DNA of 64,000 nucleotides from Flavobacteriales bacterium (GTDB taxonomy: Bacteria > Bacteroidota > Bacteroidia > Flavobacteriales_D > CALLUQ01). Shown here piece after piece: positions 1 to 64,000 of the stretch. The stretch spans positions 1,890,278 through 1,954,277 of the forward strand of contig OY769938.1 in NCBI GenBank assembly GCA_963669295.1, given 5' to 3'. The position numbers and the translations under genes were made by a program. How positions within the stretch are numbered: the first letter of the stretch is position 1; the number at the start of each line of letters is the position of its first letter. The notes beneath the pieces were generated by a model. It was not told the origin of the DNA and did no database searches. It was given only the letters and a program-made list of their open reading frames with translations.

Positions 1-189
1 TGGTCGGCCACTGGTGTCGGGTTCAGCATACATCCATACCCTGGCTTTAGGCACATGTTTCCCGTTGGCATCTTGCAACGATACCATTAATGTGGTTTCT
101 TTTTTCTTTTTGCAAGAAACCGCAAAGCAGCACAAAAGTACCACCCCGGCAGCTATAGCCCACCGAAATACGTGTGGATGTTTTAACAT
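1..189 (-). CDS. Small lipoprotein, N-terminal part only (gene continues past the left edge)
   Basis: Reverse-strand ATG at 187-189 opens MLKHPHVFRWAIAAGVVLLCCFAVSCKKKKETTLMVSLQDANGKHVPKARVWMYAEP with no stop before position 1. It has a lipobox-like 'AVSC'. The pattern after the Cys resembles the next gene (210..614). Confidence 0.45.
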   Translation of the reverse strand, partial: MLKHPHVFRWAIAAGVVLLCCFAVSCKKKKETTLMVSLQDANGKHVPKARVWMYAEPDTSGRP

Positions 190-209
190 GTAAGGGGGTG
201 TTACGAGAA

Positions 210-614
210 TTAAGGCAAGATGGTTACCGTTTCCTCGTTGTCTTCCTCTTCTTCAATCTTGATGATGCCATCACCATAACGTGCATCCAGATTTACTTCA
301 ATGTTGAGTACCGCAAAACCAGCCTGGCCTTGCTCGTAATAATCGGTAAAATTAAACTTGGCTTTTCCTTTACTATCGGAAGTTGCCATAAGATCCAGCC
401 CTTCAATGGTTGCATCCTCGGAAACAGTATCTACCGATGGTGCAGGGAATATGTGTACCTCAGCACCAACAACAGCAACGCCATCAACGTCTACAACGGT
501 AATGGTGGCAGTAGTATCTTTTTCTTTGTTGCAAGCCACAAAGGCTAGCATGATGGTTAGTCCGAAAGCAGCAAAGAGTGTTCTGATTAGGCCTGTCTTT
601 TTCATAATTTTCAA
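210..614 (-). CDS. Small lipoprotein, possibly with a carboxypeptidase-regulatory-like beta-sandwich
   Basis: 134-aa ORF with signal peptide and lipobox 'LAFVAC'. 'TITVVDVDGVAVVGAEVHIFP' resembles CarboxypepD_reg-type folds. It is a paralog of the truncated gene at 1..189. Confidence 0.6.
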   Translation of the reverse strand: MKIMKKTGLIRTLFAAFGLTIMLAFVACNKEKDTTATITVVDVDGVAVVGAEVHIFPAPSVDTVSEDATIEGLDLMATSDSKGKAKFNFTDYYEQGQAGFAVLNIEVNLDARYGDGIIKIEEEEDNEETVTILP

Positions 615-785
615 TTATTTCTTACTTTCGCCCAACACTTTACAGGGCGGGCGAATCAAACAAATTTAGTAAAAAAATTTAACCCGCTTTTTTGTTTTAC
701 TGGTTATAGCGGCAATTTGTTTCAGCAAAGGAAAGACGTGGCTTGCTGCAAATGGTTGCTACAACCTTAGCATTATTCGTTAGGA

Positions 786-1808
786 ATGAAAGAAAAAGTA
801 CAGGAATTGCTACAGGAAATCGATGGGTTTACTGCCGATAGTAAGGAGCAGGTGGAAGCTTTCCGCATCAAGATGCTGGGCAAAAAAGGAGCCGTTACGG
901 CACTTTTTGCCGAGTTCAAAAATGTACCTAACGAAGAGAAAAAAGCTTTTGGGCAGGCATTGAACGAGTTGAAGGGCAAGGCACAAGCCAGGGTAGATGC
1001 TTTAAAAGCAGCATTGGAAGACCAGGGCAGCGCAGTGGGCAAGGGTGTTGATTTAACACTTCCCTCCAATACCATGGAGTTGGGCGCTCGTCATCCAATT
1101 TCTATTGTGCGTAACGAGCTGATCGAAATTTTTTCTCGTATTGGTTTTACAGTATCTGAAGGCCCCGAGATTGAAGACGATTGGCACAACTTTACAGCGC
1201 TAAACCTCCCCGAAGAGCATCCTGCCCGCGATATGCAAGACACGTTCTTTGTAGAAAAAGATCCCGATATCGCCTTGCGTACCCATACCTCTTCTGTACA
1301 AGTACGCGTGATGGAAAACTCTAAACCTCCCATCCGTACAATTTCTCCCGGAAGGGTATATCGTAACGAAGCCATTTCCGCACGTGCGCATTGCTTCTTT
1401 CACCAAATTGAAGGGTTGTATATTGACGAAAATGTATCGTTTGCCGATTTAAAGCAAACACTCATGTATTTTGCGAAAGAGTTTTTTGGGGAAGAAACAG
1501 AGATTCGGTTGCGCCCTTCTTACTTCCCGTTTACCGAGCCTAGTGCCGAGGTGGATGTGTCGTGCAACATTTGCAAGGGCAAAGGTTGCAATGTTTGTAA
1601 ATACACAGGCTACCTTGAAATTTTAGGCTGTGGGATGGTAGACCCTAATGTATTGGAAAACTGTGGCATAGACAGCAAGAAATACACCGGCTTTGCCTTT
1701 GGCATGGGCATTGAGCGTATTGCGATGTTAAAGTATCAGGTAAAAGACTTGCGGTTATTTTCTGAAAACGATGTCCGTTTCTTAAAACAATTCCAGTCGG
1801 CACTGTAA
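786..1808 (+). CDS. pheS: Phenylalanine--tRNA ligase alpha subunit
   Basis: 340 aa with an N-terminal coiled coil and class II aaRS core motifs ('RTISPGRVYRNEAISARAH', 'GFAFGMGIERIAMLKY'). Confidence 0.97.
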   Translation: MKEKVQELLQEIDGFTADSKEQVEAFRIKMLGKKGAVTALFAEFKNVPNEEKKAFGQALNELKGKAQARVDALKAALEDQGSAVGKGVDLTLPSNTMELGARHPISIVRNELIEIFSRIGFTVSEGPEIEDDWHNFTALNLPEEHPARDMQDTFFVEKDPDIALRTHTSSVQVRVMENSKPPIRTISPGRVYRNEAISARAHCFFHQIEGLYIDENVSFADLKQTLMYFAKEFFGEETEIRLRPSYFPFTEPSAEVDVSCNICKGKGCNVCKYTGYLEILGCGMVDPNVLENCGIDSKKYTGFAFGMGIERIAMLKYQVKDLRLFSENDVRFLKQFQSAL

Positions 1809-1839
1809 TTCCATTTTTTTCCTGTATTACTACGATGGT

Positions 1840-2300
1840 TTACCCCTTCGCCGCTACAGCTAAAGGGGTTGGCGGTAGTTGTTCAATGGGTTCGTTTTTC
1901 AACCTATAGAGGTTGAACATTCAACCCTTGGATGTTGGCCACTCAACAGTTTCATGGTCGAGCACGAAGGGGTAGAGGTTGAACCCATGGGGGGCACCAC
2001 CAACAGCCAGGATCATGAAGTGTAACCGCAAAGTTATTGAGGTGTAATGCTTATGTGTTCACTGTTGAGGGCTTCAGTTATCCCCATTGGTGCTTCAAGT
2101 AATAGAAGTGCAATGTTCTCCCTCCAGGTGTTCAACAGCCAGGGGGTAAAGGTTCAATGTTCAAGGGGTATAGGTTGAACATTGAAGGGGTAACACATGA
2201 CGTGAACATGTTATAGTTGAAACTTCAATAGGTAACCCTTCAAACGCCAGGGGGTAGCTATTGAAGCGCCAGGGGGGTACGCTTTAACGTTGATGCTGTT
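1840..2300. repeat. Cluster of degenerate short repeats (GGGGTA core plus TTGAA/TTCAA palindromic words) in an ORF-free gap
   Basis: Six direct GGGGTA copies at about 1968, 2141, 2163, 2186, 2250 and 2271, and one inverted copy (TACCCCTTCG, 1841-1850). Palindromes include GGTTGAACATTCAACC (1911-1926). No ORF of 60 aa or more lies in 1809-2373. Confidence 0.6.
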
Positions 2301-2373
2301 TTAGCTCTTCAAGCCTCTATCGATGGTATAAACCCGTGTTTTTTCCCTGCTATCAACACGGTATTGCTTCCTA

Positions 2374-3420
2374 CTACTTAAAGCTCCAGTCGTATTGGTC
2401 AAGCTCTTGTACACAATGCTTTAATAGATCAATGCTTCCACGAATATCATCCTTATCCGCCATTTCAATAACCTGGTGAATATGTCGGGTTGGAATCGAT
2501 ACTGCTCCGGCAATAGACCCTCCTTCATTCATGCGCTGGATGCCAGCCGTATCAGTGCCTCCAGCAGGTAGGATTTCAGGCTGCCATTTGATGCTGTGCT
2601 TATCGGCCGTTTGCTTCATGTATTTCACCATGCGGTAGTCGCAAATGGTAGAGGAGTCCATAATCTTTATGGCTGTGCCTTCGCCCATTTTGGTCACCAT
2701 TTCATGGCCTTGTGCACCGGGCACATCGTATGCAATGGTGGTATCAAGTCCAAAACCAAAATCGGGCTTAATGGCCAGTGCCGCAACATTGGCACCGCGA
2801 ATGCCTACTTCTTCTTGTACGGTAAACACACCATATACATCGTAGGGGGTATCTTTCATTTCGCGCAGCGCTTCAATGAGAATAAAGACTGAAACGCGGT
2901 TATCGATGGATTTGCAATTCACACAATTTCCCATCTCAATTAGTTCTCGTTGGCGGGTAATAGGGTCGCCTACACTTATGTATTTCTCTACTTCTTCCTG
3001 TTTCATGCCCATGTCGATGAAGTAGTCGGTCGTTTTTTGCACTTTATTCCGCTCTTCAGGTGTCATAACATGAATGGGCTTAGAGCCCATAACACCTATT
3101 AAGTCTTCTTTCCCATGTACAATTACCCGTTGTGCTGTAAGGGTTTTAGGGTCGAACCCTCCTAAAGTATGGAAGCGCACAAAACCATCTTCATCAATAT
3201 GAGTAACAATAAAGCCAATCTCATCCATGTGGGCTCCAATCATCACTTTTTTATCTGCCTTGCCCTTTTTAACGGCAATAACATTGCCCATGGCATCAAT
3301 ACTTACCTCATCTACCAATGGGGTTACTTCGCGCAATACTATTTCACGGATACGTTGCTCAAACCCAGGTGCCCCGGGTACTTCACAAATCTCCTTTAAC
3401 AATTCAACGTTGATCGACAT
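2374..3420 (-). CDS. M42 family metallopeptidase (FrvX/YsdC/TET-type aminopeptidase)
   Basis: 348 aa with 'GAHMDEIGF', 'KSIDNRVS', 'FTVQEEVGIRGA' and 'AVSIPTRHIH', typical of M42. Confidence 0.9.
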   Translation of the reverse strand: MSINVELLKEICEVPGAPGFEQRIREIVLREVTPLVDEVSIDAMGNVIAVKKGKADKKVMIGAHMDEIGFIVTHIDEDGFVRFHTLGGFDPKTLTAQRVIVHGKEDLIGVMGSKPIHVMTPEERNKVQKTTDYFIDMGMKQEEVEKYISVGDPITRQRELIEMGNCVNCKSIDNRVSVFILIEALREMKDTPYDVYGVFTVQEEVGIRGANVAALAIKPDFGFGLDTTIAYDVPGAQGHEMVTKMGEGTAIKIMDSSTICDYRMVKYMKQTADKHSIKWQPEILPAGGTDTAGIQRMNEGGSIAGAVSIPTRHIHQVIEMADKDDIRGSIDLLKHCVQELDQYDWSFK

Positions 3421-3435
3421 AATTATTCTCCTTTA

Positions 3436-4872
3436 TTAACTTACATAACTTAGTTTCAACATATTCGACATCCCTTTTTCTTCAATGGGCATGCTGGCAA
3501 TGTTAATGACCAGATCTTTGGCTTCTACCATACCTTCTTTTTTCAATAAAAACTTAATATCAGCAATGGTATGGTCGGTACTCACCATCCTATCGTAATA
3601 AAAGCACTGCACGCCCCATACCAGGCTCAGGGTGGTCATTACTTCCCTGTTGCTGGTAAAAATGAATATATGTGCTTTGGGACGTTGGCTCGATATTTTA
3701 AACGCGGTATAGCCCGAGTGGGTCATGGTAATGATGGCACGGGCATTTACTCGTTGTGCCAACCGGGTAGCATTAAAGCAAATAGAATCGGTAATGTAAC
3801 GCTCCTGGTTTCTTTCTTCGGGCACTTTATCGTGGTGATAGATGCCTTCAAATGTCTCTACCTCTTCTACAATTTTGGCCATTGCCTCGATTACTTTCAC
3901 CGGATAAGCACCAATTGATGTTTCTCCACTAAGCATTACCGCATCTGCACCATCCATTACCGCATTGGCTACGTCATTTACTTCGGCTCGTGTAGGAGTA
4001 ACATTATTGATCATGCTTTCCATCATTTGCGTAGCAATAATTACAGGTTTCGCTTCGCGCAGGCATTTTTTTACCAACATTTTCTGAATCAGCGGCACAT
4101 TTTGCATGGGTATTTCAACACCCAGGTCACCCCGTGCTACCATCAACGCATCAGCCTCACGAATGATGTCGTCGATTTCCTCAAGCGCTTCCGGCTTTTC
4201 AATTTTAGCAATGATTTTGGCCTTCTTCTTAGCTTTAGAAACCACATGCTTAAGCTCAATTATATCGCGGGCAGAGCGCACAAATGATAGTCCCAACCAA
4301 TCCACCTCGTTCTCCAGTGCAAACTTAAGGTCTGCATGGTCTTTCTCCGTAATGGAGGGCATAGAAATCTTGGTATTGGGAAGGTTAACTCCTTTTTTCG
4401 ATTTCAGCGTTCCACCGTAAATTACTTTTGCTTTTACTTCGTCTTTGCCATTGGTACTCAGCACCTCCAGGTGCAGTTTGCCATCGTCGAGCAAAACAGT
4501 TTCGCCCGCTGCTACATCTTGCGGAAACAGCTCGTAGCTGATATAAATCTTTTCTGGAGTTCCTTCACATGGAGTAGTGGTAATTGTAATTTTACTTCCT
4601 GGCTCCAACATAATGGCGCCATCTTTTACATCTCCTACCCGTAGCTTTGGCCCTTGCAAGTCTGCCAGTATAGCAGTGTAAGTGCCCAGCTCATCGTTAA
4701 TCTCCCGAATGGTTTCTATGGTTTTTTTGTGGTCGTCGTAAGTGCCGTGCGAAAAGTTGAGTCGACAAACATCCACTCCTTTCTTAATCATCTCTATCAG
4801 CACCTCTTTCGAGGCCGAAGCTGGCCCCATGGTGGCCACTATCTTAGTTTTCTTTTCTGTCAGCATTTTCAT
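3436..4872 (-). CDS. pyk: Pyruvate kinase
   Basis: 478 aa with 'TKIVATMGPAS' and 'MVARGDLGVEIP', plus a C-terminal regulatory domain. Confidence 0.97.
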   Translation of the reverse strand: MKMLTEKKTKIVATMGPASASKEVLIEMIKKGVDVCRLNFSHGTYDDHKKTIETIREINDELGTYTAILADLQGPKLRVGDVKDGAIMLEPGSKITITTTPCEGTPEKIYISYELFPQDVAAGETVLLDDGKLHLEVLSTNGKDEVKAKVIYGGTLKSKKGVNLPNTKISMPSITEKDHADLKFALENEVDWLGLSFVRSARDIIELKHVVSKAKKKAKIIAKIEKPEALEEIDDIIREADALMVARGDLGVEIPMQNVPLIQKMLVKKCLREAKPVIIATQMMESMINNVTPTRAEVNDVANAVMDGADAVMLSGETSIGAYPVKVIEAMAKIVEEVETFEGIYHHDKVPEERNQERYITDSICFNATRLAQRVNARAIITMTHSGYTAFKISSQRPKAHIFIFTSNREVMTTLSLVWGVQCFYYDRMVSTDHTIADIKFLLKKEGMVEAKDLVINIASMPIEEKGMSNMLKLSYVS

Positions 4873-5291
4873 TAGAACAGCAGGTTTTGTTTGGATTTTA
4901 ATTGGTCGATATCTTGTACCTCATACGCTGTGAGCACAAAGTCGATGGCTCTTATTTGCCGCATCAATTCTTTAATATCGTGTTCAAAGTTATCTTTAAT
5001 CATTAAAAAAAAGTCGGCCTGCTTTTGTTCAGGGATTAAGAAATTATGATCTCCTCGGTTTCCTATGAGTGAATAAGAGGTGTGGTTCTCTTCGTTATAG
5101 TATCCGTAAATAGAGTAGTTATTGGCTTCTGTTTTGTTTTTAAGTGTTATTTTAAGGTCTTCTTCTTTTTCCAGTTTTAGCGTCAACTGGTTGTTCAGAG
5201 CCCAACAAAGGCGGTAATCTTTGGCGTGGCAACAAATCCCGATTAAGATAAAATCGTAATCGTATTCTACTTCCAGTTGATACTTGGTCAC
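4872..5291 (-). CDS. IPExxxVDY-family-like protein of unknown function
   Basis: 139 aa containing 'LIPEQKQADFF' (IPE-xxx-[VA]-D-[YF]). It sits between rnc and pyk. Its stop overlaps the pyk ATG by 1 nt (TAATG). Confidence 0.65.
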   Translation of the reverse strand: MTKYQLEVEYDYDFILIGICCHAKDYRLCWALNNQLTLKLEKEEDLKITLKNKTEANNYSIYGYYNEENHTSYSLIGNRGDHNFLIPEQKQADFFLMIKDNFEHDIKELMRQIRAIDFVLTAYEVQDIDQLKSKQNLLF

Positions 5292-5342
5292 CCTTGTTGT
5301 TCTTAAGTCAGAAAATTAGCAAGAGATATCGGCAAAACAAAA

Positions 5343-6059
5343 TTATTTGGGAAACATCTGTTCCCAGCAATTGCGGGCAGCAGCCTGTTCAGCCTCTTTT
5401 TTTGAGGCACCTGCTCCACTGCCTGAAACAGTGCCATCAATTAACAAGTTAATTTCGTAGTGTTTGCGATAACCATAATCTTTTTCGTTGGCTACTCGAA
5501 AGCTCACCTTACGCCGTTCTTTTTGTGCCCATTCCAGCAGTCTACTTTTGGGGTTGGTTTCCAGCTTTTCTAATGCTGTAATATTGAGGTGTTTATTCAA
5601 CAAGTTATCGATTACTTTTGTTCGGGTAAACTCAAACCCTTTCTCCAAATAAACGGCACCAATAATAGCCTCCAACGCATTGCCCTCCAGCGACTTATAC
5701 TGTACCGCCTTGCCAAAGTTGACATCCAGTACATCTTCAATTTTCAGCTTTTTTGCCAATTCGTTAAGTTGTGCCCGACTCACAATTTTAGAGCGGAGCT
5801 TGGTTAAAAACCCTTCGTCCTTAAAGGGGTACATGCGAAACAAATAATCCGCTACAATGGTATCAAGCACAGCATCTCCAAGGTATTCGAGCCGTTCATT
5901 GCTGTTTTTCACCCCTTCTTTTATTTCTACCGCTGCCGATTTATGCCTAATGGCTTCTTTGTAAAGTGCTAACTTCTTTGGTGTAAAGCCGAATCCATCT
6001 CGCACAAAGGCGATAAGCTTTTGATCTTCAGGGTTTTTCTTACGGAAGAGGAAAGACAA
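5343..6059 (-). CDS. rnc: Ribonuclease III
   Basis: 238 aa with the RNase III signature 'ERLEYLGDAVLD' and a C-terminal dsRBD ('GSGAGASKKEAEQAAA'). Confidence 0.95.
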   Translation of the reverse strand: MSFLFRKKNPEDQKLIAFVRDGFGFTPKKLALYKEAIRHKSAAVEIKEGVKNSNERLEYLGDAVLDTIVADYLFRMYPFKDEGFLTKLRSKIVSRAQLNELAKKLKIEDVLDVNFGKAVQYKSLEGNALEAIIGAVYLEKGFEFTRTKVIDNLLNKHLNITALEKLETNPKSRLLEWAQKERRKVSFRVANEKDYGYRKHYEINLLIDGTVSGSGAGASKKEAEQAAARNCWEQMFPK

Positions 6060-6070
6060 CGTTGAGTCCT

Positions 6071-7324
6071 TTAGCCTTTGTATTTTTTCATGATGACCGA
6101 CGTGTTATGTCCACCAAACCCAAAGGTATTGCTCAATGCCACATTTACTGTTCTCTTCTGCGCTTCATTGAACGTGAAGTTTAATTCAGGGTCAATCTCA
6201 GGATCGTCGGTAAAGTGGTTAATCGTTGGGGGAATGATGTCGTTTTCCACTGCTTTCACACAAGCAATGGCCTCAATCGCTCCTGCAGCACCTAACAGGT
6301 GGCCGGTCATTGATTTGGTAGAGCTGATGTTGAGGTTGTATGCGTGTTCGCCAAATACTTTCTTAATGGCCTTGGTTTCGGCAATATCGCCCAGGGGAGT
6401 AGAGGTTCCATGCACATTGATGTAGTCTACTTCTTTGGGGTCTATTCCAGCATCTGAGAGAGCATATTTCATCACATTAATTGCTCCCAACCCTTCTGGG
6501 TGTGGCGCAGTCATGTGGTGCGCATCAGCCGAAAGCCCACCGCCAACAATTTCAGCGTAGATGTGTGCTCCTCGTGCTTTTGCATGCTCTAATTCTTCTA
6601 AAATTAAGGCTCCTGATCCTTCTCCCAATACAAACCCTTCGCGGTCCTTATCGAATGGCCTTGAAGCTGTTTCGGGCGAGTCGTTACGTGTAGATAATGC
6701 GTGCATGGCGTTGAATCCACCCACTCCCGACTCGTTTACCGCTGCTTCAGAGCCTCCTGTAATCATCAAGTCCACTTTGCCTAAACGAATGTAGTTGTAG
6801 GCATCAATCATGGCATTGGTGGAGGAGGCACAGGCAGAAACGGTAGTGAAGTTTGGCCCTCTATATCCGTATTTGATGGAAATCAACCCGGAGGCGATGT
6901 CAGCAATCATTTTAGGAATAAAGAAAGGGTTGAATCGAGGGGTTCCATCGCCATCTTTGAAGTTAAATGCCTCGGTTTGGAAAGTGTTTATCCCGCCTAT
7001 TCCGGAACCCCAAATCACTCCAGCCCTATCCGGGTCAACCGAGTTTTCGCTTAGCCCAGCATTCTCATATGCCTCTGCAACGGCTACAAGGGCATATTGA
7101 GAAAACGGGTCTAATTTTCTTGCTTCTTTTCTATCGAAGTGCTCTAACGGGTCAAAATTCTTGATTTCACAGGCAAACCTGGTTTTAAACTTTGTTGCAT
7201 CAAATTGCTTGATCAACGCGGCACCGCTTACTCCATTGATAAGGCCGTTCCAATAATCGTTAAGGTTATTGCCTAACGGAGTAAGAGCCCCAAGCCCTGT
7301 AATTACGACTCGCTTTAGCTCCAT
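6071..7324 (-). CDS. fabF: Beta-ketoacyl-ACP synthase II
   Basis: 417 aa with active-site 'VSACASS', 'NVHGTSTPLGD', 'GHLLGAAG' and 'NTFGFGGHN'. Confidence 0.97.
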   Translation of the reverse strand: MELKRVVITGLGALTPLGNNLNDYWNGLINGVSGAALIKQFDATKFKTRFACEIKNFDPLEHFDRKEARKLDPFSQYALVAVAEAYENAGLSENSVDPDRAGVIWGSGIGGINTFQTEAFNFKDGDGTPRFNPFFIPKMIADIASGLISIKYGYRGPNFTTVSACASSTNAMIDAYNYIRLGKVDLMITGGSEAAVNESGVGGFNAMHALSTRNDSPETASRPFDKDREGFVLGEGSGALILEELEHAKARGAHIYAEIVGGGLSADAHHMTAPHPEGLGAINVMKYALSDAGIDPKEVDYINVHGTSTPLGDIAETKAIKKVFGEHAYNLNISSTKSMTGHLLGAAGAIEAIACVKAVENDIIPPTINHFTDDPEIDPELNFTFNEAQKRTVNVALSNTFGFGGHNTSVIMKKYKG

Positions 7325-7346
7325 AAAAAATAGAAAAGGTGTTTAC

Positions 7347-7583
7347 TTACTTTGAGTTTTGGTCGATATAGCTGATTGCTTCACCAACAGTTCCAATCTT
7401 CTCAGCCTGGTCGTCGGGAATAGCAATGTTGAATTCTTTTTCGAATTCCATGATCAACTCAACAGTATCCAATGAGTCTGCTCCAAGATCATTTGTGAAG
7501 CTTGCTTCAGGTGTAACTTCGCTTTCATCAACGCCTAACTTATCAACGATGATGGCGATTACTCTTGATTTGATATCTGACAT
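7347..7583 (-). CDS. acpP: Acyl carrier protein
   Basis: '[16 protein letters not shown]' phosphopantetheine site. The start is placed at the internal ATG (7581-7583, MSDIKSRV) to give a canonical 78-aa ACP. The 12-codon upstream extension in the ORF track was rejected. Confidence 0.96.
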
Positions 7584-7652
7584 TTTGTGTCTCCTTTCTT
7601 TGGTTTTTTCAGCCTGCAAATAAAAAACTTATCGGTATAAAATCAAAATTTT

Positions 7653-8336
7653 TTATTCATAATACACCGTTACTTCATCGAGGGTTTTCCGCGATATATC
7701 GGGAACCGTAACCTCGCTAGCAGGATATCCCACAGGCAGTAGCAAAAACGGACGTTCATTTTCTGGCCGTTTTAGTGCTTTTGTTAAGAAATTCATTGGA
7801 CTTGGGGTATGGGTTAATGTCACCAATCCAGCATTGTGAATTGCAGCAATTAAAAAGCCCGACGCTAACCCTACCGATTCATTTACATAATAGTTGTTTC
7901 TTTTTTCTCCATTTGCTCCGAAATCGTATACCTTCTTAAATACTATAATGATCCAGGGCACTGTATCCAGAAATGGCTTGTTCCAATCAGTTCCCAGTGG
8001 AGCCAAATCTTTTAACCACTCTTCACTCATGCGACCATGGTAGCTGCGGTATTCTTCTTCCTCGGCCATTTTTCTAATCTCGCTTTTCAGCTCCTTGCTG
8101 GAAATAACACAAAATGTCCACGGTTGCTTGTGTGCTCCCGAGGGAGCTGTAGAAGCCGTTTTCAAAATGTTCTCAATAATTTCCTTTGGAACAGGTTTGT
8201 CAGAAAAATCACGTACACTTCTACGCGTATCCATAAACTCGTAAAATGATTTGCTGCGCTCCAGCATTTCATTTTCGTCAAAGGAATTTGCCTCGTAGGG
8301 AACAAAAGGATATTTCGTAGTTGCTGTTTCACTCAT
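7653..8336 (-). CDS. Iodotyrosine deiodinase (IYD)-like nitroreductase-superfamily flavoprotein
   Basis: 227 aa. 'RRSVRDFS', 'TAPSGAHKQPWTF', 'EEEEY', 'YYVNESVG', 'LLLPVGYPA..TVPDISRK' track the IYD subfamily along the whole length. Confidence 0.85.
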   Translation of the reverse strand: MSETATTKYPFVPYEANSFDENEMLERSKSFYEFMDTRRSVRDFSDKPVPKEIIENILKTASTAPSGAHKQPWTFCVISSKELKSEIRKMAEEEEYRSYHGRMSEEWLKDLAPLGTDWNKPFLDTVPWIIIVFKKVYDFGANGEKRNNYYVNESVGLASGFLIAAIHNAGLVTLTHTPSPMNFLTKALKRPENERPFLLLPVGYPASEVTVPDISRKTLDEVTVYYE

Positions 8337-8451
8337 CGCTACAATCTTTACTCGGTTAAAAGTAGCAATAAAAACCGTGAGAAAGTAGGTTTCCTTGCAT
8401 TTTATATCGATTAATATTATCTATTTTTGTACTCCTACTTTTACATCGTTT

Positions 8452-9024
8452 ATGACTAAGCGCATTGCCATTTTTGCTTCCGGAGGCGGCAGCAACGCAC
8501 AAAAAATCATCGAGCACTTCAAGCACCACCAAGCCATACAGGTCGACCTTGTCATTAGCAATAAGGCCCAGGCAGGCGTGCTTTCTATGGCTCAAGCGTA
8601 TAATATTGCTACGCTGGTGATTGACCGAGCTGCGTTTTATGAGACGGATGAGGTGGTAAAAAAATTGCACACTGCACAAATTGACCTGATTGTTTTAGCA
8701 GGCTTTCTGTGGAAAGTGCCTGATGCATTGATTGCCGCTTTTCCTGGTGCTATTGTGAACATTCACCCCTCGCTATTACCAAAGTTTGGTGGAAAAGGAA
8801 TGTATGGCATGCACGTGCACAAAGCAGTAGTTGCCGCTGGCGAAACAGAAAGCGGCCCTACCATACACTATGTCAATGAGCATTATGATGAAGGACAAAT
8901 CATTTTCCAGGCCACCTGCGAAGTACTGGCCAACGATACTCCTGAAGCGCTTCAGCAACGCGTATTGGCATTAGAGCACAAACATTACCCCACTGTAATA
9001 GAACAACTGCTTACCCATGGCTAA
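8452..9024 (+). CDS. purN: Phosphoribosylglycinamide formyltransferase
   Basis: 'RIAIFASGGGSN' and 'IVNIHPSLLPKFGGKGMYG'. The start is placed at ATG 8452 (MTKRIAIF) rather than the longer track ORF. Confidence 0.93.
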   Translation: MTKRIAIFASGGGSNAQKIIEHFKHHQAIQVDLVISNKAQAGVLSMAQAYNIATLVIDRAAFYETDEVVKKLHTAQIDLIVLAGFLWKVPDALIAAFPGAIVNIHPSLLPKFGGKGMYGMHVHKAVVAAGETESGPTIHYVNEHYDEGQIIFQATCEVLANDTPEALQQRVLALEHKHYPTVIEQLLTHG

Positions 9025-9823
9025 AACCAAAAAATATTATGTGGTGTGGAAAGGGCACCGCCCAGGTGTTTACGATTCATGGGCAGCATGTAACCAGCAG
9101 ATTATTGGTTATAAAGGCGCTCAATACAAATCGTTTAAAACCTATGCCGAAGCCATGAGCGCTTACGAACACCCTGAGTTGGTAAAAATGGGAGGCAAGC
9201 CCAAAAAGCAAAAGTACTATGTGGTGTGGCGTGGGCACCAGCCAGGGGTATATTCCGATTGGGAAAAAGCCCGCAAGCAACTTACTGGCGCTGCTCAGCC
9301 ATTGTACAAAACCTTTGGCAGTAAAGAGCTGGCTGAAAAAGCATTTATAGAAGGGCCTACAGCCTACGAGGGTAAAGACTTTAAAAAAACACGCGACCTC
9401 ACCGAAGCCGAAAAGCAACGCATTGGTACGCCCATACCATTGAGCCTGGCAGTAGATGCTGCTTGCAGTGGTAAAACCAACCTGGCAGAATACCAGGGGG
9501 TAATTACCGAAACGGGAACGCAGGTGTTTCATGTGGGGCCGCTGCAAAAGGCCACCAATAATATTGGGGAATTTTTAGCCCTTGTACATGCCCTCGCCTA
9601 TTTAAAAAAGAACAACATTAAGATGCCCATTTACTCCGATTCGCGCATTGCCATGGGGTGGGTAAAGAAGAAAAGAGTGAATACCTCTTCGGAAGACCCA
9701 CATACGCAACAACTCATTCAGCGAGGGCTAAAGTGGTTGCACGAAAACTCCTGGGATGTTCCTATCTTAAAGTGGGAAACAAAGGCATGGGGAGAGATTC
9801 CCGCTGACTTCGGCAGGAAATAA
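9017..9823 (+). CDS. rnhA: Ribonuclease H1 with two N-terminal hybrid-binding (Cauli_VI-like) domains
   Basis: 268 aa. 'KYYVVW(K/R)GH(R/Q)PGVY' occurs twice (aa about 5-48 and 64-108). The C-terminal RNase H core carries D/E/D/D candidates ('AVDAAC', 'NIGEFLA', 'IYSDS', 'IPADFGRK'). The start overlaps the purN stop by 8 nt. Confidence 0.88.
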   Translation: MAKTKKYYVVWKGHRPGVYDSWAACNQQIIGYKGAQYKSFKTYAEAMSAYEHPELVKMGGKPKKQKYYVVWRGHQPGVYSDWEKARKQLTGAAQPLYKTFGSKELAEKAFIEGPTAYEGKDFKKTRDLTEAEKQRIGTPIPLSLAVDAACSGKTNLAEYQGVITETGTQVFHVGPLQKATNNIGEFLALVHALAYLKKNNIKMPIYSDSRIAMGWVKKKRVNTSSEDPHTQQLIQRGLKWLHENSWDVPILKWETKAWGEIPADFGRK

Positions 9824-9828
9824 CCTGC

Positions 9829-12483
9829 TTACTTTCCTAAAAACCGCAGTACTTGTGGGTCGGTTTCTGCTTCTTTAATACTTTCAAGGATACCATCAAT
9901 CTTATCCGACTGATCTTTCGCTGCTTTTATTTTATGATCCAACTCTGCTAATGATCCTGCATCAGCTCCTTCTCCTTCTTTTTCTGTTTTCTCCGATTTT
10001 AGCTTGCTCACCTGCTTATCGTACATGCTTTGCAACTCAGCTAACGACTGAATGCCTGAAAGCTTCATCCACCAAATGGGGGCTGTACGAGCTGTTTTCT
10101 CAAAAACGGGCAACGCGCTATTGACAGTAGCATCATCCTGATTCTTCAAGTACTTTACATAGGTTTGGTTGAACTGGAATGCAGAGAAACCACTGATCTT
10201 TTTTGATGTTGTTAAAAAGAACTCGTTTTGCTCGGCCGTACCATGCGCTGCATAAATACCCGCCACTTCTGTCCTAATTTTACTGCTTTCTTCACCTTCA
10301 AACTGCTTGGCATACTTCATTCCTTCGGTGGCATCCATATCAGCAATGGCCGAAAGCCCTGCTGCGATAACAGCATACGAACTGTCTTTTGTTGCATTTG
10401 TATAAATGGCCTTCAAAGCCTCATCGTCATCGTAATGCTTCACCAATGTTTTAATGGCCTGAGCACGTACATTTGACTTTTTATCGCTTTTGGCCAATGT
10501 TATCAGCTTCTCACGAATGGCAGGCTTATGACTTTTAATGGCTTTTTTCATGTTGCGCATCGCATTGGTTTTGATGTTCCAATACTTGTCATCTAAAGCA
10601 TCCACCATTACTTTGGCACTGCTTTCATCAGATTTCTTGCCACATGCTTTTACTGCTTCTAACCGATCGATGTATAAGGGTGCATTGTAGTATTGATGCA
10701 CAAATTGTTCGATGGGTTTGTCATCACTTTTGTTGCACAAGAGAATTTTTTCTGCATCCACATTCACCAAATCCGGTTTCTGTGCAGCATCAAAAGCAAA
10801 TGTCGTATCGGCATCCAATACCCAAACACGGTGACGGGTAGCTTTACTGCCATTGTACACATCGATATCTAACGGAATTTTATACAACGGTGTTTTATCA
10901 AAGTCTTGTGTTTGTTTTACCGTTACCAGTTGCTGTTTGGTACTATCGCTATAAGCATAGCTGTACTCCATTTTAGGGTGACCGCTGGCTAAAAACCATT
11001 GATCGAAAAACCAATTCAAATCCTCTCCGGTCACCTCTTCAAAAGCCAATCGCAAGTGATGCACCTCCGCTGGCTTGTACTTGTTGTTTTCTAAATACAC
11101 CCTTAATGCCTCGAAGAAGGCATCATCGCCTACATATTTCCTTAACATATGTAAGATACGCCCCCCTTTGTTGTAGGAGTGACCGTCAAACATGTCTTCT
11201 TTATCGTTGTAATCAAAACGAATTAAATCCACTTGTTTTTGCCTCGATTCTGCCAAATAACCATTCATCTCACTCATCGCATTATGGTCGGCCACATCAG
11301 CACCATACTTATATTCATCCCACAAAAACTGACTGTAATTTGCAAACGACTCGTTCAACGGAAGGTTCGACCACGATTCGCAAGTCACCAGGTCGCCAAA
11401 CCAATGGTGAAACAACTCGTGGGCAATAATGGATTCGTTGTCGCCGTCCAGCATTTCGCGACGGGTTTGCTGCAAGAATTCACCATGAATAACTGCCGTG
11501 GTGTTTTCCATTGCACCCGACACGTAATCGCGCACTACCACCTGGTGGTACTTTTCCCATGGATAATCAACCCCCAATTTATTAGAGAAAAACTCCATCA
11601 TTTCTGGTGTATTGCCAAAAATATCGCGAGCGTATTGTTCGTACTCCTTTTCTACATAGTAGTGTACCTCCAGGTCTCTCCACTTGTCTTTTACCACAGC
11701 AAAGTCGCCTACCGCCATCATAAACAAATAAGGGGTGTGCGATAACGATTGTTTCCAATAATCCGTACGGGTGCCATCACCATTTTCAGTAGAAAATACC
11801 AGCAACCCATTCGAAAGGGTTTTGTATTTCTTATCTACAGTAATGTACAGCTCTTGTGTGGTTCGTTCGTTAGGCGAATCAATGGTTGGAAACCAACAAG
11901 AACTGGCTTCTGTTTCTCCTTGTGTCCATATTTGTGTGGGCTTATCTGCCTCGCTGCTATCTGGGTTAACAAAATACAGCCCCTTGTCGGAGGTAATGGC
12001 AGCACTGCCCCCTGCCTCTAATTCATTGGGCTTGGCGGTGTATTTTATTTGAATGTGGAAGGTGTCTTTGCGGGTATATTCTTTATCGAGGTTAATTGTT
12101 AAAAACTTATTGTCGTATTCGTAAGCAAGTACGTTGGTTTTACTTTCCTCGCTATACATGGCTACACTATGAATATCAAACCCTTTTGCATCCAATACCA
12201 ATTGGTTAGTAGCATAAAAATAAGGCTTGAGTGTTAACGTTGCTTCACCATTTAAGTAGCTGTTTTTCCAATCGAATCGCACATCCAGCTTGGTGTGTAA
12301 CAGATCGTGCTTGCGAGTTTCAGAGGGGTTATACGTTGCTCGTTGAGGAGTACCCTTATCTTCCTTTGGTCTTTCCATGGTGACCTCTATGGGCTCCAAT
12401 TCTACCACTTCGGTTTTTTGGAAGATGCTACACGAAGCAAGAACTACAGAGGAGAGAAACAGATAGACTACCTTTTTTTGCAT
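9829..12483 (-). CDS. pepN: M1 family metallopeptidase (aminopeptidase N-like) with C-terminal HEAT-like repeats; lipoprotein
   Basis: 'GAMEN' plus 'HELFHHWFGDLVT..(18)..E' zincin motif. The start is set at ATG 12481-12483 (MQKKVVYLFLSSVVLASC signal/lipobox). Confidence 0.9.
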   Translation of the reverse strand: MQKKVVYLFLSSVVLASCSIFQKTEVVELEPIEVTMERPKEDKGTPQRATYNPSETRKHDLLHTKLDVRFDWKNSYLNGEATLTLKPYFYATNQLVLDAKGFDIHSVAMYSEESKTNVLAYEYDNKFLTINLDKEYTRKDTFHIQIKYTAKPNELEAGGSAAITSDKGLYFVNPDSSEADKPTQIWTQGETEASSCWFPTIDSPNERTTQELYITVDKKYKTLSNGLLVFSTENGDGTRTDYWKQSLSHTPYLFMMAVGDFAVVKDKWRDLEVHYYVEKEYEQYARDIFGNTPEMMEFFSNKLGVDYPWEKYHQVVVRDYVSGAMENTTAVIHGEFLQQTRREMLDGDNESIIAHELFHHWFGDLVTCESWSNLPLNESFANYSQFLWDEYKYGADVADHNAMSEMNGYLAESRQKQVDLIRFDYNDKEDMFDGHSYNKGGRILHMLRKYVGDDAFFEALRVYLENNKYKPAEVHHLRLAFEEVTGEDLNWFFDQWFLASGHPKMEYSYAYSDSTKQQLVTVKQTQDFDKTPLYKIPLDIDVYNGSKATRHRVWVLDADTTFAFDAAQKPDLVNVDAEKILLCNKSDDKPIEQFVHQYYNAPLYIDRLEAVKACGKKSDESSAKVMVDALDDKYWNIKTNAMRNMKKAIKSHKPAIREKLITLAKSDKKSNVRAQAIKTLVKHYDDDEALKAIYTNATKDSSYAVIAAGLSAIADMDATEGMKYAKQFEGEESSKIRTEVAGIYAAHGTAEQNEFFLTTSKKISGFSAFQFNQTYVKYLKNQDDATVNSALPVFEKTARTAPIWWMKLSGIQSLAELQSMYDKQVSKLKSEKTEKEGEGADAGSLAELDHKIKAAKDQSDKIDGILESIKEAETDPQVLRFLGK

Positions 12484-12593
12484 GGTTTTTATTTTAGCCT
12501 TCAAAGATGAAGAAAATCGTCCTATTTTCAAACTGGACATTTGCTATATCCCTCTAAAAAATTGATATTTACGCTACTTTTAAACTAAAGGAA

Positions 12594-13103
12594 ATGATCA
12601 AATCGACTGTTAATAATCAATATGAAACTGAGATGGAGTTGGCCTCCGATCAGCCTTATAACGGAATAGTAAACGGCAAAGCACTTGACCTTGATGTTAC
12701 TATGATTAAACCCGGCACCTATAGTGTAATCAACAACCATCAGTCGTATACTGTTGAAGTACTGAACCCAAACCATCAGGAAAAAACATATGAAATTACC
12801 GTAAATGGCAACAAATATCATGTGGCTTTAGAAGATGAGTATGATGCGCTATTGAAGCAATTGGGGATGGACAACCTTAGCAACATGAAGGTAAAAGAGG
12901 TGAAAGCACCGATGCCCGGTTTGGTAATAGATGTGGTGGTTAACCCTGGCACTGAAGTAAAGAAGGGCGACCCCTTATTGATCCTGGAGGCCATGAAAAT
13001 GGAAAACATTTTGAAGTCGCCTACCGACGGTGTAGTAAAAAGCATTGCTGCTGTAAAAAGTGCCACAGTAGAAAAGAATGAAGTATTGATTCACTTTGAA
13101 TAA
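12594..13103 (+). CDS. Biotin/lipoyl-attachment protein (biotin carboxyl carrier-like)
   Basis: 169 aa. The C-terminal 70 aa has 'PMPG..V' and the biotinyl-lysine motif 'EAMKMEN'. Confidence 0.8.
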   Translation: MIKSTVNNQYETEMELASDQPYNGIVNGKALDLDVTMIKPGTYSVINNHQSYTVEVLNPNHQEKTYEITVNGNKYHVALEDEYDALLKQLGMDNLSNMKVKEVKAPMPGLVIDVVVNPGTEVKKGDPLLILEAMKMENILKSPTDGVVKSIAAVKSATVEKNEVLIHFE

Positions 13104-13121
13104 TTCACCTATACACACATT

Positions 13122-13796
13122 ATGAAAAAGAATTTTTTATCCCTTCCCGCTGTTTTGGCTGTTGCCTTACTAAGTGCATGTGGAGGCAATGAAACCCCAG
13201 CCAATGACACTGCAACCAACGACACCACAGCTACTGAGCCTGTAGAAGAGGTTTGCCTATATCATTACGACAATAGCACTACCACTGTTTTGTGGACCGC
13301 TTACAAACACAATGCTAAAGTAGAAGTAAAGGGCAAGCTCGAAACGTTTGAGGTAACCACTGGCGAACCGTCTGAAGATTTGGCGACCATGGTACAAGGC
13401 ACCACGTTTAAAATTTATGCCGATACTGGGGTAAACTCTGAAGACCCTGTCCGCGACAAAAAAATTATGGAAATCTTCTTTGGTGCTATGTCTACACAAG
13501 AAATTACCGGAACCATTAACAGCATGAATGGCGATAATGAAAGCGGCTCAGGCACTTTAACCTTAAGCATGAATGGTGTGGATAAAGAAGTAAATTTCGA
13601 CTACACTGTTGATGAAAACAACCGCATGGAACTTGCCATTGCTGAAATCAATATGCACGATTGGAACGGACAAGAGGCTTGCGATGCCTTGCATAAGGCG
13701 TGTGAAGAAAAACATACCGGTGATGATGGCGAGAGTGTATTCTGGCCCACAATGGCTGTAAACATTTTTACTACATATACTGTAGAGTGTAACTAA
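13122..13796 (+). CDS. Lipoprotein, tentatively YceI-like
   Basis: 224 aa with lipobox 'LLSACGG' and a Thr/Asn-rich linker. The body loosely resembles YceI-type domains ('VNSEDPVRDKKI'). The family call is tentative. Confidence 0.55.
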   Translation: MKKNFLSLPAVLAVALLSACGGNETPANDTATNDTTATEPVEEVCLYHYDNSTTTVLWTAYKHNAKVEVKGKLETFEVTTGEPSEDLATMVQGTTFKIYADTGVNSEDPVRDKKIMEIFFGAMSTQEITGTINSMNGDNESGSGTLTLSMNGVDKEVNFDYTVDENNRMELAIAEINMHDWNGQEACDALHKACEEKHTGDDGESVFWPTMAVNIFTTYTVECN

Positions 13797-13815
13797 TTCC
13801 TGTTTTATCCCTATG

Positions 13816-13848
13816 AAAAACCCCGCAAATTAGTTGTGGGGTTTTTTT
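13816..13848 (+). terminator. Rho-independent terminator
   Basis: AAAAACCCCGCAA-ATTAG-TTGTGGGG followed by TTTTTTT, 20 nt after the stop at 13796. Confidence 0.8.
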
Positions 13849-13926
13849 ATGCTCAAAAAAGAACCCCTACCATGTCCTGAAATAACATCAGCACAATAGC
13901 AGGGGTTTATAACCGTGGGGCGTATA

Positions 13927-14856
13927 TTATTCTTCTACCAACAGAATATCGAAATCTACTAGATCAACAAACTGTTGAATACGAGTGTCTATTTCGCTTT
14001 CTGTTAAATTTTCAAGTCGTTCGGTTCCAAACTTCTCTACGCAAAACGATGCCATGGCCGACCCTATGATGATACCACGCTTCATGTTTTCGAAAGAAAT
14101 GTCGCCCGAATGAGCAATATAACCTATAAATCCACCTGCAAAAGTATCGCCAGCACCAGTGGGGTCAAACACTTCTTCTAATGGCAATGCCGGAGCAAAA
14201 AACACTTGCTCGTTATCAAATAGCAATGCTCCATGCTCGCCTTTCTTAATGATCAAATAGCGAGGACCCATTTGTAAAATCTTTCGTGCTGCTTTTACCA
14301 ACGAATACTCCCCTGATAATTGCCTGGCTTCTTCATCATTAATGGTTAATACATCAATCTTCTCCAATACCTTCTTCAAGTCATCAAGCGCAATGTCCAT
14401 CCAAAAGTTCATGGTGTCCAGTACAATGAGCTTTGGGCGGTGTTGTAACCGGTTAATTACACTAAGTTGCACCGATGGGGTAAGGTTTCCCAACATGAGG
14501 TATTCGCAACCCTGGTAAGCTTCAGGAACAACAGGATCAAAGTTTTCCAATACATTTAACTGCGTATCTAATGTATCACGGGTATTCATATCGTTATGAT
14601 ACTTACCCGACCAAAAAAAACTTTTTTCACCTTGCTTTATTTGTACTCCCTCCAGGTCAATTCCCCGACCTTTCATAGTATTCATGGTTGCCTCAGGAAA
14701 GTCTTCTCCCACTACGGAAATCACTTTGGATGCATTGCTGAAATAAGACGCAGACAAAGAGATGTAAGTGGCTGCGCCTCCAATAATTTTATCGGTTTTC
14801 CCGAATGGGGTTTCAATAGCATCAAAAGCCATTGTTCCAACTGTAAGTAAACTCAT
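13927..14856 (-). CDS. PfkB-family carbohydrate/nucleoside kinase
   Basis: 309 aa with the ribokinase-like signature 'DPTGAGDTFAGGFIGY'. Confidence 0.88.
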   Translation of the reverse strand: MSLLTVGTMAFDAIETPFGKTDKIIGGAATYISLSASYFSNASKVISVVGEDFPEATMNTMKGRGIDLEGVQIKQGEKSFFWSGKYHNDMNTRDTLDTQLNVLENFDPVVPEAYQGCEYLMLGNLTPSVQLSVINRLQHRPKLIVLDTMNFWMDIALDDLKKVLEKIDVLTINDEEARQLSGEYSLVKAARKILQMGPRYLIIKKGEHGALLFDNEQVFFAPALPLEEVFDPTGAGDTFAGGFIGYIAHSGDISFENMKRGIIIGSAMASFCVEKFGTERLENLTESEIDTRIQQFVDLVDFDILLVEE

Positions 14857-14947
14857 GTGCTTAAAATTTTGGGCAAATATATTGTATAATTGTAAACTTT
14901 CACCTAATATTGCAGCCCGTTTTCGGGAAATTTGTTCTTTAAAACAT

Positions 14948-15021
14948 TCCTCAATAGCTCAGTTGGTTAGAGCATCTGACTGTTAATCAGAGGGTCCCTG
15001 GTTCGAGTCCAGGTTGAGGAG
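14948..15021 (+). tRNA. tRNA-Asn (anticodon GTT)
   Basis: 74-nt cloverleaf folded by hand. Acceptor TCCTCAA/TTGAGGA, D arm GCTC-AGTTGGTTA-GAGC, anticodon arm TCTGA-CTGTTAA-TCAGA, T arm CCTGG-TTCGAGT-CCAGG, discriminator G. No CCA is encoded. Confidence 0.95.
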
Positions 15022-15067
15022 CATAATTTTTTCCCCTGTCGTCTCAAGTAGATGGCAGGGGTTTTTT
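15016..15067 (+). repeat. Direct repeat copy 1 (tRNA-Asn 3' end plus terminator), 52 bp
   Basis: GAGGAGCATAATTTTTTCCCCTGTCGTCTCAAGTAGATGGCAGGGGTTTTTT is identical to 15396-15447. Confidence 0.95.
15033..15067 (+). terminator. Rho-independent terminator after tRNA-Asn
   Basis: CCCCTGTC...GGCAGGGG hairpin followed by a T6 run. Confidence 0.8.
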
Positions 15068-15071
15068 ATTT

Positions 15072-15359
15072 ATGGCCTTCTTTGTTTACATCATCTATTC
15101 AAAAAGCATTGATCGGTTTTATGTAGGCGAAACGCCTAATATAGAACAACGGTTAAAGTACCACAATAGCCCTAAGCTAAATACCAACTCGACAAAGTCA
15201 GGCATGCCATGGGAAGTGTTTATGACTATTAGTTGCGATACCAGAACAATTGCAAGAAAGGTGGAAAAACACATAAAGCGTATGAAAAGCAGAAAATACT
15301 ACTACAACCTCAAGCAATACCCTGAATTAGTGAAAAAGGTTATTACTAAATATTCTTAA
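15072..15359 (+). CDS. GIY-YIG nuclease-family protein (small, YhbQ/UPF0213-like)
   Basis: 95 aa. 'FVYIIYSKSIDRFYVGETPNIEQRLKYHN' is a canonical GIY-YIG N-terminus. Confidence 0.85.
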   Translation: MAFFVYIIYSKSIDRFYVGETPNIEQRLKYHNSPKLNTNSTKSGMPWEVFMTISCDTRTIARKVEKHIKRMKSRKYYYNLKQYPELVKKVITKYS

Positions 15360-15364
15360 AATCG

Positions 15365-15401
15365 CTGGTTCGAGTCCCCCCGATAGCTATCGGGGGAGGA
15401 G
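15365..15401 (+). pseudogene. tRNA 3'-end remnant interrupted by a 20-nt perfect palindrome
   Basis: CTGGTTCGAGTCC (15365-15377) equals the tRNA-Asn T arm/loop (14998-15010). It is followed by CCCCCGATAGCTATCGGGGG (15377-15396) and then the acceptor 3' strand AGGAG. No 5' half is present. Confidence 0.7.
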
Positions 15402-15447
15402 CATAATTTTTTCCCCTGTCGTCTCAAGTAGATGGCAGGGGTTTTTT
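15396..15447 (+). repeat. Direct repeat copy 2, 52 bp
   Basis: Identical to 15016-15067 and includes a second copy of the terminator hairpin. Confidence 0.95.
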
Positions 15448-15448
15448 T
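15413..15448 (+). terminator. Rho-independent terminator (duplicate copy)
   Basis: Same hairpin as 15033-15067, followed by a T7 run. Confidence 0.8.
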
Positions 15449-15611
15449 ATGACTAATTTTCTTTAACTGCTTTCCTGATGAACATCATTCTTACCGCTGA
15501 CTTCTTTCATAGGTTCCCCTTGTTGAGGGTTGGAATTTTGTATAACAGCCTTGGTTTTCAATCATTGTAAAAAAAGGCTTGCAGTGCCCGATTTTCTAAT
15601 CACGACAACCA

Positions 15612-17567
15612 ATGGAGCAACAACCCAATACTACTGAATCTAGCCAGGAGGGCACACCCAAAAGGCGTGTTCCTATTAGAACCTATTGGTTTTATCTGGT
15701 GTTATTGCTGTTTATTTTTATCATCCAATTTTTCAGTGGCCAAAGTCCACAAGAAATTACCTGGGGAACTTTTCAGCAAACTATGTTGGAGCAAGGTGAT
15801 GTAGAAAAGTTGATTGTGGTGAATAAAGAAGTGGTAGAAGTATACATTATTCGCGAAGCGCTGAAGAAGGAACAGCACAAAGAGGTAGCTGAAAAACGTT
15901 GGGGAGGAATATCAACAGGGCCACACTACTCCTTTTCCATTGGTTCAGTAGAAGCTTTTGAGCGCAAGGTTGATGCCATCCAGGCCACTCGGGAGCCCGA
16001 GGAATGGTTGGACATCAAGTACGTTACCCGCACCAATTGGATTTCCAACCTGATGGGGTGGCTCATTCCCATCGGCATCATGATTTTTTTATGGATTTTC
16101 ATCATGGGGCGACTGTCACGATCAACCGCTGGCGGGGGCATGGGTTCTATGTTCAATTTTGGTAAGTCAAAAGCCAAACTGGTGAATTATGCCAATGGCG
16201 AGGCTATAACATTTAATGATGTGGCAGGACTGGAAGAGGCTAAGGTTGAAGTAAAAGAAGTAGTTGATTTCTTAAAGTCACCTAAACGCTATACCCAGCT
16301 AGGGGCAAAGATTCCCAAGGGAGTAATCCTTGTAGGCCCCCCAGGAACGGGGAAAACATTACTGGCCAAAGCAGTGGCCGGAGAAGCAGGGGTGCCGGTA
16401 TTTACCATTTCGGGATCTAACTTTGTAGAGATGTTTGTAGGAGTGGGCGCTTCAAGAGTTCGGGACCTATTCAAACAGGCTAAATCAAAGGCCCCTTGCA
16501 TTGTTTTTATTGATGAGATTGATGCCATTGGTCGTGCCCGAGGAAGAAATGTTGCTTTTGGTGCCAACGATGAGCGCGAAAACACCCTCAATCAACTGCT
16601 GAGTGAAATGGATGGTTTTGGCACCAACACTGGGGTGATTGTACTTGCCGCTACCAACAGGGCCGATATTCTGGACAAAGCACTTTTGCGCCCTGGTAGA
16701 TTCGACCGTCATATATATCTTGAGCTACCCAACCTTATTGAACGTCGCGCCATCTTTAAAGTACACACCCGCAAGCTGAAGATGCAAACCGATATTGACC
16801 TGAACTATCTGTCAACTCAAACACCAGGGTTTTCGGGTGCCGACATTGCCAACGTTTGCAACGAGGCTGCGCTTATTGCGGCACGCCACAAAAAAGAGTT
16901 GATTGAATCACGTGATTTCATAGCTGCTATCGATCGGGTGGTCGCTGGACTGGAACGCAAAAGCAAGATTATTTCAAAAGAAGAACGGGAAATTATCGCT
17001 CACCATGAAGCAGGCCATGCTATAGCGAGCTGGTTCTTAAAGCATGCTGCACCATTAGTAAAAGTGACCATCATTCCTCGAGGCAAGTCATTGGGAGCCG
17101 CCTGGTACCTGCCCGAAGAACGGCAAATCAAAACCAAACAACAGTTTATGGATGAGTTGTGCGTAACTCTTGGTGGTCGCGCAGCTGAAGAACTCCTATT
17201 TGGGGAGGTATCATCGGGAGCGCTTGATGATTTGGAAAAAGTGACCAAACAAGCATATGCCATGATCGCCTTGTTAGGGTTCAACGAAAAAATTGGCAAC
17301 ATCAGCTTCTACGACTCTTCTGGTACTCAAGAAGGTTCTTTGCACAAACCATATAGTGAGGCCACGGGTAAGATGATTGATGAAGAAGTAAGAGGGCTGG
17401 TAGAAAAAGTCTATACACGCACTCTTCTATTGCTTCGTGATCACCGTTCCGAGCTAGAGCAACTAGCCAAATTGCTATTGGAACATGAAACCGTACACCA
17501 GGCTCAATTAGAGCAATTGCTCGGTGCCCGAAAGTTTAATATTACAACTGTTGAAAACCCCACTTAG
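15612..17567 (+). CDS. ftsH: ATP-dependent zinc metalloprotease FtsH
   Basis: 651 aa with two N-terminal TM segments, Walker A 'GPPGTGKT', the AAA SRH, and the 'HEAGHA' zinc site. Confidence 0.97.
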
Positions 17568-17569
17568 TT

Positions 17570-18301
17570 ATGCATTCCGAAGACCAAATACATGGCCGAA
17601 ATACACTCCTTGGGAAACAACAAAAGTACTTGGGTGAGTTTGTATATGGAGGCATTGATGGTAGTATAACCACTTTTGCCGTTGTTGCTGGAGCAGCAGG
17701 AGCTCACCTCGATTCATCAATCGTTGTTATCCTTGGGTTGGCCAACCTTATTGCTGATGGCTTTTCTATGTCAGTAGGCAGTTATCTTTCCAAAAAATCA
17801 GAACTGGAGCATTATCAAAAACATCGCAACATCGAACTGTGGGAAATTGAACAATGGCCTGATCGAGAAATGGAAGAAATACGAGAAATTTATCGCGCTA
17901 AAGGGTTTAAAGGGGAGCTGTTAGAGCAAGTAGTAACAGTAATTACTTCCAACAAAGCTACGTGGGCCGATGAAATGATGCTGGGAGAGCACGAAATGAT
18001 TCCCGAGAAAAAGTCACCTGTGCGCATGGGCCTGGTAACTTTCATCTCCTTCTTTGTTGTTGGCTTTATTCCTCTTGCAGTATATGTATGGCACTTTATG
18101 CAACCAAACCCAGGGAGTGAACCTTTGTTGCCAATAGCTTCCGGCCTTACCCTCGTTGCTTTTGTTGTTATTGGCTATTTAAAAAGCTATGTAGCACAAA
18201 CCAATAAATGGCGAAGTATTTCTGAAACGGTTGCTCTTGGGGCTATTGCTGCTGGGTTAGCGTATTTCACCGGATCTTTCCTTGAAACCATCCTTCGTTA
18301 G
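17570..18301 (+). CDS. VIT1/CCC1-family iron/manganese transporter
   Basis: 243 aa with 'GGIDGSITTFAVVAGA', an acidic cytoplasmic helix region and C-terminal TM segments. It starts 2 nt after the ftsH stop. Confidence 0.85.
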   Translation: MHSEDQIHGRNTLLGKQQKYLGEFVYGGIDGSITTFAVVAGAAGAHLDSSIVVILGLANLIADGFSMSVGSYLSKKSELEHYQKHRNIELWEIEQWPDREMEEIREIYRAKGFKGELLEQVVTVITSNKATWADEMMLGEHEMIPEKKSPVRMGLVTFISFFVVGFIPLAVYVWHFMQPNPGSEPLLPIASGLTLVAFVVIGYLKSYVAQTNKWRSISETVALGAIAAGLAYFTGSFLETILR

Positions 18302-18376
18302 CAGCGCATTTAATTATTGCTAACTCGATAGTTTTCCAGCAACTATTGTTAATACTCCTACCTCCCTGTAAAACAA

Positions 18377-18898
18377 ATGGTTGGGTTATTTAGTTATATT
18401 GTTAACAGCACTTTGCATAAACGCCTTAATAATTCCGTTATGGACAATAGTTTTTTGAAAATGAGTGATGGCTCTAAAGTGCTTTTGGAGCAATACGTAC
18501 CGAAAGTGGTAAATACCAACCCCGAAGTAGAGGTTTACATTGGCTGCGACAGCCAAAATCATGGCAAGACCACCGTTTACGTTTCAACAGTACTTTTTCG
18601 TTACAAAAACAACGGTGCTCATGTTATTTACTTAAAAGAAAAAGTAGAGCGTATTTACGATATGTGGGCCCGCTTGTGGGCCGAATTAGAGCGATCAGTT
18701 AAATTAGCCTTATTCCTACAAAACACCTGTGGAATTAACATCAAGCAAATTGACATGGATTACAATCAGGATCCTGACTATCCCTCCAGCAAGTTGTATA
18801 AAGCGGCTTCCGGTTATGCAGAGTCGATGGGTTTTGATGCCAGAGCCAAACCCGAACTACTAATGGCAACCTGGGCCGCTAACGTATTGTGTCATTAA
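18377..18898 (+). CDS. YkuK (DUF458)-like, RNase H-fold family protein
   Basis: 173 aa. 'VYIGCDSQ..GKTTVYVSTVLF' matches the 'IGTDSQ' core of YkuK-type proteins. The true start may be an internal Met (MDNS.. or MSDG..). Confidence 0.6.
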   Translation: MVGLFSYIVNSTLHKRLNNSVMDNSFLKMSDGSKVLLEQYVPKVVNTNPEVEVYIGCDSQNHGKTTVYVSTVLFRYKNNGAHVIYLKEKVERIYDMWARLWAELERSVKLALFLQNTCGINIKQIDMDYNQDPDYPSSKLYKAASGYAESMGFDARAKPELLMATWAANVLCH

Positions 18899-18926
18899 AA
18901 CGAATCGCTGATTTACATTCTTTAAA

Positions 18927-21032
18927 TTATACCTTCACACCTACAACGCATATGTCATCTATTTGCTCTAAGTCTCCCATCCAATTGGTAATAGTTTGAT
19001 GTAATTGTTGATGTTGTTCCACGGATGATCGCGTACATATGGACAGCAGTAAGTCGCGAAACTGGTTGTATTTAAACTTTTTTCCTCCTGGACCACCAAA
19101 CTGGTCAGGGTACCCATCAGAAAAAGTGTAAATCATGTCTCCCTCCTTCAGGTCAAATTGTTTTTCAGTATAAGGTTTTAGTTCATCTCCCCAAAAGCCA
19201 CCGATGGCAAAATGGTTCCCTTTTAGTTCATGCAATGTATTGTCGCGAATGATGTATACCGGGTTGTTTGCCCCAGCAAAATGCAGCTTTTTTGTCTCCA
19301 GGTCAATGGTACAAAAAGCAATGTCCATTCCGTCCCGAACTGTAGAATTTTCGTAATCCTGTTGCAGTGTTTCATGCACATAGCGATTCAGTTGGTTCAA
19401 AATATTAGCTGGCGCCTGCAAGTTCATTTCATTGATCGCTTTATTGATGCCACTATGCCCGATAATACTCATAATAGCACCCGGAACTCCGTGCCCTGTA
19501 CAATCGGCCAATGCAAAAAACAGCTTGTTTCCTTTTTGCTCCACCCAATAAAAGTCCCCGCTTATAATATCTTTCGGTTGGTAGTAAATAACATGCTCCT
19601 TAAATACTTTTTGCATCAACTCTTTATTCGGCAAAAGTGCATCCTGGATATGTTTAGCATATTTAATTGAATCGGTAATGTCTTTGTTTTTTTCCTCAAT
19701 GATCTTCTTTTGCTCTTCCAGCACTAAATTGGCTTTTTGCTTGATCTTGAAATTGCGGAAAAAAGCAAAAGCCAACAATACCATTAGTGCGAAGCCAACA
19801 AAAAATGAGTTGCGCAATAGCTTTTGGCGTTTAATTGCTGCAGCATGTTCTAGTTCGGTTTGTTGTGTTTCAAACTCCGTTTCTTTTTGCTGCTTATCAA
19901 ATGCATACTGCATTTCCAATTCTGTTAATTTCCGTGTATTGGCCTCGTTATCTAAGCTGTCAAACATTTGTTTGTACAGTTTATGGTGCCTGTAGGCCTC
20001 TTTGTAATCAGTATGTTGCGCATATATTTCGCTCAACTCTTTGGCTGCATCACGTACCAACTCTGTAGAACCAATTTCATCAGATAGCGTTAATCCGGTT
20101 TGCAAATAACCAATGGCCTCTTCCCCTTTCCCCAGGTAGTTCAAGGTAATGCCAAGGTTATTGTTAGAAAGCGCAATGCCATACTTATCTCCTGTTTCTT
20201 CGGCCATTTGAAGACTACTGGTGAACTTATCAAGAGCCAGTTGATGCTCGCCCGTACGGTTGTATACTGTACCTATATTTACACTAGCTCTTAAGGCACC
20301 ATACTTATAACCATACTCATTGTTCAAGTTCAGTCCTTTGAAATAGTATTGCAATGCTTGTTGGTAGTTTCCCTGGTTGTCATATACATTGCCAATGTTA
20401 TTGTAAGAGCCTGCCTCTCCGCGTGTATCCCCAATTTCTTTCCGCAACTTTAAGCTCTTGAAATAATACTTCAATGCTTCTTCATGGTGTTGTTGATTGG
20501 CATTAATGATTCCAATGTTATTATAAGCCAATGCCATGCCCTTTTTATTGTCGATTTGCTCCGCTATTTCAAGGCTTTTAAAATAGTATTCAAGGGCCAA
20601 CGTATGATTGCCTTGATTCTTATGGATAAGTCCAATGTTATTGTATGCTCCAGAAATACCTCGCTTATCGTCAATTTCCTCTTTTATTGCCAGGCTTTTA
20701 AAATAGTACTCCAGGGCTTCTTCGTAATTGCCTTGAATATCGTTGATGACCCCAATGCTATTGTAGGACCGAGCCACCTCTTTCTTAAATCCAATGTGAT
20801 TGCCCAGCGTTAATGCATCATTAGCATAATTGGTCGCCATTTCGGGATCAGCATACCAATATTGTACGCTTAGCTTGTTTAACGCTTTAACCTTCGACGT
20901 ATCAGCACTATTTGAATTAACCACACGAATCAGACTGTCGACAATAGCCTGATTTTGAGCATTAGTAGTAAAATGAATCGCAACAAGTAGTAGTAACGTC
21001 AGAAGATAACTGGTCATCTTCAACGATTTCAT
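18927..21032 (-). CDS. TPR-repeat sensor fused to a PP2C/SpoIIE-type serine phosphatase
   Basis: Signal/TM segment, about 8 TPRs ('A..YY.KSL'), a TM segment and coiled coil, then 'SGDFYW', 'DCTGHGVPGA', 'SDGYPDQFGG'. The track ORF starts at TTG 21068; ATG 21030-21032 (MKSLKM) is preferred. Confidence 0.88.
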   Translation of the reverse strand: MKSLKMTSYLLTLLLLVAIHFTTNAQNQAIVDSLIRVVNSNSADTSKVKALNKLSVQYWYADPEMATNYANDALTLGNHIGFKKEVARSYNSIGVINDIQGNYEEALEYYFKSLAIKEEIDDKRGISGAYNNIGLIHKNQGNHTLALEYYFKSLEIAEQIDNKKGMALAYNNIGIINANQQHHEEALKYYFKSLKLRKEIGDTRGEAGSYNNIGNVYDNQGNYQQALQYYFKGLNLNNEYGYKYGALRASVNIGTVYNRTGEHQLALDKFTSSLQMAEETGDKYGIALSNNNLGITLNYLGKGEEAIGYLQTGLTLSDEIGSTELVRDAAKELSEIYAQHTDYKEAYRHHKLYKQMFDSLDNEANTRKLTELEMQYAFDKQQKETEFETQQTELEHAAAIKRQKLLRNSFFVGFALMVLLAFAFFRNFKIKQKANLVLEEQKKIIEEKNKDITDSIKYAKHIQDALLPNKELMQKVFKEHVIYYQPKDIISGDFYWVEQKGNKLFFALADCTGHGVPGAIMSIIGHSGINKAINEMNLQAPANILNQLNRYVHETLQQDYENSTVRDGMDIAFCTIDLETKKLHFAGANNPVYIIRDNTLHELKGNHFAIGGFWGDELKPYTEKQFDLKEGDMIYTFSDGYPDQFGGPGGKKFKYNQFRDLLLSICTRSSVEQHQQLHQTITNWMGDLEQIDDICVVGVKV

Positions 21033-21202
21033 GCCGATAAAATAAGCATTATTGTTCAAATTAAACAATCACCTCTTGTGCTATATTCGAATTCTAGTTG
21101 CGTATTTTCCTGGAAATCAACACCATGCCATTTGCACAACTTCTTTTTAAGACCACCAACACAAAACAAGGAGGAGTCTTTTCTCTCACCCAACCATGCC
21201 AC

Positions 21203-21271
21203 TTTGTCGTTATTTTTTTCGGGAAGCTGTCATTTTGTCGTTTTCACCTACTTATTCAAGCCTATTTGTCG
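21203..21271 (+). promoter_or_regulatory. Three exact TTTGTCG heptamers at 31-bp spacing in a divergent promoter region
   Basis: TTTGTCG lies at 21203-21209, 21234-21240 and 21265-21271, which is 80-147 bp upstream of the hsp20 ATG. Confidence 0.3.
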
Positions 21272-21349
21272 CAAAATGGCCAATGGCATCAGATTTGACC
21301 TAACGAAAACAACAATTGACCATTAATTATAAACTTAAAATAACGAATT

Positions 21350-21784
21350 ATGGCTTTAGTAAAGTATCGAACCAATGGACTCAACAAAGGATTCAACACC
21401 TTCTTTGATGAGTTCTTCAACAAAGACATTAACCATTTCGTAGGCAACGATTCTATTAAAAAAATGCCTTCTGTAAACATCATTGAAAATGATCGTGGGT
21501 TTACCATCGAGGTTGCTGCCCCCGGGTTCAACAAAGAAGATTTTAATGCCCAGGTAGACGATAACGTGTTAACCATTTCTGCAGAAGTGAAGCAAGAAAA
21601 TGCTGAAAAAGCACACTATAACCGGCGTGAGTTTCATTATGCTTCTTTCAATAGATCATTCAACCTGCCCGACAATGTGCAGGCCAATAAAATTAGTGCG
21701 AGTTACAACAATGGGATTTTAAGTGTAAACATTCCCAAAACAAAGGAACCAGATAAGTTGGTGAAAAAAGTGAAGATTGAGTAA
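21350..21784 (+). CDS. Hsp20/alpha-crystallin small heat-shock protein
   Basis: 144 aa with an alpha-crystallin domain ('F.IEVAAPGF.KEDF', 'NGILSVNIPK'). Confidence 0.93.
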   Translation: MALVKYRTNGLNKGFNTFFDEFFNKDINHFVGNDSIKKMPSVNIIENDRGFTIEVAAPGFNKEDFNAQVDDNVLTISAEVKQENAEKAHYNRREFHYASFNRSFNLPDNVQANKISASYNNGILSVNIPKTKEPDKLVKKVKIE

Positions 21785-21806
21785 GTTTCTTTCATGATGT
21801 GTGTGG

Positions 21807-21837
21807 CAAAGGGGGGAGGAATCCCTCCTTTGTTTTT
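21807..21837 (+). terminator. Probable rho-independent terminator
   Basis: GGAGG-AATC-CCTCC core hairpin with flanking G:U extension, then a T5 run, 23 nt after the hsp20 stop. Confidence 0.5.
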
Positions 21838-21991
21838 AAGGCCTGCAGCCTGTTTCAGCTCTTTTTGCAATTTGCTTAATTAAAGTTATTTTTCTATTAT
21901 TATCCGTGCTTAACACCTAGCACGTAAGGGTAGTAATGGAATATTACTTACTTTTGTCTTTCAATTTTGAAACTTATCTAACAACGTTGAT

Positions 21992-22822
21992 ATGAGCAGT
22001 AAAAAAATTCTGGTTCCTACCGATTTTACTAAGGTTGCGGAATCTGCTATTAATCACGCCCTTGAGATTGCAGAAACCATCAATGGCGAGGTTTTTCTCT
22101 TGCATGTAATTGCCAAGCAAAGCGAAGTGCATGATGCCAAAGCAAAGCTAGAAGAAGAAGCCGAACGAGCAAGAAAAATTAGCAACATCCCTATTCATAC
22201 CACCGTGCGCATCGGAAATATTTTCGACGACATTGGTGATGCCGCAAGTGAACTGGATGCAGAGTTGATTTTGATGGGAACACACGGCATGAAAGGGCTA
22301 CAGTTTATTACTGGAAGCCATGCGTTAAAAGTAATAACACACTCCGTGGTTCCCTTTATTGTTGTGCAAGAAGGAGGTGGGGTTGCCCATGGCTATAACA
22401 ACATTGTTGTTCCCCTGGATTTATCGAAAGAAACAAAGCAAAAGCTAGAGTTAGCAGCTAACATGGCCAAGTATTTTAACTCAAAAATCCATTTGATTAC
22501 CCCGAAAGAAACGGATGAGTTTTTACACAATCAGTTAGACCGCAACCTGCACTACGCTGAAAACTATATGGCCGAGCATGGAATTAACTTTACTGCTACC
22601 ATTGGTGAAGAAAAAAGTGGCAATTTTTACAAAGAAATTATCCGGTTTGCGAAAGATAAAAATGCTGATTTAATAACCATCATGAACCTTGGAGGAGCAA
22701 GTCTTATGGGCATGTTGGGCAGTTCATACGAGCAAAACATGATCACAAATGAAGAAAAAATTCCGGTGATGTGTGTAAATCCTGTTACAACAACAGTAGG
22801 AGGAAGCGTTTTGTTTTCGTAA
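21992..22822 (+). CDS. Universal stress protein, tandem Usp domains
   Basis: 276 aa with 'ILVPTDFT', 'LLHV' and 'GTHGMKG' in domain 1, and a second Usp-like half. Confidence 0.9.
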   Translation: MSSKKILVPTDFTKVAESAINHALEIAETINGEVFLLHVIAKQSEVHDAKAKLEEEAERARKISNIPIHTTVRIGNIFDDIGDAASELDAELILMGTHGMKGLQFITGSHALKVITHSVVPFIVVQEGGGVAHGYNNIVVPLDLSKETKQKLELAANMAKYFNSKIHLITPKETDEFLHNQLDRNLHYAENYMAEHGINFTATIGEEKSGNFYKEIIRFAKDKNADLITIMNLGGASLMGMLGSSYEQNMITNEEKIPVMCVNPVTTTVGGSVLFS

Positions 22823-22854
22823 CTTTGGCAACCGATTGCAAAAACCATATAAGG

Positions 22855-22891
22855 ACCCGTTGTTTCTTTTGTTAGAGCAGCGGGTTTTTTT
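22855..22891 (+). terminator. Rho-independent terminator between convergent genes
   Basis: ACCCGTTG...CAGCGGGT hairpin followed by a T7 run. The T run overlaps the stop codon of the minus-strand cyclase gene. Confidence 0.6.
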
Positions 22892-25800
22892 ATTCATCTA
22901 CATAACTTCCTGTAGCAAGCCGTTGTTTCACTTCTTCAAGGTGTTGCAACTTTTTTTCTTTTCGAGTAGCAATTGCTGTTTTAGTATGGTATCGATGCAT
23001 GGTTAAAAACTTCACCTGAATTTCGTCCCATTGCCGTGTTGATTTAATAACACCAAAATCCATCAACTCATGTTTTAAGTTTTCTGCGATCTCGTGGAAA
23101 TCATCACGACCAAGGTAATCAAGATCCGCATCACAAATAATCTGTTGCAGATGAGAGGTTGGCTCGTGCGGTACTTTTGTTGCATGAATAAGCCCTGCCA
23201 CTATTTCTACCTGTTCGTCTGTATACCCAAAACGAGGAAGTGCTGCACGAGCCATTTCAGCGCCAATGGGCTCATTGTTCTGGTATTGTTTTATGAACCC
23301 TGCATCGTGGTATAGCGCAGCAGTTTTAAGAAGGTACATGTCTTCTCCCTTGATGCCCTCGTGAAAAGCAATTCGCTCTGCGGCCTTACACACGTCCCAT
23401 GTATGATCGATGCAGTGGTAGTATAAACTGGGAGAAAGCCCTTTTTTTAGGGTTTTCATGATGTACTTCTCCGCATTTCGATAGTTAATGTTGCTATACA
23501 ACATCAAATTCACATACTCATGAAATAGGTCATTTGGCTCAACGCCATCTCCGTTAATCGATAACTCAGGTTTAATTCGATCAACAAAATACATGTCTAC
23601 TTCCCCTTTGTTTTTCGCAGGAATCTTACCCCGGTAAGTACATTCAAACAGCGGCTCTATTTCTTTATAGGTTTTCCCCGATACATTTACTTTTCCGGGT
23701 TCACCACTTTGCTCCATTCTACTGGCCACATTTACCGCATCTCCCCAAATGTCGTAGGCAAACCGTTTAATGCCAATTACCCCTGCAATGAGTTCTCCAG
23801 TATGTATTCCCATGCGTATTTCCCAGGGCTCTGACTCCCTCCCCGATTCGGCAACAGCCTTCATGTGTCGTTGTATCTCAAGTCCTGCTAAAACCATGTC
23901 GATAGGGTTACTTTTACTTCGAATAGGCACCCCACCGGCACACATATAGGCATCGCCAATCGTTTTTATCTTTTCGATGTCATATTTCTCAATGATCTCA
24001 TCAAATTCAATGAAGTAGCGATCAAGCTTGGCTACAATTTCTTTCGGACGTAAGGTTTCTGAAATTTTAGTAAATCCTTTTACATCGGTAAACATTACAG
24101 ATACTTTCCTATAATGGCGTGCGGAAGCCTTGCCCTGTGCTTTAAGCTCATCTACCGTTTCAGCAGGTAAAATATTGAGCAGTAATTTCTCTGCCTTCTC
24201 CTTTTCCTCTTCAATAACCAGTTTTTGCGATTCAATCTTTTCTTTCTGATTCAATACCTCCTTGGTTCGCTCTTGCACTAATATTTCCAGTTTTTCTTTT
24301 TGCGCTTTAATGTTTCTAATTCTTGAGCGTACTCCCAGGTATACCACCTCCATGATGGATAGAATAACCAATATTCTAAACCACCAGGTTTCCCAAAAAG
24401 GAGGTGTAACGATAATCCGCAAAGTGGCAGGCTCTTGCGACCATATACCATCGCTGTTAGAAGCGAGTACCTTAAATACATACTCTCCTGGATCCAGGTT
24501 GGTATAATGTGCTTTGCGCTCACTACCTACTACCTGCATCTGCTCTTCGCCCGAGTTCTCGAGCATGTATTTGTATTGGTTTTTGCTGGAGTACGAGTAA
24601 TGCAAGGCTGCAAACTCAATGGTAATGTTGTTTTGGGTATAGTCCAAAACAATTTCTTCTGTTACTGAAATATGTTGCGACAAAGGAGAGTTTTCGCCAA
24701 TGGGAACTGCCCGGTTAAATAATTTAAAGTCAGTAAACACCACCTGAGGGTGGTTTTCGTTGCGACGGATGGAGCGAGGGTTGAAGAGGTTAAAACCATT
24801 AATGCCCCCAAAGTACAAATCACCACTTTGATTTTTGAAATAAGCCCCAATGTTAAACTCATTGCTTTGTAAACCATCGTTTTCAGCATAATTCTTAAAT
24901 GTCTGCGCTTCGATGTTAAACTTCGACAACCCTCGGTTGGTACTCAACCAAAGATTACCATCATCATCGCCCAGCACGCCATACACCACATTGTTCGAAA
25001 GTCCATCTAACTCTGTAAATGCCTCAAAACGACCTGTTTTCGGGTCAAACTTATTTAGCCCTCCACCATAAGTGCCCAACCATAATATTCCATCATCTCC
25101 TTCCCATATCGAAAGAATAGAGTTGTTGTTAATGCTACTGGAGTCTTTTGCATTAGCAACAAATTTTTTGAATATCATTAGTGGTGTATTATCGCCTACA
25201 TCCTTTGCCAGGTTTAGTCCTCCACCATCTGTGCCAATCCAAAGTTTACCCTCTTTGCTTTGATGAATAGAGCGCACAATATTGTTGCCCAATCCAATGC
25301 TCTCGCCCAATCTTCCGGTATCTACAGCATTGTTTTGAAAGAACTCAAATGCAAGGGTATTCATGTTTACCACCCCCAACCCTTCCCTGGTGCCTACCCA
25401 AAGGTTGCCAAGATTATCTTCACACAAGGCATATACTCTATTATTGCTTAACGTACTGGTATCTACCCTATAATCCACCTTGGTAAATTCGGCAGAGGTC
25501 AAGTCTTCACTCACCTGCATTTGAAACAATCCATCAACCATTCCCAACCATATTTGACCTGACTTATCGTGATAGATAGAAAGAACACTGTTGTCGTTTA
25601 AGCTATTAAGATTGTTCGTTTTACGACTGTAATGGTGATATTCATTGTTTGAGCGATCTATGCGTGTAACACCTTGCCGGGTACCCACCCAGATGATTTT
25701 CTCCTCATCTTCAAAGATAGCCCATACATTAGGGTGGTTCAAGCTTGCTGAATCGTTCTCAATAGCATTAATATGGGCAAACCCTTGTTTAACAGGATCA

Positions 25801-26855
25801 AACTTACTGATGCCGTTATTGGTTCCTACCCAAATAGAACCCGACCGATCCTCAACAATGGTAAACACTCGATTATTAATGAGGCTGTACGGCAAGAAGT
25901 CGTTGTGGTTGTATCGATAAAATACCGAGCTGTTTTGACGTATCTCCAGTTTATTTAAGCCACCACCCGGAGAGCCTGCCCAAACGGTTCCTCTGCTGTC
26001 TACAAATACTGCGTCAATCGTATTGTCACTTAAACTATAGGGGTTATTTTCAAGGCTGTAGTATCGTGAGAAAGTATAGGTGCCTTCGTTGATTTCTAAT
26101 TTATTTAGTCCCTCGCTAGTGCCTATCCAAAGGTTTCCCAATAGATCTTCATCGATAGAGTAAACCAAATCATTGCTTATGCTGGTGAAGTTTTCTTCAT
26201 TGTATTTAAACGTAACAAATTCCTGTTTTTCAGGATTAAACAAACACAGTCCTCCTCCCAGAGTACCCACCCATAACCGGTTTCTGGAATCAAGAAACAA
26301 GCTGCGTACATTGTTGTTAGGTAATTTAGCCGGGCGTGTTAATGTTGAATAACGTGTAAACTCTCCTGTGGCAAAATCCATACGATTCAACCCTTTGCTC
26401 TCTGTACCTACCCACAAGCTACTATCTGCTCCTTCACAAATCGACCAAACAAAGCTTTCGCTAATGCTCTTAGGGTTTTTGGGATCGTGTAAATATCGGG
26501 TAAATGTCTCCGTTGTTTTATCAAAGCGGTTAAGGCCAGCCTCCGTGCCCACCCATATTTCTCCACTGGAGCTTTCGTAAATAGTATTGATGTAATTATT
26601 GGAAACTGTTGTTGTGTCTCCAGCTACGCTTTTGTACACCGTAAAAGTATATCCATCAAATTTATTTAGCCCATCCTGTGTGCCAATCCACATAAACCCC
26701 TGTCGGTCTTGTATAATGCAGGTAACAAAGCTTTGAGACAAGCCGTTTCTAATGGAAATGTTCTCAAATTTGATTTCATTCTTTTGCGCCTGAGTCTGCA
26801 TTGATCCAACAATCAAAAACAAAAACATCAGAGTTATTTGTAGAAGCTGTTTCAT
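22890..26855 (-). CDS. Periplasmic double beta-propeller (Reg_prop) / Y_Y_Y sensor fused to a class III adenylate/guanylate cyclase and a C-terminal HD domain
   Basis: 1321 aa with a signal peptide and about 14 'W.GT..GL..F' propeller blades. It has a Y_Y_Y region ('YKYMLEN..', 'PGEYVFKV'), a TM segment (WWFRILVILSIM) and a coiled coil. The cyclase core is 'VSVMFTDVKGFT', 'KTIGDAYM' and 'DIWGDAVNVASRME'; the HD region is 'HTWDV..LYHDAGF..DADLDYLG'. Confidence 0.9.
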   Translation of the reverse strand: MKQLLQITLMFLFLIVGSMQTQAQKNEIKFENISIRNGLSQSFVTCIIQDRQGFMWIGTQDGLNKFDGYTFTVYKSVAGDTTTVSNNYINTIYESSSGEIWVGTEAGLNRFDKTTETFTRYLHDPKNPKSISESFVWSICEGADSSLWVGTESKGLNRMDFATGEFTRYSTLTRPAKLPNNNVRSLFLDSRNRLWVGTLGGGLCLFNPEKQEFVTFKYNEENFTSISNDLVYSIDEDLLGNLWIGTSEGLNKLEINEGTYTFSRYYSLENNPYSLSDNTIDAVFVDSRGTVWAGSPGGGLNKLEIRQNSSVFYRYNHNDFLPYSLINNRVFTIVEDRSGSIWVGTNNGISKFDPVKQGFAHINAIENDSASLNHPNVWAIFEDEEKIIWVGTRQGVTRIDRSNNEYHHYSRKTNNLNSLNDNSVLSIYHDKSGQIWLGMVDGLFQMQVSEDLTSAEFTKVDYRVDTSTLSNNRVYALCEDNLGNLWVGTREGLGVVNMNTLAFEFFQNNAVDTGRLGESIGLGNNIVRSIHQSKEGKLWIGTDGGGLNLAKDVGDNTPLMIFKKFVANAKDSSSINNNSILSIWEGDDGILWLGTYGGGLNKFDPKTGRFEAFTELDGLSNNVVYGVLGDDDGNLWLSTNRGLSKFNIEAQTFKNYAENDGLQSNEFNIGAYFKNQSGDLYFGGINGFNLFNPRSIRRNENHPQVVFTDFKLFNRAVPIGENSPLSQHISVTEEIVLDYTQNNITIEFAALHYSYSSKNQYKYMLENSGEEQMQVVGSERKAHYTNLDPGEYVFKVLASNSDGIWSQEPATLRIIVTPPFWETWWFRILVILSIMEVVYLGVRSRIRNIKAQKEKLEILVQERTKEVLNQKEKIESQKLVIEEEKEKAEKLLLNILPAETVDELKAQGKASARHYRKVSVMFTDVKGFTKISETLRPKEIVAKLDRYFIEFDEIIEKYDIEKIKTIGDAYMCAGGVPIRSKSNPIDMVLAGLEIQRHMKAVAESGRESEPWEIRMGIHTGELIAGVIGIKRFAYDIWGDAVNVASRMEQSGEPGKVNVSGKTYKEIEPLFECTYRGKIPAKNKGEVDMYFVDRIKPELSINGDGVEPNDLFHEYVNLMLYSNINYRNAEKYIMKTLKKGLSPSLYYHCIDHTWDVCKAAERIAFHEGIKGEDMYLLKTAALYHDAGFIKQYQNNEPIGAEMARAALPRFGYTDEQVEIVAGLIHATKVPHEPTSHLQQIICDADLDYLGRDDFHEIAENLKHELMDFGVIKSTRQWDEIQVKFLTMHRYHTKTAIATRKEKKLQHLEEVKQRLATGSYVDE

Positions 26856-26873
26856 GTGCAGCAGCGGTTCCCA

Positions 26874-26912
26874 TTAAAAATGCGAAAGCCTTGATATGAT
26901 TCAAGGCTTCGC
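26874..26912 (-). terminator. Rho-independent terminator of the flotillin operon
   Basis: GCGAAGCCTTGA/TCAAGGCTTTCGC hairpin followed on the minus strand by a T-rich run, 30 nt after the stop at 26942. Confidence 0.65.
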
Positions 26913-26941
26913 AAAGGTATGTAAATTAAGAAAATTGCCGT

Positions 26942-28366
26942 TTATTGCTCCTCTGCTTCAACTGCAGGAGTGTTGTCGTTATCGTCCAACTTGTTTCCTT
27001 TCAAGTATCCAGGCAACTCCATGCCAGCCATGTTAAATACATCTTCCAGTGGTGGAACTGCTTTGTATAGCCCAGATAAGAAGTTGGCTGTAGAGGTTTT
27101 GCCATCTCCTCCTCCACTACCAGAACCATCCCAAACAGTAACCTTGTCGATTTTGATGTTCTTGATGGCTTCTGATTGCATTTTTACCAATTCAGGCAAC
27201 TTGTCGGCAATCAATAACAATACAGCATCTCTTGAGTTTTCGCCTGCTGCTTCTACGATCTTGTCCAAACCTTGTGCTTGCTTGGTCAATACCTCATAGA
27301 TACCTTGTGCTTCGGCTTGTTTCTTATAAAGAATCGCATCTGCATCACCTTTGGCAATACGTCGTATTTGCTCTGCCTCTGCTTCTGCATCGATCTCCAC
27401 TTTTTGTTTGTCGATTTCAGCAGGTACAATAATGTCGGCTTTTTGCGATGCTCTTTCTCTTTCTGCCCTTGCTAATTCTGCTTCTTGCTCTGCAGCATAG
27501 GCTTCTTCCAATGCTTTCGCTGCTTGTACTTTTTCAGCAGCTGTTGCTTTCTTTTCTGCTTCTGCTTCTTTTTCTCTACGATCAGCATTAGAGTTGGCTA
27601 CTGTAATTTTTGCTAAGTTCTCCCCTTCAACCGCTTTCGCATCGGCTTCCGCTACTTGTACACGTTGGTGTTGTACTGCATTGGCCTCTCCAATGGCACC
27701 ATCTCTGTTTTTCTCTGCCACACTCTTCCGTGCATCGTTAATCGCTTTAGCCGCTGCTTCCTTACCTAACGCCACGATATAGCCCGATTCATCCTTGATA
27801 TCGGTAACGTTTACGTTGATGAGTTTCAAGCCTATTTTTTTCAATTCCGCCTCCACGTTTGAAGAAACGTTATCGAGGAATTTATCCCGGTTACTGTTAA
27901 TTTCTTCAATGTCCATGGTTGCTACTACCAACCTCAACTGACCAAAGATGATGTCTTTTGCAAGGTCGTAGATTTCTGCCTGCCCCAGTCCAAGCAAGCG
28001 CTCAGCAGCGTTCGTCATAATGCCTGGCTCGGTTGAAATACCTACTGTAAACCGAGAGGGAACATCTACACGAATGTTTTGCCTACTCAATGCGCTAGTC
28101 AGCTCTACTTCAATGGAAATCGGAGTTAAGTCGAGGTAGTCGTAATCCTGGATGATGGGCCAGATAAATGCTGCACCACCATGAATACACTTGGCTGTTC
28201 TTCCCTGTCCTCCTGTGCTTCCTACCTTACCATACACTACTAAGATTCTGTCGGATGGACATCTCTTATAGCGTTTAAACAGCGAGTATATCAGCACAAA
28301 AACAAACAATACTGCTGCCGCGATGATAATAATAATCAACTGCGGAGTATCTGCTAGTAAAATCAT
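26942..28366 (-). CDS. Flotillin-family SPFH protein (YqiK/FloT-like)
   Basis: 474 aa with an N-terminal TM segment, an SPFH domain and a long Ala/Glu-rich coiled coil ('AEAEKKATAAEKVQAAKALEEAYAAEQEAELA'). Confidence 0.92.
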   Translation of the reverse strand: MILLADTPQLIIIIIAAAVLFVFVLIYSLFKRYKRCPSDRILVVYGKVGSTGGQGRTAKCIHGGAAFIWPIIQDYDYLDLTPISIEVELTSALSRQNIRVDVPSRFTVGISTEPGIMTNAAERLLGLGQAEIYDLAKDIIFGQLRLVVATMDIEEINSNRDKFLDNVSSNVEAELKKIGLKLINVNVTDIKDESGYIVALGKEAAAKAINDARKSVAEKNRDGAIGEANAVQHQRVQVAEADAKAVEGENLAKITVANSNADRREKEAEAEKKATAAEKVQAAKALEEAYAAEQEAELARAERERASQKADIIVPAEIDKQKVEIDAEAEAEQIRRIAKGDADAILYKKQAEAQGIYEVLTKQAQGLDKIVEAAGENSRDAVLLLIADKLPELVKMQSEAIKNIKIDKVTVWDGSGSGGGDGKTSTANFLSGLYKAVPPLEDVFNMAGMELPGYLKGNKLDDNDNTPAVEAEEQ

Positions 28367-28444
28367 TGCTTTTTCTATTTAGTTTAAGTTGTTACTAATG
28401 TTATACCTGACCGACGGTGTTAACCTTTGTTTATGTTGGTAGCG

Positions 28445-29035
28445 CTATTTTTTATTGCTACTTCTGGTTACCAACAGTATGCTATCGTTAATCACTTCCA
28501 ATACCGAAACAATGGTGGGGTTCTTAATGGGTTCGTCGTCATCGGTCATTGCTTCCAATTCTCTTAACGAGCCTTGAATTTTAATGTGCACTTTGCCAAA
28601 CCCTTCACGATTAGCCGGAATAGTAAGGTATACTTCACCCACACCACCAATAGCATTATTCATATTAAGTGTACCGCTATCGGTTAATTTACTCATGAAA
28701 AAGAATATGCTTGCCATAATCGCCATCATTGACAATCCAGCAATTACCGAAACAATGATGGTCATGGCAGTGCTCAACCCCCCATCAATACATGCCAATC
28801 CTGTCCACGCAAAAATGGTGAAGAAGCCAATGAGGTTCTTGATGGTAAAAAACTGAAACCCTATTCCTGCGTCTGCATCTACATCTGCATCAGCTCCACC
28901 AGCATCACCATCTACATCACCCATGATGAAGGTCATGATCATTTGGCCGATAAAGATGACTGAAGAAGGGATGGCAAATAGCCAATAGATGTGTTCTAAG
29001 GTTGACATTTCTGCCCACCATGCCCCTAAGTCCAT
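28445..29035 (-). CDS. NfeD/YqiJ-like membrane protein (flotillin partner)
   Basis: 196 aa with TM helices, an acidic 'GDVDGDAGGADADVDADAG' loop and a C-terminal OB-like NfeD domain ('GVGEVYLTIP..GFGKVHIKIQGSLRELEA'). Confidence 0.75.
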   Translation of the reverse strand: MDLGAWWAEMSTLEHIYWLFAIPSSVIFIGQMIMTFIMGDVDGDAGGADADVDADAGIGFQFFTIKNLIGFFTIFAWTGLACIDGGLSTAMTIIVSVIAGLSMMAIMASIFFFMSKLTDSGTLNMNNAIGGVGEVYLTIPANREGFGKVHIKIQGSLRELEAMTDDDEPIKNPTIVSVLEVINDSILLVTRSSNKK

Positions 29036-29080
29036 AATTCTCTTAAATTTAGTTTACGAAGTCAATTTAAGAAATTTTGG

Positions 29081-30883
29081 TTACACTTTTACCCCGATCA
29101 CTAAAATATCATCTACCTGCTCAAAATTCCCTTTCCACTGTTCTATAGTGCGGTTCAAAATGTCTTTTTGCTCAGACATGGTTTTGCTTTGGCAGCCTAG
29201 TAACATATCGCGAAACTGCTTGTACATGAACTTTTTGCCTTTTGGCCCTCCAAATTGATCGGCATAACCATCAGAAAAGATGTATACTTGATCGCCAGAT
29301 TGCAGCGGTATAGAGTGGTTTGTATACTTTTTATCGAGGTCATCAAAACCACCAATAGCAAACTTATCACCCTTGGTTTGCATCAACTCTCCATTGCGAA
29401 TAATATATAATGGATTATAAGCTCCAGCATATTCCAGCACCTTTGTGTTAAGGTCGAGCGAGCACAATGCCAAATCCATTCCATCACGCACATTGCTTTC
29501 TTCCGGATCCTGGTTGAGTGATTCCGAAGCCAGCGCATTTAAATCATCAAGGATTTGTGCTGGCTGCGACAAGTTGTGTTCCCGCACTGCTTGCTTCAAC
29601 CCATTGTATCCTACCAAACTCATGAATGCTCCTGGCACCCCGTGTCCAGTACAGTCTACCGCAGCAAACAACACTTTGCCCTCCGCCTCATCAAACCAGT
29701 AAAAATCACCAGACACAATATCTTTGGGCTTAAACAACACAAACGATTCTGGCAACAAATCTTTGATGTATTTATCAGAAGGAAGGATAGATTCCTGCAA
29801 ACGCTTTGCATATCGTATACTATCCGTCAAATCTTTGTAGAGCTCTTCTAGTTTTTGCCTTTGTTTTACAACCTCTTCTGTACGTTCAATCACCTTTTGC
29901 TCCAATATCCGCTCATTTTCTGCCAGATCATCACGCATTTTTAACAATGCATGACCAAGGGTATCTTCTTCGCTCAACGGTTCATAATGATAATCGAAAT
30001 TACCAGAACCTACCTCTTTAGAAAAGTCGGTGGTTTGTTTTAAACCATGCACCAAATTATTCAATGCACCTGACATCTCTCCAATTTCATCGTTGCGCTG
30101 CTTGATGGTTTCTTTTGGAAAAACACCTCGCCCTAACGAAAGCAATACACGTTTGAGTTGATGAATAGGTCGCACAATGGAGCGCACAGTAAAGATGGCA
30201 ATCAAGACTCCGCCAACACCAAGAGCCATACCCAGGTAACGCAACAAAAATTGTAATAAATCAAACGAGGAAATCATTTGCTGGCTCACCTCATGTTGAT
30301 TCATCTTCTGTAGGTTAATCAACTCATCCAGCTTAAATGTGACTTTGCTGGTTTGCTTATCGATGTCTCCCCCTTCTTCCACCATAGGGATTACAGTAAA
30401 CATCACCATGGGGTCTTTATAGCTTTCAAAAGAGTTGATTTGCTCTTTTATAAAGTCGTGAGTGGCAAACAATTCTTTAATATCGTCGAAGATAATCGCT
30501 TTCTTTTCCAACTCATTGTCTGACCAGGCAGGAGACAATGTGTTAATGCGGCTTCTTAGCTCAGGCCACACCTCCGTTTGTAATTGAATCAACGTTCTCT
30601 TTTCTTGCGCATCTTCCCGGCTTTCAATGCCCACCCAGTTGGTAATTAAGGTTCGTGTTCTTTCAACAAGTAGCTTGAGGTCCTCCAATGCATCTACAGA
30701 TGGAGTATATACTTTGTTAATTTCATCGTTTGCCGTACGGCTTTCATTCAGGGTATTGTTAGTGAGATAAAATACCACTAACATTAACAGGATAAATAAA
30801 CCAAATCCTGTTCCTATTTTTCTTCCGATGGTAAACCTGAACTTCATAGCTGCTGTAGAGGCAAATTTACTATTCTTCCCCAC
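29081..30883 (-). CDS. Membrane sensor with periplasmic helical domain, HAMP, coiled coil and PP2C/SpoIIE phosphatase
   Basis: 600 aa with two TM segments flanking a helical region of about 170 aa, and a HAMP domain ('RPIHQLKRVLLSLGRG..DEIGEMSGALNNLV'). The phosphatase motifs are 'SGDFYW', 'DCTGHGVPGA' and 'SDGYADQFGG'. An alternative start at 30847 (MKFRF) would remove the 14-nt overlap with the upstream gene. Confidence 0.88.
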   Translation of the reverse strand: MGKNSKFASTAAMKFRFTIGRKIGTGFGLFILLMLVVFYLTNNTLNESRTANDEINKVYTPSVDALEDLKLLVERTRTLITNWVGIESREDAQEKRTLIQLQTEVWPELRSRINTLSPAWSDNELEKKAIIFDDIKELFATHDFIKEQINSFESYKDPMVMFTVIPMVEEGGDIDKQTSKVTFKLDELINLQKMNQHEVSQQMISSFDLLQFLLRYLGMALGVGGVLIAIFTVRSIVRPIHQLKRVLLSLGRGVFPKETIKQRNDEIGEMSGALNNLVHGLKQTTDFSKEVGSGNFDYHYEPLSEEDTLGHALLKMRDDLAENERILEQKVIERTEEVVKQRQKLEELYKDLTDSIRYAKRLQESILPSDKYIKDLLPESFVLFKPKDIVSGDFYWFDEAEGKVLFAAVDCTGHGVPGAFMSLVGYNGLKQAVREHNLSQPAQILDDLNALASESLNQDPEESNVRDGMDLALCSLDLNTKVLEYAGAYNPLYIIRNGELMQTKGDKFAIGGFDDLDKKYTNHSIPLQSGDQVYIFSDGYADQFGGPKGKKFMYKQFRDMLLGCQSKTMSEQKDILNRTIEQWKGNFEQVDDILVIGVKV

Positions 30884-31787
30884 ATATTTTTTTCAACAAC
30901 TCTTTGTAGTGGTTGGATTTTTCTATTTCGTTCAAACCAAAGTAAATACCAGAAAGCCCAAAGATGGTTTCACAACGAGTAGGGTTGAGTTCATATGCCT
31001 TTAACATATACGGTTCTGCTTTTCGAAACAGCTCAGCACATTCATCCTGTGTTTGGTTAAGAATCAATAACCCCGCATCTGGATCAAGGCTTTTAATTTT
31101 GTTTACCCCTTTATTGTAATACAAAATGGCTGTGTTATAATTGGCATTATAGTCATTCGAATCAAGCCCAAGTACTACTCCATACGCCTCTAGAGCTTCA
31201 TCATAAAAACGTGCATTAGCCTCTCGGTCAGCGTCATAAATTACTGAATATACTGTAGAAGCTAGCGCATTATAGTATTCTAAATCTTTTTGAAAGAAAT
31301 TATACCCCTGTTGTATGATTTCCATGGTGGCTTTGTAGCGCGCATAACTCTTCAACGACTGCTCGTAGCTAACAGTATCAAGAAGATTTACAGCATCATT
31401 GAAATAGGTATCGGCCAGGTACCTAATCGTTTTCTTGTTGTTCTCTAAATGTTCTTGCTCCACATCAACAACCATTGATTTTACAAAAGCATTAACGGCT
31501 TCTTCCCGCGATGGCGATTGTGGGTTGCCAGCTTCACGCTCCTTAAAAATAGCTTTGTAGATAAAGCCCCTGAAATGCCACGCTTGGGCATGTAGCATTT
31601 TTTTGTCTCTGCTTAGTCCGGCTGTATCGTCCGGGATCAATTCAGTGGCTTGATCAATCAATAACTTTGCGCTATCCAGGTCGTTGTTTTGATAGTGATA
31701 AATTGCCTGAATAGCCAACTTCCCCTGGCCAAAGGATGCAACTGAAACGATCAGAAAGACTACGAATATGTAAAGTTTCTTCTGCAT
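30870..31787 (-). CDS. Secreted TPR-like protein
   Basis: 305 aa with a signal peptide (VSVASFGQG) and TPR-like helical pairs ('ALEAYGVVLGLDSNDYNANYNTAILYYNKG'). Confidence 0.6.
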   Translation of the reverse strand: MQKKLYIFVVFLIVSVASFGQGKLAIQAIYHYQNNDLDSAKLLIDQATELIPDDTAGLSRDKKMLHAQAWHFRGFIYKAIFKEREAGNPQSPSREEAVNAFVKSMVVDVEQEHLENNKKTIRYLADTYFNDAVNLLDTVSYEQSLKSYARYKATMEIIQQGYNFFQKDLEYYNALASTVYSVIYDADREANARFYDEALEAYGVVLGLDSNDYNANYNTAILYYNKGVNKIKSLDPDAGLLILNQTQDECAELFRKAEPYMLKAYELNPTRCETIFGLSGIYFGLNEIEKSNHYKELLKKICGEE

Positions 31788-31808
31788 ATAATGATGATCA
31801 TTGCTTTT

Positions 31809-32345
31809 TCATTCTATTCTTTTAGCAGCAAGGTCGCCTAGCGTTTTGCCGATGATTAATTTTCTATTGTTTGCTTCTGTTTTATTGAGTTCGTATGCTA
31901 GTTTATTGGATCTAATAAAGAAGTTAATACTCGCCCCCTCATGAATCAACCCTTCCTTTTCTGTAACGATTAGGGTACTCTTCCCTTTTAATCTACTTAC
32001 CAATTGAGGTAATTGGTTGCTTTTACTATTGTCAAGGAACAACACATGGCATTTATTTACATCAGAAGCACTTGCGTATTTCTTTATTTCTATTGGCTGA
32101 CTCCCTATCCTTTTAGAGGAATAAAGCTTTACCAACTCATTGTATACGTTTGTGCCTCCAATGACTCCTATTACAAAATTCCCTTGCTTATATGTTGCCG
32201 GCCAATCGGCAAATTTTGCAAAGTTGTAGATGTATTGGGCTTTTAGTTTTGAGTTAATGTCGTAACTCGTATTCCTACCCTGCCCGAACGTGGTTCCCGC
32301 TGAGAAGAGAGAGAGAATAAACAGTATGGTTAATAACCGTTTCAT
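31809..32345 (-). CDS. YfiR/DUF4154-family periplasmic protein
   Basis: 178 aa with a signal peptide. 'LKAQYIYNFAKFADWP', 'CHVLFL', 'TLIVTE' and 'GASINF..NKLAYELN' follow the DUF4154 consensus. Confidence 0.85.
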   Translation of the reverse strand: MKRLLTILFILSLFSAGTTFGQGRNTSYDINSKLKAQYIYNFAKFADWPATYKQGNFVIGVIGGTNVYNELVKLYSSKRIGSQPIEIKKYASASDVNKCHVLFLDNSKSNQLPQLVSRLKGKSTLIVTEKEGLIHEGASINFFIRSNKLAYELNKTEANNRKLIIGKTLGDLAAKRIE

Positions 32346-32543
32346 GATTCTTAAAGCCCTAGTAAACAGGTGGGGTTAGTGATGCAATATAGCATAAATA
32401 ATTTTAATAAAATCCCCTGTTTTATAAGGGTAAACGTTACTCTTTAGCCCTTCTCATATCTAAAACTATACCATTTTTTGGTTGCGGCACATTTCTTTTA
32501 TTTCAATGAGGTGGTTTTGATGACTAATGCGCTCAAATAAGGT

Positions 32544-33998
32544 TTACTTTTTGAACCCCTCCAGCTTTTTGTCATTAAGAAAGTCGTAATGCGTTAGTTT
32601 ACGAAGTTCGTAAAAACTTACCCAATAACTTCTCAATGTTTCCAGGTAGCTACGTTTTGAGCTGTCTTTTTCTTGTAGTGCAATGTTGAGGTCCGAAACA
32701 TTTATTCGCCCAATGAGGTAACGCTGTTTGGCTATTTCATATCGTTTTTGTGCTACTAAATCCGCTTTTGCTGCTATTTTCACTTGCTCTTTTAGTAGAT
32801 TGAACTGCAATGCTTTTACAAACACTTCTTGCTCTAATTCCAGTTTCCGCTGTTGCACCGTGTAATTTACTACTTCCCGGTTAGCTACAGCTTGCTTTAT
32901 GTTTGCTCTTGAGACTCCCCAATTAAACACCGGCACTTGAATGCCCAATACCAGTTGCTGTTGGTCTTGCGGATTAGTGTACACTCCATTAAAGTCGGCT
33001 GCACTATTGGTTAGCCCATAGGTTGCAAAAAGATTCATGTTTAAATTATTATCCCCTTTTGCTTGAGCCACATCTCTCTCGGCCTCTATTAATTGTCGGT
33101 TTAATGTAATGTGCTGCGACCTGCTTTGTGATGCTTCTGTTACTGCCTTATCAGCATTCACTTCTAGCTCAGGAATACTGTAATTAACGTTTAACTCCAA
33201 ATTGGTGTTTTCACTAATTCCAAGATAAGTTTTCAACCGAATTTCGTTGGTTTGCACCGATACCCTTGCTTGTGCAGTAGCAATTTGCGAATTCAACAAG
33301 GTAAGCTCTACCTGCAACAATTCATTTTCCGCAATTTTACCTATGCCATACCGCCCTTTTGATATCTTGTAAATGGTATCGCTATTTGCTTCATTTAGCT
33401 CCGCCAACTCCAAATCTATTTGTGCAGAAAGAAGGTTAAAAAATAAATTGGTAGACTCAATTGCAATATCTTCTACATCCTCTACCGATCGTTCCTGTGC
33501 CTCCTGGTACAATAAGGGCTCTACTTTCTTCTGCCATTTGAAGGAATTGAACCCAAACAGTGTTTGGCGCAGCCCAATGTTTACAGGGGTCGACATGTAT
33601 GAAATGCTTGGATTATCTCCAAGTAAATCGATACGGCTTAAATCAGAATTCACAAACAACTCTCCTCCCGTTAAGCCTATATTTTGTCGCAACGACAGGT
33701 TGGTAGTTGACAATGCTCGTCGCTGTTCCACAAAAGACTCGGTTCCATCGGGTAGCGTAATCCTTGAAATAGATCGATTAAGATCAGGCAATGTAGCATC
33801 AAAGTTCAATGATGGTAAGAAGGATCGCTCAAATGAGAAGAAACGCCAATAGCTGTTATCAAATTTATTTTGCACCAACTTGCTTTGCGCTGATTGCGTT
33901 TGTGCCATATTGATGACCTGCTCTAAGCTCAACCTGGTGGTTTGTGCATGCACGCTTGTACACCACAGCAATAATAATATAGCCCATCGTTTACTCAT
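32544..33998 (-). CDS. TolC-family outer-membrane efflux protein
   Basis: 484 aa with a signal peptide and two OEP-type repeats. It overlaps the upstream permease gene by 8 nt. Confidence 0.88.
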   Translation of the reverse strand: MSKRWAILLLLWCTSVHAQTTRLSLEQVINMAQTQSAQSKLVQNKFDNSYWRFFSFERSFLPSLNFDATLPDLNRSISRITLPDGTESFVEQRRALSTTNLSLRQNIGLTGGELFVNSDLSRIDLLGDNPSISYMSTPVNIGLRQTLFGFNSFKWQKKVEPLLYQEAQERSVEDVEDIAIESTNLFFNLLSAQIDLELAELNEANSDTIYKISKGRYGIGKIAENELLQVELTLLNSQIATAQARVSVQTNEIRLKTYLGISENTNLELNVNYSIPELEVNADKAVTEASQSRSQHITLNRQLIEAERDVAQAKGDNNLNMNLFATYGLTNSAADFNGVYTNPQDQQQLVLGIQVPVFNWGVSRANIKQAVANREVVNYTVQQRKLELEQEVFVKALQFNLLKEQVKIAAKADLVAQKRYEIAKQRYLIGRINVSDLNIALQEKDSSKRSYLETLRSYWVSFYELRKLTHYDFLNDKKLEGFKK

Positions 33999-35322
33999 AC
34001 CTTAACGAATTAATCGGGTCTTGCTCCGAAGCTCTTTTAGCTGGAGTGTAGCCAAAGATAACCCCAACACTTGCTGAAACAACAAATGAAATAATGATCG
34101 GCATCGCACTAATAACTGTGGGACTGTTAAAAATGTAAGGCAATAACAAGGAGGTCACCACCCCAACAATAATACCTATTACACCACCTGCAAGGCTAAT
34201 TAGCAACGCCTCATACATGAACTGTTGTTGAATGTCTTTTTTTGTGGCTCCCATCGACAGTCGAACTCCTATTTCTTTGATTCGCTCCAATACAGAGGCC
34301 AACATAATGTTCATTATACCAATACCTCCAACCAATAGCGAAATGCTGGCAATAGCAGCCAGCAAAGCATTGAACCGCTCCTTGGTGTCCTGGCTTTGCT
34401 TCAATTGATGTTCTGGAATCTGAATAGAATAGTTTTCCGCGCCCATATGTCTCCGCAATAACTGCCGGTTCAACACTTCAAAAGTGGCGAGCACTTTATT
34501 GGTTTCTCTTACCTGCACCACGATCTTGTCTAACTGATTGTTGTTAACCGGAGGCTTTGGGGTGTTTTCTTCTTCATCGTCAGAAAATGCCGCGCTTTCA
34601 ATGGTTTTGTTGGTTACTAAGGTTCTGTTCTTATAGCGTAACAATACTGTTTGTATAGGCGCATAAACCTCATTATTGTACGTGTTTACTCCCATCGACT
34701 CAATAGAAGTGCCTTCAATCTCCATCGGTTTAATTACACCTATTACTTTAAACCAAATGTTGTTGCACTTAACGCGTTTTCCAATCGGGTTTCCTTCCGG
34801 AAAAAGCCGCCCAGCAATTTTAGCTCCTAAAATGCAAACCGGTTTCGCTTGCTCTATGTGTTGCCAACTGAACATGCTTCCTTCTGATAGTTGAATGTTA
34901 TACACTTTGAAATACTCGGGGGTAACACCTATGAGTTTAGAAGCATAATTTTTTCCAGTGGCAATGGCATTAACGCGATACCCTACCTCTGGGCAAACAG
35001 CCTCTACCGTGGGTATTTTCATGATACTCCTGGCATCAGCCAGTGTTAGGCCTGGAGCATATTTTTTTGTTTCTTTTCCCTGGCCACTACCCGATCCATC
35101 TCCTTCATCTTCGGGCATTAATCCTTCAATAATAATGTTGTTGGATCCAACTAATTTTATTTGCTCAAGGATTTCTTTTTTGGAACCATTGCCAATTGCA
35201 AGCATGATAATTACTGCAGCTACCCCAAAGATGATACCCAGCCCTGTAAGGATCGACCGTGTTTTATTCGACCAAATTGCTTCTATGGCAATTAACAGGT
35301 TGTACCAGCTTTTATCAAACAT
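33991..35322 (-). CDS. MacB-type ABC transporter permease (MacB_PCD plus FtsX), no ATPase domain
   Basis: 443 aa with an N-terminal TM segment, a large periplasmic domain and three C-terminal TM segments carrying the FtsX motif ('GGIGIMNIMLASVLERIKEIGVR'). Confidence 0.9.
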   Translation of the reverse strand: MFDKSWYNLLIAIEAIWSNKTRSILTGLGIIFGVAAVIIMLAIGNGSKKEILEQIKLVGSNNIIIEGLMPEDEGDGSGSGQGKETKKYAPGLTLADARSIMKIPTVEAVCPEVGYRVNAIATGKNYASKLIGVTPEYFKVYNIQLSEGSMFSWQHIEQAKPVCILGAKIAGRLFPEGNPIGKRVKCNNIWFKVIGVIKPMEIEGTSIESMGVNTYNNEVYAPIQTVLLRYKNRTLVTNKTIESAAFSDDEEENTPKPPVNNNQLDKIVVQVRETNKVLATFEVLNRQLLRRHMGAENYSIQIPEHQLKQSQDTKERFNALLAAIASISLLVGGIGIMNIMLASVLERIKEIGVRLSMGATKKDIQQQFMYEALLISLAGGVIGIIVGVVTSLLLPYIFNSPTVISAMPIIISFVVSASVGVIFGYTPAKRASEQDPINSLRYE

Positions 35323-35325
35323 GTG

Positions 35326-36567
35326 TTACTTGATCCGTTGAAGGCTATAACTATCAGGATCTTCGGGTTGAGATAGGTAAACAATATCTCCTGCGTTAAT
35401 GCCTTTTTCTACAATAATGTAATCTTCGCTTGAAGCTCCTGTTTTTACTTCCTTTTTTACAATGCTCATTCCATCCTCCAAAAAAACATAGCTCAACGTG
35501 TCGTTGCTAAATATCGTTTCAACAGGAACACTAATCACATCTTCATATTGTGCCACTAAAATTTCATTGCCAGTAGTCATGGCGGGTTTCAAAATCGTAT
35601 CTGTCTTATTGAGCTTGATCAATACTTCAAATACCTTAGCATCAGAGTTGGGCAATTGTTCTCCAATATTGGCCACCTCGATAATGGTTCCTTCATATTT
35701 TTTGTCGGGAAATGCATCAATGCTAATGCTTACCTTTTGATCAGATTTTATCTTACTAATGTCAATTTCATTCACGTAAGTTTTGGAGTACATCTCTGAA
35801 AGGTCGGGCAATGTTGCTACCACAGGATTCCAGGCACTAATTTGAGAGCCCACTTGAATCTTTTTACCATCCCATGTACGTTGATAAATTACCATGCCAC
35901 CCTTAGGAGCCGTCACAGTAAACTTACCCAACAATTCTGCTATTTCATCATATCGTCGCTGTTGCTGCTCTAACATTGCTGTTACCTCTTGCATCTTTGC
36001 AATCGCTTGTTTTCGTTTCAATTGATAATTTTCGAGCGTTTGGTTATAAGTACGCTCTGTTTTCTCCAGATCAATCTCTGCCTGGCGAATCGTAGCAGGG
36101 GGCTCATATTTTGATTGCTCCAACACCAGCTTTTTCTCTTCCAAAGAATACTTCATGTTAATCAATTCATCGCGGGCATTGCGAAGCTCTAATGCTGTAT
36201 CAAGCTTTGTTGTGGTGTATTGTGAGTTGATTTTTTCCAACTCTGTTTGCACGTCTTTTAACTTTGTTGCTGCCTGAGTGCGATCTAGTGTAGCCACGTA
36301 ATCGCCCTCGTTTACAATTGTCCCTTCAGGTATAAGGTCGGTAATCTGCACTTGCCAAACACCTACTTTCCTTAACTCAGAAGGTGCTTGTATGTTTTCT
36401 GATTCTTTGGCCTCTAGCTCACCCGTAACGGCAACATAGATATCGAATGCCCCTCTTTTTACCTCTACCTTTATCGGATCCGATAACTCTTCGTCAGAGC
36501 CAAAAAGAAAAACAGATAATAGCAGTGCAATAACTCCAACGGCAATGTATACGTATTTTTTACTCAT
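35326..36567 (-). CDS. Efflux periplasmic adaptor (HlyD/MacA family)
   Basis: 413 aa with a signal anchor, a biotinyl-lipoyl-like region, a long coiled-coil hairpin and a beta-barrel. Confidence 0.88.
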   Translation of the reverse strand: MSKKYVYIAVGVIALLLSVFLFGSDEELSDPIKVEVKRGAFDIYVAVTGELEAKESENIQAPSELRKVGVWQVQITDLIPEGTIVNEGDYVATLDRTQAATKLKDVQTELEKINSQYTTTKLDTALELRNARDELINMKYSLEEKKLVLEQSKYEPPATIRQAEIDLEKTERTYNQTLENYQLKRKQAIAKMQEVTAMLEQQQRRYDEIAELLGKFTVTAPKGGMVIYQRTWDGKKIQVGSQISAWNPVVATLPDLSEMYSKTYVNEIDISKIKSDQKVSISIDAFPDKKYEGTIIEVANIGEQLPNSDAKVFEVLIKLNKTDTILKPAMTTGNEILVAQYEDVISVPVETIFSNDTLSYVFLEDGMSIVKKEVKTGASSEDYIIVEKGINAGDIVYLSQPEDPDSYSLQRIK

Positions 36568-36631
36568 TTGCTATTGATAACGTTGCAATTATAATCGTGG
36601 TATTAAAGGTATTTATTTATTTGATGCAGTA

Positions 36632-37609
36632 CTAAAAATTAACAATTGTCCAATACACTCCCCTTACAACTTCCGCCATCTTCTCATAATCTAAGGTGTT
36701 CGCTTTATCACTTTTTTCATGATAGTTTTTGTTTCGGTAAAATGCTGTATCGGTAATCATTACAGCTCTATAGCCATACTTCCAATAATTGAGGTGATCC
36801 GAAAAATCAATCCCTGGTATAGAAGCAGGGGCACTAATTGATTTTACTTGTACCTGACAACCTGCTTTCATGTTTTTCTTCACATTTCGGATGATGCTGC
36901 GCTGTCCCAACTTTCCAACTACTGCAATGTAATTCCCGGTTGTGGGGTAAAACAATTTTAATAACCCAATAGGGTATTCCTGTGATTTTTTTGCTTCATT
37001 GAAGTAACCAATCATTTCTAAACAAATCATTCCTTTTACCGGCACCTTGTTATCGTACAATGATTTAGCATGCACGGCACTACCCATGTTTTCGGTTCTA
37101 AAATAAGGGGGTTCTTCCAATGTGTAGGCCACCAGGTCAACCCGGTACTTCAAAGTAGGGTTTTGATGCTTTAACACTCGAGCAAGCTCTAGTAACCCTG
37201 CCGTTCCGCTACCATTATCGTCTGCTCCATCTTGTTCATCACACACATCATAGTGTGCGCCTATAATTAACCGTTCAGCATCTTGCGGCCCAAAAGAACA
37301 AATGATGTTTTTGTATTCATTTCCTCCAACGCTAAACTTTTGTTCTTCTGCCTCTACCCCAAGTGCTTCAAACTCAGTTTTGATGTATTGTGCTGCTGCA
37401 TTTAGTGAAGCAAGGTTCTGATAGTTCCTTGGCTTTGGTGTGCCCACAAGGGCTGCAACATCTTGCTTTAATCGTTCAGCACTTACAGGAATTGCAGTTG
37501 CAGACTCATTGTACGAAGTAAAAAAAACAGGAGTTGTAACAGCATAAATAGCCGTTACCACCAATACGAAAAGAAACAGAAATATTGATCTGGTTAGCTT
37601 TTTTAACAT
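36632..37609 (-). CDS. M28-family metallopeptidase
   Basis: 325 aa with 'GAHYDV', 'GADDNGSGTAGLLELAR' and 'EEPP..GS'. Confidence 0.85.
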   Translation of the reverse strand: MLKKLTRSIFLFLFVLVVTAIYAVTTPVFFTSYNESATAIPVSAERLKQDVAALVGTPKPRNYQNLASLNAAAQYIKTEFEALGVEAEEQKFSVGGNEYKNIICSFGPQDAERLIIGAHYDVCDEQDGADDNGSGTAGLLELARVLKHQNPTLKYRVDLVAYTLEEPPYFRTENMGSAVHAKSLYDNKVPVKGMICLEMIGYFNEAKKSQEYPIGLLKLFYPTTGNYIAVVGKLGQRSIIRNVKKNMKAGCQVQVKSISAPASIPGIDFSDHLNYWKYGYRAVMITDTAFYRNKNYHEKSDKANTLDYEKMAEVVRGVYWTIVNF

Positions 37610-37627
37610 AAAAATGTCTACATCGTG

Positions 37628-38155
37628 CTATTCGGCAGCACCGCTAGAGTTATTGGCGGTGGCTTCAGCGGCAAATGTTTCCAGATCGCGATCGAAAAAG
37701 TAAAGTCCTCCTTTGTCTTCACCAATCATGTTGAGCTTATCCATGATTGTTCGAGCCAGCGCTTCTTCTTCTATTTGCTCAGAAACATACCATTGCATAA
37801 AGTTGTGCGTAGTATAGTCTTTTTCTTGTAGGCACACATCCACAACATCGTTGATTTGCTGTGTTACCATCATTTCATGCTCCAACAGCTTCTTAAATAC
37901 ATCATTTACTCCTCCAAAGTCCACTGGAGGTTGCTCCAACGCTGTGATGACCGCATGGCCCCCCCGCTCATTAATGAACTTCACCAACTTCAGCATATGC
38001 ATCCGTTCTTCATCGGAGTGCATATATAAGAAGTTCGCAGTACCTGTTAACCCTTGCGTTTCTGCCCAGGATGCCATGGCCAAATAAAATTGCGATGACA
38101 GGGCCTCTACTTCTACTTGTTTATTGAGTGCTGCTTCTATTCTTTCTGTTAACAT
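37628..38155 (-). CDS. ftnA: Non-heme ferritin
   Basis: 175 aa with ferroxidase-centre residues in 'EALSSQFYLAMASW' and 'HSDEERMHMLKL'. Confidence 0.93.
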   Translation of the reverse strand: MLTERIEAALNKQVEVEALSSQFYLAMASWAETQGLTGTANFLYMHSDEERMHMLKLVKFINERGGHAVITALEQPPVDFGGVNDVFKKLLEHEMMVTQQINDVVDVCLQEKDYTTHNFMQWYVSEQIEEEALARTIMDKLNMIGEDKGGLYFFDRDLETFAAEATANNSSGAAE

Positions 38156-38407
38156 GATGCTTGATTTTCTCCAAAGTTACGGTGCAATATCGATTTTTTA
38201 AAGAAATATCCTTTATCCCTATTGAATCTAAATAAAATCTTTTGCGCAAAGAGCCTTGGGCGAGTAACTTAAAAAAACATGTTTTTATGCTTTTTAAGCG
38301 CAAAAACTCAACGAAACACTTCTGAACAAGTAAGAAAAAAGTGTAATTGGGTTTTACAGCACCTATTTTCAATGAATCTTTGCTTCAGAACTTAAAATCG
38401 CATTGCT

Positions 38408-40264
38408 ATGAAAAAATTCATCCTTTATTTTGCAGCGTTCTTTTTAACTATCGCTGCTTCGGCACAAGGAAACTGCAACCTTCAATTTACTCTTTCCGAA
38501 AATGGGGGCGTGATTACCGGAACAAATAATTCTACCGGTGGCGCTTACTACGAGTGGTATGTAACCGACCCTAATTGGAATAGTCAAATTGTAACTGGAA
38601 CCAATTTAATGTATAGTGCTACCATTACTGGTAACTATTACGTTTGTTTATATGGCTATGACTCTACGCAACAATTTTGCGACAGTCTTTGCCAAACTAT
38701 TTATGTAAATGCCGGTACTGGTTGTCAGGCCAGTTTTACTTCCCTTAACCAGGGAACAAACGGAGCCTCATTTACCAATACCTCTTCGGGCACCTATGAT
38801 GGCGCTTATTGGGATTTTGGTGACGGCAATACCAGCTCGCAGACCAACCCTACACATAGCTACACCAATGGTGGGCTATACCTTGTTTGTTTGACCATTT
38901 GGTCGAACGACTCTACTTGTTACGATACTTATTGTGACAGTTTATACATCCAAGGGCAAGGGCAAAATTGTTCTGCTGGATTTTTTGCTATTCCTGATTC
39001 GATGGGCTGTGGCGTTTATTTTAACAACACATCTACTCAAGGCTTACAGTACGATTGGAGTTTTGGTGATGGTACTACCAGTACTACACAAAACCCTTAT
39101 CATGTATACTCGCAACCAGGTACTTATACTGTTTGCTTAACGGCCTGGACTCAAAACCCCTGGTGTGCAGACACTGTATGCTCTACTGTAACTGTAAATT
39201 GTGGTGGTGGAACACCTTGTGTGGCTGATTTCTCAAGCAGCATTTTTCAGAACGATGCTTGGTTTACCAATACTTCTACAGGTTCAGCAGATAATTACTC
39301 GTGGAATTTTGGTGATGGCTTCACCAGCACAGCACAAAACCCAAGTCATTATTACGCTCAACCAGGAACATACACTGTTTGTCTTACCATTTGGTCTTCA
39401 CAAGATTCTACTTGCTACGATACACATTGCGAGGTGGTAACCATTGTTGGAGCAAACTGTAATCTTCAATTCTCTCTCTCAGAAAATGGAGGAGTAATTA
39501 CCGGAACCAACAACTCTACTGGAGCTGATTACTACGAGTGGTACGTATACGATCCCAACTGGAACTCGCAGTTAATTTCGGGTACGAACCTTAGCTATAA
39601 CGCAACCATTAGCGGTACTTACTATATCTGCTTGTATGGTTACGACTCTACGCAGCAGTTTTGTGATAGCGTTTGCCAAAGTATAAATGTTAATCTTGGT
39701 GGAGGAAACCCATGTATTGCCAGCTTCTACGCTTATGGCGATAGCACCGGACAAAGCACTGCCGTTGGGTTTGTTAATAATTCCGCAGGCAATTACGATG
39801 GTGTTTTCTGGGATTTTGGTGACGGCAATTATTCTACCGACCCCAACCCAAATCACTCCTACGCACAAGCAGGAACTTACATTGTTTGCCTTACTATTTG
39901 GACCAATGACTCTACCTGCTACGACACATATTGTGATACAGTAAGTACATTGCTTGGGTCGTTCAACTCCGGAAACTTCTTGTTAGGGGTAGAGGATACT
40001 CCAACCTTAGAAGAACTGAACATCTACCCGAACCCTGTAGTAAATGATGTTAACCTTGAGTTTACCATGAACAAACCTACAGATGTTGTGGTATCGGTTT
40101 TCAACACTTACGGCCAGGTAATCGAACAGCAAACATTATATACCAACAATGGTATTAACCGACTCACGATTAATACCAACAGTTGGTCGAAAGGCATTTA
40201 TCTGCTTAATATCACGTCTACTGAAAGCAACCAATCCTTTACGGAGCGGATTGTTAAGCAGTAG
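38408..40264 (+). CDS. Cys-rich PKD-repeat protein with T9SS type A C-terminal sorting domain
   Basis: 618 aa with a signal peptide and five PKD-like units ('W(D/S/N)FGDG.TS...NP.H.Y...G.Y.VCLT'). An N-module of about 85 aa is duplicated at aa about 22 and 352. The C-terminal domain is 'LNIYPNPV..', 'KGIYLLNI'. Confidence 0.85.
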   Translation: MKKFILYFAAFFLTIAASAQGNCNLQFTLSENGGVITGTNNSTGGAYYEWYVTDPNWNSQIVTGTNLMYSATITGNYYVCLYGYDSTQQFCDSLCQTIYVNAGTGCQASFTSLNQGTNGASFTNTSSGTYDGAYWDFGDGNTSSQTNPTHSYTNGGLYLVCLTIWSNDSTCYDTYCDSLYIQGQGQNCSAGFFAIPDSMGCGVYFNNTSTQGLQYDWSFGDGTTSTTQNPYHVYSQPGTYTVCLTAWTQNPWCADTVCSTVTVNCGGGTPCVADFSSSIFQNDAWFTNTSTGSADNYSWNFGDGFTSTAQNPSHYYAQPGTYTVCLTIWSSQDSTCYDTHCEVVTIVGANCNLQFSLSENGGVITGTNNSTGADYYEWYVYDPNWNSQLISGTNLSYNATISGTYYICLYGYDSTQQFCDSVCQSINVNLGGGNPCIASFYAYGDSTGQSTAVGFVNNSAGNYDGVFWDFGDGNYSTDPNPNHSYAQAGTYIVCLTIWTNDSTCYDTYCDTVSTLLGSFNSGNFLLGVEDTPTLEELNIYPNPVVNDVNLEFTMNKPTDVVVSVFNTYGQVIEQQTLYTNNGINRLTINTNSWSKGIYLLNITSTESNQSFTERIVKQ

Positions 40265-40293
40265 CCGGATATTTTGGATGGTTAGAAGCAAAG

Positions 40294-40323
40294 AAAAGGG
40301 GCGACGGGATGTCGCCCCTTTTT
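40294..40323. terminator. Bidirectional rho-independent terminator
   Basis: AAAA-GGGGCGAC-GGGAT-GTCGCCCC-TTTTT between convergent genes. Confidence 0.8.
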
Positions 40324-40354
40324 GATGTTAGTTATTTTGTTTATTGACTTAGAC

Positions 40355-41815
40355 TTACTTTAACTTCCCTGATAACCACTCATTGTAATTGATTAGATCA
40401 ATATCAGCGGCTTCTTCAAAAGTCATTGTTCCAATGATATAGTTGACTTTCGCCATTAATTGTTCATCTTTCTCCAATCGGTCTACGTAAATAATCCGCT
40501 CAATTACTTCGAGTATTGTTTTTTGCCGCTCATAATTCGAGTCTAATAGCAGTTCTTTGAACTCTTTTCGTACCTGTGGGATAAGGTATTCCACATAATC
40601 AGAGTCTTCCATTTCATAGCGAATGATGAGTTCTGATATGTTAATTTTCAATTGAAATGCTTTGTCCAAACTTTTATAACCATCATCTATTTTCAACCGC
40701 ACGATATTTTTATTCGCTTGCTTAAACGATTTGATGTCAAAATATTGCAGCGCTAACTGCAAGTAAATGATCACCATGTTTAAGGGGGTTTTTCTTATGA
40801 TGGCATTTTCCCTGGCCTCATGCAATATTTCAATGGCTTTATTTTTATCGATGTCTTTATAGTTTAATACTAGAGCATTGTAGTAATACAGCAGGTATTT
40901 GTCATGCAAAAACCCGCCAAATTCGGTCATTGACTCCTTTAACATTGCCGTATATTTTAATGACTCTTCCTGCTTGTTGTTTTTGTTAAGTGTATTGGCT
41001 AAATACGTTAACATCTGCAACTTCGTATCATGGTTAGTTTTGTCAAACAGCGATTCTTTTGTGAATTCAGTAAGGGTTTTTAATAAGTATTCTTCGAGCG
41101 ATTTGTAATCGTGTTGCTGCAGTAGTATTCTACTTACCGATTGGTATATCTTCAACCTTAAAACCGGACTTTGTTCAATGTTTGGGGTATTGGAAAAGTC
41201 GTCCACTGTTTTCTGAAGCAAGTCGATGATTTGATAATTCTTCTCTGAAAAGTTTTGGGAGGTCTTAATTCGATAAATTAATGCCGCTAATATGTCGTCT
41301 ATTTCCTGCAGTTGATTGAGGTGGCTCCGGTTTTTCTTTCGTTTTTCAATATATTCTTCAGGGTTTACACTCAGCGATTCATGCGACAGCTTTATAAAAT
41401 CACTGTAAATCAAGTCCAACAATTCATAGCCCAATATCCCGTTGGCTTTTTTCTCTGCTTTATTCAAATAGTGAAATGCCAGGCGATATTGTCGTTTTTG
41501 CTGAAAATGCCTGGAAAGAGCCACATTATAAAGCACTGTATTCCCTTCCGAATGATGAAAGTATTGTAATGTTAAGCTCTTACTGATGTCTTCTGTCAAC
41601 CGGTTTTTTAGCCGATAAAAAGCATTCTTATCTTCAGCCTTATAGAGTTTCTGCTGTATTCTTTCTTCGTCGTAGTTTTCCTGAGCTTTACGAATATAAT
41701 TGAACAACATTTCATCCTTCCTAGCCCCTTTTGAAGAGGTGCGATTCAGATAGAGCTTCAAATGCCGAACCTCTTCTTTATTCATGCTATCTACAAGACT
41801 ATTGAGTGTTTTCAT
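40355..41815 (-). CDS. All-alpha (TPR-like) cytoplasmic protein of unknown function; paralog of 54171..55589
   Basis: Long ORF rich in helix-forming residues, with no signal peptide or TM segment. The N-terminal 45 aa aligns by eye with the other paralog. The start was chosen at ATG 41813-41815 (MKTLNSL), with 41848 as the alternative. Confidence 0.55.
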   Translation of the reverse strand: MKTLNSLVDSMNKEEVRHLKLYLNRTSSKGARKDEMLFNYIRKAQENYDEERIQQKLYKAEDKNAFYRLKNRLTEDISKSLTLQYFHHSEGNTVLYNVALSRHFQQKRQYRLAFHYLNKAEKKANGILGYELLDLIYSDFIKLSHESLSVNPEEYIEKRKKNRSHLNQLQEIDDILAALIYRIKTSQNFSEKNYQIIDLLQKTVDDFSNTPNIEQSPVLRLKIYQSVSRILLQQHDYKSLEEYLLKTLTEFTKESLFDKTNHDTKLQMLTYLANTLNKNNKQEESLKYTAMLKESMTEFGGFLHDKYLLYYYNALVLNYKDIDKNKAIEILHEARENAIIRKTPLNMVIIYLQLALQYFDIKSFKQANKNIVRLKIDDGYKSLDKAFQLKINISELIIRYEMEDSDYVEYLIPQVRKEFKELLLDSNYERQKTILEVIERIIYVDRLEKDEQLMAKVNYIIGTMTFEEAADIDLINYNEWLSGKLK

Positions 41816-41910
41816 AATTACATTTTGAACGCGTAAGAAATTTAACATTTTATCGTAACTTTATCAAAGTTTATTGGTTAAATTGTGTAAAAATTATTTT
41901 TAGCCATATT

Positions 41911-42597
41911 ATGAAAAAGTTATTCCTGTTCTTTGTACTGATCTACTTTGGCCAATCTGCGATCTACGGACAGGGCGTTGATTTAGGAATGCACCAACAG
42001 TTCGGTATAGACATTCCTGATACTGTTGTTGCAAATAATTCTTATTCTGTTACGGTAGCGATTATCAATAACGATACCGCTGACTTTGTTGGCCCGCTAA
42101 ATGTTGTATTAGGTGTTGACTCTGCTCAAAATGGAGTTTATGTTCCTGTACAAAGTGATTCGCTTTTATTGATTCAACTTGTTGCTGGCGATACCACAGT
42201 AGTTAGTTTATCACATTTTATTTCTTTAAACGACTACAAGTTGGAGGGAAATGGCATTGCAATATGGCCAGCAGGCCCCAATGTCAACACTACCGACTCT
42301 GTTTTTAAAGATGTATATGTGGTCATTGAAAGTGGGGTAAAGGATGAAGAACAATGGGAAGGGTATGAAGCAATATCCATGTACCCGAACCCCACAAACC
42401 AATACGTTTATATTACCGACAAAGGAACTGGAAGAGTCGTTGAGCAGGTAAGGATATATGATTTGCGTGGAGCTATTATAGAAATTCTTGGTGCAACAAC
42501 GACCATCGACCTAAGTACTATCAACCCTGGTGTTTACCTTGTTGAAGTAGACTTCGGAAAAATGCGTAAAAAGACATTCAGAATAATAAAGCAATAA
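41911..42597 (+). CDS. Secreted protein with T9SS type A C-terminal sorting domain
   Basis: 228 aa with a signal peptide and the C-terminal domain 'ISMYPNPTNQYVYI..VRIYDLRGAII..GVYLVEV'. Confidence 0.75.
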   Translation: MKKLFLFFVLIYFGQSAIYGQGVDLGMHQQFGIDIPDTVVANNSYSVTVAIINNDTADFVGPLNVVLGVDSAQNGVYVPVQSDSLLLIQLVAGDTTVVSLSHFISLNDYKLEGNGIAIWPAGPNVNTTDSVFKDVYVVIESGVKDEEQWEGYEAISMYPNPTNQYVYITDKGTGRVVEQVRIYDLRGAIIEILGATTTIDLSTINPGVYLVEVDFGKMRKKTFRIIKQ

Positions 42598-42643
42598 TTT
42601 TCCTGTTAGCAGCAGCTTTAGAGTTTATTAAAACTTCTAGAAT

Positions 42644-42669
42644 AACCCCCTTTAAAAAGGGGGTTTTTT
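42644..42669. terminator. Rho-independent terminator between convergent genes
   Basis: AACCCCCTT-TAA-AAGGGGGTT followed by TTTT. Confidence 0.75.
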
Positions 42670-42675
42670 GTTCTA

Positions 42676-43380
42676 TTATCTTATTAAAGGTTGTTGAACA
42701 GATAGTGTTATTTGTTGTGGCGGTAACCACTGGTAATGAATGGTTTCTCTTACCTTAAATGCTCCTTCCAAACGAGCTGTTTCAAAAAAGTTAGTAGCAA
42801 AATAGTAGCAGTTCACCCACTCTATTGGCCAGGCTTCTCGTTGAATTTGCACCATACGTATCCCTTCTCTTCCGGCACTATATGCTCGGTCTAATGTTTC
42901 TATCATCGTTTTCATGGGTTTGTTTTGCGTTTTTGGCGGGGCATCTTCAAGAGCATAATGTAGGAATTGTTCCTTTTTTCGTAGTTCAAGCATATTATTT
43001 TTACTTGCTATCTGTGCATACTCCAGTTGGTAATCTGTAAATAGCTTTCCCCCAACTACCACTAAAGGTTTATTGGTAAAAGAACGCAAGAAGTAAATGC
43101 CTTTGTCTTCTTTTTCACCATGATAAATGGCATCTTCTACCAGTAATCGAAAAGCAATGTGTTGGTATTCGAAAGTGATGTGCTTATTGAAAAAGCCCGG
43201 GCGCATTTTTTTTAAACATACATTTACCAATGATATCATGGCTCTTCCATCAAAGTTTTTTACAACAATTGATGATGGTACAAATGACGCCACTTCTTCT
43301 ATAGCTACACTAAACTGAATCAATTGTACATCATGCAGTTCTCCGACATAAGTAATCGGTAGTTGCTTTAGTCCATTCAT
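42676..43380 (-). CDS. Hypothetical protein, tentatively DUF2071-like
   Basis: 234-aa ORF, last gene of a tightly packed operon. The family assignment rests only on size and loose pattern and is weak. Confidence 0.45.
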   Translation of the reverse strand: MNGLKQLPITYVGELHDVQLIQFSVAIEEVASFVPSSIVVKNFDGRAMISLVNVCLKKMRPGFFNKHITFEYQHIAFRLLVEDAIYHGEKEDKGIYFLRSFTNKPLVVVGGKLFTDYQLEYAQIASKNNMLELRKKEQFLHYALEDAPPKTQNKPMKTMIETLDRAYSAGREGIRMVQIQREAWPIEWVNCYYFATNFFETARLEGAFKVRETIHYQWLPPQQITLSVQQPLIR

Positions 43381-43382
43381 TG

Positions 43383-44336
43383 TTATTGTTTTATTCCAGA
43401 AATTATGTAATAACCAAATTTCGACCTGTTTAAACCTACCAGCAACGACATTAATCCCCCTTTGAAATTGTTAATGCTTTGCTCTCCCAGTGGCTCTTTT
43501 TTCCATTTTTTCTTACACCAAAACTTGAGTGTGACCATGGGCGCGTGTAATACCGACGGTGCTATATTCCATGATATATCCTTTACCTGAATATCTGTGA
43601 GGCCATTAAGCTCCAGTTCTTTTACAAATTGATTGAGTTCTCCAAAACCTGGTAAGGCCCAGTATTTACAAATGCCTCGATAGCACCAATTCATCAAAGG
43701 ATTAAACGTTGTTGCCGGTGCCTTAATAAACCCATCAGCAATTACAAAACGACTGCCCGGTTTTAATACCCTGGCCAACTCACGCACAAAAGACTCCTTT
43801 CCTTTCCCCATAGCATGACAAGCACTTTCTAAAGCATAAGCACCATCTATTGCCCGGTCTTCAAAAGGCAATTGCGTATAATCGGCTTCTAACAAGCGTA
43901 CTTTACTGCCACAGGCCTTACTTAAGGCATTGCCTTGCTCTACTTGCCATGGTACAATGCTAACCCCCACCAATTGTGCCTTTGTTCCTTTCGAATCAAT
44001 ATAACGCGCTGTTGCCCCCATGCCACAACCTAAATCAAGGACAATACCTTGTTTTTCACGCGTAAGCCCCAGTTCCTTATACACTTCCTCATTCATTCTG
44101 TTGAGCATTTGCTCTCGATTGAAGGGGTTCATGCCCCATTTGTAATAACCGAAATGCATGTTGAACGATGGACTCCATTCCTTATAGTCGATTGTAGCGT
44201 TTGCGTAATAGTTAAGTACTCTATTTTTTATAGACTTTTGTTGCCCTTTCTCTGTTGGTAAAAATGCTCTTTTCGACATGTTTGTTCCAGAGGCCAGGTA
44301 GTTACTCCATGCGATTTCTTGTGCGTGCATATTCAA
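43383..44336 (-). CDS. Class I SAM-dependent methyltransferase (sterol/CFA-synthase-like N-terminal region)
   Basis: 317 aa with the 'VLDLGCGMGATARYI' SAM motif I. It is preceded by 'YY..ATIDY..W..SFNMHFGYY', resembling Erg6/CMAS-type enzymes. Confidence 0.85.
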   Translation of the reverse strand: MNMHAQEIAWSNYLASGTNMSKRAFLPTEKGQQKSIKNRVLNYYANATIDYKEWSPSFNMHFGYYKWGMNPFNREQMLNRMNEEVYKELGLTREKQGIVLDLGCGMGATARYIDSKGTKAQLVGVSIVPWQVEQGNALSKACGSKVRLLEADYTQLPFEDRAIDGAYALESACHAMGKGKESFVRELARVLKPGSRFVIADGFIKAPATTFNPLMNWCYRGICKYWALPGFGELNQFVKELELNGLTDIQVKDISWNIAPSVLHAPMVTLKFWCKKKWKKEPLGEQSINNFKGGLMSLLVGLNRSKFGYYIISGIKQ

Positions 44337-45182
44337 TTAAATAAGGTTAAACTTTGTTATCCACAATAATGCCCCTAGTTGCAAGCAAATAAACCAACAG
44401 AGTGTCCATGCTGGCCGCAACGCTAAGAACCGGGCTCTTTTTGCATGTTGCCAAAGCATTATACTACTACTCGCCAAAACAGATCCCATTAGCACCCATC
44501 CACTTGTGTCATTAAGTAATTGTTTCAGTACTATTCCCGGAACTAACACCAATACACCTATTAACATTACAGTAGCCAATTGACCGAGGTAGTCCACTTT
44601 CTTATCGGGCAGTAGCAATAAAGCAATTACTGCTGTTGCCAGCCAACCTGTTCCGGCTATCAGCAACATTTGTCCGCCAAGCACTTGTTCTTCTCCTTGC
44701 CAGACCCCTTCTAACGACCACCCTAACCAGTAAGTAATTGCAGCAGCAATAACCGCTGCAAAAACAATATAGCTTAGGCGATACTTTAAGTTAAAATCAG
44801 GATGTACAATCGGCGCATCTTCCTTCTTAATTGGTACAATGATTCTGCGGTTGTAAGAAATCATTGCGTAAAACCGCTTTAGCAGCCAATATACAGGAAG
44901 AAAGCGCCCTACTATACCAATGAGCTTTATCTTGCTGCTCAACACGTATAATAAAGCATCAATCCCATAAATTGTTTCTCCTCCTTGTTGGTCAATCAAT
45001 GGGATCTCATGTTTTGCCTTTTGCAAATTAATCTTACTTTTTAGCGGGTGTCTTTCCAACTCATGAAATCCAACCCTATTTTTTGATGAGAGCATTCCAT
45101 TTTTTACAAACTGTCCTGTATACCATACACACATAGGACACTTGTTGTCGTACACCATTATTTTCTGATCAATTGCTTTCAT
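44337..45182 (-). CDS. DCC-family (DUF393) thiol-disulfide oxidoreductase fused to a polytopic membrane domain
   Basis: 281 aa with N-terminal 'VYDNKCPMCVWY' (DxxCxxC). The C-terminal half has about 4 TM helices. It abuts the methyltransferase gene with 0 nt spacing. Confidence 0.7.
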   Translation of the reverse strand: MKAIDQKIMVYDNKCPMCVWYTGQFVKNGMLSSKNRVGFHELERHPLKSKINLQKAKHEIPLIDQQGGETIYGIDALLYVLSSKIKLIGIVGRFLPVYWLLKRFYAMISYNRRIIVPIKKEDAPIVHPDFNLKYRLSYIVFAAVIAAAITYWLGWSLEGVWQGEEQVLGGQMLLIAGTGWLATAVIALLLLPDKKVDYLGQLATVMLIGVLVLVPGIVLKQLLNDTSGWVLMGSVLASSSIMLWQHAKRARFLALRPAWTLCWFICLQLGALLWITKFNLI

Positions 45183-45208
45183 CTTCTTTTATGGATTATG
45201 CCGCCAGA

Positions 45209-45589
45209 TCATGAGGGGGGGGTGAACTTTGGTGGCAGGGGGTGTTTTTTTGCCTTCTTTCTTAATGAATAAAAGATAAGAAGGTTAAGAAAGTGCATGA
45301 TTCCTAACACTATAATAATTGCCCCAAGCTTATAGCTTAATGTTTCTATCATCTCCCGGTAATTTTCTATTTCTCCCCAAACACGCAATGTTAATACAGC
45401 ATAGCCAATGTTTAACAGGTAAAATCCCACAAGCAATAATCGGTTTACGCTATCGGCCATTGAGTGATCGCCATGAAAAATGTCGATCAAGAACCGTTTC
45501 CCATTTTTGAATAGTGTTGTGGCAACCCAAATTGTAAGAGCAATTGAGATAACCAGATAAATGATATATGCTAAAACAACGCAGTCCAT
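45209..45589 (-). CDS. Small integral membrane protein (3 predicted TM)
   Basis: 126-aa hydrophobic ORF lying in the operon, with a basic C-terminal tail. Confidence 0.6.
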   Translation of the reverse strand: MDCVVLAYIIYLVISIALTIWVATTLFKNGKRFLIDIFHGDHSMADSVNRLLLVGFYLLNIGYAVLTLRVWGEIENYREMIETLSYKLGAIIIVLGIMHFLNLLIFYSLRKKAKKHPLPPKFTPPS

Positions 45590-45606
45590 AGTATTCGGTT
45601 TTAAGG

Positions 45607-46002
45607 TTATAAATTAATGTTGGGTAAAAATGTGCTTCTCTTTTTTTGCTTCACAGGCCCAAATGTTTCCAAAATCGTTAGCACATAGAAATAAATGGCC
45701 AATAACCATGGCGGGCCAAATAACCAGATACTTACCACTTCATCATTTCCCACAGCTCCAAGCAATCCAAGCATTAAGAAGTAAACCAATACCAACACCC
45801 AATATATTTTGATGTGTTTTTGTACGAGCGGCTTATGGTATTTTATGGTTCCCACCTTTACCACTCCACTAATCAGTTGATAACAACCAATAAAAAACTG
45901 CACGTATAGCGCAATAAAAAGTCCTTCAAACCCGTAAACGATCATACTTCCAGGTATGATTCCCAATAACAATGTTTGGAGGGCGAAATCAGCTTTTCTC
46001 AT
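45607..46002 (-). CDS. Small integral membrane protein (4 predicted TM)
   Basis: 131-aa hydrophobic ORF, 17 nt upstream of the next gene. Confidence 0.6.
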   Translation of the reverse strand: MRKADFALQTLLLGIIPGSMIVYGFEGLFIALYVQFFIGCYQLISGVVKVGTIKYHKPLVQKHIKIYWVLVLVYFLMLGLLGAVGNDEVVSIWLFGPPWLLAIYFYVLTILETFGPVKQKKRSTFLPNINL

Positions 46003-46057
46003 GATTTTTTGTTTTTAATACTTTCAATAATTATTGAAAGCATGTTTGCAAATTTTT

Positions 46058-46558
46058 TTATTTCAACAGCTTCGTAAAGGTTCCAAAAAACCAGTGTTCG
46101 TCTGCTTTTACCATTCTTTCCAGAGCTTTATCAGCCTTGGTTGAAAATTTTTCAAGGGTGCCAATCATTGCTGTAAACTCTTCTGCTTCCTCATGTGTTT
46201 CTTCTACTTCTTTTACCTGACCTAATATTCTAATGATGGGTTCTAGTTCTCTCCTTCTTCGCTCAATAGAAATGCGCTTAGCCACCTCCCAAATGTCTTT
46301 CTCTGCTACAAAAAACTCCCTTCTCTCTCCTGGTTTCAGTTCTTTATACACAATGCCCCAATCAATTAATGCTCTTACGTTCATATTGGCATTGCCTCTT
46401 GAAATGTTCAATTGGCTCATGATGTCTTCTGCACTCAATGGCTCTGGAGAAATTAACAACAATGCATGTACTTGTGCCATGGTTCTGTTGATTCCCCACT
46501 TCGAGCCTAGCGTTCCCCAGGCTTGAATGAATTTATCACGTGCTTCTTCGAGTTTCAT
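46058..46558 (-). CDS. GbsR/MarR-family winged-helix transcriptional regulator
   Basis: 'FIQAWGTLGSKWGINRTMAQVHALLL.S.EPLSAEDI...L.ISRGNANMNVRALIDWG' is typical of GbsR-type regulators. The start was placed at MKLEE (46558), with 46573 as the alternative. Confidence 0.8.
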   Translation of the reverse strand: MKLEEARDKFIQAWGTLGSKWGINRTMAQVHALLLISPEPLSAEDIMSQLNISRGNANMNVRALIDWGIVYKELKPGERREFFVAEKDIWEVAKRISIERRRRELEPIIRILGQVKEVEETHEEAEEFTAMIGTLEKFSTKADKALERMVKADEHWFFGTFTKLLK

Positions 46559-46585
46559 ATCACAAACATACATGCTTTTTCTAAA

Positions 46586-46605
46586 CTTTCAAAATTTTCT
46601 GAAAG
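46586..46605. promoter_or_regulatory. Imperfect inverted repeat, candidate operator of the GbsR-like regulator
   Basis: CTTTCAAAA/TTTTCTGAAAG (one bulged base) lies 13-47 nt upstream of the regulator's candidate starts. Confidence 0.3.
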
Positions 46606-46630
46606 AAAGTGCAACAAGCGTGCCAAACAA

Positions 46631-46660
46631 CAAAAAAGGCGTTATCGGTGGATAACGCCT
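46631..46660 (-). terminator. Rho-independent terminator ending the adhesin gene string
   Basis: AGGCGTTATC-GGTG-GATAACGCCT perfect 10-bp stem, followed on the minus strand by TTTTTT. Confidence 0.8.
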
Positions 46661-46680
46661 TTAATGTTACTGTCTGTTTC

Positions 46681-47067
46681 TTATTTCACCGTAGATACGA
46701 ACTGATCTATTTTGTGATTTTGCCCATCATATTGAAAGTTTTCTACTTTAAATGCGCGCAACATTTTATGAATATAACGCTTATCGCATTCGTAATCGAT
46801 GGTCATAGTACACTGATATAGGCCCGGTGTTTGCTCCTCCATATCTAAAGTAAGGTACTTATCGTAGTTCACCAGTTGCGCAGTTACCCATCCGATGTGT
46901 TCTTTTGAAGCTTTCAATTGAAACTCGGAAACTGTTTTTCCATCTTTAGTTGATTGTGCTACCGAAACATTCGATGTATATACTGCTGTTACCCCTTTTT
47001 CTTGCGGTAATGCCACTAAAGCACAGCAAATAAAGGCAAAGGTAAATATTGTTTTTAACGATTTCAT
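46681..47067 (-). CDS. Small secreted protein of unknown function
   Basis: 128 aa with a signal peptide, 29 nt downstream of the adhesin gene. Confidence 0.6.
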   Translation of the reverse strand: MKSLKTIFTFAFICCALVALPQEKGVTAVYTSNVSVAQSTKDGKTVSEFQLKASKEHIGWVTAQLVNYDKYLTLDMEEQTPGLYQCTMTIDYECDKRYIHKMLRAFKVENFQYDGQNHKIDQFVSTVK

Positions 47068-47096
47068 AACGATTTCTTTTCGATTAGTAGATTCTT

Positions 47097-49667
47097 TTAC
47101 CTGGTAAGGGTTACATGCCCCGCTTCTTCTATTACTGTTCCATCTTTACCAACAGCCCTAACCATATAATAGTAGGTGCCTTCTGGGGCAGCATCACCGT
47201 TTTTAGTTTCACCAGCCCAATGGCCGTTTAATGCATCCCACTCAAAAATTAACGTCCCCCACCTGTTGTAGATTTGGCATTCTATCGTTTCAACACCATC
47301 TACGTCGAGTACAAAGAAGTCGTTTACACCATCGCCATTCGGGGAGAATATGTTCGGTACTTCAATGTCGGAAAGTTCATCTATTGTAATGGTAAACAAC
47401 ACACTATCACAACATCCACCAGCATTGCACGATACCAATGTAATGGTATAAGTACCTGGCGTGTCGTAAAAATGGTTTACATCTATCAAACTTGTGGTGG
47501 TAGTATCTGATCCATCACCAAAGTTCCAGTGGTGAATTACCCCTCCAGTGGTGTTATTCATGAATGTAACATCCAGTGGTGCTGTTCCCGACCCAGGCGT
47601 TGGCGTAAAGTCTGGATAAACACCTATCACCTCACCTACAACGATACTATCTGTATAAGTACAACCATTTACATCTGTAACCGTAACTCCATAAGTGCCC
47701 GAGCTAAGCCCATTGAAGTTAGCGCTTGATTGTGAGGCTCCTCCATTAATACTATAAGTGTATGGTGAAGCTCCTCCTGTTGGGGTTGCGGTTGCATCGC
47801 CATCAAATAGACCACATGTAGCAACATTAGACGATAGGGTCATTGACAGTGGTGGTGGCTCATTAATAATTGCACCTGCACTATGTGTGCACCCATTAGC
47901 ATCTGTAACTACCACATCAAATGTGCCTACCGGAAGGCCGGTAGCCGTACTTCCCGTTTGGTTATTGGGGTCATTCCATAGATAGGTATATGGTGGGGTT
48001 CCTCCTGTTAATCCTGTAACTGTAGCAGACCCATCACTTCCTCCATTACACGATACGTTATTTATTGATAGCGTAAACGCAATGGGTGGCGGTTCATTGA
48101 TGACTACACTATCGATTGCCGTACAACCTAAAGAGTCTGTTACAGTAACATAATGAGTTCCTGCTGGCAGTCCGGTAATGGAATCATTTGGTGTAGTTCC
48201 AGCAGTCCACTGGTAGGTAAATGGGGCTCCATTACCTCCCGAAGGAGTAACGGTTGCTCCTCCTGTGGGGGTACCATTACAAAGTACATCTGTCACCCCT
48301 GAAATCAGTGTTGATACTACTGGTGGCTCGTCAATGGTTACTGATACCGTATCTGCACAGCCAGTAGAGTCCATTACAATAACATCCCAGGTTCCTACTG
48401 GTAGATCTACCGCGTTCGAGTCCGTTTGTGTTAATGGGTCATTCCAGAAATAGGAATACGAGCCTCCTACACCTCCTGTACCAAATGCCGTCGCGGTACC
48501 CGTTGATTCCCCATTACAGATCGCGTCTGCAAATGTTAGAATGCTCGCTTGTACGGTATTGTCAATATCAATAGTAATGGTTGTATCAAGGTAACACCCC
48601 GATGTATCAGTTACTGTAATAGTATACATTCCTGCGCCTAAACCAGTAACCATTGAATCGGTATATCCTCCAGGATTCCAGTCGTAGCTGAATACTCCTG
48701 TTCCAATTGGTGTAATGATTCCAACGCCTGTGTTTGTGGTACAAGCTGTTGGGGTAACTGTAGCGCTTATTGTAAAGTTTGCCACATTATTATCTACCAA
48801 TACCGTATCTGTTATGGAAGCGTTGTTGCAAGTATATACTACTTCGGCCACGTAGTTTGTGGGGCCATTAGGCACCGCTACAGTGCCATTTCCTCCAATA
48901 AGGTTTCCGTTGTCGTACCAGTTCACTGTAAAAGCAGGGGCGCCTGCTGGAGTCCACCGCATTCCTTCATTGGTAACACTCCAGGCCGTATTGTTCCTTC
49001 CTGTCACTATTTCTGCCAGGTTTCCTGCCGCGTTGTGCAGTGCATGTACCGCTTCACCATTGTTCCAGGTACATATTGGCCTAAAACCAATGTGTGTTTC
49101 GATTTCGTTGGTGGTTTCGTAAATAACAATTTGACTTGAAAATAAGTTACCACACTGATACATCGGCACCAGGTCGTAGCTCACAACTAATCTTCTAAAA
49201 GGTGCTGTACCATATACACCATAAGATATTGTTCCTCCTTGTGCCGGATTAATATCCTGCCAGGGCCCCATAATCGCGTCTACTGGTTGCGCAGGGTCAG
49301 GAATTATCTCTGTATCCCATGGCGAGTATTGATTGGCCTGTGCAAGGTCGAATGTAATGTAGTTGTTGGATGAAACAACAAACTGTGTATATGTATTTCC
49401 GTAATAACAAAAGTCAAACCCAATATTATATACCCCTGAGTGCTGATCATCAATTGCAAGGGGAACAATGTTTGGCCCTACCCATGGGTCGGGATTATAG
49501 GGGATCGGGTTTATTACATACGAATCTGTGGCAAATACTGAATCAACAGTGGCAAGTAGTGTAATGGAGTCATTACAATTTATTAATGTGTCATTGCCTG
49601 CATTGATTTGGGAGTACGTGAGTCCACTATATCCGAGCAAAGCCGTTAGGATAAGTGTTTTTTTCAT
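47097..49667 (-). CDS. SprB-repeat / PKD adhesin with T9SS type B (gliding-motility-associated) C-terminal domain
   Basis: 856 aa with a signal peptide and about 5 SprB-type repeats ('CNGGSDGSATVTGLTGGTPPYTYLWND..'). It has one PKD unit ('WNFGDGSD') and the C-terminal domain 'IFSPNGDGVNDFF....YNRWGTLIFEW....G.YYY'. Confidence 0.88.
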   Translation of the reverse strand: MKKTLILTALLGYSGLTYSQINAGNDTLINCNDSITLLATVDSVFATDSYVINPIPYNPDPWVGPNIVPLAIDDQHSGVYNIGFDFCYYGNTYTQFVVSSNNYITFDLAQANQYSPWDTEIIPDPAQPVDAIMGPWQDINPAQGGTISYGVYGTAPFRRLVVSYDLVPMYQCGNLFSSQIVIYETTNEIETHIGFRPICTWNNGEAVHALHNAAGNLAEIVTGRNNTAWSVTNEGMRWTPAGAPAFTVNWYDNGNLIGGNGTVAVPNGPTNYVAEVVYTCNNASITDTVLVDNNVANFTISATVTPTACTTNTGVGIITPIGTGVFSYDWNPGGYTDSMVTGLGAGMYTITVTDTSGCYLDTTITIDIDNTVQASILTFADAICNGESTGTATAFGTGGVGGSYSYFWNDPLTQTDSNAVDLPVGTWDVIVMDSTGCADTVSVTIDEPPVVSTLISGVTDVLCNGTPTGGATVTPSGGNGAPFTYQWTAGTTPNDSITGLPAGTHYVTVTDSLGCTAIDSVVINEPPPIAFTLSINNVSCNGGSDGSATVTGLTGGTPPYTYLWNDPNNQTGSTATGLPVGTFDVVVTDANGCTHSAGAIINEPPPLSMTLSSNVATCGLFDGDATATPTGGASPYTYSINGGASQSSANFNGLSSGTYGVTVTDVNGCTYTDSIVVGEVIGVYPDFTPTPGSGTAPLDVTFMNNTTGGVIHHWNFGDGSDTTTTSLIDVNHFYDTPGTYTITLVSCNAGGCCDSVLFTITIDELSDIEVPNIFSPNGDGVNDFFVLDVDGVETIECQIYNRWGTLIFEWDALNGHWAGETKNGDAAPEGTYYYMVRAVGKDGTVIEEAGHVTLTR

Positions 49668-49750
49668 CTTGTTTAAGTTAGGCGTTAGGTATAGGTATTA
49701 TGCAAAATTAGGAATATTGTTCCCTCATTCTACGTGTTTTATCATTTTTC

Positions 49751-52700
49751 TTATTCTCTTATCATTGTAACTGATCCGGATTCTTCGAGTTCCGTTCCAT
49801 CAAACCCGATAGCAGTAATTCTAAAATAATAGGTTCCTTCCGGGGCTTCAAGCCCTGATATTGTTCTTCCATCCCACCACCCATTGGTCGTGTTCCATTC
49901 ATAAATTTTCTGTCCCCAGCGATTAAATATTGTTGCTCCAAGTGTTTCTATGCCTGTTGTTTGCACTGCAAAAACATCATTTGTCCCATCAGCGTTTGGT
50001 GTAAAGACGTTTGGAACAATAATGGTTGCCTCGCCAAATACTGTAATGTCCATAAAAGCAGTGTCTAAGCAACCGGCACTATTCGTTGCTATTAGCATAA
50101 TCGTATAGGTTCCGTTCGTTGTATAAGTTATTGTCGGGTCAGTGGCTACTGAAGTTGTTCCATCGCCAAAGTCCCATAAATAAGCTACTGCTCCGGTGCT
50201 GGTATTGGTAACGTTTACGTTTAACGGGGCTATGCCTGAGGTGGGGGATGCTATAAATGAGGCAATTACCGCTGCTGGCTCTATAATGGTAACTGTTTGT
50301 ATTGCACTACACCCTCCTGCATCTGTTATTTCAACAGTGTAGGTGCCCGCACAAACTCCTACATATGTGGTATTCGTTTCTCCGGCAATTGGGTTGTTTT
50401 GATCGTCTAACCACTGGTAAGTGTATGGTGTTGCTCCTCCGCTAGCGAAAGCTGTTACAGCGCCATCACAAATGCCATTACAGCTCGCGTTTGCTATCGA
50501 CACACTATCTAATGATACTCCACCTAATGCCGCCACTGTTTCCATTCCGGAAGCCTGACAGCCATTGGCATCTTCTACTACAATGTTGTAGGTGCCTGCC
50601 GCTAATCCGGTAAAAAGGTTGGAGGCTTGAAAAGTGACTCCATTGTCAATACTAAATTGCAATGGTGGAACACCTCCAATAACCGGAATGGTAATGCTTC
50701 CATTAGCCACATTGCAGCTTTCATCCGTTACTATTGTGTTAAATGCTAACAATTGTGGGTCGGTTAAGGTAATTGTTTGCAAAGATTGGCAGCCAACGCC
50801 ATCTTCCACCACAATATCGTAAGTACCAGCCCCAAGACCTGTGAAAGATCCCGAGCCTTGAAATGTACTTCCATTATCGATGCTATATTGTAATGGCGGA
50901 GTGCCTCCACTTGCCGTAATGGTTATCGCTCCTGTTAAGTCGGCATTGCATAAAGGATCGGAGCTTGCTGTGTTATCAATTGTTGGACCATTAAGGTTGT
51001 TCAATGTTTCTGTTCCTGTCGTCTGGCAACCACTGCCGTCTACTACTACTACATCGTAAGCGCCTGCTCCAAGACCCGTAAAAGAACCCGTGCCCTGAAA
51101 AGTGACCCCATTATCGATACTGTACTGATAAGGGCCTCCATCGCCTCCTGTTCCTGTTATTACAATGGCTCCGTCTGTTGCTCCACAGTTAGGGTCAGTT
51201 AATACTATTGTATAGGCTACTGCAGGGGGCGCGGTTAATGTTACCGTACTGGTAGATTGGCAACCATTGGCATCTTCTATTACAATGCTGTATATACCTG
51301 CTCCCAGCCCTACAAAACTGTTGGAAGCTTGAAAAGTAATTCCATTGTCAGCGCTATATTGCAACGGTGGAGTGCCTCCACTTGCTGTGATGGTAATGGT
51401 ACCGTTCAAATCACCATTGCACAAAGGGTCTGTGTTGGCAATGTTATCAATTGTTGGCCCACTTAAGTTGCTCAATGCTTCAACTCCTGTGGCTTGACAA
51501 CCACTACCATCTTCTACCACCACATTGTAAGTGCCTGCTCCAAGGTTGGTAAAGGAGCCCGAGCCCTGGAAAGTGACTCCATTATCGATACTGTATTGAT
51601 AAGGGCCACCATCACCTCCTGCTCCTGTTATTACAATCGCTCCATCTGTTGCTCCACAATTAGGGTTAGTTAATACTACAGTGTAAGTTATTGCGGGAGG
51701 GTTGGTTAATGTTACCGTACTGGTAGATTGACAACCATTCGCATCTTCTACCACAATGCTATAAGCGCCTGCACCAAGTCCTGCAAAACTGTTAGAAGCC
51801 TGAAAAGTAGTTCCATTGTCGATGCTGTACTGATAGGGTGTTGCCCCTCCGTTTGCTGTAATGTTGATGGTTCCGCTTAAGTCGCCATTGCACTGGGGGT
51901 CTATTGTTGTTGTTGTATGTATTAACGCTGGTGGGTCAGTAAGTGTAACCTGGGTGGTAGCCTGGCAACCATTAGCATCTTCTACTACAATATCGTAAGT
52001 GCCTGCTCCCAGTCCGCTAAATGTATTGCTTGCTTGAAAAGTAACACCATTGTCAATACTATATTGTAGCGGTGAGGTTCCTCCTCCGGCTGTTATATCA
52101 ATGCCTCCATCTGCGGCTCCAGCACAATTAGGGTGAATGGTAGCTACATTCGTGATAACCAACATCGGTGGGTCAGTAAGTGTAACCTGGGTGGTGACCT
52201 GGCAGCCGTTCGCATCTTCTACTACAATGTTGTAGGTGCCTGAAGCTAAACCATTAAATACGTTCCCTGCTTGAAAAGTAACGCCATTGTCGGTGCTATA
52301 TTGATAGGGTGTTGTCCCTCCATTTGCTGTAATATCGATGCTCCCGCTTCCTGCGCCTGTGCACTGTGGATCGGTTACAGCTACATTGCTAATCGTGGGG
52401 TTCGGGTTAATGGTTACGGTTACTGTTGCAGGGTTGCTCTGGCACCCTCCTGAGGTTTCTGTGATGTAATATACTGTTGTTCCAGGGGTATTGGATGGTG
52501 TGTGTGTTCCCCCTGTGCCCACCATATTGGTCAATCCTACATCGTCAAACCACTCTAAATCCCCTCCTCCTCCTGAGGCTGTTAAGTTGGCTAACGGGTC
52601 GCCAAAGCAATAGATTGCATCCGTTCCCGCTGTTGGTGGTAAAGGGCCACTAACCGTTACATCTTGAGTCGTACAATCAATGCATCCCGCACCATCGTCA

Positions 52701-53686
52701 AAACAATATTGAATCGTGTGTGTGCCTGGACCGGCAAGCACCGGGTCGAAAGTGGCCACTCCGAAGCCTGTATCAGTAATCCCCGCGCCAGAAAATGTGG
52801 CTGATCCACTTACGTTTCCTATTACAAATGTGAAACATGTGGTGCCTCCATTGTGATTGAAGGTGCCACTTCCTATTAGGTTACCCGTTGCATTGTCATA
52901 CACTTCATAGTTGAATGTTCCATCTGGAAATAGGTCGCACCACTCAAATGAGTATACTGCTGTAGGGTCCCCATATTCAAGGGTAAGCGTCCAAATGGAG
53001 TTGTCGGGTACTGTTCCTACAGGAAAAAAAGCAAAAGAGGAGCCATTTTCAAAAAACTCGATGGTGTTTTCGGTGGAAGAAAATCCGTCTGTTGTAATAA
53101 TGACCTGGAACCCGGGTGTAATGAAACTTCCATTGGCAGCAATATCATCAGCGGCAAGGGTAACAGCTGCATCGGTACAACCCATATTGGCCGGAAGGCC
53201 CGAAAACGATACCGTTGGGCATGCTTGTTCACATACCTCTGCTTGCCATTGACATTCCGCTCCAGCATCTCCATCAATAACAATGTAATAGGTAGTTCCA
53301 GCCGTTCCAGGAAAGTTTAGGGTCGGTACTGGAAGCCCTCCGCTAACACAGCCTAGTGGATTTAAGGCTCCGCAGGCTCCATCAAACACTCCCATTTGTA
53401 TGTCGGTTCCGCTATTGCAAGAAAAACCCATTAAGTTAAAGTCGTATGTCCCTGTGTTTGGAGCTACAAAAGAATACCATACTGAGTTTTCAACACTTAA
53501 TGCACAGATGTCTGCTGCTGCGTATGTATCGTCTGCACCTATGGTTGCGCCAATGTTACTACCCACAGGGCTCACCGTACAGTTGGTTAGTGGTACTGCA
53601 CTGGCACAAAAATCACTTTGTGCTTGCACATGACTAACTGAAAAAGCAAGCAGTAGAAGTAAAAAAGCACGTATCTTTCTTTTCAT
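49751..53686 (-). CDS. Giant SprB-repeat adhesin with T9SS type B C-terminal domain
   Basis: 1311 aa with a signal peptide, a Cys-rich N-terminal region, nine tandem repeats of about 78 aa and one PKD unit ('WDFGDGTTS'). The C-terminal domain is 'VFTPNADGTNDVF..FNRWGQKIYEW..GTYYF'. Confidence 0.88.
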   Translation of the reverse strand: MKRKIRAFLLLLLAFSVSHVQAQSDFCASAVPLTNCTVSPVGSNIGATIGADDTYAAADICALSVENSVWYSFVAPNTGTYDFNLMGFSCNSGTDIQMGVFDGACGALNPLGCVSGGLPVPTLNFPGTAGTTYYIVIDGDAGAECQWQAEVCEQACPTVSFSGLPANMGCTDAAVTLAADDIAANGSFITPGFQVIITTDGFSSTENTIEFFENGSSFAFFPVGTVPDNSIWTLTLEYGDPTAVYSFEWCDLFPDGTFNYEVYDNATGNLIGSGTFNHNGGTTCFTFVIGNVSGSATFSGAGITDTGFGVATFDPVLAGPGTHTIQYCFDDGAGCIDCTTQDVTVSGPLPPTAGTDAIYCFGDPLANLTASGGGGDLEWFDDVGLTNMVGTGGTHTPSNTPGTTVYYITETSGGCQSNPATVTVTINPNPTISNVAVTDPQCTGAGSGSIDITANGGTTPYQYSTDNGVTFQAGNVFNGLASGTYNIVVEDANGCQVTTQVTLTDPPMLVITNVATIHPNCAGAADGGIDITAGGGTSPLQYSIDNGVTFQASNTFSGLGAGTYDIVVEDANGCQATTQVTLTDPPALIHTTTTIDPQCNGDLSGTINITANGGATPYQYSIDNGTTFQASNSFAGLGAGAYSIVVEDANGCQSTSTVTLTNPPAITYTVVLTNPNCGATDGAIVITGAGGDGGPYQYSIDNGVTFQGSGSFTNLGAGTYNVVVEDGSGCQATGVEALSNLSGPTIDNIANTDPLCNGDLNGTITITASGGTPPLQYSADNGITFQASNSFVGLGAGIYSIVIEDANGCQSTSTVTLTAPPAVAYTIVLTDPNCGATDGAIVITGTGGDGGPYQYSIDNGVTFQGTGSFTGLGAGAYDVVVVDGSGCQTTGTETLNNLNGPTIDNTASSDPLCNADLTGAITITASGGTPPLQYSIDNGSTFQGSGSFTGLGAGTYDIVVEDGVGCQSLQTITLTDPQLLAFNTIVTDESCNVANGSITIPVIGGVPPLQFSIDNGVTFQASNLFTGLAAGTYNIVVEDANGCQASGMETVAALGGVSLDSVSIANASCNGICDGAVTAFASGGATPYTYQWLDDQNNPIAGETNTTYVGVCAGTYTVEITDAGGCSAIQTVTIIEPAAVIASFIASPTSGIAPLNVNVTNTSTGAVAYLWDFGDGTTSVATDPTITYTTNGTYTIMLIATNSAGCLDTAFMDITVFGEATIIVPNVFTPNADGTNDVFAVQTTGIETLGATIFNRWGQKIYEWNTTNGWWDGRTISGLEAPEGTYYFRITAIGFDGTELEESGSVTMIRE
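50290..52410 (-). repeat. Nine in-frame tandem repeats of about 234 bp (SprB repeat units) inside the 1311-aa gene
   Basis: Repeat units share 'C.G...G.I.ITA.GGT.P.QYSIDNG.TFQ.S..F.GL.AG.Y.IVVED.NGCQ'. Units 4-5 and 6-7 form a two-unit duplication (about 51700-51230 versus 51230-50760), estimated by eye at 80-90% nt identity. Confidence 0.85.
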
Positions 53687-53722
53687 AACAAGCAGCTATA
53701 AAGTAAGCTTTCAGAGCATTTT

Positions 53723-54064
53723 TTAGCCGTCTTTTTTTTCGGAAGCGTTTATCTTTTCCAGGGTTTTCTTGTTCAATTTTTCCCGGTTATTACGCATCCA
53801 GGTCTTTGCTGCAATCACATATTCTTCCTGACTGCGGTAGGCATTTCGCTGTGGAAAATCTCGTGGAAGTGTTTCTACATTCAGGTATTTTTCAACGATC
53901 TCTGTGTTGGTCATTCCCTGGCTGTGCACTTGTTGCGTAATGGTGTTTTTTTTCGATGGGGCAATGGTTGCCTTGTTACTCTGCAGTGTTTGTGCGTTGC
54001 TAAAGGTGGCTGTAGAGAGTAGGGCAGCTATTACCACGAAACCGATTAATAAAGGGGTTTTCAT
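53723..54064 (-). CDS. Small secreted protein of unknown function
   Basis: 113 aa with a signal peptide (ALLSTATFSNAQ), 36 nt upstream of the giant adhesin gene. Confidence 0.55.
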   Translation of the reverse strand: MKTPLLIGFVVIAALLSTATFSNAQTLQSNKATIAPSKKNTITQQVHSQGMTNTEIVEKYLNVETLPRDFPQRNAYRSQEEYVIAAKTWMRNNREKLNKKTLEKINASEKKDG

Positions 54065-54170
54065 GGCGCTATGTATTAAGTAAAGCTTCGCTAAAAATTC
54101 AAATTTATGCCTATAGGACGTAAATTTTGGTCGAATGGTTGCGTGGCACCCCTTAATTTATGCTTTTTTT

Positions 54171-55589
54171 TCACGAAAGCTCGTCGATCCACTCCTTTAT
54201 TTGCTGATGGAAAGGGGATATTTTAACCGTCGCCTGGCTAATTTCTTCCAGTGTTTTAGGGGATCTTACGCCTAATAAGCGACAGAAATTAGTGATAATT
54301 ACTGCGTTGGAGTCGTAATTAAATACTTTTCCTTTGTTCAAGTCCATTTGTCGAATGGCTCGCTCTACCAGGTTTTCGCATAATCCAACGTTCTTTTTCT
54401 CGTAGTGGATACGTATTTCAAGCAATCGCGACCATATGGCGATGTAGAAGTTTTGTGCGTATGAAAGGTCATTTAAAAGCCATAATGCGTCTTTATATTC
54501 TCCCTTCAAAAAATGAATGTAAGCATTAATGAACTCTAACAAGTAATTGTTTTCTTCCTGAAAATGGTGCTCATGCTTTTTTATTTCCTGCATTACCGCA
54601 TCGTCTGTTCCATTGATCATTATTTGAAAAAGCATGTGATAGAACACAGCTATTGCATCGGTAAATTGGTGTTTTTCATTGAGTTCAAGTGTTCGGTCGG
54701 TAAGCGGGCTCAGTTGTTCTGGTGTTTCTCCATGATGAAATCGCGCCAGTGCCTTTAAAAAACACATCCGTCGCTCCAGTTTCTCTATCGATTCTTGCGT
54801 ACCCGTGCAGTTTTCCAGCAATTCTTCCGCTTCTTTCATGTGTAATTCAAACCGTTCTTTATCGTCGAAATTGAATCGTGCTTGTGCTACTTTGTATTTT
54901 ACTGCTTCCGGTTTTTGATCCGCAATTTGAATTAGTGCGTTGATTTCGTGGTCCTCGAGCATCAACCCCTTTAGCTCTTCCAATATGGTTGTGTCGTCGA
55001 GGTAAAGACCCGAGAGAAGATTATATACTTCCGATAGTTTTTTATGATACAGCTCTTGTGTTAGGCGGTTTTTCTTCAGCAATATTTCGCGAAGTTGAAT
55101 AAGGTCTTTTTTCTTTTGGCTTTGCGACTTAATAATGATTTCGCTATCAATGCAATCGCTTTCAATCCAAAGGTCTTTATCTTTTTCAGCAAGGGGAATT
55201 GTTTTCTTTAGATATCCTTTAAACAGTTCTTTTGTTGACGATTTATGGTACATTTTTGCCAACAGATAGTTTCTTGTTTTAAGGTCGGTTTTTAACAAGT
55301 CCGTTAGCTTTACATGCTCTATTTCTTTTACAGCAAAATCGATGAAACGACGGATTGTTTTATCTTTTTCGTTTTCATCTTTATCTGTTGCTACCGACTT
55401 TTCGTATAACTCTCTCGCTATTTCTTCGAGAAGGTCTTCGTATTGTTTTTTATGGCGCAGGTTTTTTTTTATGAGCTTATATAGTGCCACATGTCGCTTA
55501 TCTCCCGAGCGTTTACAGTTGTTTAATATCCTGTGTTTTTCGGATTTATCGAGGTCTTGTATTAAATAAAAAAGGCTTTTTCCCTTCAT
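54171..55589 (-). CDS. All-alpha (TPR-like) cytoplasmic protein of unknown function; paralog of 40355..41815
   Basis: 472 aa with no signal peptide or TM segment. The N-terminal 'LFYLIQDLDKSEKHRILNNCKRSGDKRHVALYKLIKK' aligns with 'LNSLVDSMNKEEVRHLKLYLNRTSSKGARKDEMLFNYIRK'. Confidence 0.6.
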   Translation of the reverse strand: MKGKSLFYLIQDLDKSEKHRILNNCKRSGDKRHVALYKLIKKNLRHKKQYEDLLEEIARELYEKSVATDKDENEKDKTIRRFIDFAVKEIEHVKLTDLLKTDLKTRNYLLAKMYHKSSTKELFKGYLKKTIPLAEKDKDLWIESDCIDSEIIIKSQSQKKKDLIQLREILLKKNRLTQELYHKKLSEVYNLLSGLYLDDTTILEELKGLMLEDHEINALIQIADQKPEAVKYKVAQARFNFDDKERFELHMKEAEELLENCTGTQESIEKLERRMCFLKALARFHHGETPEQLSPLTDRTLELNEKHQFTDAIAVFYHMLFQIMINGTDDAVMQEIKKHEHHFQEENNYLLEFINAYIHFLKGEYKDALWLLNDLSYAQNFYIAIWSRLLEIRIHYEKKNVGLCENLVERAIRQMDLNKGKVFNYDSNAVIITNFCRLLGVRSPKTLEEISQATVKISPFHQQIKEWIDELS

Positions 55590-55684
55590 TCGTTAAGCAT
55601 TTGGGGCTTACTTTGTTTACGCATACTTTTATTCGTGCCTTTTCGCTTTTTAGTTATACTTTTATCTTTCTCAACACCCCTTGC

Positions 55685-57832
55685 ATGGCGAAGAAAAAAA
55701 AATCGAAAAAACGATCTTCCGGTCAAAGGAAGCTAAAAAAAATGCTCATTAAAGATATCCTTGGCATTTTTCGCAGCAACCCTAAAAAGATACTCAATTA
55801 TAAACAAATTTCTTCACTCTTAGAAATACACGATTCTTCAGTAAGAAAGTTAGTGAATGACATTTTAAGGGAGCTAAAGGCCAACGAAAAGGTAGTAGAA
55901 GTTCGTACAGGGAAGTTCAAGTATAATATGGTAGAGTTGATGCTTACCGGCCGCCTGGAGGTAACCCGAAGTGGCGCTGGGTTTTTGGTTTCTGAAGAGA
56001 GTGAGGACGATGTTTATATTTCTCCCGAAAATTTGAATCGAGCATTTAATGGCGATACTGTTGTGGTTCGTTCATTTGGCAAAGCCAAAGGGAAAAGACC
56101 AGAGGGGGCTGTGGTTGAAATTGTAGCAGAGCATAAACGTGAGTATGTTGGTACTATTGAGCTCACGCGTGATTTTGGTTTCCTGATTGCCGACGATCCA
56201 AAAATGCATGTAGATATATACATCACTCCCGAAAAACTGAAAGGCGTGAAACACGGAGAAAAGGCATTGGTAAAAATTACCGATTGGCCCACTCGTGCTT
56301 CCAGCCCCTATGGTAAGGTAATTAAGGTATTGGGGCAACCCGGAGAGAACAACACCGAAATGCACGCTATTTTGGCCGATTTTGGTTTGGCCATTGATTA
56401 CCCCAACAAACCGACCACTGCTGCCAATAACCTGGATGCTTCTATTACAAAAGAGGAAATTGCTAAACGTAGGGATTTTAGAGCGATCCCCACTTTTACT
56501 ATAGACCCTGACGATGCCAAAGATTTTGATGATGCTTTATCTGTTCAGTTACTTGACAATGGCAATTGGGAAGTTGGGGTTCATATTGCCGATGTTTCTC
56601 ATTATGTTACTCCTGGCTCAGTGATTGACCAGGAAGCAGTTAAAAGGGCTACTTCTATTTATCTGGTAGATCGTGTAATACCCATGTTGCCAGAAATTCT
56701 TTCCAATCAAATTTGTTCGTTACGCCCTCTTGAAGAAAAACTTTGTTTTTCAGCTATTTTTGAGCTCACCGAAAAGGCCGAGCTGGTGAACGAGTGGTTT
56801 GGTAAAACAGTTATTTATTCTGATCGAAGGTTTACTTATGATGAAGCGCAAGCCATTTTAGAGGGCAACCCAGGTGATTTTTCTAAAGAGCTTAATCTGC
56901 TCAATGATTTGGCCAAAAAATTGCGGGAGAAACGCCTGGAGAACGGTTCGCTCAACATAAAAAGCGTAGAGGTTAAGTTTCATTTAGATGATGAAGGCAA
57001 CCCTACTGGGGTTTTCTATAAAACCACCAAAGATGCCAACCGATTAATCGAAGACTTTATGTTGTTGGCCAATAAAAGAACTGCCGAGTTTATAGGGAAA
57101 CCAAAAGATGGTACAACACCCAAAACATATGTATACCGGGTACACGACCTGCCCGATGAAGAAAAGTTAAAAGAGCTTTCGCAATTCGCTTACAAGTTTG
57201 GGTATAAAGTGCGGTCTTCAGGGCTTGGCGATCCTAAAGTAATGAATCAGTTGCTGGCTGATATTGAAGGCAAGGATGAAGAAAACATTATTGGCCAAAT
57301 TGCTATTCGATCGATGTCGAAGGCTTATTACAGTACTGAAAACATTGGGCATTATGGGCTGGCGTTTGATTATTACTCTCATTTTACTTCACCCATTAGG
57401 CGTTATCCTGACTTAATTGCTCATCGTTTATTAGAAACGTATTTGACTGGAGGAAAAACGGCTGATAAAGGCTCTATTGATGTGCTGTGCAAGCATTCTT
57501 CTACTATGGAGAAAAGGGCTAGCGAAGCGGAACGGGCTTCCATTAAATTTAAGCAGGTACAGTTTATGCTTGAAAAGATCGGTGAGGAGTTTGACGGTAT
57601 TATTTCAGGCATTACCGATTGGGGCATGTTTGTGGAAATTGTAGAAAACAAATGTGAAGGATTAATCCACATCAATAACATTAACGATAATGACTATTAT
57701 TATTTTGATGAAGACAATTACCGGCTGGTTGGTAAGAATTACGGCCGCGAGTTTAGGCTGGGAGACCCGGTAACGATTGTGGTGAAAAATGCTGATTTAT
57801 TGAATAAGCAACTCGATTTTGAGCTGGCGTAA
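55685..57832 (+). CDS. rnr: Ribonuclease R
   Basis: Lys-rich N-terminus, cold-shock-like domains, RNB core ('TIDPDDAKDFDDALS', 'YLVDRVIPMLPE', 'HYGLAFDYYSHFTSPIRRYPDL') and a C-terminal S1 domain. The start was set at ATG 55685 (MAKKKKSKK). The longer track ORF overlaps the upstream gene. Confidence 0.95.
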   Translation: MAKKKKSKKRSSGQRKLKKMLIKDILGIFRSNPKKILNYKQISSLLEIHDSSVRKLVNDILRELKANEKVVEVRTGKFKYNMVELMLTGRLEVTRSGAGFLVSEESEDDVYISPENLNRAFNGDTVVVRSFGKAKGKRPEGAVVEIVAEHKREYVGTIELTRDFGFLIADDPKMHVDIYITPEKLKGVKHGEKALVKITDWPTRASSPYGKVIKVLGQPGENNTEMHAILADFGLAIDYPNKPTTAANNLDASITKEEIAKRRDFRAIPTFTIDPDDAKDFDDALSVQLLDNGNWEVGVHIADVSHYVTPGSVIDQEAVKRATSIYLVDRVIPMLPEILSNQICSLRPLEEKLCFSAIFELTEKAELVNEWFGKTVIYSDRRFTYDEAQAILEGNPGDFSKELNLLNDLAKKLREKRLENGSLNIKSVEVKFHLDDEGNPTGVFYKTTKDANRLIEDFMLLANKRTAEFIGKPKDGTTPKTYVYRVHDLPDEEKLKELSQFAYKFGYKVRSSGLGDPKVMNQLLADIEGKDEENIIGQIAIRSMSKAYYSTENIGHYGLAFDYYSHFTSPIRRYPDLIAHRLLETYLTGGKTADKGSIDVLCKHSSTMEKRASEAERASIKFKQVQFMLEKIGEEFDGIISGITDWGMFVEIVENKCEGLIHINNINDNDYYYFDEDNYRLVGKNYGREFRLGDPVTIVVKNADLLNKQLDFELA

Positions 57833-58585
57833 TTATACCAGGTTTATTCTACTAGACAGCTCATCTTTATAAGACCCTCCAATGGGTATTATTTTCTTAT
57901 CATTTTCCAATATTAAGTTGGGTTGCTCGATGGCCGCTATTTTATCCAATCTTACAATAAATGATCGATGCACACGTATGAAATCATCTGAGGGCAACTT
58001 GCGCTCAATGTCTTTCATGGTAGAGTGTATCGTGTACCTGGTTTTGAGGGTGTTGATTACTACGTAGTCTTTCAATGCCTCAACAAAATAAATATCGGAA
58101 GTTTTCAGTTTTACCAGCCTTGAATTGGCTTTTACAAAGATGAAATCTTTAGAGTCTTTGTTTTCTACCAACGAGTACAACAAATCTCTTTCTTTTCTTA
58201 CTTCATTCTCTTTGCTGTGCTTGTACAATGCCATTTCTATGGAGGTGTGCAAGTCAATTTCTTTAAAAGGTTTGATGATGTAGCCATATGGCTCTGTAAC
58301 TTTTGCTTTCGCTAATGTTCCTTCATCGGCATAGGCCGTCAAATAAATCACAGGAATGTTCATTTTTCCTCTGATTTGTTCGGCAGCTTGTATTCCATTC
58401 ATTTCTCCCTTCAACATAATATCCATCAACACAATGTCAGGTTTTGCTTCCTGCGCCAATTCAATTGCATTTTCTCCAGTAGCGGCTGCTCCAACAATAT
58501 TATAGCCCAATTTCTTCAGGCTTTGCTGTATATCCTTAGAAACAATGCTTTCGTCTTCAACAACTAAAACATTTGTTTTTGCCAT
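57833..58585 (-). CDS. LytTR-family response regulator
   Basis: 250 aa with a REC domain ('VLVVEDE', 'PDIVLMDI', 'YIIKP') and a LytTR DNA-binding domain ('IYFVEALKDYV', 'FIRVHRSFIV'). Confidence 0.92.
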   Translation of the reverse strand: MAKTNVLVVEDESIVSKDIQQSLKKLGYNIVGAAATGENAIELAQEAKPDIVLMDIMLKGEMNGIQAAEQIRGKMNIPVIYLTAYADEGTLAKAKVTEPYGYIIKPFKEIDLHTSIEMALYKHSKENEVRKERDLLYSLVENKDSKDFIFVKANSRLVKLKTSDIYFVEALKDYVVINTLKTRYTIHSTMKDIERKLPSDDFIRVHRSFIVRLDKIAAIEQPNLILENDKKIIPIGGSYKDELSSRINLV

Positions 58586-58596
58586 CTTCTAATCAG

Positions 58597-61500
58597 TTAG
58601 GTTTGCTGGTCGAAAGTTATTAAATATTTCGTACCATTTTTCGTTTCCAGTTCAATTTCTCCATCAAGTTGATCAACAAGTGCTGAAACCAGTTGTAATC
58701 CCAAAGAATCTGTTTGTTTGTAATCAAATCCCTCAGGAAGGCCTATCCCATTATCTTCAACTTCAATTTGAACTTTATTTTCTACTTCCTTAATTCGAAT
58801 TCGAATGTACCCTATTTCTTTGTCATCAGGAAACGCATATTTCAGCGCATTGGATACTAATTCATTTACAATGAGCCCGCAAGGAATTGCTTGATCCAGG
58901 TTTAGATATACTTGATCTATGTCTAATTTCAGTTCGACCAAGTCCTTATAAACTCGATATGAATGTACTAAATTTTTAGATAAATTTAAAATGTAGTCCG
59001 AAAAATCAATGGATGAGAAATTCTTGGTTTGATAGAGGCTTTCGTGAATAAACGACATTGATTTAATCCGGTTTTGGCTCTCTTTTAGTATCTCTAATGT
59101 GTTCTCATCTTTTACGTAAGAAGACTGTAGGTTGAGTATACTCGATATTACTTGTAGGTTATTTTTTACCCTGTGGTGAACTTCTTTTAAGAGTACATCC
59201 TTTTCTTCTAACGATTGTTTAATTTGTTTTTCTGTGAGCTTCTTATCTGTAATTTCATGTGCAATACATGCTATTTCATGTATTTTCCCTTTTTCTAGTC
59301 GAATAGGATTTAAGAATGATTCAAACCACACTGTTTCTCCATTTTTATCTTTCATTGGCCCTTCAAAATGCTGTGGTTTCCCTTTCGTGGCTTGCTTGTA
59401 AAAGTTGTTTTGCTCTTTACGCAATGTTGGCTTAATGAATGGAGTAACCATCTCTAAAAAGCGATCTCCTTCATTTACATCCAGGTTAAACTGTTGTTTA
59501 ACTTTACTTTTAAAGTTCTCGTTTAGCGATGTTATCCTCAATTGTTTATCCAGTGTCCAAATCATCATATGAGGTGAACTGTCGAAGATAGACTGTATTT
59601 TGGCTGCTTGCTCTTGCGCATTTTTTTCCGCCTGTTTTGCTTCAGTAACATCTCTAAAAATACTTCTTGTAGAGTGGGGAGTTCCATTTTCAAATCGAAT
59701 ACTGGCGTTTCCAACAACATCAATTGCTTTGCCCTTTTTAGAAACAAATGTGGTTTCTATGTTTTCTACACTTTCTCCGTCAAATATTTTAGAAAATACC
59801 GCTTCACAATGTTCTCTTGATTCGGGGTGTATGATGTCGAACATGTTCATTTCTTTGATGTCTTCATCATTATACCCCATGGCCTTTTTCCAGGCGTTAT
59901 TCACATAAATGAAGTTTCCATTGTTGTCAATGCTTTGAATGAAGTCTGTTGCATTTTCAAATAAATCTCGATACCGTTCTTCACTTTTTCTTAATTCTTC
60001 CTCAGCACGTTTTATTTCTGTAATATCTCTTGATACTCCCATTGCCCCTAACACAACTCCTTCTTCATTTTTTAACAATGATGCTGCCAGGTAGGTGGTA
60101 AACATCTCTCCATTTTTAGCTACGTTGGTAATTTCTCCCGAATAAGAGCCATGATCGGCTAATTCTTTTCTAATCTTCTTAAACTCTTCTGTAAATGCAT
60201 ATAGTGTTCGAGGGCTCTTGCCTTTTATTTCTTCTTCTGAATAACCAAACTGTTCTATGGCTGCTTTGTTGAATTCTGTAATTTCATTGTTCACATCAGT
60301 AGCAATGATCATGTCTAGTGAACTATCGATGATGTTGCGTGTGAATTTTTGAGCCACTTCAAGTTTTCGCTGGGTGTTTTTGTGCTCTTTTATTTCTTTT
60401 TCTAACGTTTTGTTGGTTTCTTCTGCTACTTGTGCTCTTAACTGCTCTTTTGCCAATTGTTTTTGATACGTAAGGTCGTGTAAGATTACTTGTATGGCTT
60501 GCATGCCATTGTAGTTGATGTTTACTGATTGTAATCCTAATTCTATTACTGTTCCATCTTTTCGTTGGGCTTTTACTTCTTCAAACTTTAGATGTTCTCC
60601 TCTTTTTAGTCGTTTTATGCGTTTTTCAATGGTGTTTTTGTATTCGCTCAACAATACATTCGTAAATTCAGTACCTATTAAGTCTTTGCTGTTTTTAACT
60701 CCCAATAATTTTAGTGCGCTCGGGTTTACATATCGTACTACTCCTTCTACGTGTATTAATATTCCATCAGGCGAGTACTCGACCAGGTTTTTAAAGCTTT
60801 CCTGACTTTTTCGAAGGTTCTTCTCATAATTTTTTCGTTCAGTAATATCTGCCACAAACCCTTCTACAGCAATTAATTTTCCATCGTTGTTGTACACTCC
60901 TTCTCCTTGCTCCCAAACCCATTTTTCTTCACCGGTAGCACTACTAATCTTATATTCCAGTACAAATGGTATTTTATCCTTTAAGCTTTTCTTTAAGTGC
61001 TTCTTAATATTGTCAAATCCATCTACATTTAATGCTGCAAAGGCTACCTTTTTGTTGTTGATCAATTCTTCTGCTTCATAGCCTGTTAATTCTTTACAAC
61101 CATTGCTTACAAATTCTACCGTTCTTTTTTCATCATTTTTACAGCGGTAAGCCATTCCGGGCAGGTTACCCAATAGCGTGGCCATCGCTCTTTCTCGTTC
61201 TTTCAGTGCTTCTTCAATCTTCTTTCTGGCAGTAATATCGTATACCACTGATACCCGAACAGTATTACCGTTGTATGGAATGTACTCCCCTCTCGATTCC
61301 AGTGTAATAACATCTCCATTTTTCTTTCTACTTCTTACTTCATAGGTATGATCGTATCCTGCAGTAATGTATTCTTCTACTGCTTTCATTTCTTCGGGCA
61401 CCACAAAGTCTTCTATATTCATTCCTATGACATCTATTCTCGAGTTATACCCATGAAGAATAGCAAACTGGTCGTTGGCATCAATGATTTTTCTTCCCTC

Positions 61501-64000
61501 ACTTATTATGATCCCTTCAATCGTTGCTTCTGACAATAATCGAAATCGTTCTTCACTTTCAATAATAGCACGTTCTGCTTCTTTGCGTTCAGTAATATCA
61601 CGTATAATTGCTTGAAGAAACTTTTGGCTTCCCAGCTCAAAAACATTTAAGCTTACTTCAGCATCAAAAGGGGTTCCATTTTGCTTAACATGTTTCCAGT
61701 AAAACGATTGTGTTATACCTTTTAACGCTGCGGCTATTTTGTCTTTTGTTTTATCGTACGACGATTCTCCATCTGGTTGCTGTTGAGGTGAAAAATCAAA
61801 TGGTGAACGCCCAATGATTTCTTCTTTTTTACAAGCAAACATTTCCAACGTTTTCTCATTGCAATCAATGTAGTTTTCGTTGTCCATGATTAAAATGGCA
61901 TCGTTCGCTTCGGAAAAAAGTAATCTGAACTTTTCTTCACTTTCTACCAATGCTTCCCCGGTAATTTTTAATTCTGTAATGTCAATAAATGTTCCTTCAA
62001 TATGTTCGGGGTTTCCTTCATCATCGTTGGTTAATGTAACATTGGCCAATACCCATACTTTACTGCCATCTTTTCTTTTGTGGCAAATTTCGTAGTTGGT
62101 TAAGAAACCTCTCGTTAACAGATCTTCCAGGTATACATCTCTATCTTTTTCGTTGAAATAAAGGTCAATGCTTCGTTTGTTGAGAATATCAACCCTACCT
62201 CCATAACCTAAGATTTTAGCAAACGCATCATTGCACTCCAGTATTTTTCCATCTACCGTTGTTCTAAACACTCCTGCAAGGTTTCTTTCGAACAACGTTC
62301 TATATCTTTCCTCCGATAGTCTTACTGCTTCTTCTGCATCCCTACGTTCGGTAATGTCGGTAACAATACCCATCGACCCTGTTACATTCGACTCGTCGTC
62401 GTATATAGGGGCACCACTTAATTCTACCCAAACATTTTCTCCTGTTTTTCGTTTCGCCTTAATTTCTATTTTAGAAGCAACTCCCTTTTTTCTATCCTTT
62501 ATAGCATCGGTTAGCAAATTAAGGTTGTCTTCGGCAAACATGTCGTACGCTTCTTTGCCTAACAGTTCTTTTTCTGTATAGCCTAATATTTCGGCAAATC
62601 TCTTGTTTACATATTGTATTTTTTCATCTTTATCTACCCGCACTACTCCTTCATTCATTTTCTCTACCAGAGTACGATATTGTTCTTCACTTTTCTTAAG
62701 AGATTGCTCAGCAATAACTCTTTCTGTTACATCTCTTAATATTCCCATGTTGGCTACATGGCGGCCATTCTCATCCAATTTTGGAAACATTTTTTCTTCC
62801 AACCAAACGTATTCTTTGGTGTCTTTAGATAAGTAACGGTAAGTCATTACAATGGGCTGTTTTTTTTCATTCAGCTCATTGATGATGCTTTTCACATTTT
62901 CTATGTCATCAGGATGAAAATAATCGAGCACTTTTCCTTTTAGTACTTCCGATTCGTACTCTTTGGCCGTAAAACCTATAAGTTGCTTTATTTGAGGGCT
63001 GATGTATTTAAAAACTTTACTACCATCTTCCTTAATCTCTACGTTGTAAACCAAGTCATCAATGCTATTGAGTACCATAGACAATGTTTCTTCACTGTCT
63101 TTTAATGCTTGCTGTACATTTTTTAAGTCGGTAATGTCTGTAAAGGTACCTTCGATGTATTCAGGGTTTCCTTTTTCATCATAAATCAACGATGCATTTT
63201 CCAGCATCCTTATTTCTTTTCCATTTTTTAATTCTATCCAACTCTCATGGTTTTTTAATCTTCCTTTGGCATCAAATCGGTCCAGAAACTCTCCCTTATC
63301 AGAAGAGTTCTCATATAACTCATTGGCTTTAATGTTAGTTACTTCCTCTTTCGACTCGAAACCTAAAATTTGAGCAAAAGCATCATTGCATTCTAATACT
63401 ACCCTATTAATGTCTGTTCTATATACTCCTGATGGGTTTCGCTCAAACAGGGTACGATAACGCTCTTCAGACAATCGTAATGCTTCTTGCGATTCTATTC
63501 TTTCGGTAACATTTCTTATTATTCCAAAATTAGCGGTGTGCTTGTTGTTTTCGAACTTAGGAAATACCTTCTCTTCTAACCAGATGTAAGTATCGCTTCC
63601 TTTTGGTTTAAATCTGTATACCAACGAAACAGGTTGTTTTTCTACCTTTATTTGCTCTGATACAGCACGTATTCTATCAAGATCGTTGGGATGATAGCGC
63701 TTTAACAGCGCCCCTGTTGCTTCATTCTTATACTCGTTTACATCTAAACCAAACAGTTCTTTTGCTTTAGGACTGATGTATTCGATTATCCTGGTGTTAT
63801 CTTCTGCAATGGATATGTTGTAAATTAATTCGTCAATGTTTTGAAGAATAAGTCCTAGCTGTTCTTTCTGTTCCTGATCCTGGGTTACATCCCTTACAAT
63901 GGTGAGTACTTCATCATCACTCATTGCTACCATTCTTGCCTCAAAATATTTCCGTCCCGATGCCAGGTTTAAATCGTATTGATATTGCCTTGGCTCTTTG
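58597..64000 (-). CDS. Multi-PAS sensor histidine kinase (HisKA_2 plus HATPase_c), N-terminus outside the window
   Basis: The reading frame stays open upstream of the Met at 63933 to position 64000 (..KEPRQYQYDLNLASGRKYFEARMVAMSDDE). At least 13 PAS units are delimited by recurring 'D(I/V)TE.K..E..L..SEE.YR.LFE' linkers. The C-terminus has 'VHHRVKNNLQVISSILNLQ' (HisKA_2 H-box), an N box 'NELVSNALKYAF' and a G box 'DNGIGLP'. Confidence 0.9.
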   Translation of the reverse strand, partial: KEPRQYQYDLNLASGRKYFEARMVAMSDDEVLTIVRDVTQDQEQKEQLGLILQNIDELIYNISIAEDNTRIIEYISPKAKELFGLDVNEYKNEATGALLKRYHPNDLDRIRAVSEQIKVEKQPVSLVYRFKPKGSDTYIWLEEKVFPKFENNKHTANFGIIRNVTERIESQEALRLSEERYRTLFERNPSGVYRTDINRVVLECNDAFAQILGFESKEEVTNIKANELYENSSDKGEFLDRFDAKGRLKNHESWIELKNGKEIRMLENASLIYDEKGNPEYIEGTFTDITDLKNVQQALKDSEETLSMVLNSIDDLVYNVEIKEDGSKVFKYISPQIKQLIGFTAKEYESEVLKGKVLDYFHPDDIENVKSIINELNEKKQPIVMTYRYLSKDTKEYVWLEEKMFPKLDENGRHVANMGILRDVTERVIAEQSLKKSEEQYRTLVEKMNEGVVRVDKDEKIQYVNKRFAEILGYTEKELLGKEAYDMFAEDNLNLLTDAIKDRKKGVASKIEIKAKRKTGENVWVELSGAPIYDDESNVTGSMGIVTDITERRDAEEAVRLSEERYRTLFERNLAGVFRTTVDGKILECNDAFAKILGYGGRVDILNKRSIDLYFNEKDRDVYLEDLLTRGFLTNYEICHKRKDGSKVWVLANVTLTNDDEGNPEHIEGTFIDITELKITGEALVESEEKFRLLFSEANDAILIMDNENYIDCNEKTLEMFACKKEEIIGRSPFDFSPQQQPDGESSYDKTKDKIAAALKGITQSFYWKHVKQNGTPFDAEVSLNVFELGSQKFLQAIIRDITERKEAERAIIESEERFRLLSEATIEGIIISEGRKIIDANDQFAILHGYNSRIDVIGMNIEDFVVPEEMKAVEEYITAGYDHTYEVRSRKKNGDVITLESRGEYIPYNGNTVRVSVVYDITARKKIEEALKERERAMATLLGNLPGMAYRCKNDEKRTVEFVSNGCKELTGYEAEELINNKKVAFAALNVDGFDNIKKHLKKSLKDKIPFVLEYKISSATGEEKWVWEQGEGVYNNDGKLIAVEGFVADITERKNYEKNLRKSQESFKNLVEYSPDGILIHVEGVVRYVNPSALKLLGVKNSKDLIGTEFTNVLLSEYKNTIEKRIKRLKRGEHLKFEEVKAQRKDGTVIELGLQSVNINYNGMQAIQVILHDLTYQKQLAKEQLRAQVAEETNKTLEKEIKEHKNTQRKLEVAQKFTRNIIDSSLDMIIATDVNNEITEFNKAAIEQFGYSEEEIKGKSPRTLYAFTEEFKKIRKELADHGSYSGEITNVAKNGEMFTTYLAASLLKNEEGVVLGAMGVSRDITEIKRAEEELRKSEERYRDLFENATDFIQSIDNNGNFIYVNNAWKKAMGYNDEDIKEMNMFDIIHPESREHCEAVFSKIFDGESVENIETTFVSKKGKAIDVVGNASIRFENGTPHSTRSIFRDVTEAKQAEKNAQEQAAKIQSIFDSSPHMMIWTLDKQLRITSLNENFKSKVKQQFNLDVNEGDRFLEMVTPFIKPTLRKEQNNFYKQATKGKPQHFEGPMKDKNGETVWFESFLNPIRLEKGKIHEIACIAHEITDKKLTEKQIKQSLEEKDVLLKEVHHRVKNNLQVISSILNLQSSYVKDENTLEILKESQNRIKSMSFIHESLYQTKNFSSIDFSDYILNLSKNLVHSYRVYKDLVELKLDIDQVYLNLDQAIPCGLIVNELVSNALKYAFPDDKEIGYIRIRIKEVENKVQIEVEDNGIGLPEGFDYKQTDSLGLQLVSALVDQLDGEIELETKNGTKYLITFDQQT

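Follow-up and report, generated by a model that had tools for sequence, protein, structure and literature searches.

In T4-like phages, the Seg proteins (including SegB within a tRNA gene cluster) are encoded by free-standing GIY-YIG genes that lie between conserved genes and spread by cleavage and repair. Slx1 cleaves branched and stem-loop DNA, and integrase-mediated islands typically bear direct repeats of a tRNA 3' end. In fungal mitochondria, mobile endonuclease ORFs (mORFs) have been described in atp6 of Allomyces and in atp6, atp9 (GIY-YIG), cox2 and nad3 of Glomus (PMC3630166). An mORF is a free-standing endonuclease ORF located at the end of a conserved gene together with a duplicate of this end: the intact gene stays, a displaced pseudo-end lies beyond the ORF and the transcription of the host gene is used (PMC3630166).

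Here, we describe a cassette behind a tRNA gene in a 64-kb window, this being the whole stretch of Flavobacteriales DNA that was analyzed (64,000 nucleotides). The cassette consists of a stand-alone GIY-YIG ORF of ~95 aa, a partial duplicate of the neighboring tRNA gene and an 18-nt hairpin that interrupts this duplicate. A sequence-only reading of the window had pointed out a 95-aa GIY-YIG ORF next to a tRNA-Asn, a perfect direct repeat of 52 nt, a copy of the T arm and a palindrome, and all of these were found where it had placed them. The host gene of the cassette is an intact tRNA-Asn(GTT) on the forward strand (14948-15021/15022; ARAGORN, and Rfam RF00005 tRNA with 72.3 bits), whose coding sequence lacks CCA. 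The first copy of the direct repeat (15016-15067, forward strand) begins with the final 6 nt of the tRNA (GAGGAG), followed by CATAATTTTTT, the hairpin CCCCTGTCGTCTCAAGTAGATGGCAGGGG and a T-run; the terminator hairpin occupies 15033-15061 and the T-run 15062-15067. The second copy (15396-15447, forward strand), identified by repeat search and folding, comprises the same acceptor 3' end (GAGGAG) and terminator, and it closes the cassette and probably terminates the transcript of the ORF. In the repeat search both copies were identical at 52/52 positions and spaced 380 apart; a chance origin of this perfect repeat is far out of reach.

Between both copies, the 95-aa ORF (15072-15359, forward strand; from the ORF list, with a Pfam PF01541 match of 52.6 bits against a cut-off of 22.6, E 5.6e-14) starts 4 nt past the T-run of the terminator, where there is no space for a promoter of its own. 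It is followed by a truncated copy of the tRNA-Asn, consisting of the 5' strand of the T-stem and the T-loop (TCGCTGGTTCGAGTCC, 15362-15377, forward strand). This copy corresponds to tRNA positions 48-63, matches 14995-15010 at 15/16 positions and is slightly longer than first noted. In place of AGGTT of the intact tRNA stands the 18-nt palindromic hairpin CCCCGATAGCTATCGGGG (15378-15395, listed without a strand), which together with the flanking C and G forms a palindrome of 20 nt (CCCCCGATAGCTATCGGGGG, 15377-15396). Two flanking genes lie outside the element, namely a PfkB-family kinase gene on the reverse strand (13927-14856; from the ORF list, with homologues carrying PF00294) and an FtsH-like gene on the forward strand (15612-17567), recognized by AAA+ and zinc-protease motifs in its translation only. 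The sequencing depth in assemblies of public runs was about twice that of the flanks for the 52-mer and equal to the flanks for the cassette, which shows that the structure is real and present there in a single copy.

The 16-nt core of the palindrome occurs a single time in the 64-kb window, even when 3 mismatches are allowed (chance expectation: 0.06 matches), and the other G+C-rich palindromes in the window are ordinary terminators only. The region 15356-15452 folds at -39.8 kcal/mol (z -4.3), with the 18-mer as a stable hairpin within it. In an Rfam scan of the region, the tRNA was the only meaningful hit; matches to anti-hemB and Plastid-ycf2 were at chance level and due to hairpin-plus-terminator shapes.

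The encoded protein is a predicted nuclease with the features that define the GIY-YIG superfamily: both motifs lie 10-11 residues apart, and the conserved Arg and the catalytic Glu are present. Across 24 family sequences, Y6, Y17, G19, R27, H31 and E65 are invariant, and K69-S73 are family invariants as well. The AF2 model of the 95-aa protein (mean pLDDT 95.7) adopts the GIY-YIG fold, a three-stranded β-sheet with flanking helices, and its best Foldseek matches are UPF0213, Slx1, the catalytic domain of I-TevI and the N-terminal domain of UvrC. Comparison with the Slx1 fold gave a TM of 0.61 and an rmsd of about 2.1 Å. A profile search retrieved 1zg2 (E 1.9e-6) and 1ywl (E 2.9e-5) over residues 2-74, and Slx1 (8.6e-5). 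By sequence profile and predicted fold, the protein is thus nearest to the Slx1/UPF0213 structure-specific nucleases. Its subfamily is a distinct one, marked by the invariant motif E-x-[HFY]-IK-[RK]-MKS and by two additional helices at the C-terminus; these helices and the family-specific IKRMKSRK motif separate it from UPF0213. The catalytic domain and two short helices make up the whole protein, and a DNA-binding module for a long target is absent. The ORF matched no equivalog model of NCBIfam and no defense system in PADLOC.

The relatives of the ORF fall into at least 1,561 clusters when grouped at 50% identity (E ≤ 1e-10), seen so far in Bacteroidota only, and at least 530 relatives were found in genome contigs. 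An intact tRNA gene on the same strand lies within 250 nt in 60/76 loci, and 61 of the 62 adjacent tRNAs are co-oriented with the cassette. The tRNA species concerned are Asn, Arg-CCT, Met, Phe, Thr and Leu. These relatives beside at least six tRNA species bear out the proposal, made from the window sequence, that a minimal GIY-YIG element is associated with tRNA genes, the tRNA end being duplicated and an intact tRNA kept. That proposal further took the tRNA 3' end or its terminator as the landing site, which is too specific. In the arrangement of the window, which we call type I, the cassette follows the tRNA terminator, and a second copy of this terminator closes it. The type II cassettes of Flavobacteriaceae are located upstream of the tRNA: a duplicate of the tRNA promoter and of a 5' fragment precedes them, and the intact tRNA follows. 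A truncated copy of the local tRNA is found on the opposite side of the ORF from the intact tRNA. Per 12 nt, the sequences flanking the hairpin show 0-2 mismatches to the local tRNA, and the hairpin stands in for 3-7 nt of it. In 33 type I loci, the duplications measure 9-175 nt and are often 100% identical. The ORF-proximal junction ranges over tRNA positions 21-55, which rules out a fixed insertion point in the tRNA. The cassette is devoid of expression signals of its own and relies on those of the tRNA gene. No conserved partner genes of the cassette were found.

The palindrome had initially been read as a local replacement of the T-stem; it turned out to be a hallmark of the family. The conserved hairpin (YCCCGATAGCTATCGGGR; consensus YCCCGA-TAGCTA-TCGGGR) is present within 200 nt of 92 out of 97 complete family ORFs, on one side only, and most of the exceptions have a degenerate or half hairpin. 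It occupies D-loops, anticodon loops, variable regions, T-arms and terminator loops. Its length is exactly 18 nt, and at each of the two outer positions 111/116 pairs are Watson-Crick; the outermost pair covaries, being T-A (60) or C-G (45). Variants with a non-palindromic center of 4-5 nt retain the stem. Solitary hairpins exist elsewhere in metagenome contigs, some of them in frame inside genes, such as in LeuRS, where the hairpin encodes PIAIG. Only about 9% of the sampled exact hairpins are near a family ORF, and the cassette GIY-YIG family is the sole protein family that recurs beside solitary hairpins. Direct repeats of ≥ 10 nt flank 9/82 solitary hairpins, compared to 0.5-1.3% in controls. 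The putative partnership between nuclease and hairpin is thus an association.

Two broader rules for the hairpin were rejected. The tRNA loops and three terminator-loop cases had first suggested that it always enters the loops of existing hairpins, but as a general rule this fails, as only ~4/84 unbiased metagenome sites lie within a stem of ≥ 6 bp (1% in controls). Wide dispersal of the hairpin near cassettes was likewise discarded: at a distance from the ORFs, matches to the loose motif CCGA-N2-8-TCGG are about as frequent as estimated for chance from base frequencies. The strict 14-mer is nearly confined to cassettes and arrays, and the window holds a single hairpin copy per 64 kb.

Some cassettes are solitary, and others form tandem arrays that reach 8 copies or more; 18 loci have at least two copies. 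The array of locus L001 comprises 8.1 copies with a period of 410 and 98% identity, and the near-identical genomes of loci L026 and L029 differ in their number of units. Loci L057 and L073 are hairpin arrays without an ORF. The alternative origin suggested for the window locus, a collapsed ancestral tRNA array, is not supported by these data, as the arrays are made up of cassette units and not of ancestral tRNA genes. The PfkB kinase gene served as anchor for finding orthologous loci (contexts in L081, L083 and L085). At the orthologous PfkB/tRNA-Asn locus, L085 has the cassette. The closest relative found, L081, carries an identical tRNA-Asn and no cassette and thus supplies the cassette-free site sought among relatives, though not as a clean empty allele, given a PfkB identity of just 84% and a different downstream gene.

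The cassette shares with mORFs the insertion combined with a duplicated gene end, the retention of the intact gene and the use of host transcription. It differs from them in its bacterial chromosomal location, its tRNA target and its bare 95-aa catalytic domain, in two copies that are often identical instead of foreign versus native, and in the 18-nt hairpin of the pseudo-copy, the tandem amplification and the mirror-image 5' arrangement. With the REP/REPIN-RAYT (TnpA-REP) systems, it has in common a nuclease gene in one or few copies linked to a short palindromic hairpin, perhaps also the dispersal of this hairpin in the genome, as well as long persistence, mostly vertical inheritance and an enzyme under purifying selection. 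In contrast to RAYTs, however, the enzyme is of the GIY-YIG type and not an HUH/Y1 (IS200/IS605-like) transposase, and the hairpin, which is embedded in a tRNA fragment, is present on just one side and at an apparently low copy number (one in the 64-kb window). To our knowledge, REPs do not produce partial tRNA duplications. Slx1 and UPF0213 (YhbQ-like) proteins are similar in being small stand-alone catalytic domains, whereas the cassette protein lacks both an Slx4-like partner and a RING domain; we know of no report linking UPF0213 to tRNA genes or hairpins. The Seg genes are likewise free-standing GIY-YIG genes between conserved genes, tRNA genes included, but their products are at least 200 aa long with DNA-binding domains, and they are phage-borne and show no hairpin, target duplication or arrays.

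As in tRNA-targeting islands, direct repeats of the tRNA 3' end keep the tRNA intact, but the cassette has no tyrosine integrase, is 380 bp long with a single GIY-YIG ORF, and has repeats that include terminator or promoter sequence. Integron cassettes resemble it as promoterless single-ORF units with a palindromic site, organized in arrays; here, however, a single protein is encoded by all units, the hairpin, with its 18 nt, falls far short of the length of attC and resides inside tRNA-derived sequence, and no integrase was seen in the family loci. Finally, Rickettsia palindromic elements and REPs inserted in genes are also short palindromes tolerated in frame in protein genes, and REP insertions in tRNA synthetase genes have been reported (PMC3733652). 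The hairpin described here differs from these in its length of 18 nt, its sequence and its association with a GIY-YIG gene and tRNA fragments.

The reading that we favor, and to which we give about an even chance, is that of a persistent, mostly vertically inherited selfish element, formed by nuclease and hairpin, which would live on tRNA expression signals and drive local duplication. We infer both its mobility, from the comparative structure of the loci, and the substrate of its nuclease. Nearest-neighbor ORFs share the same tRNA site type in 36/47 cases and have a different one in 11, and dS between genera is saturated; movement between sites is therefore rare. The small share of exact hairpins near a family ORF and the single hairpin copy in the window also speak against this reading. 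The nuclease might recognize the hairpin as folded DNA (a cruciform or single strand), as expected of an Slx1-like structure-specific enzyme. Breaks at the hairpin could be repaired from the adjacent homologous tRNA copy or from the sister chromosome, and such repair would homogenize the repeats (cf. the 52/52 identity here), with arrays growing and shrinking by unequal recombination or slippage. Now and then, the 18-mer or the ORF may be copied into new structured DNA. Insertions into the sole intact tRNA would be purged by selection, which would explain why the hairpin is carried by the redundant copy only.

A wider formulation is put forward tentatively, as a possibility on the doubtful side. 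The GIY-YIG protein and the 18-nt hairpin may constitute an unrecognized class of bacterial elements, a GIY-YIG counterpart of REPIN/RAYT. An Slx1-like nuclease would then spread a minimal palindrome into structured DNA (tRNA genes, terminators and in-frame coding sequence) and create partial tandem tRNA duplications that house and amplify its own gene.

A domesticated host gene, which we regard as rather unlikely, would have a cellular role linked to tRNA loci or to tRNA/RNA metabolism, or serve in repair, as a nuclease at tRNA genes that are highly transcribed and prone to form structures. It would be co-transcribed with the tRNA, the hairpin would be a regulatory or binding site in the mRNA (5' UTR in type II, 3' UTR in type I), and the duplications and arrays would be side effects. 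The ORF is under strong purifying selection (dN/dS of the family ORFs 0.08-0.29), which speaks for such a role together with the site fidelity within families (36/47 nearest neighbors), the strict co-orientation and co-transcription geometry and the near-absence from viral contigs, where one partial family match was the only hit. This near-absence also rules out a phage-borne origin. Vertical inheritance combined with purifying selection fits a domesticated host gene and a selfish element equally well. An RNA-metabolism role has moreover been proposed for prokaryotic Slx1-like proteins, based on a fusion with a TrmH-like methyltransferase (PMC1564403). A host function is at odds with the cassette-free tRNA-Asn of L081, the nearest relative identified, and with a copy number that varies from 1 to at least 8 among relatives with 93% identical proteins. 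Decayed cassette copies and the ORF-less hairpin arrays also argue against it, as does the lack of conserved partner genes. The solitary hairpins, even in frame in LeuRS, are unlike a UTR regulatory element.

A classical free-standing homing endonuclease would have a specific recognition sequence within or close to the tRNA 3' end and cut there in alleles that lack the cassette; repair from a cassette donor would bring in the ORF with a replacement tRNA end, and the native end would be left as a downstream pseudo-copy. The succession of inserted gene end, ORF and native gene end is indeed that of the fungal mORFs (PMC3630166). The ORF also matches the group I intron endonuclease model TIGR01453 weakly (E 1.8e-4, below the cut-off), and presence or absence of the cassette varies among relatives at the orthologous locus (L085 versus L081). 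However, the protein is a catalytic domain only, with no module to bind a long asymmetric site. Because the intact tRNA and terminator alongside are identical to the duplicated copy (52/52 here; 100% in many loci), there is no immune cassette allele. The varying ORF-proximal junction (21-55) and the 5' position of type II cassettes do not fit either, and the conserved hairpin is left unexplained. Homing in this form is therefore improbable. It was one of the routes offered by the sequence-only reading, along with integrase-type integration, and both fit poorly with a bare 95-aa catalytic domain that has no immune allele and no integrase. A passive structure, in which a GIY-YIG gene was caught by chance in an ordinary tandem duplication of the tRNA region, or the tRNA 3' end served as att site for an integrase supplied in trans, with a palindrome of chance or local origin, agrees with the tRNA 3'-end repeats typical of integrase islands and with how common tandem duplications are, but is scarcely credible and already contradicted by the comparative data: the same layout of ORF, hairpin and tRNA fragment recurs in ~80 independent loci across the phylum, no integrase is found in or beside the 380-bp unit, and the repeat takes in the whole terminator or, in type II, the promoter and 5' end instead.

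Literature searches with the hairpin sequence, GIY-YIG with tRNA or Bacteroidetes, UPF0213/YhbQ and REP surveys returned no description of this system, and the cassette family is apparently undescribed to date. If the reading as a selfish nuclease-plus-hairpin element is true, much of what is annotated in Bacteroidota as 'GIY-YIG nuclease family protein' (the at least 1,561 clusters above) would represent a coherent selfish system that remodels tRNA loci and not housekeeping proteins. The mitochondrial mobile endonuclease ORFs would thereby gain their first analogue on a bacterial chromosome, and REP/RAYT would be joined by a second, mechanistically different nuclease-palindrome partnership. 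In assemblies of Bacteroidota, the element would also account for arrays of pseudo-tRNAs, for contigs that break at tRNA genes and for gene calls that are fused or extend too far. Finally, a nuclease of very small size would become available together with a candidate substrate, the defined 18-nt hairpin, which would make the biochemical role of stand-alone UPF0213/Slx1-like GIY-YIG proteins of bacteria directly testable.

All the features that the sequence-only reading had described beside tRNA-Asn (a repeat, a nuclease ORF, a T-arm copy and a palindrome) were found in the window. The tRNA-Asn(GTT) gene lies on the plus strand at 14948-15021 (ARAGORN; Rfam tRNA, 72.3 bits), and a repeat search identified a 52-nt perfect direct repeat at 15016-15067 and 15396-15447 with a spacing of 380 nt. 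This repeat opens with the final six bases of the tRNA (GAGGAG) and continues with CATAATTTTTT, a G+C-rich hairpin of 29 nt and a T-run, the part beyond GAGGAG being the tRNA-Asn terminator as read from the sequence. A single ORF of 95 aa separates the two copies (15072-15359; Pfam GIY-YIG, E 5.6e-14). It is followed 3' of its stop codon by a 16-nt T-arm copy (15362-15377, 15/16 identical to 14995-15010) and then by the 20-nt perfect palindrome CCCCCGATAGCTATCGGGGG (15377-15396), within which the 18-mer CCCCGATAGCTATCGGGG stands where the intact tRNA has AGGTT. The palindrome core occurs once in the 64-kb window with three mismatches permitted, and in the RNA fold of 15356-15452 the palindrome forms a stable stem-loop immediately 5' of the terminator. 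In assemblies of public runs containing the sequence, the cassette has the same depth as its flanks and the 52-mer has twofold depth, indicating that the structure is real and single-copy in those assemblies. Rfam matches to the Burkholderia anti-hemB sRNA on both repeats (14995-15069 and 15375-15450; 24 bits vs a gathering threshold of 49.5) were rejected as meaningless, because only the hairpin-then-terminator shape is recognized.

A word-indexed protein search retrieved only relatives of ≤ 63% identity, each of ~95 aa and with every named source belonging to the Bacteroidota, and 1,561 clusters were recovered at E ≤ 1e-10 when 1.84 billion cluster representatives were searched with a profile. 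Viral contigs contain essentially no members of the family. A one-genome-per-species scan gave at least 530 relatives, of which the best 80 loci were retained for analysis. The association with tRNA genes that had been proposed for the element held up: among these best 80 loci, a same-strand intact tRNA lies within 250 nt in 60 of the 76 loci with a complete ORF, and 61/62 adjacent tRNAs are co-oriented with the ORF. The host tRNAs are Asn(GTT), Arg(CCT), Met(CAT), Phe(GAA), Thr(TGT), Leu(CAA) and Leu(TAA); loci without an intact tRNA mostly break at a contig end or carry a truncated tRNA at the equivalent place. Contigs end at or near many family loci in draft and metagenome assemblies (L001-L080), as would be expected if assemblies break at tRNA genes because of the repeated units.

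Invariant features of the protein are its catalytic residues (Y6, Y17, G19, R27, H31 and E65) and the basic motif IK[RK]MKS. Between orthologues dN/dS is 0.08-0.29; therefore, the protein has been kept functional. AlphaFold models it confidently (pLDDT 95.7). Among solved structures, bacterial UPF0213 proteins and the structure-specific endonuclease Slx1 are nearest by both profile and fold, with the I-TevI and UvrC domains ranking lower, and no DNA-binding domain was found in the 95-aa protein. Nearest-neighbor ORFs usually have both tRNA site and host family in common (36 vs 11); lineages therefore remain long at one tRNA, with occasional jumps. Gene calls often read on into tRNA-derived sequence or merge tandem copies (related proteins P0180, P0212, P0001, P0003, P0025, P0032 and many matches of 120-140 aa). 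The products include N-terminal extensions of ~30-40 aa, proteins with two matched stretches and C-terminal tails (PGSPR, GSSR, IPTRRD and the like), of which PGSPR was traced to hairpin DNA.

Two architectures, mirror images of each other, are found. In type I (Asn, including the window, Met, Phe, Thr and Leu), the intact tRNA and its terminator are followed by the ORF and then by a 3' fragment of the same tRNA with the same terminator. In type II, found in Flavobacteriaceae at Arg-CCT and Asn, the tRNA promoter, leader and a 5' tRNA fragment precede the ORF, whose stop codon lies 4-25 nt from the start of the intact tRNA. In both types the truncated tRNA copy carries a hairpin with consensus YCCCGATAGCTATCGGGR. 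The palindrome is thus no local feature but the hallmark of the GIY-YIG cassette family, lying within 200 nt of 92/97 complete ORFs, and the exceptions mostly have a mutated or half copy. The 12-nt flanks on each side show 0-2 mismatches to the local intact tRNA, and 3-7 nt are replaced. Insertion positions are clustered in the D-loop (Asn 14/18, Arg 22/27), anticodon loop (Met 35/41), variable region (43-45/51), T-arm (51-52/57-58, 56-57/61-63, 59/63 and, in the window, 62/70) and, at two loci (L032 and L056), terminator loops.

The hairpin is exactly 18 nt long: each of the two outer positions is Watson-Crick paired in 111/116 copies, the outermost pair shows covariation between T-A (60) and C-G (45), and one base beyond it pairing is at chance. 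Rare variants retain the CCCGA/TCGGG stem around a non-palindromic center of 4-5 nt, which points to a hairpin in folded form, whether as single-stranded DNA, cruciform or RNA, and not to a fixed-spacing duplex site. A second, unrelated palindrome, GCCTGCCTGCCGnCnGGCAGG, occupies the D-arm of hairpin-bearing tRNA-Arg pseudo-copies (L005:2514-2534, L019:2919-2939, L047:859-879 and also L118:6769-6789); pseudo-tRNAs seem to accumulate palindromes of different kinds. In locus L045, one hairpin is split by an IS (~3310-4800) with a 443-aa transposase-like ORF (3324-4655, minus strand), terminal inverted repeats CATTAGCGTTAAGCT and flanking 12-bp target duplication CGATAGCTATCG, showing that an IS can target the hairpin too.

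The repeated segment of tRNA end and terminator spans 9-175 nt in type I loci, many of which show 100% identity between copies (51/51, 60/60, 73/73, 75/75 and 52/52 in the window), others having diverged to a minimum of 73% identity across the aligned stretch. As terminators show no conservation between species, each lineage has either duplicated its segment recently or homogenizes it continually. The ORF-proximal edge of the tRNA fragment varies (positions 21-55 in type I, 24-52 in type II), and only 8-34 nt of tRNA sequence lie between ORF and hairpin. At several Asn loci, an anticodon-loop remnant (cTGTTAAtc) provides the final codons and stop of the ORF; at other loci the ORF stops within the hairpin (PGSPR* = CCTGGTTCCCCCCGATAG).

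Copy number also varies, with ≥ 2 cassette copies in 18 loci among the best 80 of at least 530. Bacteroidetes bacterium UKL13-3 carries a tandem array of 8.1 units (410 bp each, 98% identity), every ORF being intact, and a relative whose protein is 93% identical has one unit only. Copies within arrays differ by 0-42 nt. Truncated ORFs are present in L019, L037, L057, L064 and L065, and ORF-less units occur as at least seven repeats of 129 bp in L057 (2050-2870) and as a long tandem array in L073 (2380-4500). These are hairpin-disrupted tRNA-Met or tRNA-Asn pseudo-copies on both sides of intact tRNAs; in L073, terminator stems are also replaced by the hairpin (AAAAG-TCCCGATAACTATCGGGG-CTTTTTT). 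Two near-identical genomes, with ORFs 99% identical, differ by an extra 99-nt ORF-less unit in one, by a nested hairpin change, and by the loss of half a hairpin through a 23-nt deletion between TATCG repeats.

The locus orthologous to the window, a PfkB kinase beside tRNA-Asn, was compared in three relatives. The closest found (84% PfkB identity; not a close strain) lacks the cassette and has an identical tRNA with its own terminator, making it a candidate empty site. The relative at 77% PfkB identity has the cassette plus a decayed unit. At 81%, an unrelated 113-aa UPF0213-type GIY-YIG gene (L083:3156-3497, minus strand in the locus) stands downstream of tRNA-Asn in place of the cassette, without a hairpin, and more than one subfamily of small GIY-YIG genes may favor this position.

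Exact copies of CCCCGATAGCTATCGGGG were found in at least 120 stretches of metagenome contigs. Among the matches listed, 88 sites in 80 loci were fetched, with a family ORF nearby in only eight cases and an intact tRNA in 12; the hairpin thus also occurs as solitary copies, on contigs of 35-48% G+C. The GIY-YIG family is the only protein family recurring beside these listed sites, 17/88 of which fall within long ORFs. In the N-terminal region of leucyl-tRNA synthetase (L125, L127, L130), an in-frame hairpin adds PIAIG directly before the KPKYYVLDMFPYPSG motif (L130:2031-2048, within ORF 1877-2512). Sites inside pre-existing hairpins show a small excess only. Direct repeats of ≥ 10 nt surround 9/82 hairpin sites, vs 0.5-1.3% in controls; this is the tRNA-gene pattern on a small scale.

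The cassette appears to borrow tRNA expression signals. As the ATG in the window follows the terminator T-run after only 4 nt, the ORF there must depend on terminator read-through for its expression. In type II-Asn, the tRNA promoter, with a -7 box of the TAnnTTTG type (the established Bacteroidota consensus), and the tRNA enclose the ORF, so that transcribing the tRNA entails transcribing the ORF. We propose that the Slx1-like nuclease would act on the folded hairpin, and that the resulting breaks or nicks would be repaired from the adjoining homologous tRNA copy or the sister chromosome, homogenizing the repeats and altering unit number. Rare copying would place the hairpin, or the ORF, in new structured DNA. 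A hairpin landing in the sole functional tRNA would be eliminated by selection, which would explain why the redundant copy invariably has the hairpin and the intact copy never does.

The main rival, a domesticated host gene for which the hairpin is an RNA site, we consider unlikely. The cassette enzyme belongs to the Slx1/UPF0213 branch, for whose bacterial members we know of no established role; a role in RNA metabolism has been raised only as speculation (PMC1564403). Classical homing is less probable still. Fungal mitochondrial mobile endonuclease ORFs leave a like footprint, in which a gene end is followed by the ORF and the displaced gene end (PMC3630166), but here the protein has no DNA-binding domain, there is no immune allele and the junction is not fixed. 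Passive duplication, or integration driven by an integrase, is effectively excluded as the source of the structure.

The association of a nuclease gene with a palindrome and the long vertical inheritance recall REP/RAYT systems. The cassette nevertheless departs from the defining features of mobile endonuclease ORFs, in having neither a DNA-binding module nor an immune allele, and of REP/RAYT, in that its enzyme is GIY-YIG and not HUH/Y1; profile matches to UPF0213 structures cover residues 2-74, and a family-specific IKRMKSRK motif and C-terminal helices set the protein apart from them. We found no description of tRNA-linked GIY-YIG/hairpin cassettes in PubMed Central or bioRxiv, and rate the system as a variation on known kinds that is itself undescribed in the literature searched. 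That it would constitute a distinct class of genetic element is a tentative suggestion, to which we give rather less than even credence; that it may be a persistent selfish element made up of a nuclease and its hairpin is our preferred reading, at about even odds.

Follow-up and report, generated by a model that had tools for sequence, protein, structure and literature searches.

A conserved DUF4154-TPR-phosphatase gene trio, a putative envelope-sensing module of Bacteroidota, lies beside an NfeD-flotillin cassette

In Proteobacteria, YfiR is the periplasmic brake of one diguanylate cyclase; Bacteroidota make little use of c-di-GMP. The YfiBNR/HmsCDE systems of Pseudomonas, E. coli and Yersinia place the gene for a small exported DUF4154 protein immediately 5' of a gene for an inner-membrane HAMP signalling enzyme with two transmembrane (TM) segments, and their operon encodes a third envelope protein as well (PMC2837407, PMC3375315, PMC4655355); the E. 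coli locus that we examined has this arrangement. SiaA, from the SiaABCD system of P. aeruginosa, is a membrane-anchored HAMP-PP2C protein that dephosphorylates a switch protein (PMC7647112). The RsbU and SpoIIE phosphatases have the same PP2C subfamily fold, preceded by a regulatory helical linker (PMC8080068, PMC12143880). In NfeD2-SPFH2 operons, such as YuaF-FloT and YqiJ-YqiK, an NfeD-type gene lies directly 5' of a flotillin gene; the two co-evolve and are transferred as a pair (PMC2636767).

We analyzed a 64,000-nucleotide stretch of a Flavobacteriales genome, hereafter the window. As listed in Table 1, five minus-strand ORFs lie where an earlier note on this DNA had placed them, and its spacing and domain calls hold, that of the fourth gene by way of its predicted fold. 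From 5' to 3', the gaps between the five genes are 21, 22 (or -14), 45 and 78 bp. Upstream, the DUF4154 gene is preceded by 198 bp of intergenic DNA, and 86 bp separate flotillin from the next gene downstream. The phosphatase is taken to start at the ATG at 30847 (588 aa, 22-bp gap), and not at the overlapping GTG (29081-30883), because its orthologues begin MxFRFTIGRK. The strand shared by the five genes is unspecific here, since they sit within a run of 11 minus-strand genes (22890-38155). The best explanation, to which we assign a probability of roughly 0.6, is that two independent units stand side by side: an envelope-sensing trio (29081-32345) and a once-inserted NfeD2-flotillin cassette (26942-29035), neither of which needs the other.

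Table 1. Features of the locus, in window coordinates.
Feature	Position	Strand	Basis and remarks
DUF4154 protein (YfiR/HmsC-like), exported, 178 aa	31809..32345	-	Pfam PF13689; first trio gene
TPR-like protein, exported, 305 aa	30870..31787	-	Weak Pfam TPR and family profile; second trio gene
Sensor phosphatase, inner-membrane, 588 aa	29081..30847	-	Pfam HAMP and SpoIIE, AlphaFold model
NfeD-family membrane protein (YuaF/NfeD2 type), 196 aa	28445..29035	-	AlphaFold fold; partner of flotillin
Flotillin (SPFH2/Band_7), 474 aa	26942..28366	-	Pfam Band_7
Terminator-like hairpin and T run, 3' of flotillin	26875..26910 (or 26885..26910)	-	10-bp stem, 4 GC pairs, tail CGCATTTTTA
Reg_prop/Y_Y_Y/class III cyclase/HD sensor, 1321 aa	22890..26855	-	Pfam; outside the five genes of the earlier note
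198-bp gap 5' of the DUF4154 gene	32346..32543	-	Junction with a lineage-specific efflux-gene block

The trio is marked out by its co-occurrence. The best 120-150 matches of each sequence search were considered, with DUF4154 contexts sampled within this phosphatase family, and 28 orthologous loci were listed (35-62% identity; MAGs labelled Flavobacteriales, Cytophagales and Sphingobacteriaceae). A DUF4154 gene is present in all 28, in 27 of them immediately 5' and in the same orientation, and a TPR gene lies directly between the DUF4154 and phosphatase genes in 27 of the 28. The exception, locus L024, has a DUF4154 gene on the opposite strand and lacks the TPR gene. By contrast, DUF4154 is found in none of 57 listed paralogue loci, which encode an equally similar PP2C domain but another N-terminal sensor (Fisher p = 4e-23). 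It is therefore the sensor domain, and not the output domain, that the accessory genes accompany. The linkage of DUF4154 to SpoIIE, which the earlier note had proposed to check across Bacteroidota, is conserved in these orthologous loci, and this strict, sensor-specific co-occurrence bears out its claim that the YfiR-like, TPR and HAMP-PP2C genes form a unit. Beyond the trio, no gene family recurs in all loci and no equivalent of YfiB is present. Gene junctions within the trio often overlap or abut, and the start/stop overlaps suggest translational coupling. On this comparative evidence, the DUF4154-TPR-PP2C module is well supported. It also appears to be undescribed so far: the literature that we searched contained no link between YfiR/DUF4154 and PP2C and no description of the trio, for which the earlier note's statement that it knew of no described example continues to hold.

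The first trio protein is, as judged from profile comparisons, a remote homologue of YfiR. It matches Pfam PF13689 almost completely (E 5e-35, positions 2-142 of 143). It stays below the cut-offs of two NCBIfam models, scoring 106.5 bits against the TOL_0243 YfiR-like family (NF053591, cut-off 125) and 25.8 bits against YfiR proper (NF053586, cut-off 85), so that equivalog level is not reached. The six top matches of the family profile in the PDB are all YfiR (E 0.035); the profile was required, as a single-sequence phmmer search of the PDB gave no match. Alignment to E. coli YfiR with hhalign covers 131 columns at 93.5% probability (E 2e-7). The disulfide cysteines of YfiR are not conserved in the family. 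The predicted signal peptide ends in FGQG, in agreement with the Q-rule for Bacteroidetes signal peptides (PMC5837995), and the TPR protein likewise carries a Q-rule signal peptide. In the latter, Gln21, just past the signal peptide, is nearly invariant and there is no lipobox Cys. All Pfam TPR matches of this protein fall below Pfam's cut-off; its family profile matches consensus TPR proteins in the PDB, with a canonical repeat at about residues 184-216.

The third protein is modelled as a sensor consisting of a confident four-helix bundle, a HAMP domain and a SiaA-like PP2C domain. From its N-terminus, it comprises TM1, the periplasmic bundle, TM2, HAMP, a helical linker and the catalytic domain. 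Pfam recognizes HAMP (4e-10) and SpoIIE (2e-21), no GGDEF, and gives weak 4HB_MCP_1/TarH matches at the N-terminus. The AlphaFold model has a pLDDT of 81, rising above 90 in the periplasmic helices. Its best PDB fold match is the PP2C domain of SiaA (6k4e; E 1e-18, TM 0.88, 33% identity); RssB, SpoIIE and RsbU are also among the fold matches. The NCBIfam SiaA model (NF038263; cut-off 700) gives 249 bits, with residues 278-599 alone aligned, to model positions 335-656. The PP2C motifs DCTGHG, DGMD, SDG and DD are invariant across the family, including the Asp residues of the metal-binding motifs (D398 in DCTGHG, D455/D458, D526 and D579/D580).

These features set the trio apart from the described systems. 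In YfiBNR, the output is a GGDEF cyclase and the third protein a downstream OmpA/Pal-like outer-membrane lipoprotein (YfiB). The trio instead has a PP2C phosphatase as its output, its TPR protein is soluble and encoded between the other two genes, and its DUF4154 protein scores below the NCBIfam YfiR cut-off. The periplasmic domain is an unrelated four-helix bundle with no similarity to DgcN/YfiN detectable by hhalign. SiaA is the best structural and NCBIfam match, but the N-terminal sensor half lies outside the match to the SiaA model, and genes resembling siaB, siaC and siaD are neither adjacent nor recurring in 23 loci. To our knowledge, SiaA has no DUF4154 or TPR partners in the sia operon. 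RsbU and SpoIIE phosphatases receive input from cytoplasmic RsbT or the stressosome, whereas here the signal would enter through a periplasmic sensor and its exported accessory proteins. Genes for STAS, SiaC or RsbW proteins were not recognized among the ORFs of the window, of which the neighbouring ones were scanned with Pfam, and none recurs across the loci; the 5.9-Mb genome could encode them elsewhere. L001 has a single RsbW-like gene close to the module.

The trio is thus a candidate three-gene envelope-sensing module of Bacteroidota, with its sensing role read from the genes. What the proteins bind, which way regulation runs, what the phosphatase acts on and whether the genes are co-transcribed we infer as follows. 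The DUF4154 and TPR proteins would associate with the four-helix bundle or with one another, thereby setting the signalling state of HAMP. Gating of HAMP may follow the example of YfiR, which keeps YfiN off until it is sequestered, and the TPR protein may stand in for YfiB as the accessory or sequestering component. Once active, the PP2C domain would dephosphorylate a phospho-Ser/Thr switch protein of the STAS/SiaC type, encoded elsewhere, leading to a stress response. YfiR-style repression is used here as an analogy only, because the sensor has no YfiN-like domain, the cysteines are not conserved and YfiB is missing. The accessory proteins could equally be ligand-presenting, activating co-sensors.

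The second unit consists of the NfeD-type and flotillin genes. The fourth gene, called NfeD/YqiJ in the earlier note, has no Pfam or NCBIfam match and only a marginal sequence-level match to an NfeD protein (YuaF, E 0.29). Its AlphaFold model (pLDDT 80) begins with three helices and ends in a beta domain, and the four top Foldseek matches in the PDB are all NfeD proteins: 2k14 (YuaF, E 1e-5), 3cp0, 8z5g (YbbJ) and 3wwv. Homologues carry the NfeD family name in NCBI and UniRef. Because the predicted fold matches NfeD proteins, this half of the label stands; YqiJ falls away, as hhalign detects no similarity between the gene-4 family and the E. coli protein. Flotillin itself, an SPFH protein taken to have an N-terminal membrane anchor, is matched by Pfam Band_7 (E 1e-28), by NCBIfam FloT below its cut-off (176 bits) and by E. 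coli YqiK over its full length (26% identity, E 2e-20). Among 81 listed flotillin loci, the NfeD gene is directly upstream in 77, and the remaining four end at a contig edge. Their flanks are varied, with no other conserved neighbour and module genes in none. The comparison points to an autonomous two-gene cassette that differs in nothing essential from NfeD2-SPFH2 operons; the present pair is distinguished by its place inside a signalling gene cluster and by a fourth gene too divergent for Pfam NfeD.

The distribution of the cassette is narrow. It is absent from all 15 species-representative orthologue loci whose downstream DNA is long enough to judge and from five further loci, the closest collinear relatives among them. 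In L004, L016, L084, L085 and L086, the cyclase follows the phosphatase with nothing between, overlapping it by 4 nt in L085. Apart from the cassette, the flanks of these five loci are collinear with those of L172 and L168, which do bear flotillin (ferritin, Usp, Hsp20, hydrolase and TetR genes). L168, L169, L172 and L173 retain the six-gene order of the window, from the trio through NfeD and flotillin to the cyclase; L170 and L171 retain part of it. The position of the cassette is hence common to at least four other metagenomic lineages, all of one clade, over about 40% protein divergence. These loci also refute a candidate result that the pair is unique to the window (0 of 83 loci, including the three closest relatives). 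In-module NfeD copies match that of the window at 66-68%; the nearest listed copies outside the module, in unrelated contexts, reach 63%. A neighbour-joining tree of the phosphatases places the flotillin-bearing lineages in one clade. The cassette-less L084 and L086 are nested inside it, which implies either a loss or an unreliable tree topology. On these gene orders, one old, inherited insertion is the simplest account. The cassette would have entered once, between phosphatase and cyclase, in the ancestor of the sub-clade, and it is probably read through from the module promoter, given the 45-bp gap and a terminator only after flotillin.

One alternative is that all five genes form one operon, with NfeD-flotillin microdomains scaffolding a YfiR-controlled phosphatase. 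We consider this unlikely. It would agree with the single strand, the short gaps around NfeD, the conserved order in the clade and the prediction that the phosphatase, NfeD and flotillin are all inner-membrane proteins with cytoplasmic domains. The hairpin terminator reported earlier downstream of flotillin is also seen, as a terminator-like stem and T run, with an analogous, stronger one in L172 and no terminator-like site between phosphatase and flotillin in the window. However, the absence of the cassette from most orthologous modules, and of the module from the listed flotillin loci, fits a single gain. Retained gene order in the clade is not a sign of selection, because collinearity in it extends over the entire region, genes of the opposite strand included; conserved adjacency of this kind should not be read as evidence of a functional unit. 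Selection for co-expression is conceivable, since the place of the cassette is kept over such divergence with no terminator before it; a functional tie of the phosphatase to flotillin may exist but finds no support here. The linkage of SpoIIE to flotillin that the earlier note had proposed to look for in other genomes exists in lineages of one clade and is absent from the representatives and the 81 listed flotillin loci. Its view that flotillin is integral to the unit is not supported in that form, as the pair is self-contained elsewhere.

The preferred reading of two units also has to be weighed against a larger one, in which the DUF4154, TPR, phosphatase and cyclase genes form one operon that flotillin interrupts, and the phosphatase controls the class III cyclase or acts together with it. 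Gene order suggests that this Reg_prop/Y_Y_Y cyclase, overlooked in the earlier note, is the ancestral downstream partner of the phosphatase. It is directly adjacent in the five cassette-less loci, with the stop/start overlap in L085, and still follows flotillin in the window, L168, L169, L172 and L173; in L168, the gap is 35 bp with no hairpin. A single operon nevertheless seems improbable. Most orthologous loci (L001, L003, L007-L010, L015, L017-L025 and L028) have no cyclase near the module, a hairpin and a -7-like box part it from flotillin in the window, and we know of no mechanism linking PP2C to this type of cyclase.

A broader interpretation, which we regard as quite a long shot, is that the trio is a widespread Bacteroidota envelope-stress pathway in which a YfiR-fold protein gates a Ser/Thr-phosphatase partner switch, not c-di-GMP synthesis, and that one clade recruited NfeD-flotillin into the same transcript, with the phosphatase, and perhaps the cyclase, working in microdomains. 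The trio itself is of interest for its strict link between a YfiR-fold protein and a sensor fold and output other than those of YfiN. This link would make DUF4154 a portable periplasmic regulator, not one specific to YfiN, and would give a first handle on the inputs to the many orphan SpoIIE-type phosphatases of Bacteroidota. It is very unlikely that the DUF4154 and TPR proteins do not regulate the phosphatase and are simply envelope proteins expressed along with it, their adjacency being inherited synteny: the remote homology to YfiR, the sensor domain unlike that of YfiN and the arrangement in L024 would suit this, but adjacency is kept to about 37% identity, across order labels and with other neighbours changing, and in the listed loci the association is absolute with this sensor domain and nil with paralogues.

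The region upstream of the trio was also inspected. A weak terminator-like hairpin is present at 32414-32430, within the gap 5' of the DUF4154 gene, where no clean Bacteroidota TAnnTTTG box was found. A sigma-70 scan showed no enrichment over shuffles and Rfam gave no match across 22500-33000. In relatives, the upstream neighbour of the trio is a ferritin gene, with or without an M28 peptidase gene. An inversion of the window relative to L085 was considered and rejected: its ferritin and M28 peptidase genes lie at 36632-38155, making the window collinear but with insertions. In this clade, the module neighbourhood includes a periplasmic-propeller class III cyclase. It is also enriched in ferritin, Usp and Hsp20 genes; because environmental Flavobacteriales-like genomes carry the module abundantly and it lies among such stress genes, it may reasonably be proposed as an input for envelope or general stress.

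The DUF4154, TPR and HAMP-PP2C phosphatase genes constitute a conserved module. Scanning of genomes with the phosphatase alignment recovered 80 loci, which were supplemented through individual homologue look-ups and scored with HMMs built from the families. The orthologue set was limited to loci with upstream DNA and a full-length orthologue (35-62% identity), 28 in all; their MAGs are labelled as Flavobacteriales, Crocinitomicaceae, Vicingaceae, Weeksellaceae, Cytophagales, and Sphingobacteriaceae. A DUF4154 gene is present in all 28 and lies directly upstream on the same strand in 27, and a TPR gene is located between the DUF4154 and phosphatase genes in 27/28. Many junctions within the trio overlap or abut (e.g. 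L003, L009, L017, L020, L023). In contrast, DUF4154 was found at none of the 57 loci that match the PP2C half only and carry other N-terminal sensors (Fisher p = 4e-23). The accessory genes thus go with the sensor domain rather than the output domain, and the DUF4154-SpoIIE linkage raised in the earlier note is conserved in other genomes. Around the module, no further gene family is universal (23 loci). The most distant orthologue (L024, 35% identity) lacks the TPR gene and has its DUF4154 gene 2.3 kb away, and another locus (L015) is a variant with two tandem TPR paralogues.

Features of the window and of three homologous loci
Location	Feature	Coordinates	Strand	Description
Window	DUF4154 gene	31809-32345	-	Module
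Window	TPR gene	30870-31787	-	Module
Window	Phosphatase gene	29081-30847	-	Module; HAMP-PP2C
Window	Gene 4	28445-29035	-	Cassette; NfeD-type
Window	Flotillin gene	26942-28366	-	Cassette
Window	Hairpin	26885-26910		Terminator-like; after flotillin
Window	Region with -7-like box	26875-26941	-	Box immediately 5' of hairpin
Window	Cyclase sensor	22890-26855	-	1321 aa; signal peptide, Reg_prop propellers, Y_Y_Y, TM, class III adenylate/guanylate cyclase, C-terminal HD
Window	Tandem-Usp and Hsp20 genes	21350-22822	+	Convergent on cyclase
Window	Second SpoIIE-family phosphatase	18927-21032	-	Signal peptide, six TPR_12 repeats; 2 kb past cyclase
Window	HlyD / MacB-type permease / TolC block	32544-36567	-	Permease MacB_PCD+FtsX; between ferritin-M28 and module
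Window	Ferritin-M28	36632-38155	-	Displaced from module by 4 kb
Window	Additional genes	38408-55589		About 17 kb, between ferritin and PAS-kinase group
Window	PAS-kinase group	55685-63999		Very large putative PAS-rich sensor kinase (runs past window end), 250-aa regulator gene, 715-aa ORF
L024	DUF4154 gene	7231-7692	Opposite to phosphatase	
L015	Module variant	8135-9992		Two tandem TPR paralogues
L169	Module variant	4208-6278		Extra 192-aa Band_7 fragment ahead of flotillin

The earlier note had joined this trio with an NfeD/YqiJ gene and flotillin in a five-gene envelope-signalling unit. All five minus-strand ORFs were found where it had placed them, and its DUF4154, HAMP-SpoIIE, and flotillin domain calls were matched by Pfam (DUF4154, E 5e-35; HAMP and SpoIIE; Band_7). 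For the TPR gene, Pfam TPR matches are sub-threshold and the family profile matches consensus TPR proteins. Given that phosphatase orthologues open with MxFRFTIGRK, the start is the ATG at 30847 (588 aa) and not the overlapping GTG; of the two TPR-phosphatase gaps that had been offered, -14 and 22 bp, the latter holds. The common strand of the five genes is uninformative, because the minus strand carries eleven genes in a row (22890-38155).

On the basis of profile comparisons, the DUF4154 protein is a remote homologue of YfiR. The top six PDB matches of the family profile are all YfiR, and alignment with E. coli YfiR gave a probability of 93.5% across 131 columns at 15% identity (hhalign). 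The protein scores under both NCBIfam equivalog cut-offs, and the disulfide cysteines of YfiR are without conserved equivalents in the family. The signal peptides of the DUF4154 and TPR proteins both stop just before a Gln; in TPR proteins of the family this residue (Gln21) is almost invariant. A Gln directly after the signal peptide is the Bacteroidetes Q-rule for signal peptidase I substrates (PMC5837995). In the predicted phosphatase model (pLDDT 81), TM1 is followed by a periplasmic four-helix bundle, modelled with confidence, and then by TM2, HAMP, a helical linker, and a PP2C domain. Its N-terminus has weak 4HB_MCP/TarH matches, and no similarity was found between its periplasmic domain and that of DgcN/YfiN. 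The catalytic domain most resembles that of P. aeruginosa SiaA (6k4e, 33% identity, TM 0.88; NCBIfam SiaA, 249 bits), with the conserved PP2C motifs invariant across the family. As the trio differs from YfiBNR in both sensor fold and third component, a YfiR-type mechanism is an analogy only. Among top-ranked literature search results, none combined YfiR or DUF4154 with SpoIIE, PP2C or RsbU; DUF4154 was named only in the context of YfiR and YfiB, and no described DUF4154 systems other than YfiBNR and HmsCDE were found. The coupling of a YfiR-fold protein to a PP2C sensor is real and conserved, and apparently undescribed.

The fourth gene has no Pfam or NCBIfam match. In its predicted model (30 homologues, pLDDT 80), three helices at the N-terminus are combined with a C-terminal beta domain, and NfeD proteins make up the four best PDB matches (YuaF 2k14, E 1e-5; 3cp0; YbbJ in 8z5g; 3wwv). 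The NfeD half of its label thus holds; the YqiJ half is unsupported, with no detectable similarity to E. coli YqiJ. Flotillin aligns with E. coli YqiK along its full length. One locus, L169, has an extra Band_7 fragment.

Flotillin belongs to an autonomous cassette whose juxtaposition with the module is restricted to one clade. In a metagenome scan with flotillin (80 loci), an NfeD gene lies directly upstream of flotillin wherever upstream DNA is present, and there is no other conserved neighbour and no module gene. This agrees with the published picture of SPFH2-NfeD2 pairs, which co-evolve and move together by transfer (PMC2636767). Outside the module, the nearest NfeD homologues (63% identity) occupy unrelated contexts, either beside sucAB and tyrS or beside queA and a VIT-domain gene. 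Of the species-representative orthologue loci, 15 include downstream DNA, and the cassette is absent from all of these. The cyclase directly follows the phosphatase in L004, L016, and the window's closest relatives L084, L085, and L086 (61-62% identity), with a 4-nt overlap in L085; in the window, the same cyclase is placed after flotillin.

The window is not alone in having the cassette. L168, L169, L172, and L173 share the order DUF4154, TPR, phosphatase, NfeD, flotillin, cyclase, and convergent Usp and Hsp20, as do, in part, the truncated loci L170 and L171. In a neighbour-joining tree, the phosphatases of cassette-bearing loci form one clade with that of the window; L084 and L086, which lack the cassette, are nested inside it. 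In-module NfeD proteins (66-68% to that of the window) are closer than any outside the module. L172 and L084 share their right-hand flank (Usp, Hsp20, hydrolase, TetR), so that, within a collinear region, the two cassette genes are cleanly present or absent. This is most simply explained by a single insertion that was then inherited, with a possible loss. The whole region is collinear in the flotillin-bearing clade, including opposite-strand genes, so its kept gene order is weak evidence for function. Of the earlier interpretation, the coupling of a YfiR-like protein to a PP2C sensor stands; membership of flotillin in the unit is not supported, the cassette being self-contained elsewhere and confined here to one clade.

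No terminator-like site was found from the DUF4154 gene to flotillin, so read-through from module into cassette is plausible from sequence. The hairpin that the earlier note had placed downstream of the five genes was recovered. A strong hairpin also follows flotillin in L172, and none does in L168, where the gap to the cyclase is only 35 bp. The cyclase ATG is preceded, at a distance of 64 nt, by a Bacteroidota -7-like box, TACCTTTG; as this box immediately precedes the hairpin, the latter could belong to the 5' leader of the cyclase in addition to terminating the flotillin transcript. Promoter scans of the region were uninformative, and Rfam gave no match.

Ferritin lies upstream of the module in 12/23 loci, with or without an M28 peptidase gene, immediately 5' of DUF4154 and down to 37% phosphatase identity (e.g. 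L001, L003, L084-L086, L168, L170), a hint of some connection with iron or oxidative stress. The window's HlyD/MacB-type/TolC block is absent from relatives and has no adjoining ABC ATPase gene. In L001 and L085, ferritin is flanked by a trio of PAS kinase, LytTR regulator, and RNase R genes, of which the window's putative PAS-kinase group appears to be the counterpart. Downstream of the module, 8/23 loci have a convergent Usp gene, and in L015, L022, and L025 the Usp and phosphatase genes converge directly; the window's Usp-Hsp20 arrangement also occurs in L084, L086, L168, L172, and L173. The cyclase is near the module in 6/23 loci. It resembles Bacteroides hybrid two-component sensors in periplasmic architecture, but has a cyclic-nucleotide output instead. 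The window's second SpoIIE-family phosphatase gene recurs at the corresponding position in L168, and many paralogue loci have tandem arrays of up to six sensor phosphatases of this sort (L063, L065, L077).
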